From Hemiscyllium ocellatum (lineage: Eukaryota), in NCBI RefSeq assembly GCF_020745735.1, contig NC_083424.1, positions 27,638,999-27,702,998 of the forward strand: a DNA stretch of 64,000 nt, read 5' to 3'. The notes under the pieces were generated by a model, which worked only from the letters and a program-made list of their open reading frames with translations, was not told the origin of the DNA and made no database searches. The position numbers were made by a program, and so were the translations under genes. Numbering within the stretch: the first letter of the stretch is position 1; every line of letters begins with the position of its first letter. Positions 1 to 64,000 of the stretch are shown here, piece by piece.

Positions 1-609
1 GTAGATTTTTGAAATATTGGGGACTTGAGGGCTACATAGAGCTGGCACAAGAAAGGAATTGAGTCCTAGGGCAGATCAGCCATGGTCATACAGAATGCAG
101 GGCAGACTTGCGGGGCTGAGATGCCTTCTCTTGCTCATATTTCTTGTGTTATGTTGAATCTTTCTAATCTTCCACTGATTATCGTAAGATATCAAGTAGA
201 TAGATAATTTGGTCTATCCTAGCTCACATAATCAGGGCAAAATTATGTCTCCTACCAAAGTGTTCAATTATTTATTAAATGATTCCAAGGTATTTAACTC
301 AGCTGACTTAAACAGAATTTAATTTTATTAGTCATCACTTTGAAGCAAGAAAAGTAACTCCCTGAAATGTTATGCATTTCATTTCATAAGTTTAATTCTA
401 ATCGCTCTGTTCCTACAACCTTGGTTTTTTTTAAAAGTACTGCTCTACATTTGCCATTCCTACTCAAGAATGAATGATTAATGGAGAAAAAAGAATGTTA
501 TTCATCTATTCTAAGACTGATAAATGAATGGTGGTTATAATAAGTTTTTCCTTTTTTAGGTTGGGATCTTGGCACAGATGACTGACTCTTCAAAAAAAAG
601 GAATGAGAA

Positions 610-1272
610 CCATAAAGTCAAAGAGCTGCACAGAATCAGACTCTTTGGTCGAACTCATCCATGCTAACCAGATATCCTGGATTAATCTACTCTCATTTGC
701 CAGCATTTGGCCCATATCCCTCCAAACCCCTCCTATTCATATACCCATTCAGGTGCCTTTTAAATGTACAAGCTTCCACTACTTCTTCTGGCAGCTCATT
801 CCAAACACATAGCACCCTCTGTAAAAACATTGATCCCTTTCAAATCTTTCTCCTCTCACCTTAAGCCTCTACCCTTTGGTTTTGGACTCCCCTAGCCCGG
901 AAAAAGAAACCTTGATTATTCATCCTATCCATGCCCCTCATGATTTTATAAACTTCTATATAAGGTCACCCCTCAGCCTCCACCACTTGAGGGATAATAC
1001 CCTAGCCTATTCAGCCTTTCCCTAAAACTCAAACCCTCCACCCTAGCAACATTCTTCAATATCTTTTCTGAACCCTTTCAAGTTGCACAAAATCCTCTCT
1101 ATAATATGGAGTCCAGAACTGAACTGAGTATTCCAAAAGTGGTCTAACCAACGTATTGTTCAGCCGCAACATGATATCCCAACTCCTATATTCAATGCTC
1201 TGACCAATAAAGACAAGCATACCAAATGCCATCTTCACTACCCAGTCTACCTGCAACTCCACTTTCAAGGAA
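610..1272 (-). mobile_element. CR1-clade (HER1-like) LINE 3' fragment
   Basis: LVRPLLEYSVQFWTPYY...LERVQKR C-terminal CR1 motif plus 3' UTR. Confidence 0.85.
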
Positions 1273-2989
1273 TCCTTCAGCACTTTCACAATGAAAAAAG
1301 AGCATTGAAAACACTATGTTCTGGAGTTACTCAAGGTGCCCTGTCTGTAATGGACAGCGCACCCTGTATCCTGGTAAACTACATTCAGGCTGTCATACCA
1401 AATTCTTACTAGGGATTGATCCATAGTATAAGTCTTTTTTATAATTTCACACAAAATTAACAAGGGGTACATAGGATGAGTGGCATGTAAACTATTAAAA
1501 TGCTAGTACAGGAACATAGAATTTGGGCACAGGATTAGCCCCTTTGCCCTTCATGACTGTTCCATCATTCAATAAGATCATGTCTGATTTGATTTTACTT
1601 TCCTGACCACTCCCCATAGCCCTCAACTTCCAGAAGATTATCGAACTCTGCCTTGAATAAATTCCAATGACAAGCCTTCACTACTTCGAGGTTTTTTTTG
1701 CATTAATGAAAAAGTATATTGTTAGAGAATAGAAAACAATACTTATGTGGAAGTGTATAATAGTAATACAAGGTGTACAGAGTGGGGAAGAAAATGTTCT
1801 TTTAGAGAAGTTAAATCTTGATATTTTAATAATAAATAGCTTCCCAATATTTATGAAGCAATTGATCAGCAAATTATAAGAATAATCAAAGTAAATTATC
1901 TTTTACATAATACAGACCCTTTGGAAAAATAAGCTGCCATAAATTATGAAGCCAAACACTGATTATAATCAAATGAAAACATGAAATTAGAATTGAGACA
2001 GCTTTAAACTTACCAAGAAACACAGACATCCAATCTGAAACGGTATTTTACTATTGAAACATCTGTGGTATTTTGTTACTCCAAATAATCATCCAGTACA
2101 ATTTGAACTTCACAAATGGAATGTTTCAATGTGACAACTAATGAAGTATAGAAAATAACTGCAATATCTTTAAAAGTTCTAAAGTGTCAAATGTAATAGT
2201 CCAGAATAACTCTAAAACAGGGCTTCAATAAATATTCTCCCGTGTTTAATTTTATGATGTTGATATTAGACGCTGGAAATTAGAGAAGTCAGTGTGCACA
2301 GCAGCTGACAATTTGCAATACAAACAACAACAATGAGCACCATTATCCACCTCAATGTTTTTCATCACAGTATCTCATTTCTTTTTAGCTGTAAATAGCC
2401 TCAGCAACCCAAGGGAAGCAAGTGGCTCCATCACAATGGGTGAAAATCATAAATGATAAATATTTCCCTTTTCACCTAATGCCGAAGAAGATGAGCCAAG
2501 CATATTTAAAATATAATTAGATATTTCAGTAAGTATCGTCTGATTCCTCGTTTATTTAAAAAATGCCTTTTACTTTAAAAGTTTTCTCATATAAAATTTG
2601 CAATGGCAACAAGATACATACTGAGGTCAACGGTTACGAAGACAGAAACAATGCTGGAATGAAAAGTAACCAGAAACGATGAGAAAACATTGAAGTGACA
2701 AAGTGCAAAATGCAACTAGAATAACATCAACTCAATTAGCACGAAACTTAGTGTTTTATATTCTCTTTTAAGAAACTTCAAAACTGTGGAGGCGAAATGA
2801 ATTTCACCATAACTCCCCTTGAAAACAGAAATAATCGTGTGGCCGTCATAAAAAAAATGACATTCAAGGACATTTAGTGAAATGGGAAAGGTATATAAAG
2901 CTAATCATGTTAAGACCGGAATTGATAGATGAATGATACAAATGAGCAACAAGTACCGTTTGATTCCTGGTTTTTGTCTATTTCAGCAG

Positions 2990-3470
2990 AACGTTGCTGC
3001 CTAAGGCAATTTGAATGGGGAATGAAAGTGGTTTTTCTTACCTTTTCAAGCATGATTGCTGCAGACCCTGGCAATCAGAATCTCGTTCGAGAAAAGTAAC
3101 CTGTTTTCTGGACTCCATTAAAGAAAATTTATGCCTAGGTTCTCCCTACACTAGACCCACAACAGTGGAGTTCTTGAAACTCTAGGCAACGGCTGATAGC
3201 TTAGTGAAAGCCTCTGTTTTTGCTGAACTAGCGCCCAGCATACACATGCGCACTGTATAAGGTTCAAGGCACAATTTAAAGCAAGTGTTAAAGAATGTAA
3301 CGACATTAGATCAGTGAGAACTAAACATACTTAGGTTCTGCTGATAATATGGTGCATTATTAAGCGATTTAACGCAGGGGATTTATAACGTATTGCCAAT
3401 GTTGTTTATTATATATTTGTTTTAATAACTACGTCGCAAGTAATTGTTGCGTGTTTTTGACTGGGGCGGT
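2990..3470 (-). promoter_or_regulatory. Promoter-like region
   Basis: Local CpG enrichment; RFX X-box-like GCTGCCTAAGGCAAT (2996-3010) and CTAGGCAAC (3182-3190); NRF1-like CATGCGCA (3245-3252); GC box GGGGCGG (3463-3469). Confidence 0.5.
3042..3118 (-). CDS. Candidate first coding exon of a minus-strand gene (MESRKQVTFLERDSDCQGLQQSCLK...), possibly FAM216A by synteny
   Basis: ATG at 3118, open for 77 nt to a strong donor AAG|gtaaga, next to promoter-like motifs. FAM216A is the divergently oriented neighbour of GPN3 in human. No downstream exon was identified in the window. Confidence 0.4.
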
Positions 3471-3656
3471 TTAATGTTTTATTTTATTAATTATGATTTA
3501 AGTTTCCTAATAGTTTTCATTGTTTGCTGATCTAATATCCATGTTTGCTGTGTGGGGCACCTTGTGGGGTATCTTACAAGGACAAAATCAAGTTCTTAAA
3601 GGCAGAACTCCGAGTTTGCCAGCACTTTTCAAATAGAGGTGACTTTGTTAGCTCGG

Positions 3657-4000
3657 TCAGGATATAAGATGGTCACAGACCCAAGGGGTTTCTGTGTGGT
3701 GAGGTAGGTGGAGCCAAATGACCAGCGGTACGCAAAGCTCCGCTTCAAGAATGCTTTCAAATGTGACATGAAGACCCCAGCTAGCAATGATTGTACGCGG
3801 AAAGGACCCGCTGATATCAGAGGACAATATCATGGAGTGGCATGCACCACCAGGATGACCAGCACCCACTTGAGGCAAAACCTGTCTCACAAGGATTAAA
3901 CTCTTCAGCTGTGTACGCATGAAGAGGCCCTATCTGGAATGAATTTATTTGCTCAATGGCCATTATCTTTTGTGGATGAAAGGATGCAACCAATAATAAA
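3657..4000 (+). mobile_element. RTE-clade LINE 3' fragment
   Basis: Degenerate DGHRPKGFLCGE...KLRFKNAFKCDMK, resembling the RTE C-terminus DGRIPKDLLYGE...KLRFKDxxKRDMK; RTE-like 3' end (aaggatgcaaccaataataa). Confidence 0.6.
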
Positions 4001-4014
4001 ATTGACATCCAGTC

Positions 4015-4270
4015 TTGATGTTAAAACTCTCTTCCGTGTTTTCAAATCTCTCCATAGCCTCAGCCTTAGCCTTCCCGATATCTATAATCTCCACAAACCT
4101 CCAAGATATCTGCGTGCGTTTAATTCTGGTTTCTTGTGCATCCCTGATTTTAATCACTCCTGTTGGTCCTGGATTCCAACTCTGGGATACCATCCTTCTA
4201 CCTCTGCACATCACTTCCTTCCTTTAAGATACCCCTTAAAACCTCATTCTTTGTTGAAATACTTGACCAT
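4015..4270 (+). mobile_element. L2-clade LINE 3' fragment
   Basis: VFKSLH...PPRYLRAFNSGFLCIPDFN, then cctttaagataccccttaaaacctc, as in the L2 C-terminus. Confidence 0.6.
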
Positions 4271-4979
4271 ACAACTTGATGTGACTTAATTTCATATTCT
4301 GTTTTAAAAGTTTCCACTGAAACGCCTTGGAGCATTTTATTAGGTTGTTATTGTTTTTATTAGTGATGAGAGTAAACTGTAGTAACAAGTTTACAAAAAT
4401 GATTGATGAATTTCAATCAAGTCAGCTCTTATCATATTGCAACAATGACTGCAATGAGAACATGCAATTAAGATGTTTTTATTTGCAGAAAACGTCCAGC
4501 TGTTTCAACTCTAATGTAGATTACTACATCACAATAGTAGGGGCCAAAGTTATCTTCATTGAAAGTAAATCGCATATACCTCTAGAAAAGAAATCACATA
4601 TACTCCATTGATACATATTTAAGTATATCTCCACTGGAATCTAGATTGCATTTATACCTCATAGAATATAAATTTCAATGTACTCAATTAGCAAATAGAT
4701 CATATTCTGCATCCTGAAATATTGACCACACACAATAAATTAACCATACTCCAGTGGGAAAATTTCTTCACTGAAATGTCGCTTGAACATAGCAGATTCT
4801 CAAGATGCCCATGGTTGCGGGTTTCTTAATATCCATATTATAATATGGATTTCAGGGGAATGTTTACATATTCCTCATGGGAAGAAGATATGGAAATGCA
4901 TCTATCATCGTCAGCCATATTACACCATTGATCATTCCGATATATCCCTGGCATAAATCCCATATACTTACATTAGGCA

Positions 4980-6090
4980 TCAAGTTTGATAATTTGGCAT
5001 CAAGGAGCTTTTAACAATTGAATCAATGGGAGTCAGGGAACGTTTCTCTGCTGCTTGGAGTCAAACCTGGCACAAAAGATGGTTATGGTAGTTGGAGATC
5101 AGCCATTTCAGTTCCAGTACCTCTCTGCAGAAGTTCCTCAGGATAGTGTCAATTGACCAGCCATCTGTCAGAAGTGGGTATGTTCAATGACAATTCAACA
5201 ATATTCAGCACCATTCAAAAGTCATCAGATACTGAAGCAGGCCATGTCAAAATTTGGCAACAGCTGAACAATATCCACATTTGAGCTGACAAGGACATGT
5301 AATATTCATGCCACACAAGTGCCAGGCAATAACTATCTCCAACAAGAGAAAATCTAAACATTGTACATTGACAATCAATGGCCTCACCATTGCTGAAACC
5401 CCAGCTATCAAATTCCTGGAGATTACTACTAACCAGGAAAGGACTGCACTTGCCATACAAATATCTGGTTAGGGAGTAGGAATCTAGGTGGGATGTTCTT
5501 TGGAGGGTCGGTGTGGACTTGATGGGCCAAATGGCCTGCTTCCACATTGTGGGGATTCTATGAAAATGTATTCACTATTTTAAAGGAGCAAGTCACGATG
5601 ATGATTAACTATTTCTGGTTGCCTGTTGACTGCAATTTCAACTAACCTTAAGAATCTTAACACTATCCAGGGCAAAGCAGCTAGCTTGAAAGGCACTGCA
5701 CCAAAAACATTCACTCCTTCCACCATCCACTCTCAGTAGAAATGTTATATACCATCTATAGATGCATTGCAGAAATTCACCATGTTTCCTCAGACATTGC
5801 CTTCCATGACCACTGCCATCCAGAAGGACCACTGCATAAGAACACCACAACCTGCAAGTTCCCCATCAAGTCATTTACCATCTGGACTTGGAAAGATATC
5901 ATCATTGTTTTAGTTTTGCTGGGTCAAAATACTGGGACTCCCTCCTAAATGGCATTGTGGGTGTACTTACACCAAATGGACGGTAGTAGTTCAAGAATGC
6001 AGCTCAACACACTTTCTCAAGGGCCATTAATGAGGGTCAATGAATAGTGGCCCAGCCAATGAGGTCCACCTCCCATGAATTAATAAAAAA
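4980..6090 (+). mobile_element. Degenerate non-LTR LINE (second CR1/L2-group family) 3' half, with an inserted SINE tail at about 5480-5562
   Basis: RT remnant resembling WADKWQVTFxPHKCQA; 3' end cccatgaattaataaaaaa. Related copies at 11370-13612, 21950-22800, 34120-34870(-) and 49510-49750(-). Confidence 0.7.
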
Positions 6091-7774
6091 CAGATAAGCC
6101 AAATGCCCTTCCCCCTGCTCTATTTCCTATATTTCTTTATACACTAAGGAAGCAGATCTCCTATTTCCTCATTGGAATGCCATATAATTCTGTGACAAAT
6201 AAAGTATATACTTATTTATGATAATGTATAATAGTGATAAATAAAATTATGCTTATTAAAAACATATCATGTTACTAACAACTTTTGTTGAGTAAAAGCT
6301 GTTTATTCATTATAATATCTGGGTGATCTTGATACAGTTTGAATTTTTCTCAATATCTTAAGGACAACATGGTATAGTTTAGAGTGTTATGAATGTAAAT
6401 TTGTGTTCATTTTTTACTTTGACTGAATAAAGGTGAAGGGAAAGTTGCCATTGACCCAGAAGGTGATACGGCTGCTCTCTCATTAAAGGGGAATGACTGG
6501 TGGTGAGTCTAACCGAGGGTCACCATTTCTGAGAAACAACAATACCTACAATGATAAAGATACAGCAGAGACACGTGTTACCTTCAGCCTTATCCAATAA
6601 GATGAGGGGTGAAGTTGAGAAGTCTGGACATTCATGGTGACGTCAGCTGGCACAGGAATTGCATTGCAAAGTACCCATCCAACCAACCGAACTAACCAAT
6701 ATCCTTTGGTTGAATAGAAATCTCAGACCTAACAATAACTTCCAAATATGTTAAAGTGGTTCCTGAAGTATAATTAGGGTATTAATTCCATCTTCTGTCA
6801 AGTTGCAAATAAAGAAATGTCCACGGCTTGTCACTTTGCACAGTCTAAAATACTGACCAGATATACTTATAATTAATCTTTTATGAATAGGAACATATAT
6901 GGAAGACATGTCAGGGGTTTTTAATATTATGTTTACTATTGGTATGAAGTAGATTTAATTTTGCAACAACACTAAAGGACTGATCTGAATTTAAAAGATT
7001 TTGGATTTCAGTGATTCTGTTCCTTTTACTGAAGTGTTCCTGAGTTTGACTGTGGATTAATTTATACTATGACTGCAGCAGCATTGAAAAAAGGGATTAC
7101 TTTGCACCAAGGCTATAGCTTCAGCAAGAATGCAAGAAAAGAGACTTCACCAGTAAATATCTAAAAGGAGAAAATACAGATGTTTCGGTTATGGATTCAT
7201 TAGTATGCATATCATCTGTTTAAAAGAGATATTTTAATCACTTTCAACCAAACCAGAACTACCTATTCTCTGTCATAGATAAGTGTGTGCTGTTTTTGAA
7301 GCTGTATCAATCTCTGGATTTTAAAGGCATAACAAATAGAACTAAAAATTGGCCACTCGGCTCAACATTTAAGCACTGGGGCCCTTTGATGTAGAAATAA
7401 CCTTTTTGATAATGATTAAGCTGCAGAATTGTAATAGCTACAATATTTTAGCCATCACATACTGGTTCGTAAGAGTCATGGTCTATCCCTGCAACTAGCT
7501 TTTCTTTTTAACACAATGATGATTGGAAAATACCTATTAGCTTTTCCATTGCTGCAAATCAAAGTCACATAATGAAGCATTGTAGAATATGTACCAGGAA
7601 ATGTCAGTGATTTCTAGATTCTAAACATTATTACCAATGAATTCTTATGACAGTAGTTTTAACTACCCAAGCTAATATACAGATAGAACAAAAGAAAAAT
7701 TAAGAATCCACTGTCACATAAGGGTACACTGTTCTGAGTCAGGTTCTTCTTGAGAAGCTTTATTGTACAGGATC

Positions 7775-8296
7775 ATTTAAATTTCAACTCTCATTCGCGC
7801 GCCCACTCCCCTGGTGACATATTCATCCTGGGCCTCCTCCACTGTCAAAATGAGGCAACAAACAAACTGAAGGAACAATACCTCAGGAGCTTACAGCTGA
7901 ATGGCCTCAACATAAAGTTCATCAGCTTCAAAACCTCCCCTCCCAAACCTCATCCCATGTCCAGCCTTCTCCTCCCCACCCCCTTGACCTGATCTAACCT
8001 GTCCATCTTCCTTCTCACCTATCTGCTGCACTCTTCCCCTAACCAATCACAATAATCTCTTACCTGCATCCACCTATCAACATTCCATTTCCTTTCCTGC
8101 ATCCACCTATCATCATCCCACCTACCTGTCCCCCACACACCCCGTCCCTCTATTTCACAGCTCCTTTCCCCCTCCCCAGTCCTGACCCAAAACATCAACT
8201 TTCCTGCTCCTCCAAGGCTGTCTGACCTGCTGTGCTTTTCCATCTCCACATTTTATCAACTCTGACTTCCAGCATCAGCAGTCCTTACTATCTCCA
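7775..8296 (+). mobile_element. Penelope-like element 3' end (GIY-YIG C-terminus plus 3' terminal region)
   Basis: FNSHS...DIFILGLLHCQNEATNKLKEQYL...NGLNIKF, followed by a C-rich UTR and the shared terminus. Confidence 0.7.
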
Positions 8297-8384
8297 GGAC
8301 TAAAAAAGAGAGTTATTATAATTCTAATAAGCCAATTTTGTGATCTGCACTCCCTTGAGCAAGTAATTCATAGTAACCTTAATA

Positions 8385-8580
8385 GTGGGTTTCCTCCGGG
8401 TGCTCCGGTTTCCTCCCACAGTCCAAAGATGTGCGGGTCAGGTGAATTGGCCATGCTAAATTGCCCGTAGTGTTAGGTAAGGGGTAAATGTAGGGGTGTG
8501 GGTGGGTTGCGCTTCGGCGGGTTGGTGTGGACTTCTAGGGCCGAAGGGCCTGTTTCCATTCCGTAAGTAATCTAATCTAG
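8385..8580 (+). mobile_element. HE1 SINE, 5'-truncated
   Basis: Matches the 3' part of the 33737 copy. Confidence 0.88.
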
Positions 8581-8639
8581 TCTCAGAACAGCCATTTCAA
8601 TTTTTCATGTTTTGGTCCTTACAGTGGAATATACTTAGA

Positions 8640-10257
8640 ATATTCTATTTATGCTAAAGGGTACAGAGGAGTAATGAAGTACCAACACCATTACGAATGA
8701 AGTAGTAATAGATAAACTAATGAAGCTAAAGGTAGATAAGTCCCTGGCCCTGATGGCTTGCATTTCAGAATCCTAAAAGAGGTAGGTATAGAAATAGTGA
8801 GCACATTGGTGGTAATTTTCCAAAAACCATTGGATTCTGAAGGAGTATCAGAAGATTTGGAAACTCTAATGTGACACACTTATTCAAAAAGAAAGGGAGG
8901 CAAAAAGTAGGAAAGTATAAGCTGATTAGCTTAAGATATATTAATGGAAAAGTATTGGAATCAATTATCAAGGAAGAAGTTGGAGAACATACCAAAAATC
9001 ATAATCTAATTAAACAGTCAGCATGGCTTCATGAAAGGGAGATTGAGTATGACTAATTTATTAGAGATTTTCGAGGAAGTCTCAGCCAGAGTGGATAGAC
9101 GGGAACCAGTAGATGTGTTATATTTAGTCTTTCAGAAGGTGCCCAACAGGTTAAGTCCTAAGATAAGATTTGGAGGTGGCAGATTGATGTTGTTAGAGAA
9201 TTGGCTAACGGCAAGAAACAGCAAATGGGGATAAGGAGTTATTTTTCAAGTGTGGTTGCACAGGGATCAGTGCTGGTACCATAACTGTTTACAGTGTGTA
9301 TGAATGACTTGGAGGAAGGAAGTGAATGTAGTATAGCCAAATTTTCAGATGACACAAAAATAAATGGAAAGGCAGGCTAGGATACAAACAGTTTACAGAG
9401 AGATATTGATAGGTTAAGTAAGTAGGCAAAGGGTTGGCAAATGTAGTATAATCATTTAAAATTTGCATTTGTTCATTTTGGGAGAACAAAAGAACACTAT
9501 TATTTAAATAGAGAAAATCTGCAGAAACTGTAACTCAAAGGGACTTGGGGGTACTTGTGCACAAAACACATAAAGTTAGCACACATGTGTAGCAAGTAAT
9601 CAGGAAGGCTAATGGAATGTTGGCCCTTATTTCAAGGGGATTGCAGTATAAGAGTAAGTCTTACTGCAACTGTACAAAGTGCTGGTGAGACCACATTTGC
9701 AATACTGTGAGCACGCTTGGTCCCTTTATTTAAGGAAAGATATAATTTCATTAGAGGAAGTTCAGAGCTGGTTCACTAGAATGATTTTTGGTATGGAGGG
9801 ATTGTTTTATGAGCAAAGCTTAAACACGTTGGGACTCTACTCATTAGAGTTTAGGAGAATGAGAGGTGATCTCATTGAAACATATAGGATTCTTAAGGGA
9901 TTTGACAGGGCAAATGGTGAGAGAAACTTTTTCCTCAAGGGGCATCAAAGACCAGAGAGAAAAGTCTCAGAATTAAGGGGTACCAATTTAAGACTGAGAT
10001 GAGGAGGAATTTCTTCCTCAGTGGGTTGTGAGATTTTGGAACTTCTTACCACAGAGAGCTGTTGGGGCAGAGTCGTTGTTCATATTTAAGACCGAGAGAG
10101 ATAGATTTGTAATCAGTAGGGGAATCTAGGACTATGGGGGAAAGGCAGGAAAGTGGATATGAGGAATGGGGGGATAAGCCATGATACTATTGAATGGCAG
10201 AGCAGACTCAAAGGGCCTAATGGTTTACTCCTATTCCAATTTCTTATGTCTTATGTA
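8640..10257 (+). mobile_element. CR1 LINE fragment (RT and C-terminus)
   Basis: DKSPGPDG, LTNLLEIFEEV and LVRPHLQYCEHAWSLYL...RMRGDLIETY; ends ttcttatgtcttatg. Confidence 0.85.
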
Positions 10258-11970
10258 TAATCCATTTTAGAATACAGTATTTCCACCTCTAAACAAAATT
10301 CATGCAAATTTTATAAGTCCTACAAGACAAAAAAATCCATACTTATTGCAATATTAATTTTGAATTTTCATCCTATTACTGATTGTTTAGAATTGGAAGA
10401 TTCAAGTATATTGCTGTCAGACAACAATAGGATCAGATCTTAAATGTTATGTCTTTATGTTTGAAGTCAGCCAATGCTTCCTGTGCAACTGCACAAAAGC
10501 AGTCACATTATTTAGAAACTGAAAGACCTCTGACCAAATGCTTTCCACATAAATAGTTGTGAAATCTTGATTACGTAAACATGGCAATGGCAGTTATTTT
10601 GTGAAATTTTGCAAATTTTATTTTGTTGAAACCCTCACCTATGTTAATTCACATGCTATTGTTACTATAAAAACTAATTAGGTCTAACCATTAGAGATAC
10701 TTGTTACTTTGGCAACCAAAATTTATTGTTGGTGGCGAACACAGTATGGCACCTAAGAATAAAGGTGTTTTATCAAAGAATAGCATGGGAATAATATTTA
10801 TATGTACTTATTATCATTCAAATTTACTCCGTCTTCATGGATATCAACAGCAAATTTTAAACAAATATTCATATCCAGTTGCTACATGAAATAGTTTCAC
10901 AAAATAATGCACATCTCTCTCTGTCTTCTTCGATTTAGAGTTTGTGAGCAGCTGAATCAATATCTTTTGGTCTACATAGAGGTTTTTATTTATTATTTTC
11001 CCCGTTCGTTAGATTATATAATATATTTAATTTTATATATAAAATATATATCTTGATCTATTAAGATCAACTTTTCCAGACAGTAAGCAACTTATCAACT
11101 TTCTTTGCAACTCCCTGATAATATATTCACAGCTTCTTATTTTTTCTCATCATACAGAGTCTCGATGCTTTCATCTCTGTCTTTGTAGTTCACAGCTTTC
11201 TCATCTGTCATTCAACATATCCAATTAATTTTCAGTGTTAGGTCTATAACCCTGCCTTTCAAATACTTCTTCCTTTTTGATCACTTTCTTGATTAAAATC
11301 CAATTACTAAATTGAATAAAGCAATTAAAAACAGCCGTTGAATTCATAGAACCTCTCATAATGTTACTAGACAAGTAACATTTGCGCCACACAAATGCCA
11401 GGCTGTGATCATCACCAATAAGAGACAATCTGATCTCTGCCCCCTAGACGTTCCATGGTGGTTACCATCACTGAATCTCGCACTATGAGCAGTGGCACAA
11501 ATGTACATCAGAGACTAGGAAAACGGTGATGGGTAACTTACCTGCTGACTCCCCAAAGCCTGTCCATCATCTATAAGGCACAAGTCAGAAGTATGATGAA
11601 ATACTCCCCATTTGTCTGGATGAATGCAAGCAAATCCAACAATACCCAAGATGCTTGCAGCATTTAGGACAAAGCAGCCCACTCGATTGGCATCACATCC
11701 ACAAACATCTACTTTATCCACCACTTTCACTGCTCAGTAGCAGCAGTGTATACAATCTACAAGATGCACTGCAGAAATTCACCAAAGATCTTCATACAAC
11801 ACCTTTCAAACCCATACTCAATTCCATCTAGAAGGACAAGGGCAGCAGATACATGGAAACAGCACCTCCTGCAAGTTCCCCTGCCAAGTCTCCCACCATC
11901 CTGACTTGGAAACATTCCTTCACTGTTGCTGGGTCAAAGTCCTGGAATTCCTTTCCTAATGGCATTTTTT

Positions 11971-12290
11971 TTAGATTAGATTACTTACAGTGTGGAAACA
12001 GGCCCTTCGACCCAACAAGTCCACACCAACCCGCTGAAGTGCAACCCACCGATACCCCTACATTTACCCCTTACCTAACACTACGGGCAATTTAGCATGG
12101 CCAATTCACCTGACCCGCACATCTTTGGACTGTGGGAGGAAACCAGAGCACCCGGAGAAAATCCACGCAGACACGGGGAGAACGTGCAAACTCCACACAG
12201 TCAGTCGCCTGAGGCAGGAATTGAACCCAGGTCTCTGGGGCTGTGAGGCAGCAGTGCTAACCACTGTGCCGCCGTGCCACCGTGCCACCC
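11971..12290 (-). mobile_element. HE1 SINE, full length
   Basis: Reverse complement of the 33737 copy. Confidence 0.9.
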
Positions 12291-12367
12291 ACCCATTGTG
12301 GGTCAACTCATAGTAGGTGGACTGCAGTCGTTCAAGAAAGCAGCTCATGACCACCTTTTCAAGGGCA

Positions 12368-13549
12368 ATAGTTAGTAAGTTTGCAGATGACACCAAAATT
12401 GGAGGTGTAGAGGACAGTGAAGAAGGTTACCTCAGGAACTTGATCAGATGGGCCAATTGGTTGAGAAGTGGCAGGTGGAGTTTAATTTAGATAAATGCGA
12501 GGTGCTGCATTTTTGGAAAGCAAATCTTAGCAGGACTTATATACTTAATGGTAAGATCCTAAGGAGTGTTGCTGAACAAAGAGACCTTGGAGTGCAGGTT
12601 CATAGCTCCTTGAAAGTGGAGTCACAGGTAGATAGGATAGTGAAGAAGGTGTTTGGCATACTTTCCATTATTGGTCAGAGTATTGAGTAAAGGAGTTAGG
12701 AGGTCATGTTGCGACTGTACAGGACATTGGTTAGGCCACTGTTAGAATATTGCGTCCAATTCTTGTCTCCTTCCTATCGGAAAGATGTTGTGAAACTTGA
12801 AAGGGTTCAGAAAAGAGTTACAAGGATGTAGCCAGGGTTACTAGGATTTGAGCTATAGGGAAAGATTGAACAGGCTGTGGTTGTTTTTCCTGGAGCGCCG
12901 GGGGCTGTGGGGTGACCTTATAGAGGTTTATAAAGTCATGAGGGGCACGGACAGAATAAATAGACAAGGTCTTTTCCCTTTGGTTGGAGAGTCCAGAACT
13001 AGAGGACATAGGTTTAGGGTGAGAGATGAAAGATATAAAAGAGACCTAAGGGGCAACTTTTTCATGCAGAGGGTGAAGAAGGTGTTTGGCATGCTTTCTG
13101 TTATTGGTCAGGGTATTGAGTACAGTAGTTGGCAGGTCATGTTTGTTAGGCCACTGTTGGAATATTGCGTGCAATTCTGGTCTCCTTCCTATCGGAAAGA
13201 TGTTGTGAAACTTGAAAGGGTTCAGAAAAGAGTTACAAGGATGTCCAGAACTAGAGGACATAGGTTTAAGGTGAGAGAGGAAAGATATAAAAGAGACCTA
13301 AGGGGCAACTTTTTCATGCAGAGGGTGGTATGTGTATGGAATGAGCTGCTGGAGGAAATGGTGGAGGCTAGTGCAGTTGCAACATTTAAAAGGCATTTGG
13401 ATGGGCATATGAATAGGAAGGGTTTGGAAGGATACGGGCTGGGTGCTGGTAGGTGGGACTAGATTGGGTTGGGATATCTGGTTGGCATGGACAAGTTGGA
13501 CCGAAGGGTCGGTTTCCATGCTGTACGTCTCTATGACTCTATGACTCTA
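12368..13549 (+). mobile_element. CR1 (HER1-like) LINE 3' portion with an internal tandem duplication
   Basis: KFADDTK...RGDLIEVYK; (ctatgact)n tail; 13073-13327 repeats 12640-13075 with a deletion. Confidence 0.9.
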
Positions 13550-14020
13550 ATTAGGGGCAGGCAATAAATGCTGGCCAGTCAGTGATGCCCACATCCCATG
13601 AATGAATAAAATAAATTATCCAAAAATGAATAACTAAGTAATTGTTTCACAATCATTAATTAACTACAGCCTAGAAGGATGCAATTTCACGTATCAACTT
13701 CATGCTAGTTCTCCTTGGGGCAACTTGATCAGTTTTATTCTTTTGTTGCATTTGCTATAATCCTAGAGTTCTGCAAGTTTATTTTCTTGAAATAGCATCT
13801 AATTTCCTTTTAAGATAGTTGATTGGTTTCACTTACACCATCGTTGTTGGTAGCAAATTCCACATTATTACCACTGGCGACACATAAAGTTCTTCTTCAT
13901 ATCCCTCTGCACCTATTCCCCTCGTCCTGCAAGACCACCTAGTATGAGTAGCTTTGAGTTTTGGTTTAATTGTTTAGTTAAATGTATGACAGCATTTAAG
14001 GATTCCATATGCAAAGTTTT

Positions 14021-16255
14021 AGAATCATAGAATCATAGAAATGTACAGCATGGAAACAGACCCTTCGGTCCAACCCATCCATGCTGACCAGATATCCCAA
14101 TCCAATCTAGTCCCACCTGCCAGCACCCGGCCCATATCCCTCCAAACCCTTCCTATTCATATACCCATCCAAATGCCTCTTAAATGTTGCAATTGTACCA
14201 GTCTCCACCACATCCTCTGGCAGCTCATTCCATACACGTACCACCCTCTGTGTGAAAAAGTTGCCCCTTAGGTCTCTTTTATATCTTTCCCCTCTCACCC
14301 TAAACCTATTCCCTCTAGTTCTGGACTCTCCGACCCCAGGGAAAAGACTTTGCCTATTTATCCTATCCATGCCCCTCATAATTTTTTAAACCTCTATAAG
14401 GTCACCCCTCAGCCTCCGACGCTCCAGGGAAAACAGCCCCAGCCTGTTCAGCCATTCCCTGTAGCTCAGGTCTTCCAACCCTGGCAACATCCTTGTAATT
14501 TTTTTCTGAACCCTTTCAAGTTTCACAACATCTTTCCGATAGGAAGGAGACCAGAATTGCACGCAACATTCCAAAAGTGGCCTAACCAATGACCTGTACA
14601 GCCGCAACATGACCTCCCAACTCCTGTACTCAATACTCTGACCAATAAAGGAAAGCATAGCAAATGCCTTCTTCACTATCCTATCTACCTGCGACTCCAC
14701 TTTCAAGGAGCTATGAAGCTGCACTCCAAGGTCTCTTTGTTCAGCAACACTCCTAGGGCCTTACCATTAAGTGTATAAGTCCTGCTAAGATTTGCTTTCC
14801 CAAAATGCGGGACCTCGCATTTATCTGAATTAAACTCCATCTGCCATTTCTCAGCCCATTGGTCAAGATTCTGTTGAAATCTGAGGTAACCCTCTTCGCT
14901 GTCCACTACACCTCCAATTTTGGTGTCATCTGCAAACTTACTAACTATACCTCTTATGCTCACATCCAAATCATTTATATAAATGACAAAAAGTAGAGGG
15001 CTCAGCACCGATCCTTGTGGCACTCCACTGATCACAGGCCTCCAGTCTGAAAATCAACCCTCTACCACCACCCTCTGTCTTCTACCTTTGAGCCAGTTCT
15101 GTACCCAAATGTCTAGTTCTCCCTGTATTCCATGAGATCTAATCTTACTAACCAGTCTCCCATGGGGAACCTTGTCAAACGCCTTACTGAAGTCCATAGA
15201 GATCACATCTACTGCTCTGCCCTCATTAATCTTCTTTGTTACTTCTTCAAAAAACTCAATCAAGTTTGTGAGAAGCTTTCCCACGCACAAAGCCACGTTG
15301 ACTATCCCGAATCAGTCCTTGCCTTTCCAAATATATGTACATCCTTCCCTCAGGATTCCCTCCAACAACTTGCCCACCACCGAGGTCAGGCTCACTGGTC
15401 TATAGTTCCCTGGCTTGTCTTTACTACCCTTCTTAAACAGTGGCACCACGTTTGCCAACCTCCAGCCTTCCGGCACCTCACCTGTGACTATCGATGATAC
15501 AAATATCTCAGCAAGAGGCCCAGCAATCACTTCTCTAGCTTCCCACAGTGTTCTAGGGTACACCTGATCAGGTCCTGGGGATTTATCCACTTTTAACCAT
15601 TTCAAGACATCCAGCACTTCCTCCTCTGTAATCTGGATATTTTGTAAGATATCACCATCTATTTCCCTACAGTCTATATCTTCCATATCCTTTTCCACAG
15701 TAAATACTGATGCAAAATATTTATTTAGTATCTCCCCCATTTTCTGTGGCTTCACACAAAGGCCACCTTGCTGATCTTTGAGGAGCCATATTCTCTCCCA
15801 AGTTACCCTTTTAACCTTAATATATTTGTATAAACCCTTTGGATTCTCCTTATTTCTATTTGCCAAAGCTATCTCATGTCCCCGTTTTGCCCTCCTGATT
15901 TTCCTCTTAAGTATACTCCTACTTCCTTTATACTCTTCCAAGGATTCACTCGATCTATCCTGTCCATACCTGACATATGCTTCCTTCTTTTTCTTAACCA
16001 AACCCTCAATTTCTTTCGTCATCCAGCATTCCCTATACCTACCAGCCTTCCCTTTCACCCTTACAGGAATATACTTTCTCTGGATTCTTGTTATCTCATT
16101 TCTGAAGGGTTCCCATTTTCCAGCCGTCCCTTTACCTGCAAACATATGTCTCCAATCAGATTTTGAAAGTTCTGGCCTAATACCATCAAAATTGGTCTTT
16201 CTCCAATTTAGAACTTCAACTTTTAGATCTGGTCTATCCTTTCCATCACTATTTG
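14021..16255 (-). mobile_element. CR1 (HER1-like) LINE, longest ORF2 remnant in the window (frameshifted)
   Basis: 327-aa ORF with DKSPGPD...[16 protein letters not shown], then DFSKAFDKVPH, GVPQGSVL and KFADDTK; (ttctatga)n tail. Confidence 0.92.
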
Positions 16256-16429
16256 AACATTTGAATTTAATTGTTCCAAGGAAATCATAAAACAAAATAG
16301 CAAAATTTGAGCACCTTAATTTGATTTATTAGCACACGTTCTCCAGTCAGTAACCACTCACATATTACACATGAACAAGTAATTTCTTTAAACAGACAAT
16401 AGCCACTTATGTAACATTAGCCCCTGATA

Positions 16430-18530
16430 TGGGAAGAATTGTCGAACAAAGAGACCTTAGGGAGCATGTTCAAAGTTCCTTGATAGCGGAGTCACAGGGG
16501 ATAGACAGGGTAGTGAAGAAAGGATTTGGTATGTTTGCTATACCATTATGTATAGGCGTTGGGAGGTCTTGTTGTAGCTGTACAGGACATTGGTTAGACT
16601 ACCTTTGGAATACTGTGTTCAATTCTTGTCTCCTTGTTATAGGAAAGATGTTGTGAAACTTAAAAGGGTTCAGAAAAGATTTACAAGCCGGTTGCCAGGA
16701 TTGGAGGATTGAGCTATCGGGAGAGGCTGAATAGGTTGGGGCTATTTGCCCTGGAGAGTTGAAGGATGAGGGGTGACCTTATAGGAGCTTATAAATCATG
16801 AGAGGCATGGATAGTGTGAATAGTCAAGGTCTTTTCCAAGGGTAGGAGAGTTCAAAATAGAGGATATAGGATTAAGGTAAGAGGGCAAAGGTTTAAAAGG
16901 GGCCTAATGGGCAATTGTTTCACACAGAGGGTGGTGCGTGCATGAAATGAGTTGCTAGATGTGGTGCTGAAGGCTGGTACAATTACAACATTTAAAAGGT
17001 ATCTGGATGATATATGAATAGGAAGGTTTTAGAGAAATATGGGCCAAATGCTGGCAAATAGGACTAGATTAATTTTGGGTATCTGGTCTATTTCTGTGCT
17101 ATACATCTTAGAGTGTCACTATTTAAGAAAGGTGGTAAGGAAAAGCCAGGGAACTACAGACCGGTAAGCCTGATATCAGTGGTGGGAAATTTGTTGGAGG
17201 GAATCCTGAGGGACAGGATTAACAAAAATTTGGAAAGGCAAGGACTGATTAGGGATAGTCAACATGGTTTTGTGCATGGGAAATCATGTCTCATGAACTT
17301 GATTGAGATTTTTTTGAAGAAGTAACAAAGAGGATTGATAAGGGCAGAGCGGTAGACATAATCTATATGGACTTCAGTAAGGCGTTCAACAAGGTTCCTC
17401 ATGGGAGACTGGTTAGCAGATTTGGTCTCATTGAATAAGGGATAACTAGCCATTTGGATACAGAACTGGTTCAAAGGTTGAAGACAGAGGGTGGTGGCGA
17501 AGGGTTGGTTTTTTAGAATGGAGGCCTGGATCCACTGCTTTTCGTCATTTATATAAATGATTTGGATGTGAACATAGGAGGTATGGTTAGTAAGTTTGCA
17601 GACAACACCAAAATTATAGGTGTAGTGGACAGCGAAGAAGGTTACCTCAGAGTACAACGGGATCTTGATCAGACAGGTCAATGGGTTGAGAGTGGCAGGT
17701 GGAGTTTAATTTAGAAAAACGCGAGGTGCTGCATTTTGGAAAAGTAAATCAGATCAGGGCTTATACACTTAATGGTAAGGTCCTGGGGAGTGTTGATGAA
17801 CAAAGAAACCTCTGAGTGCAGGTTCATAGTTCCTTGGAAGTAGAGTTGCAGGTAGATAGGATAGTGAAGAAGGTATTTGGTATGCTTTCCTTTATTGGTC
17901 AGAGCATTGAGTACAGGAAGTGGGGAGGTCATGCTGTGGCTGTACAAGACATTGGTTAGGCCACCGTTGGAATATTGCGTGCAATTCTGGTCTCCTTCCA
18001 ATTGGAAGGGTGTTGTGAAACTTGAAAGGGTTCAGAAAAGATTTACAAGGACGTTGCCAGGGTTGGAGGATTTGAGCTGTTGGGAGAAGCTGAATAGGCT
18101 GAGGCTGTTTTCCCTGGAGCGTTGGAGGCTGAGGGGTGACATTATACAGGTTTATAAAATCATGAGGGTCATGGATAGGATAAATAGACAAGGTCTTTTC
18201 CCTGGGGTGGGGGAGCCCAGAAGAGCTCATACATTTACGGTGAGAGGGGAAAGATATAAAAGGGACCTAAGGGGCAATATTTTCACACAGAGGGTGGTGC
18301 ATGTATGGAATGAGCTACCAAAGGAAGTGGTGGAGGCTGGTACAATTGCAACATTTAAAAAGACATCTGAATGGGTATACGAATAGGAAGGATTTAAAAG
18401 GATATGGATCAAGTGCTGGCAAATGGGACTATATTAGGTTGGGATATCTGTTCAGCATGAACGAGTTGGTCCGATGGATCTGTTTCCATGCTGTACATCT
18501 CTATGACTCCATCTGTATGATTCTATGATA
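16430..18530 (+). mobile_element. Two tandem CR1 (HER1-like) fragments (about 16430-17105 and 17113-18530)
   Basis: Repeated RT and C-terminal motifs and 3' UTRs. Confidence 0.88.
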
Positions 18531-18832
18531 CTTTCAGAATTAGGTAGCAACTATAGTTACAATCCCTTGTTTTTATCTACCACCTGTTTAAAATCTTGAA
18601 ATCATATTTAATAGTTGCAATTTGCATGTGCAAATCAAGATTTGGTTTAACACTTTATATGATTTAGACGAATGAGAGATGATCTCACTGAGACATTTGG
18701 GATTCTTAAGAGGTCTGCTGGAGTAAATCTTCCAGTAAAAAATGAGGTCTGCAGATGCTGGAGATCACAGCTGCAAATGTGTTGCTGGTCAAAGCACAGC
18801 AGGCCAGGCAGCATCTCAGGAATAGAGAATTC

Positions 18833-18860
18833 GACGTTTCGAGCATAAGCCCTTCATCAG
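18833..18860 (-). ncRNA. Minimal hammerhead ribozyme motif (mirror copy)
   Basis: Exact reverse complement of 18871-18898. Confidence 0.75.
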
Positions 18861-18870
18861 GAAGGGCTTC

Positions 18871-18898
18871 CTGATGAAGGGCTTATGCTCGAAACGTC
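18871..18898 (+). ncRNA. Minimal type-I hammerhead ribozyme motif (Penelope-type)
   Basis: CTGATGA-A-GGGC-TTAT-GCTC-GAAA-CG-TC; flanking ttc/gaa can form a short stem I. Confidence 0.75.
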
Positions 18899-19659
18899 GA
18901 ATTCTCTATTCCTGAGATGCTGCCTGGCCTGCTGTGCTTTGACCAGCAACACATTTGCAGCTGCTGGAGTAAATGTTGAGTTGATGTTTTCCCTCATGGG
19001 AGAGTCTAAAACCAGAGTTCATAGTCTCAGGATTCAGGGATGTCAATTTAAGACAGAAATGAGGAGGAATTTCTTATCTCAGTAACTTGTGAGTTTTTGG
19101 AACTTCTTGCCACTAGGAATTATGGGGGCAGAGTTAGGTGAATCAAAAGTTATGCGTAAAGGCAGAGAAGTGGATATGAGGTATGCTGGATAAGTCATGA
19201 TGGTATTGAATGGTAGAGCAGGCTCAAGGGACTGAACATTAGATAAGCAAGAGGCTGAAAGAACACAGCAAGCCAGGCAGCATGAGGAGGGAGAGAAATC
19301 AACATGTCGGATGTAACTCTTCTTGAACTGAACAGCCTATTTCTGTTCCTATTTTGCATAATCTTATTGTTAAGTATCGGAATTTTGTCCGTGCTTTCTA
19401 AGAAGCTTAGTCTAAAAGTCAAGTAACTTCGGGGTGTAAGTTAGCAGCCTTAAAATTGTTCCCTCCTGTTTTTTCTTTCTTATTCTAATTTCAAATCATG
19501 AATACATGAAGGCTGAAGAGCGTTTAAATCACACTATGGTTCAACATGCCATATAAAGTGACATGTTATTTCCTTGATATAAGCATTGGTGATTCGGATT
19601 TAAAAGAAAACATCTTTTAATCAAAGGTAAAGGGGCGATATCAATTATAAATATTAGAA

Positions 19660-19812
19660 AGGTGAGTTTGACGTTAACATTTCGAAATGCTCGTTTTGGA
19701 ATGGGGGGGTGGGGCCTAATTCCAAAGAGGCTTCCGTAACCGGAAGTAGAAGCCGTGGCGTCGCCCCGTCTGCTGTACTCCTGTAGTTTGTGGGTAACCG
19801 GCGGCAGCAGAT
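19660..19812 (+). promoter_or_regulatory. GPN3 proximal promoter
   Basis: CpG-enriched. TGACGTTA (CRE-like) at 19669, a G-rich Sp/KLF-like box at 19703-19716, and inverted ETS-type cores CTTCCG (19731-19736) and CCGGAAGT (19740-19747) just upstream of the ATG exon. Confidence 0.75.
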
Positions 19813-19860
19813 ATGCCTCGCTTTGCTCAACTCGTGATGGGGCCTGCAGGCAGTGGGAAG
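19813..19860 (+). CDS. GPN3: GPN3 coding exon 1 ([17 protein letters not shown]-loop)
   Basis: ATG at 19813; donor AAG|gtattt; CpG-rich context. Confidence 0.96.
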
Positions 19861-22800
19861 GTATTTAATACCATTCAGGTCTCGGCAGTAACGACATAAT
19901 CTTTTTATTTGGCGCACAGGAGTGAAAAATATGGATTGTCTTAATTATGCTGCTCCTGAGCCAAAACCGACTCCCTGATTTTATCAACATTATTAGCTTT
20001 AACACTCAGGAAAACCCCGAAATATTAAAGATTATTATCATGTTGTACGCTTATTTTCGTAATAGTCATAATCTTTCGTTTAAAACATGTGTTGTCATGA
20101 GATTAAAAATCTTTCACAAAACTTGCAACTGGAAATATGAATAATTTTTAATCCCTTCTGATTTTTAGCTGGAGTAATCCCATCATGTTGCACCCTCTCT
20201 TTATACTGCACGTTCCTCTGTACTTTACTTCAAATATTTATCAATTTCTGCTTAAAGTTTGTAATGTGCTAAAGCTTTGTATTCAAACATTCCATGCTTC
20301 CAACAGCTGTTATTTTTTTTAGCTCTCTGCTCACTTTAGTTAATTTGAAATTGATGAGCCTTTTTCTTTTTCTGCTTCATAGTTTAAAATAAAAGTTTAA
20401 TTTTCACCTCTCTCCCATGGAATTAATTCTAATCTCTCCAGTCTATTCTCAGAACAGTAGATTTCAATTGCTGGTGTTGTCACTATGTTACAGAATGTAA
20501 TGTAAATCACAGGGAAAGGCTATTCTAATATAGGTCATGTATTTTATTGGTCATCAACTTTAAGGAAAATTACATCTAGTAAATTATATTGTGCCAACCT
20601 TCTTTGTATTGTTTTAATTAGTCTTCAAATGACACATATTTAAAATGCCAAACATTTTTTGGATTTTACTTTTTGATTTATACAATAATTTAAAACAATG
20701 ATTTGAACCTCTTGATGAAATTGCTTTACGATATGGTCCTGTGCTCTTTTATACTTTGTGAACCCTAAAGATTATAGAGTGGATATTAAAAGTAATTACA
20801 ATTACCTGTAAATGGGTAAAATTATACAATCTAATCTTTTGAAACAATCAAAGCTCATGGACTAAAACCAAGCATCTAAATACCTGTCGACTGATGAATA
20901 TTACTAGGTACATCTGTGAATTGGAATGGCACAATGGCTCAGTGGTTAGTACTGATACCTCATAGCGCCCTGAACCTGGGTTTGATTCCACCCTTGGGCG
21001 ACTGTCTGTGTGGAGCCTACGTATTTTCCCCGTGCCTGCGTTTCTTTCTGCTGGTTGCTCCGGTTTCCTCCCACAGTCCAAAGATGCACAGGTTAAATGG
21101 ATTGGCTGTGTGAAATTGTTCATAGTGTTCAGGGATGTGTAGACTGGGTGGATTAGGCAGGGTTGCAGGGATAGTGTTGGAGGATGCATCTGGGCAGAAT
21201 GCTCTTCGGAGGGTTGGTTGGACTTGATGGGCTGAATGGCCTGCTCTGCACTGTAAGGATTCTATGATTCTACAATTTGCAAATTTCTAGTTATCAAGCT
21301 ACCTGTAGGAATTAAATTGTAAAAGAAACAGATTTGAGATTTTAAATTTCATTATACATTTAACGGTGGCTCATTGGTTAGCACTGCTGCCTCACAGCAC
21401 CAGGGTCCCAGATTCGATTTCAGCCTCAGGTGAGTGTTTGTGTGGAGTTTGCACGTTCTCCCGTGTCTGTATGGGTTTCCTCCGGGTGCTCCGGTTTCCT
21501 CCCACAATCCAAAGATTTGCAGGTCAGGTGAATTGGCTATGCTAAATTACCCATAGTGTTAGGTCAGTTAGTCAGAGGGAAATGGGTGGGTTACTCTTCA
21601 GAGGGTTGGTGTGGACTGGTTGGGCCAAAGGGCCTATTTCCACACTGTAGGTAATCTAATCTAAACACACTTTGAAGGTGGATTTGTTATCTGTAATTTC
21701 AGAGCACTTACTGTTCCACTATGCAGCAGCACTGTGAGGTGTTGAATCGATCTGTGCAGGTGGTGAACCTTGATCCTGCTGCAGAATACTTTGACTATCC
21801 TGTATTAGCAGGTGAGTTGACTAATAACTTTGCAATGCATCTTGAAAATATTCTTTTGACAACTTCAACAAAACATAAGGAATTGAAGTTTGTTTTTCCA
21901 GCTAAAGAGTGTAAAGACTGTATGCTGTTTGGATATCACGAGCAGAAATGGGGATGTTCGCAGATGATTACATAAAGTTAAGCACCATTCATGACTCCTC
22001 AGATACTGAAGCAGCTGGTGTGTGTATTCAACAAGAATATCCAAGCTTGGCCTAGTAAGAGGCAAGTAACATTCGTGCCACATGAATGCCAGGCAATGAC
22101 ATCTCCAATAATGAAAAGAATCTTAACAGCCACCCCTTGATGTTTAATTGCTGAATCTCCCACTATGAACAGTCTAGGGGTTGTCACTGACCAGAAGCTG
22201 AACTGAATCAGTTAAATAGAATCTGTGATTATGAGAATAGGTCAGAGGCTAGGAATGTGGTTGTGAGTAACTCACCCACTGCTTCCCTAAAGGCAGGACC
22301 ATGATGTAATTCTCTCTACTTGCTTGGGTGCAACTGAAACAACATTTCAACCTAACACCATCCAGGACAAAAAAAGCCAGTTTGATTGGCACCTCATCCA
22401 CAACCTTCAATATTCACTTTCTTCACAACAGATGCACAATGGCAACACTGGAACATCTTCAAGATGTTTGAACTCACCAAGGCTTCTTCAACAACATCTT
22501 CAAAATCTGAAACTCTGCAAGCTGGAAGGACGAGGATAAGGACAGCAGATGCATGGGGATCTCTCCACTTCCAAGCTCTAAACTACATACCTTCCTGAGT
22601 TGGAAATATTGCTATTCCTTCACTTTTTGCTGGATCAAAATCCTGGAGGTCCCTTCCTAATAGGGTTATATTTGTCCCTACACTTAAAGGACTGCATTAT
22701 TTGAAGAAAACAACTCGCTACCACCTCCTCCTGGGTAATTGGGATATATGATAAAGGCTAACCTAGCCACCATTTTCTACATCCCATGAATGAATAGAAA

Positions 22801-25800
22801 TCAGATGGTTATCCCTATCTTCACAGGTCTTATTGGATAACTGAATGAAAACCGAAAATGCTGAGCTGTGTGCAAACAAATATCAGCCCCACTAATTTTG
22901 GGAAGTGTGCTTTGTTTTATATACCATGGTTATTTTCTTTTTTTAAAATTACTGTTGTCTAAATTTTTTTTTGGTAGATATTCGGGAGCTCATTCAAGTA
23001 GATGACGTGATGGAAGATGATTCCTTGAGGTTTGGCCCAAATGGTGGGCTGATTTTCTGTATGGAATACTTTGCCAACAACTTTGATTGGCTGGCAGATT
23101 GTCTAGGACATGTGGAAGATGACTATATACTATTTGATTGTCCAGGTGGGTGGCAATCGATATGTGCGATGGAATAGTCCATTATGCAGTTTATGTTTAG
23201 TAGGATTGTGCAGAAAACTAGGTTCAAGATTAGAGTGGTGCTGGGAAAGCATAGCAGGTCAAGTAGCATCCAAGGAGCAGGAAAATGAGGCTCATTCATG
23301 ATAAAGGGCTTTTGCCCGAAACATCGATTTTTAAAAAAAAATTATTATTTTTTATTTTTCCCCTGCTCCTTGGATGCTGCCTGATCTGTGCTTTACCAGC
23401 ACCACTCTAATCTCCAGCATCTGCAGTTCCCAGTTTTGCCTTATGCAGAGACTAACCTAAACTCAAGCGTGGGTCAGCTTTATCACAGTTATTTGGTTAT
23501 CAGTTATAGATATGAATGCGTGAAGACCATAATGAATCTTGGAGTTGGAAGCCAGTGCCCCTGCTGTTAATGTAAAGTGTTGAAGGTCCTGGCACTGCAT
23601 TTAAGGGGTACTCAGAGAGGCATGTGCCCTGCAAGCCGATAACATCTCATGCTCTTAGGTGGACACCTGCAGCTGAACATTTTGGCCCAAATATATTCCT
23701 CTGTCGCTTGACGAGACAGTCCTTTCAGCCTTGCCCATTCTACTCCAGTCTCCGTCTCTTGGTCTGTGCCCTGTGCAACTTAGACTATTGCCATCCAATC
23801 TCAATCATGGTATGGCAGAGATGAAGATTTTTCCAAAGAAGCCAAAACTACTCTCTCCAAAATCCACTAAGTACACTACTTTGCCTGCTGCATGCCGCTG
23901 GTATGTTGGGAAACTTAAAGAAGAAAACTGAAGAACTATTGCTGAGAGAATGCCCATTGTGGCTGTGCAGGTTCTTTGCAAGCTATCTAGTTAATCCCAC
24001 TGTCAGCTTTTATTTTAATGTTACTGTTGAATATATTTGCACCACTTCTTTAATGTGGTGGAAACCAAATGACACTTTGCCAGAAGCAAAATTCCCCTCA
24101 TCTCACCTCTGGTGTTTTTCTGATTACGTTACATCCCTGTTTGCAAGTTAAACTCTCTTTCTTCTTGGGCTATAAGTGCAATTAATTTATTGCATTTAAT
24201 CTAGTGTATTTGATTAAGCACAGTAAAATTTATAATCTTATCAAAGTAGTAGTCTTTCATTTAGAACAAATAATTAGAGTTTCTAGAATACCAATTTTGA
24301 GCTCTTCCTGTTGTTTTCCCCTCACTTCCTGAAGGTACTGATTCATGAAAGGTGATGATAAGTTGAACACATTTTTACATGAGAATTTTAACTGAGCCCA
24401 TTATATGTAATAAGTTTTGATTTTGGGTCTCCAAATTTTTTTTGTACTAATGTGATTTTATTAATTCATTACAGGTCAGATTGAGTTATATACTCACCTT
24501 CCAATAATGAAGCAGCTCGTGGAACAGTTGCAGCAATGGGAGTTTCATGTCTGTGGGGTATTTCTTGTTGACTCTCAATTTATGGTGGAGTCATTTAAGG
24601 TAATCTTCACCTATGTAGTGTGAAGTGGGATTTATATACAGCAAACTCTATTTTAGCCAACACTCTGTGAACTATGCTTTTGATTTAAATGGCAAAACTT
24701 ATGTACCTCAAATACCAGAAGTTTTATTGTGATCTCCACAATGTCTGAGTAGACAGTTGTGTGCAAGTGAGAAGGTATCTCTGCTGGTAAGTTTTAATCA
24801 AGGCAAAATTGCATTATTGTTTGTGTATGCTGTAAATAAAGTACACGTTTCTGTTGAAGAGCTTATGCTCGAAATGTCGACTCTCCTGCTCTCAGATGCT
24901 GCCTGACCGGCTGTGCTTTTCCAGCACCACGCCCTTCGGCTCTGACCTCCAGCATCTGCAGTCCGTACTTGCTCCCTGTAAATAAAGTATCCAAGGTGTC
25001 ATAACCTTGAAATCAAGATAGAGTCCACACTCTCAGCTTGTGCTCAAAATACAGCATTACAGAATCAAGACACTGCCAAGCAGACAAGGCGACAGAACTA
25101 CAGCACGTACATGCACACCAAGAACTAGAAACTGGAGAAACCTGGCATCGCCACCAGCAGCAGCCAAACCTCCCCTGGCACCACAGTTGAAAATATTATC
25201 ACCATGGGGAAATCTATCGTCAACTTTTCGGATCACACCCTTTAACCAGAAGAGATTGAAATTCTCAGCCAAGGGCTCAATTTTTGCCCCACCACCAAAA
25301 TGGACCCCTTTGGTCTTACAGCAGACACGGGAGGAATTCATCAGACAAATGAGACTCTGGGAATTCAAGATGTCAGCAAGCCAGCAGAAAAAGGTGGAGC
25401 CATCATCATTCAGAATAGAATGGGCTACTGCAAGGAAGTATACTGACAATTGAACAACTAGGAACACTACAGGCAACTAGTGGCCAATCTGACCAAAGGA
25501 CACACCCGTGAACTAAACGCATTGATCAAGACTTTTGATCCAGTCCTTGAGTATCTACCCACTCTCATCCCACATACTTCTCACATAGGGGACTTTTACT
25601 GCCTTCCACAGATACACAAAGTCAACACATCTGGTTGTCCCATTGTGTCAGGCAACGGAACAGTGTGTGAGAATCTCTGACTATATCAAGGGCATCTTGA
25701 AACTCATTTTACAGGGGGCCCCCATCTTCTGTCGCAATACTAGATTTTTACAGAAGCTCGGCTCCCATGGACTAGTCGAACCGGGAACATTCCTCGTCAC

Positions 25801-28800
25801 GATGGAAGGTTTCAACACTCAACACCAGCATCCCCCAAGATGACGGCATCGCTCTGACAGACTCGGTACTCCATACCAACAACCGCCAATTTCTGAGCAC
25901 CGTCCTACAACTCATCCGCTTCATCCTCGACCATAATCTTTTTGCCTTTGACAACCAGTTCTTCTTCCAGATATACACAACAACCATGGGGACTAAATTT
26001 ACACCCCAAATGCCAACATTTTCATGCACAAGTTTGAACAAGACTTCTTTGCTGCACAGGACCTCCAACCAGCACTATATGCCAGACATATTGATGACAT
26101 TTTCTTCCTTTGGATCCATGGCAAGGAGTGACTGGAATAACTGCACAGTGATATCAAGAAGTTTCATTCCATCATCAGACTTCCCATGGACTACTCTTCA
26201 ATATCTGTCTCATTCTTGAATACACATCTCCATCAAGGCTGGGCACCTCAATGCCTCACACGACTGCAAACCCACAGATAACCTCACGATGCTTCCACCC
26301 TAAACCAGTTTTAAAATTGAGACACAGCGAGACTCTAACCTGACACCTTTTAATATGTTATCTGAGCTGAAATGTCACTTAGTTTTATTTTAAATAATCT
26401 CGAATCTGACTGGACAAAAGTTCTGGGATTTAATAATAATGAAGTAAAACCATTCTAAAAGATGACTTAACAGCGATCTAGATTTGTTCAATGTATCACT
26501 TCTTCAATTGCATGACACTGTTTTGCTATCAATTCTGTGTTCTATGATCCAGCCCCACTAGTTACCTGATGAAGGAGCAGTGCTCTGAAAGTTGTACTTC
26601 CAAATAAAGCTGTTGGACGATAACCCCATAGTGGTTAGCACTGCTGCCTCACAGCGCCAGAGACCCGGGTTCAATTCCCGCCTCAGGCGACTGACTGTGT
26701 GGAGTTCGTACGTTCTCCCTGTGCCTGCGTGGGTTTCTTCCGGGTGCTCCGGTTTCCTCCCACAGTCCAAAGATGTGCTGGTCAGGTGAATTGGCCATGC
26801 TAAATTGCCCGTAGTGTTAGGTAAGGGGTAAATGTAGGGGTATGGGTGGGTTGCGCTTCGGCGGGTCGGTGTGGAGTTGTTGGGCCAAAGGGCCTGTTTC
26901 CACACTAAGTAATCTAATCTAATCAATCTAAAAAAACCTGGTGTTGAGATTTTTAACTGGCCATCCCAGTCCAACACCAGCATCTCCACATCATAAATAA
27001 AGTATAACAGTGACATATATACTGTCTGAATTATGTCTCTATTGCTTAGTTTGTATTTTTACATTGTTTATGTGGACCTCTTGATCAACTGACACCCTTC
27101 TGGTCTCATAGGTGCCATTTAATAAAAAGTTTGCTCTATTTCATGTAATTTATTATAAACTTAGAATTTTGGCTTTTCAGTTAGTAACTTGTGGCTTTTG
27201 TGTTTTGTGTTTAATAATTAACTTGTAGTATTTCTGTGGCCATGCTGATTACTTTTAAAACAGGTTTGGGAGCATGGCTTGAAGTGAATGGATTTGGTGG
27301 AAAAATAATAGACCTTTTTTGTTTTGCAACTCAGCAAGGTAAATAATGGGACTCCAAGTTTGTTATAGATCCTGAGAAATTTCTTAGTTTTAAGAGAGTT
27401 TTAGTTTGAGTTTTGAGCAGTCTGACAAAGTCCTTGGAATAAGAGACTCTGAAGACCAGTGTTCCTGAGAAGGGAAGGATATATGATGTAGTAGGTTGCC
27501 TAAAGCTGAGCATGTTTAAGCAGGTGTATGATAGCTTCTTCCTGTAGTTACAGTCACAAATAACTTACGAAGGACCTGTTCCTGTGCCACACTGACATAA
27601 ACCAGCCTAGGTGTTGTATGCAGGAATTTTGGTGTGAGTCTTGAATGGACTATTTTTTTGTACGGGTGTATTTTGATTTGTTTTCAAATTTATAGTGGAG
27701 TGTTTTGTGATAAGTGGCATTATAATTTAATGATCTTTGCTTTATTTTATCTCCATTTCTTCTGATAATTCTGCTATGTTATTAAAACAAATTTTGCAGC
27801 ATTCCACGCTTTTGTTTCAGTGGACCACTTTGTTAAAATCAAAACAAATCAATATATGATTTCAATATGTGGCTGTCAAGACATCCCAGTCTGTCTGGGA
27901 TCTGACTTGTTTGTCAATACTACCACCATCCCCTCCATTCCCTTTAGAGGGGCAGTTTTAAAAATTCACTGTGACACTGAAATCACTCATCTGGTGGATT
28001 TCATGGAAAACTTCTTTGTCTTTGTTGCTCTATGATTTAAAGTGCAATATCTCGTGCACTTCATCACAATTTTTCTGTTAATTCATGTTTATCTTGTTAA
28101 TTTTAGATGTTCAAGTACAAGGTGAATATTATTTACCACTTGCTCTGTTGACTTTTATACAGTGAACTTTCTTCTGCTTGTTTAAAATTCTGGAGTCTTT
28201 TTGTTTAGGAAATAACTGGGATTTCCAGTAACAATTTTTAGCTACTTTAAACAAAAGGTGACTGGTATTTAACTGGATCTTAACCAGATTTGGGGTCTGG
28301 TCTAGGATGTTAATGTTTATAAATGATGGTATAAATCTGACATTTATTGTAAAATGTGCAGACGTGTTAACATTTGTACTTTTTTTTAGTTTGTATCAGG
28401 TGTTATGGCAGCACTCAGTGCTATGGTGTCTCTGGAAATTCCTCAGGTCAACATCATGACAAAAATGGATTTACTTAACAAAAAAGCAAAAAAAGAAATT
28501 GAAAAGTAAGCACACCTTTGTTTGTATCTGATGGTCCTATTTTCACATAATGTAACACATTGCACTGTTCTTGTCCATACTTGCTGTATACCTTTTCAGA
28601 AATTGAGTTATGTTGACCATTTTTAGATTCTGTTTTGATTGACAACAGACTGCAAAAAATTATTTTTAAAATTTATAGTTCAATTATTGATGCAATTGTA
28701 GGCGTTTCTTGTGATGCTACATGCCCAAAGTAAATGCCCACATTTATATCATATGTAAAATTCATTTGAGCAACAATAAATTTGGAACTTTTTTTATTCA

Positions 28801-31800
28801 TTCATGGGATATGGGCATTGCTTGTCTAGAAAGTGATATACTTGGAATTATGTTTTGTAGGCTAGTGGAGATTGACATTAGGAGTATTCAAAATTCAGTT
28901 GTGTGCTGGACACTTTTCACAAATCAGCCTTTCCTTCACCTTGACACTTGTATGAACATACTTGAATAAAGGATTCATTTAAATTGTAGATACTGTTAAA
29001 ATATTACATACTTAAGGATGTGGGCATTTGTTTGGATACTTCCTGGATGGGGATTGGTAGTGGCTGGACAGAGACTCTCCATTGCTTTCTGGTAGTGTTT
29101 TATTTTGTAATTGCTGTGATGCCTGCAAAATATTCTCTTTTTTTTCCCTTTTCTGTCAGCATGCCCTTCCCAGTATAGAGTACACAATATGGACTTGGGT
29201 TGAAAAATGTGTTGCTGGAAAAGCGCAGCAGGTCAGGCAGCATCAAAGGAGCAGGAGAATCGACGTTTCGGGCATAAGCCCTTCTTCAGGAAGAAGAATA
29301 AACCCTAAAGAAGGGCTTATGTCCAAAACGTCAATTCTCCTCCTTTGATGCTGCCTGACCTGCTGCGCTTTTCCAGCAACACAGTTTTCAGCTCTGATCT
29401 CCAGCATCTGCAGTCCTCACTTTCTCCTTGTTGGGCTTGGGGCAGTATTGGGATCAAACTGTGAGATTTTCCTGTCTTAAAATAAGTTCAAAAACTGCCA
29501 TGCTGATGGGCAAATAACAAGGAGGTACTTTTTGTTTATATATACATGTATGATGGGGCATTATCCTATTGGAGAGCATTTGCAGTAATTTGTTCTTAGT
29601 TATCCTAATGGAGTAGTTTGCACATTTTTTTTCTGACAAAGTATTTTACATTTTTGCATGTTTGAGGGCTTTTTTTTATAGATATTTTTATTGGGAATTT
29701 AACATTTTGACAAATTTACAAAAATAAGCAGAATTTTCAAGCACAAACATTAATATAAAAATAGATCTTAAATATATAATCATCAAAATTCAACTAATCC
29801 ACAATCATCCAGAGTGTATAGTTGAGTCGCTTACATCCTTCAAATAAGAGAAAATGTTCTCTAATACACTCATAACTGTATGATTAAAAGGAAGCTATTT
29901 CCAAACAATAAGAACAAACAAAAAAAAATTAAACATGTTTGAATGGAGATCTTCCCCCTTGAGGGCATTTTTAATGAAGGAAGTGTTACCTTCAAATGAT
30001 TTGCTTTTTACAATACTTGTGATATTTTCAAAGAAAAGACATGCATTTATGTCTCACCTTCTAAATCATTAGAACTCGAGTGTTTTAAATGCATTATTTG
30101 TAATGCAGGAAACCATTTAATTGGTAACTGGTAAGGTCCCACTAACAGTAATGTGAAAATAACCAATGAGTTTATATTTTAGTCTTGTTGATTGAAAAAT
30201 AATTTTTTCTAGGAGTTTGGAGAATTTGAGGTGGAGACAGGCCATCAGCATAATATCTTCTCCAAAAGGTGGCACTAGTGTGTTATTTTGATATCGTGCT
30301 CAAGTCTGTGGCATGGGCTAATACCTTATGACTTTGTATAGTTTGCAGTGTCATCCCTGGAATGTAATTCCCAACTATAACACAGGGCAATCGGAAACAA
30401 TCTGGGGTTGCTTCAGGTCATAAAATGCTAAAATTGTTTTCAGTTTCTAGTGTAGACTTCTTAAAACAACAAAGGTACTATAATTTGAAGATTCACTTTA
30501 TAAAACACTATCAAGATGGATTTTTTTTACATGTTTTGAGTTTTTATGTCGGTAATATTTCCTGATGTTCTTTCATTTAAAGGTATTTAGACCCTGATAT
30601 GTATTCATTGATGCAAGACTCTACTGAGACTTGGAAAAGCAAGAAATTCAAAAAGCTAACCAAAGCAATTTGTGAATTGGTAAGAATTGTACCATACTCA
30701 ACGAAGCTAAGTTCTCATTAACATCAAAAATTCTCTATTTAAATTAACTGGTCTCAGAATAAAAAATCCTATATACAGTCATTTTGTTTGTGCAAATAAA
30801 TATTCTATGTAGCATTAGTAAAACATTAACCGGAATGAAGGTTAGTATTACCAGAGAAAGTTGAGAGAAGATTTAATAAGTGATCAAAATGATGGACGTT
30901 TTAATGGAGTAAATAAGGGGAACTATTTCCATTGGCTGAGTTTCAATAATTGGAGGATGGAGATGTAAAATCACTGCTGATTAGGACTGTGTTGCTGCAG
31001 CAAATTGAACATACACTTTCTGTAAAGCCAATGGTTATTGTACTGCAGTTATCATTTTTATTGAGGGTCACGGCAAAGCAGTGCATGGAGAGTTGCAAGA
31101 AAGGTTTGGGTGCTGTCTGTGACTTTTATACAACGTGGAAACAGACCTTTCAGTCCAACTAGTCCACGTTGACCATGTTCCCAAAGTAAACTAGGCTCAC
31201 TTGCCTGAATTTGACCCATATGCCTCTCAACCTTTCCTATTCATGTACTTATCTAAATGTCTTTTAAATGTTGTAACTGTACGTACATTCACCACTTCCT
31301 CTGGTAGTTCATTCGCCACAAAATGTTGCCTGTCATGTCCTTTTTAAAACTTTCTCCCCTCTCCTTAAATATATGGCCTCCAGTTTTGAATCTACCAACC
31401 TAGGGGAAAGAGCCTAGCTATTCACCTTATCTATGTCCCTCATGATTTTGTAATCCTCTATACGGTCACTCCTCAATTTCCTACACCCCATAAGAAATGT
31501 CCCGGTCTATTTTTATAACTCAAACCCTCCATTCCCAGAAACATGCTGGTAAATATTTTCTGAATCTTCTCCAGTTTAATAATATCCTTCCCAGTGTAGG
31601 ACAACCAGAGCCGTGCACAGTACTCTAGAAGAGGGTTCACCAACATCATACCACTACTATTATTTCCAAGCAAACTGGAGACACAGTATAGACATGCCAT
31701 GACTATAAAATTTCAAGCCAATTTAATGAAAAAAAACCAAGGTACTAATGAGAATCCAGTGTTGATTTTAAACTGAGCTTTTCTTAAATGTCAGTATTTT

Positions 31801-33191
31801 GAACTTTCTGAAAATAACTCAAAGTACTAGTGTTTTTTTTCTCTAAGAACATACCACTTTTGCATATTGTTTCTTATAATGTATTACTAAATAATGGTCA
31901 AATGCTATTCTGAAAATCCTCTAGTGAAAATTATATTTATGGTTACACATTGTCAAAATGGTGCTATTAAAACATTTGATAATGAGTGTCAACAATTGTC
32001 TTTTAAGGTTGATGACTACAGCATGGTTCGATTTTTGCCTTTTGATCGTTCAGATGAAGAATGTATTAACATAGTCTTGCAGCATATTGACTTTTCCATT
32101 CAGTATGGAGAGGATTTTGAAGTCAAAGAACCAAAGGTGAGTGATACATGACTTCTTTGTATAGGAATTTTCCGGTGATACTGTTTTCCCCCAACACCAA
32201 TTCTCACTCAGTTTAATGATAGGATTCCTCTAAGATGAATGTATTCCATGACTGATTAGTGACACGTTAAAGTAATTTAAGCATGATGTCATCTTTTATT
32301 CCTTATTCACCAAACTGACCAAGAACTAGATTCACTAATTCCACCACAGCAGATTGAAATTGGTTTTAATTGCCAGATCTGTGATTCAGTCTGTGGCTTG
32401 AAAGCCAAGTATGTAATAATAATATCAAATTTCAGCTACAATACCTCTTAAAATTGAATAATCTGCACATGTGTACTGTGTAGGGTTACATAAAGAATAC
32501 GTACGGGAATGAAATACTATAGGGTTCATGACTCCTATGGAATCCCAAGTTGAGTTCATGCTTTTTAGGACAGAGGAGGAAGCATTTAATTTTCTGCAGA
32601 TAATTATGCTGTAACCATGTAAGGTGATATAATACTATAAATGAGTACCTGGCTTTAATGTATTCTCTTTTTCAGCTTTTATTTTGTTTTTCTTTGGTTA
32701 TCTTTGGAACTCAAAACAAAACGGAATTAACTTACTATAAAGATACACTTACTATTTAAGATTTAGTTGAGTTACTTTGCTGCGTAATATATATTAAGAC
32801 TTTTAACAATTATTTCAAGGTATGCAGGTGAGGTCATCAGTTTTTTCCCTCCTTAATTGTCCTTGAGATATGTAACCTGTTCAGTTATAAAGATCTGCTG
32901 AAGTTGCTGGAGAAACTCAGCAGGTCTATCAGCATCTGTAAAGAGAGAGAAGCGTTAACATTTTGGGTCCAGTGTCCCTTCTTCCCTGCTTTCTCTCTAC
33001 AGATGCTGCTAGACCTGAGTTGTTCCAGCAATTTCTGCAGTTCTTTGGGTTTTTTTTAAAATTTCAGTTTTTCAGAACTTGTTTGCACAGTTACATTTAC
33101 CATTGGCTCCTTTTATTTACAGGAACAAGACGACAACACTGAAGATCCCAGTGCAAGTGAGCAGTTTTTCCAAGGTTCAGTCGCAGACTGA
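19813..33191 (+). CDS. GPN3: GPN-loop GTPase 3, complete spliced gene: join(19813-19860,21703-21811,22978-23145,24475-24599,28390-28505,30583-30679,32008-32136,33123-33191), 286 aa
   Basis: Hand-spliced exons total 861 nt with all GT-AG junctions. Protein: [22 protein letters not shown]...VVNLDPAAE...FGPNGGL (GPN loop)...[12 protein letters not shown]...[12 protein letters not shown], close to the recalled human GPN3 sequence. Confidence 0.98.
20925..21663 (+). mobile_element. Two HE1-family SINEs in GPN3 intron 1 (about 20925-21272 and 21363-21663)
   Basis: tRNA-like heads, central domain, and tails (ttctatga)n and (taatc)n respectively. Confidence 0.88.
21703..21811 (+). CDS. GPN3: GPN3 coding exon 2 ([36 protein letters not shown])
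   Basis: tttcag| acceptor; G|gtgagt donor. Confidence 0.97.
22978..23145 (+). CDS. GPN3: GPN3 coding exon 3 ([31 protein letters not shown]...FDCP)
   Basis: ttggtag| acceptor; CAG|gtgggt donor; contains the GPN motif. Confidence 0.97.
23228..23445. mobile_element. Inverted-repeat Penelope-end mini-element, GPN3 intron 3
   Basis: Arms gattagagtggtgctgg...caaggagcagg and cctgctccttgg...ccagcaccactctaatc; degenerate hammerhead (GGGCTTTTGCCCGAAACATC). Confidence 0.7.
24475..24599 (+). CDS. GPN3: GPN3 coding exon 4 ([42 protein letters not shown])
   Basis: ttacag| acceptor; AAG|gtaatc donor. Confidence 0.97.
24844..24975 (+). mobile_element. Penelope-end mini-element (degenerate hammerhead) with 14-bp TSD
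   Basis: ctgtaaataaagta at 24830-24843 and 24976-24989; same gatgctgcctgacc...ccagcatctgcagtcc terminus as the other copies. Confidence 0.75.
25010..26992 (+). mobile_element. Degenerate Penelope-like retroelement (RT plus hammerhead-bearing terminus), split by an HE1 SINE
   Basis: Frameshifted RT motifs [11 protein letters not shown]...[21 protein letters not shown] and (H)IDDIFFLW; CTGATGAAGGAGCAGTGCTCTGAAA at 26566. Confidence 0.8.
26630..26930 (+). mobile_element. HE1 SINE inserted in the Penelope terminus
   Basis: Near-full-length HE1; the host sequence gttggac(t)ataacc|tggtgttg resumes after the tail. Confidence 0.9.
27240..27930 (+). mobile_element. Possible solo LTR remnant
   Basis: Non-coding block ending gtctgggatctgacttg...taccaccatc, resembling LTR ends I recall from shark genomes; termini and TSD not resolved. 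Confidence 0.3.
28390..28505 (+). CDS. GPN3: GPN3 coding exon 5 ([38 protein letters not shown])
   Basis: tttttag| acceptor; AA|gtaagc donor. Confidence 0.97.
29262..29289 (-). ncRNA. Minimal hammerhead motif inside an inverted-repeat mini-element (about 29200-29428), GPN3 intron 5
   Basis: Minus strand reads CTGAAGA-A-GGGC-TTAT-GCCC-GAAA-CG-TC. The plus-strand partner copy is degenerate (CTAAAGA...CAAAACGTC). Confidence 0.7.
30035..30340 (-). mobile_element. Old Deu-domain-like SINE remnant (SacSINE1/AmnSINE1-like)
   Basis: Degraded matches to the recalled consensus (tgcattta..., tgtaatgcaggaaa, aaggtcccac.aacag, gtgctcaagtct). Confidence 0.4.
30583..30679 (+). CDS. GPN3: GPN3 coding exon 6 ([33 protein letters not shown])
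   Basis: tttaaag| acceptor; TTG|gtaaga donor; phase matches exon 5. Confidence 0.96.
31075..31645 (-). mobile_element. CR1 3' fragment in GPN3 intron 6
   Basis: [16 protein letters not shown]...KLEKIQK plus 3' UTR. Confidence 0.75.
32008..32136 (+). CDS. GPN3: GPN3 coding exon 7 ([43 protein letters not shown])
   Basis: ttttaag| acceptor; AAG|gtgagt donor. Confidence 0.97.
33123..33191 (+). CDS. GPN3: GPN3 last coding exon ([22 protein letters not shown])
   Basis: ttatttacag| acceptor; short acidic tail like the GPN3 C-terminus; TGA at 33189-33191. Confidence 0.88.
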   Translation, partial: EQDDNTEDPSASEQFFQGSVAD

Positions 33192-33736
33192 AGTTCCTAG
33201 ACGTAGCTGAATGTTTGGTCCAGTTAAACATTTGGTATTTTCAGAAGCCTTCTACTTGGATTCCCCCAACGCTCTGCCTTTCCAATAATTTCTAATAAGA
33301 GGCAATTTAGGAATCTTGTTTGGCAACTCAACTTATTTGCACCATATCTTATGGAGAAGAGCTCAAATTCTTAAACTGATTTTACACATATAAAGAAAAT
33401 ATTATTGTTTGAGCTTGCTAAATAATTATGTGCAGTTAACTTAAAACAAAACTTAAACTCCTGAGGATACTTGTTCTATTTAAGGTACAAAAAAGTTTTG
33501 TTGATACTCAGCAAGAATATTGGGAACTTTTTTTTAATTTCAGGTAGTAACTTTAAAGGCCTGCACTTTTAAAAATATTATTTGTTGCAAACTGTGAGAA
33601 GGACAGATTTCCACTTTCCTTAAAATCAGAAAATGTGCAACAAAGTATGAGTTTTTCTTAAGAATGTTAGAGTAGATTAATTTTGACAGCCCACAACATG
33701 AATAATTATCAGGAATTTTACACTCTATAGCAAGGA

Positions 33737-34052
33737 GCAGCACGGTGGCACAGTGGTTAGCACTGCTGCCTCACAGCGCCAGGGACCTGGGTTCAATTCC
33801 CGCATCAGGCGACTGACTGTGTGGAGTTTGCACGTTCTCCCTGTGTCTGCGTGGGTTTCCTCCGGGTGCTCCGGTTTCCTCCCACAGTCACAAAGATGTG
33901 CAGGTCAGGTGAATTGGCCATGCTAAATTGCCCGTAGTGTTAGGTAAGGGGTAAATGTAGGGGTATGGGTGGGTTGCGCTTCGGCAGGTCGGTGTGGACT
34001 TGTTGGGCCGAAGGGCCTGTTTCCACACTGTAAAGTAATCTAATCTAATCTA
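33737..34052 (+). mobile_element. HE1 SINE (tRNA-derived V-SINE), full length
   Basis: Box A GTGGCACAGTGG, box B GGTTCAATTCC, central ctgtgtggagtttgcacgttctcc, a tail resembling the CR1 3' UTR, and (taatc)n. Confidence 0.92.
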
Positions 34053-37000
34053 TTATTTTGGAAGTAAAGACATTACTTCCATCTGACAGGAACAGCTTAT
34101 AAATATGACTTTTAAAAAAATAATTCATGGAATATGAACATTGCTCATTTGTTGCTCATCTTTAATTGCCATGGGGAAGGTGGTAGTGAGCTGACTTCAT
34201 AAACCATTTCAGTCCATTGGGTTAGGGACATGCTCAGTGCTGTTAGGAAGGGAGTTCGAAATATTGACGCAGTGGCAATGAAGGAATAGCAATATGCTTC
34301 CAAGTCACGTTTGGTGTTTGGCGTTAAGGGGTGCTTGCAGATGATGGTCTCCTATGTGACTGCTGCCTTTGTCCTTCTGGGTGTTGAGGTTGCAGGTTTA
34401 AAAGATGATATATCATAGCAGCTTTGATGAATTACTGCAATACATCTTGTAGATGCTAGATACTGCATCCACAGTACATGTAAGATAGTATGAGGTGCTA
34501 GTAAAGCAGGCTTTGTCCTTCATAGAGGTTAACCACTTAGTTGTTGAAACTCAGTCATTCAGGAAAGTGAAGAGTATTCCATCATATACCTGACTTGTTC
34601 CTTGCAAGTGGTGGATAGCCTCCTGAGGAGTAAGGTGTTTGTTGAGTTTCCAATCTCTGGCCTTTCGCCGTAACAGTATTCATGTAACTGGTCTAGTTAA
34701 GTTTGTGGTCAGTAGTGACCCCCAGAGTGTTGATGTTGGGGGATTCAGAGATGGTAATACTGTTTAAAGTCAAGAAATGGTTGGATTCTCTGTCGGTAAT
34801 AATGGTTGTTGCCTGACACCTGTGTGAATGTTTTGACTGTTAACAGCCCAAATCTGAGTATGGTTCAGTCATCAGCAAAAATCCTCCCTTGTAACTTGAT
34901 AATAGAGGAAAACCTGGTTATGAAGCAGTTAAGAATTTGCAGGTCGAGGATAATACCCTGAGGATTTTGTGTATTGTGTGGCTGTAAACAATCATCATCA
35001 TTTTCCTTTTGTGCCAGGGATAATTCAAGTCAGTTGTTTGAATGGATTTAAGTTTCTTTAATGCTGTCCTCATGGTGATATTTGGAGAACATAGCTGTGC
35101 CATGTAGTCCTGTACTCATTACAAAAATCACGTTCTTGCAGCTAGGTTCTTGAGCCACTTTTGTAGTATAAAATGATCTGGCTTTACTCGATGATGTTCC
35201 AGAGAGTTAAAGACAGCTGAGATATGGTCTCCATGTCTGTGCTCATTCACAGGGAGTTGCCTCCGTCTTCAAGAAGATGAACTAATGCCCTGAAATGGTC
35301 GTCTGGTTGGAAATCTATGAAAGCATATTCCAAGATATTTCCCACTTAAGTCTATGCAACTACCTGGCATTTGTCACTCAGTTAATAGAGACCAACATAA
35401 TGGGATTTTATTCCGTAAGTCGCATACAAGATATCTGTTAAACTTCTAAAGCAAAAGCTAAACAATGAACTCAGTCAAAAATAAATCCAAGCGGATGAAG
35501 GTTGTGACTATGTTTATAGAAAGTTAAAATAACTGCAGGCATATATATGTATATATATTTTTATACATATAAAAGTTCCAGTTTAAGTTCAGACTTAAAA
35601 GTTGGCATAAAACTAATTTTAAACAGGCTATCAAAAGATATGTATCACTGGTGACTAAATGTAGTTAAGGTAGAGATCAGCAATGACCAACTTAATGTTG
35701 AAAAAGGCTGCAAGTGTTAGTTTAGCCTATTTCTATATCTTCACACACAATTCAGACATTATGCAAATTATTTTGGATTTCATGGAAAGAAAAGCTTAAT
35801 TTGCTGCTTCTGTTCACGCAACAGGTTTCAAATGTAGCATCGCCACCCCTTAGCACATGCATTTTGACAGTCATCTAAAAGGAAGTAGTTTCTATTTCAC
35901 CTGTAAAAATGTGGAATAAATTTGTTTTGTTACCACCTGAAACAAGTTTTACAATTAGAAAGTTTACACTGCTTATATAATAAGAGCCACCATGTGATCC
36001 AGTGGGAATGTCCCTACCTCCTGTCTGAGGGGCCTGGATTAGAGTCCCATTTGCTCCGGATGTGTGTAATAACTTCTGAATGTTCAAAAAATGTGTTAAA
36101 GAAAAAGCTAATTACTCCATGTAGTTTCATATCTCAACCTGACGGATGGGCACTTAAATGTCTCTCAATTTTGGCTGGATTGTGGAAAGCATTCTTTCCA
36201 TCCACACAGCTGTGTCTCCTGGGTTATGAAAGTTCCATGAATTGCAAGTGCTTTCTTGACCAGTGAGCTGAGATATATCTGGGAAATAAATGGGAAAGAC
36301 AATTAAGGTAGAAAGAGGGACTCCTTTTCAATTGTTTTAAAAAATCAAAATACAAATCTTTCTATCTCAAACCTTGATGTTAAAATCTAATATTTTAGGT
36401 TTCTAGCTCTTACACAAATACACATGGGTCTGATTTGTTAAAGTATTGTAATTTTCATGAAAAATACAGATCACATCTATAATTTAAGTAACTAATTTGG
36501 AATGAAGCTAAATCTGTAAGACCTCAATTTGATGAAATTCAGAGTCTGAAACTGAATGTAATCAGATGCTGTTGATACACTGAGGAGTTAAGGATTAATG
36601 ATCAAACTTCCTTTTATATTAGAGCAATAGGCTTTCAATATAAACAGAATGGCTTTGAAGTGCCAAGAGAGGAGAGCATGATTAGTCTCCTGCTTTGTGT
36701 GTCTGAGTGTAAAATGTAAGAAATGGTTATACAAAGCAATAAGTGAAAGTAATGACGTCAACCACAAGTGATTAAAGTTTAATTTTGGTGGTTACTGCAA
36801 TAAACATAGTTTGAAGAACTTATTAATTATAGCAGTGTGAAAGATAATGATTATTAAAGCCAATTGCCACTTTTTTATTTAAAAGAATCTAGAAAACAGT
36901 TGAATCAGAAAGTCTTGTTTTGAGAGTAGTAGTTTTGGAGTTTTTTAAAGAGTTTTTACATTAATAAACTGTTTTCAAAGGATTAAGAAACAGCAATGTC

Positions 37001-38227
37001 ATGAGTTCTTTTTATCTGTATCTTGACTTGATTTATTATTGTCACATACAATACAATGGAAAGTACTGTTTTGTGCACTAACCATGTAGGAAAAATATGA
37101 TTAATGAACTAAAGGAGCAAGGCTTTTAACATTTCTTCAGAGGGCTTAAAATTAAAAGCCTTTTATTTACCTGAACTACACTAAATATGAGTATAGCTTG
37201 TTCCAGTATCAATAGTTCGTGATTACTCAAGATGTATTCTTGTGAACCAGGGAAAGAAGAAAGTTGACTGATGGTTGAATGTTAACAGGTGATATTCTCA
37301 TGATTATCTCTACCTCTTCCTTCTCCCGCTCCATGTTCCTTTTAAGCAAATCCACATGCTTTCAGTAAGTACGTTGTAATAAATGGATTTCCTTTAAAGC
37401 TCATTTTGAGACACATTTTTGGTTAAGTCTAACTAAGCACTATTTCTATCAAATGCTTGAAGCAGATTCTGTGCAGGCATTTAACTTGTAGTATATTGAG
37501 AGTATTTCAGAGGAATAGATAATAAAATGTCTTCAGGATAATGGTTCAAAATGAATATACTAGATGTATTTCCATAGTTTTGTTCAGCTTCCTGGATGAA
37601 CTTTATTATTGCACATCAGCAATTTACAATCTAGAAGACAGCACAACTAACACAATATCCAGCCTTGCAGAAATTAAATTCAATCATACAGAAAAAGAAA
37701 GTTTTAGATAACAAAGTTAATTAAATGACAACTTTCCAAAATAGTCAACAAGTACTATGAAATCTTATTTAAAAAACAAAGGATACATTTAAATAGTGTT
37801 CAGTCTTGAAGATATTCCAATAGAAACATTTAAGAGCTGAATTTAAGGGAAAGTATAGGCATATTAACATTATTAGTTATAAATTTGCTTTGACAGCCAA
37901 AATAAATCTTAATTTGGAATTTCATGATTTGGAACATTTGTATTTGTTATAATCTACTGACAAATTTAATATTAAATCCTGACTTTGTCCATGCACAGTG
38001 ACATGGTTACACATGGGGATGGAGCAGGCAGCTGTTAACTTGGTATGTGGAAGCCTCAAATTGCTAGTTCCACTGTTATTGGGTGGTATCCTGAAGCTGA
38101 CATCACAACTGATACCTCTTATTTTAAAAGTGAAAATTGAAGACTGCATTGGAGTGGATAACTGAAATAAGGTGATAATGTGATAACTATTGGTACAAGG
38201 GCTCCAAGGATGCTAAATATATTGTGG

Positions 38228-38400
38228 AGATGCTGATGTTGAACTAGAGTGGACTAAGTCAGAAGTCACACGACATTAGATTATAGTCCAACAAGTTTAA
38301 AAGCTTTCAGATTTTACCTGATGAAGGACCAGTGCTCTGAAAGCTTGTGATTTTACATAAACCAGTTGGACTATAACCTAGTGTCATGTGATTTCTGGCT
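38228..38400. mobile_element. Inverted-repeat Penelope-end mini-element (AGCT-loop family)
   Basis: Arms cagaagtcacacgac...tatagtccaac and gttggactata...gtgatttctg; CTGATGA-A-GGACC-AGT-GCTCT-GAAA-GC-TT at 38318-38346. Confidence 0.65.
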
Positions 38401-39629
38401 ATACATGTTATTAGCCTTAGCCGTCATCACCAGGCTTTTAAAAATAAACTAACAAATTATCTGGAAAGTGAAGTGGGCAAGGAAAGAGACAAGTTGGTTG
38501 CCTAATAGGTATGTAAAGTTGAGGTAAATACTTTTTACCCAACTCCCTAAAATGTATCTGAGAATCTTTTAAACAATTCAAGAGGAAATTTGATATGTCT
38601 TCCAGAAATCAATGTGTATTAGCAAGGTGCTTGAGACTACGTAAAAGTAAGACGTGAATTTGTCATCTATGGCTAAAGTTATAGAAGACCTCATTAAAGA
38701 GAGGATTTGGAGCATCAGGATAGAAATAAAACCATTACAGATTGTCAAAGTGCATTTATGAAAGGAATAATTTAGCATTTTATTGTACTTCCTTGAAGGC
38801 GTCACTAATAAATATCATGGGGACAAAGCAGTTGTGATTTGTTTTGATTTCAAATCAGGTAATCGTTATGCAGAACTAGAGAACATTCATTGTTTGAAGG
38901 ATGAAATGGTAAATGCAAAATGCATCTGCAAGAACAATGTCAGTTAGCAGAGGTTCATTGAGGGAACAGTCTTTTGGGGAGACCATGAAAATAAGTCATG
39001 TTGATTCATAGTACTTTTCAGATGGCATTTGATCTATATATAATTTAAAACATTTATCTATGGCTTGGATGTAACACGCAATTAGTGGATTAGAAGGCAA
39101 GGGAACACAAAATCTAGTGGGTGTTATGAATAAATAGAGAAGGGTTAGGGTGAACAGTAGCTTTTATAAGCAATCCCTGTCTGATTGAAAATACATACCT
39201 AGGATTAGAGGCATTATTAGTTGTATCATACTCTGACAAGGTTATAATTTGCAGATTGACTAAAAGGTATATAAATTAATAAATCTCTTGTATTCAGGAG
39301 AGTTTTCATTTTAGCTAATCTGGAGTGCACTCTCTTTGTGCATATGCTTGAATAAACAGTTGAAAACTTGCTCTCCACATTTCTTTGTTGATCAGTAGAT
39401 GTAACCACATCAATTGATCAATCTTTTTATGAACGCTGTGAGCATTCAGATAGAGTATCTTTAATTCTGCTTTTTAAACTTCCTTGTCAATTCTGATCCT
39501 ATGTAAAGCTTGTCTACACTTTGTCGTCTTACTTTTACCAGTTTTGCTTCCTTCCAATCTAAGCTCTTAGGTTCCTATGCCCCCACTAATCTAATTTGAA
39601 TTCTCTCCAAAAGCATTAGTGAATCTCCA

Positions 39630-39960
39630 TGAGAAAATTAGTCCCAATCCTACTAAGATGTAGCCAGTACATCTTGTACAAGCCTCATCCAGTCCAGAAC
39701 TGGTCCAAATGTCTCACGAATATGTATTCCTCCCTTCTACACCATGTTCTGTTACTCGTTTTTCATTTTCATGCTTACTAGTATGTGGAACTGAATATAA
39801 TCCTTAGATTACTCCTTTAGAGGTTCTGTATTTCAATTTCCTTTCCAAGCTCCCTGAAATTTGATTTCAGGACTTCATGCTTTGTTTACCCATGTAATTG
39901 ATACCAACATGGATCACAACTTCTGGCTGTTCCTCAGAAGAATGTTGTGCAGCCACTCCA
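39630..39960 (-). mobile_element. CR1 ORF1 (SGNH/esterase-like) remnant
   Basis: Minus strand gives EQPEVVIHVGIN...FRELG...WCRRE...LHL, matching the recalled CR1 ORF1 esterase pattern VVVHxGTND...DGLHL. Confidence 0.55.
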
Positions 39961-41133
39961 GGTAACTAATCATCCTGGAGATTTTTTTACTTTGGCTTCA
40001 CGTGCATCAATGTTATTTTATTAAGACAAGGCAAGTAAAATCTTATAATACAGATCATCCTGCCATGCAATGATCAATCAGGTTCATACTTACACTTTAG
40101 CTGCAATAAACCTTATTGAGTGTAGATGAGAAGGGAAAGATATAAAAGGAACCTAAGGGGTAACTTTTTCAAGCAGACGGTGGTGCCTGTATGGAATGAG
40201 CTGCCAGAGGAAATGGCGGCTGGTACACTTAAAGTATTTAAAAGGCATCTGGATGGGTAAACTGAATAGGAACAGTTTGGAGAGATTTGGGCCTAATGGT
40301 GGAAAATTGGGATATCTGGTTAGTGTGGATGAGTTGGACAAAAGGATCTTTGTGCTGTATGACGACAAGTACCTCTTGTTTTCTGCCTGTGCACCAAATT
40401 CTCACAGAAACCTGGTCACTACTTTGTGTTACTCCAGGTGGATAGTTACCTAACACTTTACCTCTTACTCCCTGCTCTCACAGAAGGGCAAATCATCATG
40501 GTGCAATCCCTCACCCACTAGCCTACTGCCCCTGTCCCCATTGCAACAGCGTGCCAGCCTTGCCCCACCCACACCCCAATATCAAATCTGGCTCCAGCCC
40601 AGCCACCTTCCTGTAGTGCTGGTAATGGCCACCACTCCTCGTAGCTCTGTGAATACTGAACAGCTGCCAGTGTCTGATTAGTCTCTGCTTTCTCTGGTGA
40701 GTCTTCCATTTCTAAGAAACAGAAGACCCATTCCCTGACTTGTTAGCTGGCGAGGGCATGGGGACCAATGCGTCTTGTTAAATTCAAATGTTGTACACTT
40801 GGGACAAACAGTTGATTCTTGGACCCATGTTTCCAAAACATTCTGCCAGTGGAAATTCTCCCTGTCTTATGTTTGACAATTGTTAGATTAGTATTCAACA
40901 GCTCCATCATGGTCTACTTTGGTCTACTTAACAGACCATGGTTGAATTGATCGTTTTTCATCTAGCAATTCCTAAGTTCCAACATACTAAGAAATTAATT
41001 AAAAGAATTGTCACATCTAGATTTCTTGGCAGACCTAAGAAGAATGACAAACTTCAGTAACCCTTGTAGAAAATAAATGTAATGTTTAATTGCTTGTACT
41101 AATTTCTCAGTATACTTAACTATATTACTTTTA

Positions 41134-43480
41134 GGAGAAAGTGAAGACTGCACATGCTGAAGATCAGTAGAAGAGTGTGGTGCTGGAAAAGCACAGCAGG
41201 TCAGGCAGCATCTGATGAGCAGGAGAGCTGACATTTCGAGCATAAGTCCTTCAGCAGGAATGAGGGGTGGCCCAAGGGGTCTGAGAGATAAGTGGGTGGG
41301 GGGTTGGGGCTGGGGGGTGGGGGTAGGTAGTTGGGAACATGATAAGTAAATGAAGGTGGGGTGAAATTGATAGGTCGGAGAAAGAGGTGGAGTGGATATG
41401 TGGGAAGGAAGATTTATAGATAGGACAGCTCAAGAGGGCATACCAAGTTGGAAGGTTGGATCTGGGATAAGGTGGGGATAGGAAAAACGAGGAAACAGGT
41501 AAAATCCACATTGATCTCATGTGGTTGGAGGGTTCCAAGGCAGAAGATGAGGCACTCTTCCTCCTAGTCTGGTGGCTCGGGTTTGTCCTTGGTAGAGTGC
41601 GGTGTATGGGGGGGGGGTTTAAAGTATTCAGCCACAGGGCAGTGGGGTTGTTTAGTGCATGTGTCCCAGAGATGTTCTCTGAAATGTTCTGCAAGTAGGC
41701 GTCCTGTCACCCCAATGTAGAGGAGACCACATTGAGAGCAACGGACACAGTAGATGACGTGTGTGGAAATACAGGTGAATGTTTGTCAGATGTTCATGGA
41801 CACCTCTTCCTATTACCCTCTTGACCACAACCTCATCTCCCATCACCAAACTATCAGCTCCCAGACCATCCACAACCTCATTACCTCAGGGGATCTCCCA
41901 CTAACAGCTTCCAACCTTATCTAGCAATCCCACACTGCCCAGTTCCACCTCCTATCTAAAATTCATAAATCTGACTGCCTCGATTGACCCATCATCTCTC
42001 GCCCCACTGAACTTATCTGTGCATGCCTTGACAACACCCTGTCCGCCTTGGTCCAGGAACTCCCCACATAAGTTCAGGATACCACCCACACCCTCCACCT
42101 CCTCCATGATTTTCAATTCCCTGGCCCCAACACCCCATCTTCACCATGGACATCACTGCCTGTATGCATCCATCTGCCATGACAAAGACCTCCAAGCCCT
42201 CCAGTTTGTCCCCTCCCGCCGACTCAACCAGTATTGTTCCACTGACATTCATTCGATTAGCAAAACTGGTCCTCAGCCTCAACAATTTCTCCTTTGAATC
42301 CTCCTACTTCCTCCAGACAAAAGGGGTAGCCGTGGGCATCTGCATGGGTCCAAGCTATGCCTGCCTCTTTGTCTGGTATGTGGAAGAGTCCCATCTTCTG
42401 CAGCTACACTGGCATCATTCCCCTTTTCCTCTGTTACATCGATAATTGACTGTATCGGTACCACTTCATGCTCCCACAAGAAGGTTGAACAGTTCATGAA
42501 CACCTTCCACCCCAACCTCAAGTTCACTTGGACCATCTAGAACACCTCCCTCCCCTTCCTGGACCTCTCCATCTCCATTTCCAGTGACCAATCCAACACA
42601 GACATCTACTACAAACCCACCGACTCCCACCCTACCTCCTGTAAAAACACTATCCCTTATTCCCAATTTCTCTGCTTCTGCTGCACCTTCTCCCAGGAGG
42701 ACCAATTCCACCACAGAACACCCAGCTAGCAGCCTTCTTCAAAGACTGCAATTTCCCCTCCCACGTGGTCAGCAATGCCTTCCACTTCCCACACTTCTTC
42801 TCTTGAACCCCACAGTTTCAATTGCAACAAGGTCAGAACTACCCTGGTCTACACTTTCCACCCCACCAACCTCCGGATATATTGCATCATCTTCCGCCAT
42901 CTACAAACAGACCCCACCACCAGGGATGTATTTCCCTCCCCTCCTCTGTGTTCTGGAGAGACCAGTCCTTCTATGACTCCCTTGTTAGGTCCACACCCAC
43001 CCTGAACTTGCAGCATTTTGCCTGTCACTGCAAAAAGTGCAAAATCTGCACCCACACCTCCCCCCTCACCTCAATCCTAGGCCCCAAAGGATCTTTCCAC
43101 ATCCTGTACTTCCACGCACGTCATCTACTGTGTCCATTGCGCTCTGTGGTCTCTACGTGGGATGATAGGATGCCAACTTACAGAATATTTCAGAGAACAT
43201 CTCTGGGGGACACGCAAAACAACCTCACCCCGCTGTGGCTGAACACTTTAACTTCCCCTCTCCTACTGCCAAGGAAATGCAGTGGAGGAAGAATGCCTCA
43301 TTTTCCACCTTGGGTCCCTCCAACCACACGGGATCAATGTGGATTTCACCAGTTTCCTCATTTTCCCCTCACCCCACCTTATCCCAGATCCAACCTTCCA
43401 ACCTCTCACTGACCTCTTGAATTGTCCTACCTGTCCATCTTCCTTCCCATCTATCACCTTCACCCCCATCTCGTCATAAT
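41134..43480. mobile_element. Penelope-like retroelement: + strand RT-GIY-YIG body (about 41800-43480) preceded by an inverted copy of its own 3' end (about 41134-41790)
   Basis: RT motifs LNNFSFESSYFLQTKGVAVGICMGPSYACLF and YIDN; GIY-YIG region HVIYCV...FREHL on + (about 43110-43330) and on - (about 41500-41775). Confidence 0.85.
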
Positions 43481-43489
43481 CATATTTGG

Positions 43490-44750
43490 AAAATTTAGAA
43501 TTCATTGAGGTTGTAATAAATAAAGTAGATAAAGAGGAACCAGTAGGTGTTGGGTGTTTGAATTTCCAAAAGATATTTGATCTGACCAAACATGTAGATG
43601 ACAGTAGGGCAGTTGACATATACATGGACTTGAGTAAAGCCTTTGATAAGGTTCCACATGGTAGGCTGTTGGAGAAAATGCAGAGGCATGGAATTGAGGG
43701 TGATTTAGCAGTTTGGATTAGAAACTGGCTTTCTGAAAGAAGGCAGTGAGTGGTAGTTGATGGAAAATATTCAGCCTGGAGCCACAAGGATCTGTTTTGG
43801 GACCACTGCTGTTTGTCATTTTTATAAATGACGAGGACGCAGGCATAGATGGATGGATTAGTAAATTTGCAGACAATACTAAAGTTGGTGGAGTAGTGGA
43901 CAGTTTGGAAGAATGTAACAGGTTGCAGGAAGACTTGGATAAACTGCAGAATTGGGCTGAGAGGTTGCAAATGGAGTTCAATGCAGTTAAATGTGAGGTG
44001 ATGCACTTTGGGAAGAGTAACAGGAAGGCAGAGTACTGGACCAATGGAAAGATTCTTGGTAGTGTGGATGTGCAGAGGGATCTTGAAGTCCATGTTCATA
44101 GATCCTGGAAAATTGCTACCCAAGTCGATAGTACTGTTAAAAAGGCATATGGTGTGTTAAGTTTCATTCGTAGAGGGATTGAGTTCCGGAGCCGCAGTAT
44201 CATGCTGCAACTATACAAAATGCTAGTGTGGCCACACTTGGAATATGGTGTACAGTTCTGATTGCCATATTTCAGAAAGGATGTGGGAGCATTGGAAAAG
44301 GTGCAGAGGAGATTTACCAGGATGTTGCCTAGTCTGGAGGGAAGGCCTTAAGAGGAAAGGCTGAGAGACTGGGTCTGTTCTCATTGCAAAGAAGAAGGCT
44401 AAGAGGGAATTTGATAGAGACATACAAGATGATTAGAGGATTAGATAGGGTAGACATTGAAAGTCTTTTTCCTAGGATGATGATGTCAGCTTATATGAGG
44501 GGGCATAACTACAAATTGAGGGGTGATAGATTTAAGACAGATGTCAGAGGCAGGTTCTTTATGCAGAGAGTGGTAAGGAGTGCCTGCTAATGTAGTCAAC
44601 TTAACCACATTTGGGAGATTTAAACAATCCTTAGATAAGCATATGGACGATGATGGAATAGTGTAGGGGCATGAGCTGAGAATAGTTCTCAGGTTGGTGC
44701 AACATCGAGGGCCGAAGGGTCTGTTCTGTGCTGTAATCTATGTTCTATAG
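43490..44750 (+). mobile_element. CR1 LINE RT and 3' end
   Basis: DLSKAFDKVPHG, KFADNTK, LVWPHLEYGVQF and RGNLIETYK. Confidence 0.88.
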
Positions 44751-46300
44751 GCTTCTGGCTTGTATGTGGCTGGGAGTGATATATTAGCAGGATATTGCCT
44801 AATTAGCAGAAATCGGAGAGCTGCTTGGCTGATGCTCTGCAACCACAAAATTATAATTAACTTTAAGAGCTTTCAGTTTGCTGAGGATGTCACATTAATT
44901 CACACCCCAACTGTGACAAATTGCACCTAAACAAGAGACATGCATTATATTCTTAAAACATTCAAAATAAGTCATTTCATCCATCTCTTGAAAATAAGGG
45001 GAAGTAATGAAGAAGATAAACCGAATGCTAGCCTTTAATGTAGGGGAGATGGAATGTGAAGTACAGAAATCTTGCTATAAGTGTACAAGGAGTTGGTAAA
45101 TCTGCTCTTAGTGTATGTTTTTATTTTCAAAGGATGGATATATTTGCATTAGTAGCAATTTCTACACCAAAAAATTCTGTCTTCTCTCTCACAGGATCAT
45201 TAGTTAGTGGAATTTTCTTCCACAGCAAGAGGAGGATGTTGGGTGATTGATTGAATATCCTCATGATGCAGTTGGTAGACTGATCTACAAGAGAGTCCAG
45301 GGTTCTGAGGGCAGGCACACTTATGCACAGAGTGGGAAGCAGGATAAATGGGCCAAATGGCCTATTCCTGCTCCTGTTCCTTGTAATTTTAGGAATAATG
45401 GAAGAAAGCCATTAAACCAGTCTTGACCTTGTCAAATCTCTGTTAGATTCATTCTCTGGCCTTTTCCTTGCAGCTACGCAAATCTTTACTCTTCAACTAA
45501 TTACCTATTCTCTTTTGAAAGTTACAACTGAATCTGCATCCACCACACTTTTTGATTGTGCATGCACTCCAGTCCCTAACCTAGTCATTTACCATGTTAA
45601 AAAAGTTTCCTTCAACTTGATCTCAGTTATAAAGTAACAAAGATGTACAGCATGGCAACAGACCCTTTGCTCCAACTCGGCCGGGCTGACCATATACCCT
45701 AAACTAATATGGTCCCACATGCCAGCACTTGGCCTATATCCCTCTAAACCCTTCCTATTCATTTCCGCATCCAAATGCCTTTTAAATGTGTAATTGTACC
45801 AGCCTCCACCACTTCCTCTGGCAGCTTGTTCCATACAAGTGAAAAAATTGTCCCCCCCCGCCAGCTCTTTTGCTAATTTCCGTAAATCAGTGGTTGCTGG
45901 TTCTTTACATTTCTGCCAATTGGGAACAGTTTCTCCCTGCGTGCCCTTTTCGGTCCTTTGTTTTGAATGTTTTGGTCATTGTCCATTCTCAATGTTTTGG
46001 TCAAGGACAACCCTCTAGCTTCTCATGTCTACCCCAGTGCGAGAGTCCTTCGAGCCGGCGACAAGTCTTCTGAATCTTTTCTGTACCCTCTTTAAAGCCT
46101 TCACATGCTTCCGAAAGTGTGTGGGGTTCAGAATTAGATGTAATGTTACAAGTGAAAGCTGAATCAGGAGATTGAGAATTACAGTCCGACACTTGACATA
46201 CCGTGGGGTGGGGCGAAAGAAATGTCTTCCAGTAAAACGTTGAAACCTATCGCCAGGATCACCCGGGACCGTGTCACGTGGGAGAAACGTAACCACGCAT

Positions 46301-46428
46301 GCGCTCGTTCACGGACGGGCCGCTTGACGTCGCGCTCGTTCACGGACGGGCCGCTCGACGTCGCGCTCGTCCACGGACGGGACGTTCGACGTCGCGCTCG
46401 TTCACGGACGGGCCGCTCGACGTCGCGC
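46301..46428. repeat. 31-bp CpG-rich tandem repeat, 4 units plus 4 bp
   Basis: Unit gcgctcgttcacggacgggccgctcgacgtc at 46301, 46332, 46363 and 46394, with 0-3 substitutions per unit and no spacers. Confidence 0.97.
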
Positions 46429-46521
46429 ACGCCGCCGACAGGGTGGGACTGGCGGAAACGCTGAGAGTGCCAGAAGCAGAATCCAATTATCCTCGGCGCT
46501 TGCTCGGCTGCAGGTTGTAAA

Positions 46522-46527
46522 ATGCCG
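46522..46527 (+). CDS. ARPC3: ARPC3 coding exon 1 (ATG CCG = MP)
   Basis: aaaATGCCG|gtaagt at the edge of the CpG island; supplies the N-terminal MP missing from exon 2. Confidence 0.92.
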
Positions 46528-49500
46528 GTAAGTTTCTGGAATGTCTCTATTCCCCTTCCCAACCCCGTCAAACCTTGGTGCGTCGAAGCATTCTAAATTG
46601 TTTCTGAAGGGATGTTATGATGTGAACTGGAAATTAAAGATGTGAAAAATCAGGAAGTAGGCCACTTGGGCCTAAGCAAGATTATTTTGGTAGTGCTGTG
46701 AATTTTGACACCTTTTAACTTTATAAAGTGAAATATTTTAGTTTTAGGATGTTATCAAATGCTATCCTTCACTGAGTGCATCCACTTTACTGGAAGTTGT
46801 GGTCTGAAGTGCTGACCTAAACCATCTACAAATAAAATGTGGATTATTTTTGACAGCAGTATGCCAGTTAAGACTGAATGCTAGAGAAGGATAATATTTC
46901 TAAATGTACTGAAATGCATCAAAGTGGATAAATCCCCAGGACCTGATCAGGTGTACCCTAGAACACTGTGGGAAGCTAAGGAAGTGATTGCTGAGTCCCT
47001 TGCTGAGATATTTGTATCATCAATAGTCACAAGTGAGGTGCCGGAAGACTGGAGGTTGGCTAACTTGGTGCCACTGTTTAAGAAGGGCGGTAAAGACAAG
47101 CCAGAGAACTATAGATCGGTGAGCCTGATCCCTGTGGTGGGCAAGTTGTTAGAGGGAATCCTGGGAGACAGGACGTACATGTATTTGAAAAGGCAAGGAC
47201 TGATTAGGGATAATCAACAAGGCTTTGTGCATGGAAAATCATGTCTCACAAACTTGATTGTGTTTTTTGAAGAAATAATAGAGAGGATTGGTGAGGGCAG
47301 AGCAGCAGTCATGATCTACGTGGACTTCAGTAAGGCGTTCAACAAGGTTCCCCATGGGACACTGGTTAGCAAGGTTAGATCTCACGGAATACATGGAGAA
47401 CTAGCCATTTGGATACAGAACTAGCTCAAAGGTAGAAGACAGAGGGTGGTGGTGGAGGGTTGTTTTCCAGACTGGAGGTCTGTGACCAGTGGAGTGCCGC
47501 AAAGATCGGTGCTGGGTCCACTACTTTTCATCATTTATATAAATCATTTGGATGTGAGGTATAGTTAGTAAGTTTGCAGATGATGCTAAAATTGGAGGTG
47601 TAGTGGACAGCAAAGAAGGTTACCTCAGATTACATTGGGATCTTGATCAGATGGGCTGAGAAGTGGCATATGGAGTTTAATTTAGATAAATGTGAGGTGC
47701 TGCGTTTTGGGAAAGCAAATCTTAACAGGACTTATACACTTAATGGTAAGGTCCTCGGGAGTGTTGCTGAACAAAGAGACCTTGGAATGCAGGTTCATAA
47801 CTCCTTGAAAGTAGAGTCGCTGGTAGATAGGATAGTGAAGAAGGCGTTTGTTATGTTTTCCTTTATTGGTCAGAGTATTGAGTACAAGAATTGGGATGTC
47901 ATGTAGTGGCTGTACAGGACATTGTTTGGGCCTCTGTTGGAATATTACATGCAGTTCTGGTCTCCTTCCTACTGGAAAGATGTGTGAAACTTGAAAAGGT
48001 TCAGAAAAGATTTACAAGGATGTTGCCAGGATTGGAGGATTTGAACTGTAGGGATAGATTGAATAGGCTGGAGCTGTTTTCCCTGGAGCATCAGAGGCTG
48101 AGGGGTGACCTTATAGAGATTTATAAAATCATGAGGGGCATGGACAGGATGGATAGACAAGGTCTTTCCCTGGGGTGGGGGAGTCCAGAACTAGAGGGCA
48201 TAGGTTTGGGTTGAGAGGGGAAAGATATCAAAGAGACCTAAGGGGCAACATTTTCATGCAGAGGGTGGTACGTGTATGGAATGAGCTGCTGGGGAAGTGG
48301 TGGAGGCTGGTACAATTGCAACATTTAAAAGGCTTCTGGATGGGTATATGAATAGGAAGGGTTTGGAGGGATATGGGCTGGGTGCTGGCAAGTGGGACTA
48401 GATTGTGTTGGGCTATCTGGTTGGCATGGACAAGTTGGACCGAAGGGTCTGTTCCTGTGCTGTACATCTCTATGACTCTACTTCTTTTCCTCTCTCAGGC
48501 TTATCATTCAACCCTTATGGATAGTGATGTAAAACTGATTGGAAACATGGCATTATTGCCACTTAAGACCCAATTTAAAGGACCCGCTCCCAAAGAAAGT
48601 AAGTTTTGAGATTGATTTTTCTAAAAAAATAAATTGTGGAATAGCTGTTTCAGTTTGTACAGTTGTGCGTAGCAGCATAAGTATTAGCTTTGTAATTCAA
48701 ACAAGTTAATAATTGTAGAAAGATCTTTCCAAACGTCCTGGTGCTAGGGAGGAAATATGCATTAGTTTACAAATGGACATATTTCCATTCAGCAGCATGG
48801 TTGTGATAGAAATTACTGCCTAGGGGAATGTTTGTGGGTATACTTATTTATCATTATCTACTGACATTCAGTAAGAGACTAAAGGGCTCTCTAAGGTTAA
48901 ATATATTCTGCTCTTGTTATGATTTAAGTACCAAATATACAAAGAATGTGTCTATTATTCTATTTATAAAATTTGCTTGTCAGAAGCAGTTTGCCACAGC
49001 TGGATTTCTAGTTGATTTTTGGAGAAATGCTGAAAATTTAAGAAGTTATGTTTTTAGAAACTATAATGTCACCTTTTGTCATTTTTTGGCCTGGTACTTG
49101 TATTTAAGAGTGCTGTTGGTTGACATATTGTCGTAGGTTATACTGTCATTGAGTTCTTATAGCATGGAAAGAGGCCCTTAAGCCTATCATATCCATGTGA
49201 ATCAAACACTTATTCTAATTTTGAAGTGCACATATACATAGTTTGTGAAAGACTTGAGGGTTCCTGTGTCTGCTACCCTTTCAGGCAATGAATTCCAGAC
49301 ACAACCCTCTTGGTGGAGGAGGGAAATTTTTCAAATCCCCTTTAAACCTCCTGGTCCTTACCTTAAAACTCTACTTCGTAGTTGTTGACCCATCTATTAA
49401 GGGAAAATGTTTCTCCTACTTTTTTCCTGGGTAGAGAAAACTTGAGAGAATGGTATTGAGGGAAAGTGCAACTATATTTTCTAATGTCACTAGCAAGATA

Positions 49501-52500
49501 GATTTAAATAAATTTTCATGGAATGTGAGTGTCGATGGCTAGGCTAGCATTTATGACCCATCCTTAGGTGCCCTTGAGAAGATACTGCTGAGCTGCCTTC
49601 CTGTACCACCACAGTACATAAGGTTATGCTATTAAGAAGGGAGTTCCGAGATTTGACCTGGTAGCAATGAAGGGACAGTGAAATATTTTCAATGAGAAAG
49701 TTGTGTGTGTTGGAGGGAAATTTCCAGGTGGTGGTGCTTCTACATGTCTGCAGTCCTTATGTTTTCTTGGGTTAGTCATGAGAAGATAGGTGAAAAGTTA
49801 GCCTAAGGGTTTTTTTGTGCTATTCACCTGATGGCCCAAGAAAGAGTATCTATATCAGCCACTAAGTATGATTTGATATTCTAAGTCAAAAGTAATATAA
49901 GTTAAGTTTTCAACAGTTAACAACACAAGACACGTGTTAGACACATAGGGTGTGATTGACTCCAGAAACCAGACCATGCATCATAGTTCATGCCGAGAGT
50001 TCTCCAAGCAGAGATGCTTCTTTGTTTGGAACATTGCTGCCTGTAGAAGGAAGAGTTAATTGGCGAGGGATTGATCAAATTTGGAGTTTAATTAAGGAAT
50101 GAACTTTTCTCCTTGGTGGGGGACAATGACCAGAGAGTGTAGATTTAACATATAAGAGAGAGGAAGTTTAGAGGGAATGAGAGGGAAAAATATTTTGATC
50201 CAGAAGGTGGATGGAATTTGGAGCTCATTGCCAGCAAGGGTGGTAAAGGCAGGAAACTTCATAATATTTAAGAGGTATTTAGATGTGTACTTACAATGCT
50301 AAGATATTCAAGACAATAAGCCAGAAGCTAGAAAACATGATTAGAATAGGTAGGTGGTGGTGCTTTTTGACCTAATGGACCCAAGGACATTTTTCTGTGT
50401 CATAGACCTCTATGGCTATAACTCATTCTCCTGATGGGAGAATGAAATCAAATTGTTAATTTGTTGTTATGCTTAAGGATTTAAGATTTGATTATCAATA
50501 ATGATCTTTTCCAGCCAAAGACACTGATGTCATTGATGAAGCAATCTACTATTTTAAGGCAAATGTTTTCTTCAAAAACTATGAAATAAAGGTAAGTTTG
50601 TTTTTTGATTTGTCAATTTTAAAGATTCTTTGTGAATACAATATATGAATAATTTGTTATGTATTAGAGGAAATAATGCACTATGTAGTGTAACACAGAG
50701 ATCACTGGCACAGAAATAGTGGTACATATGTTTAGACCTATTTTTGACATCAGCCATGATGTCCCAGTATCTTAACATGTCTTAATGAGCCAGAAGGTCA
50801 GAAGGAGACTTGATGTGGATTTTTGTGCGCATTTACTAATTGATCCATATGTTGCATCATTACAGAGTGAAAGCAAATTCTCCACTTTCCTCCTACTTCA
50901 GTAGGGATCAAAAAAAGAGAAGTTTTCACAAGCATACATAGATAACAAGCCTGTTAAATGTAAAATATAAAACTAATATGGTGAAACAAATAATTCCTTA
51001 TTTCGTGTAAGAACAAGACGTTAATTATTAAATGCTACAAAAAATCTTACTCGTTTAGATACTGATTAGTCATCATGGGCACATGTCTAGCAGACATTGT
51101 CTGTTTTGCATTCTTATGTATTTTCATATTAAAAATATTTTAGTAGTGCAGTACTGTGGATACGCCATAATCAATGGACTGCAGTTTTTCAAAAAAATCA
51201 CATCATTCACCATCACTCTCCAGGGCAGTTAAGAATGGGCAATAAGCAATATGAGTAGAATTAGGCCATTTGGACCATCGGATCTGCAACACCATTTGAT
51301 CACGGCTGACATGCTTCTCAATCCTTAATCCTCTTAACAAAGAAAGCTGGGTGACTGTCTGTGTGGAGTTTGCACATTCTCCCTGTGTCTGCATCAGTTT
51401 CCTCTGGGTGCTCTGGTTTCCTCCCACAGTCCAAAGATGTGCTGGTTAGGTGAATTGGCCAAGTTAAATTGCCCATAGTTTTAGGTGCTTTAGTCAGGTG
51501 TAAATGTAGGGAAATGAATCTGGGGGGGTCCTGTTCGGAGGGTCGGTGTGTACTTGTTGGGTTAAAGGGCCTGTTTCCACACTGTAGGGAATCTAATCTA
51601 ATCTTAACCTATCTAATCTTAACCTATCTATCTCCATCTTAAAGACACTCAAAGACTTGGCCTCCATAGCCTTGTGTAGCAATGAGTTCTACTGGTTCAC
51701 CAGCATTTGACTGAAAAAAAAATCCTCTTCATCTTAGTTTTAAAGGGTTTTCTCTTCACCCTGAGGCTGTGCCCTTGGATTATAGTCTCTACTATGACTG
51801 GAAATATCTTCTCCCTGTCTACTGTGCCCAGGCGTTACAACATGGAGGCAAATTCCTCTGATAATTAAACCAAACACCCAGAAAAGCTTGCCTTGCCTCG
51901 CCTCTCCTCGCAATCTGTTAACTATAAGAGTGATGGAGAACTCCTAAATTCCACTGCTTAAAGCAAAATAACAATTTATTGTTTTAACTCTAATAGTGAA
52001 CACTAAACAACAATGTATAACATGAATAGTTGTGGTTCAAACACCGAGCCCTGTGGAATTCCACTAATTTGCCATCCTGACAAAGACCTTTTCCTCCCCT
52101 CGCTGCCTTATGCCAGTCACCTATACCTCTATTCATGCCAATACCTTGCCCTTAACACCGTGGACTCATTTAGCAGCTTCTTGTGCAGCATCTTGTCAAA
52201 GGCCTTCTGGAAATCCAAATAGATCATGCCCATTGGCTATCTTTTCTCTAACATGCTTGTTACCTCCTCAAAGAATTCTAGCAAATTTGTCAGCTATGAC
52301 CTCGTGACGAAGCTGTGCTGACTCAGCCCTATTTTATCATGAACTTCCAGGTACTCCGCAATCTCATTCTGAACAATAGACTCTGAAATCTTACCAATGA
52401 ATGAGGTCAGGCTAACTGGCCTATAATGTTTCGTCTTCTGCCTCCGTCCCTTTTTAATCAGGTGTAATGTTAACCATTTTTCAGTTATCCAGGACTCTCC

Positions 52501-55500
52501 CTGTCTCCAGTGATTCCTAAAAGGTACCACCAATGCCTCCACAGTCTCCTCAGCTAGCTCCTTCAGACACATGGGTTATGTCCATCTGGTTTGGGTGATT
52601 TATCTGCCTTTCAATTTTTCTAGCATATTCTCCTTAGTGATGGCCACTGCACTCACCTCTGCCCCTTGACTCCCGTAAAGTTCTTGTACGTTGCTGGTGG
52701 TTTCCACTGTGAAAACAGATGCAAAATACTGTTCAGTTTCTCTGTTATTTCTTTATTCTACATTACTATGTCTCCAATCTCATTTTGTCCAATGTCCATT
52801 CTTGCCTCTCTCTTACCTTTTTAGATATCTTGAAAAAAATTTGCAATATTTTTGTTATTAGCCAGCTTACCCTCCTATTTCATCATCATTCACTTTATTG
52901 CTTTTTCAGTTGTCCTCTGGTTTTTAAAGGCTTCCCACTAATCTTCACCATATTGTATGCTTTCTCTCTTGCTTTTATCCTGTCCCTGGCATCCCTTGTT
53001 GGCCATGGCTGCCTCGTCCTTCCCTTAGTATGTTCCTTTTTCCTTGGGATGAATTTCTGCTGTCTCTCCTGAATTATCCCCAGAATCTATTGTCATTGCT
53101 GTTCTAATGTTTTTCTTCTTAGGTTCTCCTTATATCTTTGTAGTTGGCTTTACTCAACTGCTAATACCATTACATCTGATTCCAGCTTCTCCCTCAAATT
53201 GCAGAGTGTACTGTATCATGTTATGGTCACTACCCCCAAGGGGTTCTTTCACCAAAAGCTCCCTAATCAAGTCTGCCTCATTACACTACTAAATCCACAA
53301 TTTCCTGTTCCCTAGTGGGCTCTGCCACAAGTTGCTCCAAAATGTCATCTAGCAGACATGCCATGAATTCTTTTTCTTGGGATATGCTATCAACCTGATT
53401 TTCCAAGTTTGCCTACATATTGAAGTCCCTCATAATTATTGTAATAGTGCCTTTCTTAATGCCTTTTCTTTCTGCTAGGAGGCCCATGCATAACTCTCAT
53501 CAGAGTCTTCTAAATGCTGACCTACCCAGCAACATCCACTTTGCAAGAACAAATGAAAGGATACTCAAAACTTTTACTTGTACTAATTGCTTATGCTTTA
53601 ATGGGAGTTATTTTAAAATTAGAATTGTTCATATAATTCTATACTATTCCACCAAAATGCTGTAAAGGCTAAATGTATCAAAGTTGTGAAGGATGGATTG
53701 TATTTTTTTGCTGAGCAGACATTAAGGGTTGTGGAAACAAGATGGTTAATTATTTAAAAATCAGGATGGGCATAGATTAGGTGAATAGCAAAGATCGTTT
53801 CCCGAGATGGGGGAGTTCAAACCTAGGGGCAATTTTTAAGGTGAGAGGAGAAAGATTTAAAAGGGACCTGAGGGTCAACTTTTTTAGAGCGGTAAATATG
53901 TGGAATGAACTGCCAAAGGAAGTAGTTGATGAAAGTGCAATTACAATATTTAAAAGACATTTGCATTGCACAGGTACATGAATAGGAAAGGTTTAGAGAA
54001 ATATGGGCCAAATGGAGGCAAGCAGGACTAGTTTAGTCTGTGAAACTCGGTCAGCATGGATTAGTTGGACAGAGGGTCTATCTCTGTGCTGTATGACTTT
54101 ATGACTGAGTTAAGCCATGCTCTAATTGAATAATGGAATGGTTCATGTATTCCAACATTTCAAGGTTGCATGTCAGATATTCAACTAACAAGCTGTTCTT
54201 TTTTGTAGAACGAAGCTGACAGAACCTTGATTTATATCACTCTTTATATTACTGAGTGCCTCAAAAGATTACAAAAGGTAAGAAAAAGTACTGTTTTATA
54301 AAATATCACTTTAACTTTCGCTTGCCTTGCTTTGTCAACCTTGAAGTTTGACAGGCAGACTAGCTTCAAACTACTATGGTGTACTCCAGCCAGTTCCGCC
54401 CAGCAGATATGTGATCTGAAGACTTTGCTTTATAGCTGGAGTCCGGAAGTTAGTTCATTGAGGTGGAATGGTGGTTAGAATGTTTCTGCTGTATTAAACA
54501 TTTGCATGAAAAGTTTTTTAAAAATAGGAGCAGCCCTTATTAAGTGAGGCTGCTGCAGTTTTTTGCACATGTGGTGAATTGTGAGCTAATAATAATTTTT
54601 TCATGAAATAGCATGCATTTCATCCCTTTTATATTTCAGGATTATTTTGGAATGTGACCAAGCTTTTCATTTTTTCTATTTTATACAGTGCAATTCCAAA
54701 AATCAAGGAGAGAAGGAAATGTATACCTTGGGGATAACTAACTTTCCCATTCCTGGAGAGCCAGGCTTTCCTCTTAATGCCATGTATGCAAAGCCAGGAC
54801 ACAAGCAGGAAGATGGTATGAGGAAGCAGCATCATTCCAATCAAATAATCTATTATTAAAGGATGGAAAAACATATTTAGTCAGTTTTTCTACTAATATT
54901 TTTATTTTAAAAACAAATTTCAGAAAGCTTGTCATGCCTCAGTCACAAGTAAATTTTATACTGATCTAAGCTTAGTTCCACATTATGATTGAAAAATATT
55001 TAAGCTACTGAAATTAAAATTTAGCTTTATGGTTCAGAATCCTCCTTTTGATGTCTCGATTTATGCTTTTAGTCAATTCAAGTTGTACACTACCTCTGAG
55101 AAAAAGACCCTTTCACTGCTTCTAGAAATTTACCAGAGAAGGTCTGAAATTAATGAGTGAGATGTAGGAATAGGGGCTTGTAAATATTCCTGTTGGAAAT
55201 TTTCTCTCACTCCTTTCTGATAACCACAGCAGTTGTGTGACTGAGGCTAGGAGCTCAGTGTTAATGAAGAAGGTTAAATCTGAATCCATTATATGATATA
55301 TACGCTGGTAGTCCAGTGTGATCTGACACACTTTTTACACAAAATGTAAGTGAACATTATATTTTTTGGATTGAATGCACATGTGACCTAATTTTGCATG
55401 AAATAAATATTTTACTTCTAACTTTGAAGGATTCCGTAATTTTAACTGTTTTACCTTCAACAAAGCTGAAATGTCTAGTGTATTTTACATTGAGATTTGG

Positions 55501-58500
55501 TAGTTGATTGTCATTTATAATGTATGTCCACAGAATTGATTGTTCATGATCATGTGTATTCTGGTTACTTTTTCAGAGATGATGAGGGGTTATTTGCAGC
55601 AGATCAGGCAAGAGACTGGACTGAGACTTTGTGAAAAAGTGTTTGACCAACAGACTGACAAACCCAGCAAGGTAAGCAGCTGGATTTTGGACTTGAAATT
55701 ATGACTGTCATTTATATTTGCTGCTTGCCTAAAAGATTAAAGCAGTAAATTAACTGCCACAAAAAAAGTTAACCACAGCCATTGGTTTTAAAGGGCGGGT
55801 TAGAATCCTACTGGGATATAGGATGGGACTGCAGAAATGAAAAGAAATAAAAATTAAAAGCGGGCCATACCACCAGTGCTTCACCGGAGCCTCTCTGATG
55901 ATGTTACCTAGTATGGTGATGAAACGTCTGAAAACGAACCTTCCAGCTCAGTGAGCAAGCTTACATCTAGGACAGGACTGTGTTCCAGGGGACTGCTGGG
56001 AAGTTTTTGAGAGTAGGCTAAATGGACCAATGGTTTTCTCCTGCCTGGACTTTTTTTTGACATATTCTTGTTGAGTTCTCAGCCCAAAGACAAGTCAGTT
56101 GACGCAGTACTGCAACCTCCATTAGAAGGAGGCACCTGAGCTGGAATTGGGAATGAATTCAGTACTATTGGGACCAACCTGAACCACATTGGCTGTGCAG
56201 TTAACTGTGCCCGAAGAAGTCCGAATTACTGTGGCAATATACACTTTTATGTACATGTTGCTGTCTGAAACTACGGATAGTGATGATAGAGGCTTTAATC
56301 ACTTGCTGCCAAATGACTGACCAAAAAAAAAATCACTCCTTTTACCATTTACTATTGGAATTTTTGGAAGGAATTCCAGATTGATACTCAAACTGTTTAG
56401 CCAAGTTATGAATGCACTTGCCTTAACCATCAAGTCCTGGAGTGGGACTTGAAAACCGAGATTCAGACTTAGGCAGGGTCAAACCACAAGACCTCCTATG
56501 GTAATAAAATACAGGACTCCTTTTGGTTTGGTCCATTAGTGTGATATTGTATTTATTCAGTGCCAACAGGACAAATATTTATACGTGCTATCCTAGAAAG
56601 AGGCTGCCACTAAAACAAAATGGCTGATTCAAACTGCGTATTAATGAAATGAGCCATATCCTATGGTGCCTGTCAGTGATGGGAAGCAATAAAACAAGAT
56701 GGTTTTAGACTGGATCATAGTTTCATCTAATATTACTGTGCTTCCTAAATCCAAATTAATTTTCAGCACTTCTTTTTCAAAATCATCTACCATGAATAAT
56801 GTATCAAACTTAACCTTAAAAAGTAACTTCTATTTTATAGCTTCACTTACTCTCAGCAATTTATTAAATTGCACGACCTATGTGTTCTACTAAACTTTAA
56901 ATTTGCTTTGATATTTACCTTTTTTTTGAAAAATATTTATAGAATTGTTCTTTTTGCAATTATTGTGTGACATGACATGGTAAATGATTTCTCTGGTGAC
57001 TTAATAGTTTATTTTTAACAGGAGTCTTCTGTTTCCTGAATACAAGCAGTACTTAAGTTAAGCCCTTTGCAAAACTTGTCTGACCCAAGTCAAGTAGCTT
57101 TAAATAACCATTGGGAAGTGTGGAGTAATTTCTCTTTAACATTACTAAATATTACCAAGTATGTGATAAATTTAAGTTTTGTATTTTTATTTATAATAAA
57201 TCCTACAATATACCATAAAGTAGTGAGACCACACCTAGGGTACTGCATATGGTTTAGATCTCTTAATATATTAGAGATCTATTTAGTCATTGAGATGTAC
57301 AGCATGGAAACAGACCCTTCAGTCCAGCCCGTCCATGCTGAACAGATATCCCAATGCAATCTAGTCCCACCTGTCAGCACCTGGCCCATAACCCTCCAAA
57401 CCCTTCCTATTCATATACCCATGCAAATGCCTTTTAAATGTTGCAATTGTACCAGCTTCCACCACATCCTCTGGCAGCTCATTCCATACACGTACCACCC
57501 TCTGCGTGAAAAAGTTGCCCTTTAGGTCTCTTTTATATCTTTCCCCTCTCACCCTAAACCTATGCCTTCTAGTTCTGGACATTTGCATTAGAAGGAGTTG
57601 AGAGAAAGTTCAATAAGTTGATTCTTGGGATGAAAGGGTTACCTTGTGGGAAAATATTGAGCAGGTTGAGCTTGCATTCATTGAAATTTAGCAGCATGTG
57701 TGATGATGAGGTTTTCCCTCATTGTGGGGCATTTAGAAGTACAGGCAGAGTTTCAAGAAATGGGTCTCCCATTTAAGATACAAATAAATCCTCCTCTTGA
57801 GAAGGTATTAATTTTTGGAATTCTGTAATCCAGCGAGTAGTGGTAGCTAGGTGATTGAATATATTTGAGGCTAAATTAGGCTGTCATTTGATCTACAAGG
57901 GATCTAGAGTTCTGGGGAACAATAGGAAAATGGAATCAAGGTCCAGTCATATCAACAATGACCTTATTGAATGGCAGAGTAGATTTGAGGGACCAAATAA
58001 TCTATTCCTGCTCCTGTTTCTTACTTTAAATCATTTTGTTTGGAAAGTCTGACATTTTCAACATCTCACTGGAGAACAATTTTGCTCTTTGATTTTATGG
58101 TGAGAAGATGGCTGATGAGATGCAGAACAAAGATTTTTTTTCTGTAATTACCAATGGGACTTAACCTTTGTAAACCTACTGCATCACCTTCTTAAAATTT
58201 ATACATGGGATATTGGTATCACAGGCTAAGCCAGCATTTATTGCTCATCCCTAATTGCTTGGACAGCAGTTAAGATGAAACTACTTTGCTGTGGTTCAAG
58301 AGTCTCATAATAGCCAGACCAGGTAAGTATGGCAGATCAATAATTTTAGAATTTGAACACCACCACCTACGTCCTTCACCTACCTCAACATTCCAGGCCT
58401 TGTCATTATATTCTTTATTTCCTGAAGAAGGGCTTATGCCCGAAACGTTGATTCTCCTGTTCCTTTGATGCTGCCTGACCTGCTGCGCTTTTCCAGCAAC

Positions 58501-60707
58501 ACATTTTTAAGCCCTGTCATTATATGGGTTGCTTGCTTTTGCTTGAAACGTCGATTTCGCTGCACTTTGGATGCTGCCTGAACTGCTGTGGTCTTCCAGC
58601 ACCACTGATCCAGAATCTGGTTTCCAGCATCTGCAGTCATTGTTTTTACCTGCTTGCAGCACAGCCAACCCATTTTCACCTAATTATGGTCCCATTGTAC
58701 GCTTTCTTTCTCCCTAGCATATTATAATCCATCACTTTACCTAACTGTTATTTCCTTTCTGGACTTTATTTCCATTTATCTGCTTAGCACCCCCTTCCAA
58801 CTCACCCCACCCACCCACACGAATTGTTCAGCAAATATACCTCTTTTCCTAGCTCCTGTCAGTTATGAAGAAGAGTCACTAGAAACATTAGTTCTGCTTT
58901 CTCTCCACAGATGCATCCCAACCTATTGAGTTTCTCCAGTAATTTCTGTTTTTAAGGATGGCAGATTTCCTTCCCTGAAGAACATCAGCGAACCAGTTGG
59001 GTCTTTACAACAATTGACAGGTCACATGATCAGCATTTGACTTTTTCCCCCCAGTTTCCCACCATCTGTCATAGCCTCAGAACATTAGCTTGGATTCTGG
59101 ATTACTAGTGTAATGACGTTACCTCTGACCCCCCCACCTCCCTCTGATACATTTGTATTGTCTTACAGGCTTTTTTCAGAAATTAGATTTCTTCTTTTCA
59201 TGTTGTCAACATATGCAGGAAGTGGATTCAAACTTTACAAACTTAATTCATGCCATATCAATAAAGTGTTTTAATTTTATAACCCCTGGATATAACTGCC
59301 TTGGTAAAAATGTAGTATTAGCCGCCACTCAGTCCTTTTGTTTTTGCATTATGTTTAAATATAAACATTTTATGTTTTGAATAATCATAAAGAACATTAG
59401 TTATTTGCATTGTTTTCAAAATCTATTGTATTTATCAGTTCAGAGTATTTTGTCAATTTTCTGCCATCACCTTCTAGAAACATAGTTGATGGTAGAGTTA
59501 GATATTTGTTTGAGTATCAATGGTTAATGACATTAACTGGGAGATTGTTTGGCCCCCAAGCTTTCTTTCTCTAATGTCTTTCTTTTCTGGTCCCTCATGC
59601 AAGTGAAACAAATACTGAAATTAAATAAGCACAGTACTGGAATTGAACGTAAAATTAGATTAGTTTAGATTCCCAACAGTGTGGAAACAGGCCCTTCGGC
59701 CCAACAAGTCCACACTGACCCTCCGAACAGTAACTCACCCAGACTCATTTTCCTCTGACTAATATACCTAACACTGTGGGCAATTCAGCATGGCCAATTC
59801 ACCTTACCTGCACATCTCTGGATTTGGGATAAACCAGAGCACCCGGAGGAAACCCACGCAGACACGGGGAGAATGTGCAGACTCCACACACAGTTGCCCG
59901 AGGCTGGAATCAAACCTGGGTCCCTAGTGCTGTGAGGCAGCAGTGCTCATCACTGAGCCACCATGCCACCCCTATTGGTGATATATAAAGTGCTCAAATT
60001 CTGTGTATTAATACACTTATAAATAATGCTTGCCTAAAATGTTTCTGAAGTTTGATGCAGATCAGAATATTGAAATTTATGTAGGTTTCTACAATTTTTT
60101 AAGAATGTGGATTTCAGGGCCTTTTATGACACAGCAATCCACAGAAAATCTGGAGGATGTTCTCCATTTTTGAGTTGTCTCAGGAATCCAAATCTTGTCA
60201 GAAATCAGAATATTTCTTCCATCATTTAAGAATGGTTCTTGATGGGATTAAAGAAGGAGCAGTACTGACATTGTTTCCTTCTCCAAACTAAAAGACAACT
60301 TTAGGGAATGTTAAGATGAAGAATTAAAGATAAAATTATTTATAGACTTTTACATGATGGATGTTTCACCTCGGGTGAGGAAAACTGACCTAATCTGAAT
60401 TATTATATCATGTTTTCCTTAATTTTTTAGAGGATTATTTATGCAATAATGAAGTCACCTGCAGTTTACTCCTATGAGAGGAGGATGGTTTATTTAACAT
60501 ATTTGTTTTTTTTAAATAGGGTTGTAGGGGAAGAACATGTTCTCTGGTTGACTCTTCCCTTTTGCATTTCATGGTTGCAGATGATATGATTTTAAACTAA
60601 TGAGAATGGAACAGAGAATCTTAATTTTCTTTTTGTCTTTCTAGTGGTGGACATGTTTTATAAAGAAGCAGTTCATGAACAAAAGCCTGTCAGCACCAGG
60701 ACATTAA
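46522..60707 (+). CDS. ARPC3: Actin-related protein 2/3 complex subunit 3 (p21-Arc), complete spliced gene: join(46522-46527,48499-48598,50515-50591,54209-54277,54689-54815,55577-55671,60645-60707), 178 aa
   Basis: Spliced CDS of 537 nt, all GT-AG. Protein: [120 protein letters not shown]...[24 protein letters not shown], same length as recalled human ARPC3. Confidence 0.98.
46910..48480 (+). mobile_element. CR1 (HER1-like) LINE filling most of ARPC3 intron 1
   Basis: [16 protein letters not shown]...[11 protein letters not shown]...; tail ctctatgactcta ends about 18 nt before exon 2. Confidence 0.92.
48499..48598 (+). CDS. ARPC3: ARPC3 coding exon 2 ([33 protein letters not shown])
   Basis: ctctctcag| acceptor; A|gtaagt donor. 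Confidence 0.97.
50515..50591 (+). CDS. ARPC3: ARPC3 coding exon 3 ([26 protein letters not shown])
   Basis: ttttccag| acceptor; AAG|gtaagt donor. Confidence 0.97.
51250..53460 (-). mobile_element. Fragmented CR1 LINE in ARPC3 intron 3 with nested insertions
   Basis: [16 protein letters not shown] and LDFQKAFDK on the minus strand; 3' UTR near 51250-51800. Confidence 0.75.
51348..51604 (+). mobile_element. HE1 SINE, 5'-truncated
   Basis: Central domain and (taatc)n tail. Confidence 0.85.
54209..54277 (+). CDS. ARPC3: ARPC3 coding exon 4 ([23 protein letters not shown])
   Basis: ACTAAC branch-point match upstream; ttttgtag| acceptor; AAG|gtaaga donor. Confidence 0.97.
54689..54815 (+). CDS. 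ARPC3: ARPC3 coding exon 5 ([42 protein letters not shown])
   Basis: ttatacag| acceptor; G|gtatga donor. Confidence 0.97.
55577..55671 (+). CDS. ARPC3: ARPC3 coding exon 6 ([32 protein letters not shown])
   Basis: tttttcag| acceptor; AAG|gtaagc donor. Confidence 0.97.
55895..55928 (+). ncRNA. Minimal hammerhead motif of a second Penelope-end family, ARPC3 intron 6
   Basis: CTGATGA-T-GTTACC-TAGTAT-GGTGAT-GAAA-CG-TC; 6-bp stem II with two G-U pairs. Confidence 0.65.
57284..57580 (-). mobile_element. CR1 (HER1-like) 3' end inserted in an older + strand CR1 (about 57220-58020)
   Basis: [36 protein letters not shown] plus 3' UTR. Confidence 0.85.
58422..58449 (+). ncRNA. Minimal hammerhead motif in a Penelope-end mini-element, ARPC3 intron 6
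   Basis: CTGAAGA-A-GGGC-TTAT-GCCC-GAAA-CG-TT. Element flanked by tgtcattatat at 58401-58411 and 58515-58525. Confidence 0.65.
59655..59971 (-). mobile_element. HE1-family SINE, full length
   Basis: Reverse-complement tRNA head, central domain and (aatct)n tail. Confidence 0.88.
60645..60707 (+). CDS. ARPC3: ARPC3 last coding exon ([20 protein letters not shown])
   Basis: gtctttctag| acceptor; TAA at 60705-60707. Confidence 0.97.
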   Translation, partial: WWTCFIKKQFMNKSLSAPGH

Positions 60708-60825
60708 TATCAGAAAAATAATTAAAAACGTGAAACAGCTGAAACACCATACAGCAAGATGTCATGCAGCAAGATGTACAAAATTTTTGCCTTGTTTCAT
60801 ATGATTTTATACAGGGTTTGGATAC

Positions 60826-61334
60826 AATAAAAGTAGTGTTATTCTGAACAGCATTTTTTAAAAGGTGAAGACTATTAAATACTTGACATGGTATAATTTA
60901 CTTGAGAGCTTCTTAGTTTGTGCCTGAATGGTAATCAGTAAGTCTAATATTTGAAAGCTATATCCTGATTCCCAGTAACTGTTGTCATCACATTGCATGT
61001 TATTGCGTCAGTATGTAAGCTGATGGTGCTTGCACAACTATATTAGTATTAACAATATTGGTATTTCTTTCCTGTGACTAATAATGTTCATTTTCTGCTA
61101 TTTAACACAATTTTCTCAGCTGTAAGGAACAAACATAGTTAAATCAGAACTTTCTTGATTGCCATGCTTTAATACGGATTAAGCTAGCTTTCCATATTTT
61201 GGCAAAAAATGTTAATTGTTTTCTTTTTTAAAAAGAAAATGGACTAATAAAACTGTTGGACATCAAGTGGACCTTACTGAAGTCATTCATGAAATGGCAG
61301 CTGGAATGATAAGACAGCTGGAAATTGCAATAAA
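60826..61334 (+). terminator. Candidate ARPC3 polyadenylation signals
   Basis: AATAAA at 60826-60831, 61246-61251 and 61329-61334 in TE-free sequence after the stop codon. Which one is used cannot be told from sequence. Confidence 0.6.
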
Positions 61335-61727
61335 AATAATTTTAAGATCTCAAAATATAAATTACTCAATTCTTGATTGAATTGGTAGTATTCAGAATTG
61401 AATACAAGTCAGAACTGCTACATGGTGGTAATAGCACATCAAACTATTATACACTATACAGCATAGCTAAATGTTGAAGTCTTTATTGTTGCCATTCAGT
61501 ACAGTTAATAGGATTGAATGCAAGTCTTACTCTTTGGGAAAACCATTTACTAGTGTGATAATCCCTACAAGGCTCATAGGAAATCACTAATTAATGTCCT
61601 AAAGCTTGAGTATGAGTTGCCTTGGTAGCAGGCAATGGCCTGTCCAGCTGGAAGTCATCACCTCAGACTTTTACAGCCCGTGTCAGTGATGGAGCCTCCA
61701 CTGTTTCCACTCTATCAGTTTTCCTTG

Positions 61728-62345
61728 GGGAGGCAATGACCTAGTGGTATTATCAGTAGAATTTGAATTCAATAAAAATCTGGAATTAGGAATCTAGTGA
61801 TGACAAATGAAAAGTTGTCAATTGTTGTAAAGTCCATCTGCTTCATTAGTATACATCAAGGAGGAAAATCTGCCAACTTTACATTGTCTGGTCTATATGT
61901 GACTCCAGACCACAGCAATGTGGTTGAGTCTCAACTGCCCCCGGACAAACAAATGCTGGCCTGACCCATGACACCTGCATCCTGTCAATGAATAATAAAT
62001 AAAATAGGGAAGCGCTCTCTTGTGGCGCAGGCTTAGAGACTCTACTCCTGGACTAGGAGGCCTGGGTTCAAGTCCCATCCACTCCACTGGTGTGTAATGA
62101 CATCTCTGAATAGGTTGATTAGAAAAATAGGGCCTGTATGAAGGGGTCTCTTATGGTGCAGTGGTAGTGTCACCAGCCCTGGACCAGGAGACCTGGGTTC
62201 ATGTGCCACTTGCTTTGGTGGTGTGTCATAAGATCACTGAATAGGTTGATTAGAAAATATATTAAGTAATAGTAGTGTCCCACACTACATTGAGCCAAGA
62301 GACGTGGGTGGGTGTGTCATAACACTTCTGAACAGGTTGATGGAA
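61728..62345 (+). mobile_element. SINE cluster: one LINE-tailed SINE (about 61728-62004) followed by three short tRNA-derived units
   Basis: Box A/B-like heads (tggtgcagtgg...gggttca) and a thrice-repeated 3' motif gtgtgtcataa...ctgaa(t/c)aggttgat. Confidence 0.65.
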
Positions 62346-64000
62346 ATAACTGTACTCTCTCAATAATTCATATGAGAAAAATAAATCTTAGAGAAAATGT
62401 CAAGGCTTGAATAGTGTGGTGGGTCTGTAAAACTGTCTATCCTGGGTTGGACTAACCAATATACACCACAAGTCGTGGTATTGTTTTGGTGTTCAACAAT
62501 TACTATGTTCCTTTGCAGTCACATTTCTTGAATTCTGGAAAGTGTTAGAGACCTTGCTGTCCATATGTCCTTAAAGCCGGTTAAGTTAATTGTTTTAAAA
62601 AAATCTTACTTTTATAAACTACCACCAGAAAAGTTGATAGAATGTGATTCCATAATTGTAAATGGAAGTGGACAGGTCTAAGATTAGGAATATATAGGGG
62701 TATAAACAAAAAGCACAGATATGGGACTTAGCATTACCACTCATCTGGTATTTGCATAAATTAGATCATCTCTTGTACAGCATTAAGATGTCAGTGTTTG
62801 GCTTTATATACCACAGTACCAAGTCCCAAAAATTACATTCATTTAATCCAAAGTCTTTTCAGCTCAAATTTTCTTTCGTATTTGTTCTGCAATTTAACTG
62901 TTTTTGAAGAAAGGTTATAGCAGCTATTTTGGTAACCATTAAACCATTTATGGGGATTCATACTTTTAAGTTTGCACAAAGCTGCATAATAGAATAAAAG
63001 TACAAAAAAAATGCAATGCCGGAAATCTAAAACAAAAACAGGAACTACTGGAAAATACCAGCAGGTCTGACAGCATGATTCTGAAATAGACTGCTTTCTC
63101 TCCACAAATGCTGCCAGACCTGCTGAGGTTCTCCAACAATTTGTGTTATTTCAGAATAAAAATCTACTTCAACACACTGATGGTAGTTTAGCACAGGAGA
63201 TGCTTACATTTATGACTCATTGCAAGATAAGCTTTATTCCTCATCATCCAGCAAGTAAATTTCGTAAGGTTAAGTGTATGAATGTTTAGAGCAATATCAG
63301 TTTAGTCACTTCGTTGATTGTAGTTATGTTTGTAAGTAATTTTTTTGAAGATAGAAAACCGTGTTGATTTTATAATCTTTATACTTTGTTAATCTGTTTT
63401 AGTCTTAATCAGCCAGGCAGTCAGAAGAGGATTACAATAAATCTAGTCTTTGAGACATTTTCTACATCAAAAATGCTACACAATGTGTTTAATTTGATAG
63501 AGAAATTGTTAGTCAAATCAATGAATTGACATAAAAGGTTGGTCAAAAAGATTGGCTTTAAGGAGGATCTTTGAGAGAGGCTGAGGGAATTCCAGATTTA
63601 AATGACTAAAGGCACCTTTAGTGACTGATAGTGGGGGAAATACAAGAGTTCACTGAAGTTGTTGCTGATCCAATTTACAAATTCCTCAGATTGGCATGAT
63701 CTGCTTTTGTCCTTGCAATTTTCCGAGTCATGATCCAGGTATTATCTGGGGGTCACCATCTATGGGATAAACACTTTACTGTAAGTCTGTGTTTCTAAAA
63801 CTGGCTGCCAGGAGATGAATAAAATTATAATGGATAGGAATCATCACTACAGTTTAGCAGTTCTTAATGTATTTTGTAATCTTTGTTTGCTATTTATTTA
63901 GTTTGCTTTGTGTTACTATCTGGTCCTATCACGTACGCGTTGTAATTTATTCATTCCACTTTGAAACTGGTTTCATACTCTAGCTAGTTGTAATTAACAG

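What the first reader, a model, noticed from the sequence alone, without database searches (positions are those of the whole stretch)
18715..18974. Young perfect palindrome carrying a hammerhead ribozyme on each strand, inserted with a 14-bp TSD upstream of GPN3
Seen: two 97-bp arms (18768-18864 and 18867-18963) are exact reverse complements separated by 2 nt. Each reads ttc-CTGATGA-A-GGGC-TTAT-GCTC-GAAA-CG-TC-gaa. That is the hammerhead core (CUGANGA...GAAA...UH) with a 4-bp stem II, a 3-bp stem I, and stem III reduced to the self-complementary ACGU. The insert splits a CR1 fragment and is flanked by ctgctggagtaaat twice; the right arm ends in a ctg microhomology with the TSD. Known: Penelope-like elements carry minimal hammerheads that cleave as dimers through a palindromic stem III, can form inverted terminal repeats, and a viroid hammerhead tolerates an extra A after A9. 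Inference: this roughly 230-bp non-coding, strand-symmetric element was mobilised recently by Penelope machinery. It would give the same ribozyme-containing hairpin RNA from either strand and could form a cruciform about 850 bp from the GPN3 ATG.
Basis: partly seen in the sequence, partly recalled or inferred. Interest (0 to 1): 0.85.

Follow-up and report, generated by a model that had tools for sequence, protein, structure and literature searches.

The report
Young head-to-head Penelope stub insertion
This is a real, recent 232-bp insertion made of two head-to-head copies of the last ~100-140 bases of a very abundant Penelope-like retrotransposon family, each carrying a minimal hammerhead ribozyme motif; its shape is the published insertion signature of that transposon class, so it is a clean example of a known kind.

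Summary
Two 97-bp arms (18768-18864, 18867-18963) are exact reverse complements around a 2-nt GG spacer. An exact 14-bp target duplication flanks a 232-bp insert. Each arm carries a motif that meets every feature of the published minimal hammerhead of Penelope-like elements (PLEs).

The arms belong to an interspersed family with about 17 hits in this window. Five loci are head-to-head pairs. The insert is not strand-symmetric: the left copy runs 39 nt further (18729-18767), and the right arm stops where other short copies of the family stop. That is the PLE hallmark of an inverted copy with a 30-40-bp "tail" at one end only.

A contig from a related species bridges a precise empty site, and all six CpGs in the arms are intact, so the insertion is young.

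Rfam hammerhead models give no hit, which is expected because the motif has no helix III. A transcript of the whole insert would fold into a ~97-bp hairpin (about -200 kcal/mol) that buries the ribozyme core. No cleavage, expression or regulatory effect is shown.

The same scan reached this verdict before on other windows of this genome. It is a new member of a known kind, of low to moderate interest.

The parts
18715..18728 (.). Left copy of the 14-bp target-site duplication (ctgctggagtaaat)
   Evidence: Exact direct repeat with 18961-18974. It is present once in the related species' empty-site contig (X9 record 28).
18729..18767 (-). 39-nt 'tail': the 3' extension of the left (minus-strand) copy, absent from the right arm
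   Evidence: It aligns to the 3' part of other long family copies at 24846-24975, 29301-29430 and 41131-41263. Its length fits the 30-40-bp one-sided PLE tail (PMC8557442, PMC3846280, PMC11167929).
18768..18864 (-). Left arm of the palindrome (family copy in minus orientation)
   Evidence: 100% complementary to 18867-18963. nhmmer hit 18732-18864 (-), E=8.5e-38.
18833..18860 (-). Minimal hammerhead motif on the minus strand
   Evidence: Exact pattern match. Passes the min-HHR descriptor script.
18865..18866 (.). GG spacer at the head-to-head junction
   Evidence: Short contigs holding this junction occur at multi-copy depth in two species.
18867..18963 (+). Right arm (family copy in plus orientation). 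It ends at the family's short, tail-less 3' terminus.
   Evidence: nhmmer hit 18868-18964 (+), E=7e-27. Its end, 4-7 nt after CACATTT, matches the short copies at 58412-58510 and 29198-29294.
18871..18898 (+). Minimal hammerhead motif on the plus strand, with predicted cleavage after C18898
   Evidence: The features match PMC4209133.
18961..18974 (.). Right copy of the 14-bp target-site duplication. Its first 3 nt (ctg) are shared with the arm.

Best explanation
One recent retrotransposition event by Penelope-like element (PLE) machinery placed two head-to-head, ORF-less copies of the 3'-terminal ~100-140 nt of a very abundant PLE-derived family into a LINE-like repeat 0.84 kb upstream of a GPN-loop GTPase gene. 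The target was cut with a 14-bp stagger, which gave the duplication. The left copy starts at the family's long ('tailed') 3' terminus and the right copy at the short ('tail-less') terminus about 39 nt upstream. Both run to the family's usual 5' boundary, just upstream of the hammerhead, and meet with 2 filler nucleotides. Most likely (inference, about 55:30 over snap-back) each nicked DNA strand primed its own reverse transcription at one of the two adjacent internal start sites known for a PLE enzyme in vitro. The hammerhead motif is inherited from the active master copies, where it presumably acts as a dimer in tandem transcripts. At this locus it is passenger sequence. Shown: the anatomy, family membership, the empty site and the motif's integrity. 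Inferred: the priming mechanism, ribozyme activity and any effect on the host.
For: The arms are exact and the 14-bp duplication is exact. The window holds 17 nhmmer hits to the family. Head-to-head pairs lie at 18732/18868, 23215/23292, 29198/29301, 32903/32996 and 63046/63100. In pairs A, B and C one arm is tailed and the other tail-less. The tail-less termini cluster 4-7 nt after CACATTT in three copies (A right arm, 29198-29294, 58412-58510). Tailed termini lie 13-20 nt after CTGCAG, which gives a tail of 35-41 nt. Duplications at other copies vary in length and sequence, from 10 to 15 bp. The related species has a bridging empty-site contig (X9 record 28). Many contigs diverge into unrelated sequence just before 18868, so this is a common 5' boundary of the family (loose ends and joints). 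The motif meets all min-HHR features (PMC4209133). The literature describes an inverted 5'-truncated copy adjacent to the element and a 30-40-bp tail at one end only (PMC8557442, PMC3846280). A purified PLE protein nicks and extends both strands and starts reverse transcription at two adjacent internal sites that delimit the tail (PMC11167929). Words of 18898-18963 have summed depth near 1e6 in species A runs but only 0-31 in species B, which fits a lineage-specific young subfamily.
Against: No PLE RT/GIY-YIG gene was found in the window. The three ORFs of 200 aa or more have no Pfam domain, and shorter ORFs were not scanned. The link to an autonomous PLE therefore rests on insertion signatures and the motif, not on a shared sequence with a coding element. 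Rfam hammerhead models do not match. By the 31-letters-each-side rule, no independent contig bridges the palindrome centre or the right junction at this locus. The identical inner ends of the two arms would follow automatically from snap-back, so twin priming is not proven for this copy.
Confidence: 0.82

Rival explanations
1. Same PLE insertion, but the palindrome arose by snap-back (self-priming). The first cDNA, started at the tailed site, reached the RNA 5' end, folded back and copied itself. The element's endonuclease, or microhomology (ctg), then resolved the hairpin at the tail boundary.
For: The arms end at exactly the same nucleotide at the centre, with only 2 nt between them. Arkhipova et al. 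interpret palindromes at inverted PLE junctions as self-priming (PMC3846280). Craig et al. attribute the tail to endonuclease-mediated resolution of the intermediate (PMC8557442).
Against: The right arm's outer end coincides with the tail-less terminus seen in independent single copies, which snap-back alone does not predict. In the pairs at 23215/23292 and 32903/32996 the inverted arm is 5'-truncated by about 45 nt relative to its partner, and at 29198/29301 the inner ends differ by about 12 nt. Snap-back would then need large loops. 18868 is a common 5' boundary of the family, so equal inner ends are also expected from two full-length cDNAs.
Confidence: 0.28
2. The palindrome itself is a master unit: a strand-symmetric hairpin element that is transcribed and retrotransposed as a whole.
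For: Short contigs containing the GG-centred junction, with 9-23 nt on each side, have depth 67-415 in X1, 120-1000 in X4 and 32.8 in X5. Single-copy contigs in those runs have depth about 14-16, 29-58 and 3-5. Such contigs also occur in species B, which lacks this insert (depth 27-160 against about 11). The same junction therefore exists roughly ten times per genome.
Against: About ten junctions is a tiny fraction of a family whose arm words reach depth near 1e6. Recurrent joining of two full-length copies at the common 5' boundary can explain this. Both outer ends sit at canonical 3' termini, whereas copying a hairpin transcript would leave an arbitrary 5' end on one side. Other palindromes in the window have different centres. 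A hairpin of about -200 kcal/mol is a poor template.
Confidence: 0.08
3. Assembly artefact: a fold-back chimeric read, or a mis-join of two family copies, created the perfect palindrome.
For: PLE tandem and inverted structures are known to trouble assemblies (PMC8557442). By the tool's 31-letter rule, no independent record bridges the centre or the right junction at this locus.
Against: The structure has an exact 14-bp duplication and canonical tailed and tail-less termini, which an artefact would not create. Contigs from two other samples of the species run 4 and 8 nt into the insert at the left junction without mismatch (X1 record 1, X5 record 19). Junction-containing words are present in three samples.
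Confidence: 0.04
4. A DNA transposon or MITE with 97-bp terminal inverted repeats.
For: The repeat is perfectly inverted and flanked by a direct duplication.
Against: The arms abut, so there is no internal sequence. The same sequence occurs as single, one-armed insertions with their own duplications (24844-24975, 58412-58510). Duplications vary from 10 to 15 bp with unrelated sequences. One side carries a 39-nt extension.
Confidence: 0.02

Closest known systems
Canonical insertion architecture of endonuclease-positive Penelope-like elements (Arkhipova et al. 2013, PMC3846280; Craig et al. 2021, PMC8557442)
   Same: [quoted passage not shown]
   Different: There is no ORF and no direct pLTR pair. 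The whole insert is just two 3'-terminal stubs (138 and 97 nt) meeting at the family's 5' boundary, with arms still 100% identical.
Minimal hammerhead ribozymes of metazoan PLEs (Cervera & De la Pena 2014, PMC4209133)
   Same: [quoted passage not shown] That paper also reports pairs of min-HHRs about 100-700 bp apart on opposite strands.
   Different: Helix II has only 4 bp with one G-U (other families have 6-8 bp) and helix I has 3 bp. The two motifs are only 10 nt apart. Activity is untested, and the published min-HHRs cleave poorly even as dimers.
Two-strand nicking and two internal RT start sites of the Anolis Poseidon PLE in vitro (PMC11167929)
   Same: It supplies the parts needed for the proposed mechanism. 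Both target strands are cut and extended, and two adjacent start sites delimit the tail.
   Different: That is an in vitro result on a different PLE. Here only the genomic footprint is seen. The 3-nt ctg overlap at the right junction suggests some primer-template annealing, whereas the in vitro starts were not homologous to the target.
Non-LTR retrozymes (Cervera & de la Pena 2020, PMC7229834; Li et al. 2026 preprint, doi 10.64898/2026.07.22.740005)
   Same: Short, non-coding, hammerhead-bearing derivatives of PLE pLTRs, reported also in a cartilaginous fish.
   Different: Retrozymes are head-to-tail tandem repeats that can release circular RNA between two hammerheads on the same strand. Here the two motifs are on opposite strands, so no unit is bounded by two ribozymes.
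L1 twin priming (Ostertag & Kazazian 2001; from my own knowledge, not checked here)
   Same: The second nicked strand primes a second cDNA, which gives an inverted 5' part within one duplication-flanked insertion.
   Different: L1 twin priming starts internally at arbitrary sites and yields inversion-plus-deletion products, not palindromes. Here both cDNAs start in the 3' region at defined sites.

Membership tests
Penelope-like element insertion | Adjacent inverted (head-to-head) copy forming inverted repeats | tested here: met
   Arms 18768-18864 and 18867-18963. Four further head-to-head pairs of related stubs lie in the window.
Penelope-like element insertion | Optional 30-40-bp 'tail' present at only one end of the insert | tested here: met
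   The left copy extends 39 nt (18729-18767) beyond the right arm's terminus. Short and long termini recur in other copies, and the pairs at 29198/29301 and 23215/23292 are also tailed on one side only.
Penelope-like element insertion | Short target-site duplication of variable length and sequence, with an empty site holding it once | tested here: met
   14 bp exact here, and 14, 15, 10 and 10 bp at other copies. An empty-site contig was found in the related species.
Penelope-like element insertion | Sequence continuity with an autonomous element encoding a telomerase-like RT and a GIY-YIG endonuclease | tested here: inconclusive
   The three ORFs of 200 aa or more in the window have no Pfam hit. 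Shorter ORFs and the rest of the genome were not searched. Earlier notes on this genome list no such ORF.
Minimal hammerhead ribozyme (PLE type) | Conserved core boxes CUGANGA ... GAAA ... UH | tested here: met
   CTGATGA at 18871-18877, GAAA at 18891-18894 and TC at 18897-18898; the mirror image lies on the minus strand.
Minimal hammerhead ribozyme (PLE type) | [quoted passage not shown] | tested here: met
   A18878 is the unpaired nucleotide. Helix II is GGGC/GCTC, 4 bp with one G-T. Feature list from PMC4209133.
Minimal hammerhead ribozyme (PLE type) | No helix III loop and a palindromic 15.2-16.2, so that two copies can pair | tested here: met
   GAAA-CG-TC gives the self-complementary ACGT.
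Minimal hammerhead ribozyme (PLE type) | Self-cleavage, as a dimer | not testable with these tools
   Thermodynamics only. The hammerhead fold of the 40-nt core is -5.1 kcal/mol against an MFE of -8.4, and the whole insert folds as a hairpin of -201/-196 kcal/mol.
Rfam hammerhead families (covariance models) | A match to a hammerhead covariance model | tested here: not met
   No hammerhead hit at E<=10 in 18300-19500 and none at gathering score in the window. This is expected, because the motif has no helix III hairpin (my inference about the models, not tested).
Non-LTR retrozyme | Head-to-tail tandem units, each with a hammerhead on the same strand | tested here: not met
   The two motifs are on opposite strands, 10 nt apart.
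MITE / DNA transposon | Terminal inverted repeats on all copies and a family-specific fixed duplication | tested here: not met
   One-armed copies have their own duplications, and the duplications vary from 10 to 15 bp with unrelated sequences.

The most novel reading that the evidence does not exclude
The GG-centred head-to-head junction is not made afresh at each insertion. It belongs to a palindromic master that propagates as a strand-symmetric, hairpin-forming retroelement, giving roughly ten copies per genome that are already present in the sister species. Such copies near promoters would then act as sources of hairpin RNA or small RNA, or as cruciform-forming sites.
Probability: 0.07. 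Interest if true: 0.6.

Novelty: new member of a known kind. Interest (0 to 1): 0.25.

Why it matters
On its own this is an ordinary, well-preserved example of Penelope-type integration. Its value is as a clean footprint: zero post-insertion mutations, an exact duplication, a precise empty site in a sister species, one tailed and one tail-less arm, and a 3-nt microhomology at one junction. Many such young copies in this genome could be used to test in vivo the two-strand, two-start-site model proposed from in vitro work on a PLE enzyme. A perfect 97-bp palindrome 0.84 kb upstream of a housekeeping gene is also a potential fragile or cruciform site, but nothing here shows any such effect.

Tried and rejected
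- **Rfam, E-value mode, 18300-19500:** it returned only sub-threshold microRNA hits (mir-980 at 32 bits against a gathering score of 47, and others). These are generic responses to a perfect hairpin, so I rejected them as evidence of a miRNA gene.
- **Rfam, gathering mode, whole window:** no hits.
- **Bacterial-type promoter/terminator scan:** it found nothing and is not relevant to a vertebrate genome.
- **Pfam on the three longest ORFs:** no domains, so no autonomous PLE was identified in the window.
- **Second run search on the 70-nt centre:** only 2 sampled words. It shows that species A and B hold them and two RNA runs do not, which is too weak to speak to expression.
- **Second read-laying run at 99% likeness:** no contigs were laid on 18970-18995, so the right junction stays unconfirmed by independent data. 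No record bridges the centre by the 31-letter rule.
- **Post-insertional inverted duplication of a simple stub:** I considered and rejected this. It would have to start exactly at the stub's 5' end and stop exactly at the family's tail-less terminus.
- **Helix II covariation among window copies (GGGC/GCCC, GGGC/GCTC, GAGC/GCTC):** there are too few copies, and the A-T variant sits in a decayed copy, so I did not use it.

Full report
**Observation**

The repeat finder reports arms 18768-18864 and 18867-18963, 97 nt each, 100% complementary, with 2 nt (GG) between them. It also reports the direct repeat ctgctggagtaaat at 18715-18728 and 18961-18974. A duplication-search script confirms that this is the best flanking direct repeat, an exact 14-mer.

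Each arm reads ttc-CTGATGA-A-GGGC-TTAT-GCTC-GAAA-CG-TC-gaa, at 18871-18898 on the plus strand and 18833-18860 on the minus strand.

As single-stranded DNA the insert folds into a near-perfect hairpin of -132 kcal/mol, with z = -27 against shuffles. None of this is chance.

**What the arms are**

The motif-bearing sequence is not unique to this locus. A pattern search finds four more degenerate copies in the window. blastn and nhmmer with a family profile find 17 hits. All copies align from just upstream of the CTGA box through a conserved GATGCTGCCTGACCTGCTG...CCAGCA block.

Copies end at one of two places:
- **The short terminus** lies 4-7 nt after CACATTT. It is seen in the right arm here, in 29198-29294 (-) and in 58412-58510 (+).
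- **The long terminus** lies 13-20 nt after CTGCAG. It is seen in the left copy here and in 24846-24975, 29301-29430, 41131-41263 and 23292-23443.
- The two termini differ by 35-41 nt.

At this locus the left, minus-strand copy is a full long copy (18729-18866), and its 39-nt extension (18729-18767) has no partner. The right arm stops at the short terminus and shares ctg with the duplication. The insert is therefore 232 bp, and it is palindromic only over its inner 196 bp.

**Head-to-head pairs are common here**

Five of about twelve family loci in the window are head-to-head pairs: 18732/18868, 23215/23292, 29198/29301, 32903/32996 and 63046/63100. In the three best-preserved pairs, one arm is tailed and the other tail-less.

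Single copies have their own duplications:
- 24844-24975: 14 bp exact.
- 58412-58510: 15 bp with one mismatch.
- 29198-29430 pair: 10 bp with one mismatch.
- 19239-19324: 10 bp with one mismatch.

The variable length and unrelated sequences of these duplications rule out a DNA transposon with a fixed duplication.

**Comparison with the literature**

- **Cervera & De la Pena 2014 (PMC4209133)** define the minimal hammerhead of metazoan PLEs. [quoted passage not shown] They note pairs of such motifs close together on opposite strands and low cleavage in vitro even as dimers. Every sequence feature is met here, and my descriptor script finds 4 intact motifs in the window against 0 in 200 simulations.
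- **Arkhipova et al. 2013 (PMC3846280) and Craig et al. 2021 (PMC8557442)** describe the typical PLE insert. It carries an adjacent inverted 5'-truncated copy, a 30-40-bp tail at one end only, short duplications, and palindromes at the inverted junction.
- **The 2024 in vitro study (PMC11167929)** shows that a PLE protein nicks and extends both target strands. Reverse transcription starts at two adjacent internal sites that delimit the tail.

The anatomy here is that signature in miniature.

**Rfam**

No hammerhead model matches, even at E<=10, and nothing in the window reaches a gathering score. I think this is expected for a motif without a helix III hairpin, although I did not test that reading of the models. 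The sub-threshold microRNA hits are generic hairpin matches.

**Independent data**

- **Empty site.** Logan contigs of a related species (organism B, run X9) include a 293-nt record covering 18550-18728 and 18988-19065 with 12 letters between. This is a bridging, precise empty site. The flanks of A and B differ by about 4% (25 of 612 aligned letters in three records).
- **Left junction.** Contigs of two further samples of the window's own species run 4 and 8 nt into the insert without mismatch (X1 record 1, X5 record 19). This is suggestive, but it does not count as bridging under the tool's 31-letter rule.
- **Subfamily abundance.** At 99% likeness, words of 18898-18963 have summed depth near 1e6 in species A and 0-31 in species B. 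Single-copy depth is about 14 and 11 in those runs. The particular subfamily is therefore enormously abundant in A and nearly absent from B. Depth is not a copy count, but the contrast spans orders of magnitude.
- **Age.** These results, the identical arms and six intact CpGs all indicate a young, lineage-specific insertion. Older copies in the window have lost their CpGs. I cannot date it in years.

**An unexpected detail**

Short contigs (32-47 nt) containing the GG junction, with 9-23 nt on each side, occur at about ten times single-copy depth in all three samples of species A. They also occur in species B, which lacks this insert. The same junction therefore exists elsewhere in both genomes.

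Many contigs diverge into unrelated sequence just before 18868, which marks a common 5' boundary of the family. Recurrent joining of two full-length copies is thus a sufficient explanation. A palindromic master that propagates as a unit is not excluded, and I rate it at about 7%.

**Function**

A transcript of the whole insert, from either strand, folds into a ~97-bp hairpin of -201 or -196 kcal/mol. In that hairpin the hammerhead core is paired with its complement. The hammerhead fold of the isolated 40-nt core is -5.1 kcal/mol against an MFE of -8.4. The palindromic context should therefore silence the ribozyme rather than display it.

Two RNA runs of the species hold none of the two sampled centre words, which is weak evidence. 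No effect on the neighbouring gene is shown. That gene is a GPN-loop GTPase, with its start at 19813 and a later exon matching PF03029.

**Mechanism**

The PLE origin of the insert is well supported. How the second arm arose is inferred. I favour separate priming from the two staggered nicks at the two start sites, for three reasons:
- The second arm's outer end falls on the canonical short terminus.
- Older pairs have unequal inner ends.
- The enzyme is known to extend both strands.

Snap-back self-priming followed by endonuclease resolution remains a live rival at about 28%.

**Earlier notes of this scan**

Notes on other windows of the same genome reached the same reading: head-to-head PLE stubs with a one-sided tail and variable duplications (s1-175273, s1-178321; s1-146928). 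I derived the tail and terminus pattern independently on this window before reading them.

**Verdict**

This is a new member of a known kind, of low to moderate interest.

Noticed in passing
window 29198-29430: An older head-to-head pair of the same family. The left arm is tail-less and the right arm tailed. The inner ends are offset by about 12 nt, the duplication is TGG[A/G]CTTGGG (10 bp), and the left arm still passes the min-HHR descriptor.
   Followed up: partly
window 23215-23443: A head-to-head pair in the GPN-loop GTPase intron, about 65 bp downstream of the exon encoding the GPN motif. The inverted arm is 5'-truncated at about position 45 and tail-less. The full copy is tailed and carries an A/T-rich internal insertion.
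   Followed up: partly
window 32899-33040 and 63046-63139: Two more head-to-head pairs from older, related stub families that share the GATGCTGC...CCAGCA block. One has a decayed hammerhead and the other has none.
   Followed up: no
window 58412-58653: A short (tail-less) copy with an intact min-HHR and its own 15-bp duplication (one mismatch) lies immediately upstream of an older, diverged tailed copy. It looks like a tandem, but it is a nested or adjacent insertion.
   Followed up: partly
window 18750-18763 vs 18956-18969: The right junction (TGCAG|CTGCTGGAG) matches the element's own tail sequence TGCAGATGCTGGAG at 13 of 14 positions. The target site may resemble the sequence that the PLE endonuclease recognises in its own tail, or this may be chance.
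   Followed up: no
window 18835-18896 (centre): Words spanning the GG-centred junction occur at about ten times single-copy depth in three samples of the species, and also in the related species that lacks this insert. Identical head-to-head junctions therefore exist elsewhere in both genomes.
   Followed up: partly
window 18898-18963: Exact words of this part of the arm have summed contig depth near 1e6 in the window's species but 0-31 in the related species. This points to a lineage-specific burst of this subfamily.
   Followed up: partly
window 18200-18512: The 3' end of a hugely abundant LINE-like repeat (summed depth 1e6-1e7) ends near 18512. Many contigs elsewhere in the genome join this end directly to Penelope-stub sequence.
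   Followed up: no
window 19239-19324: A decayed minus-strand stub of a related family, with a 10-bp duplication (one mismatch), lies 265 bp downstream of the palindrome and about 490 bp from the GPN-loop GTPase start codon.
   Followed up: no
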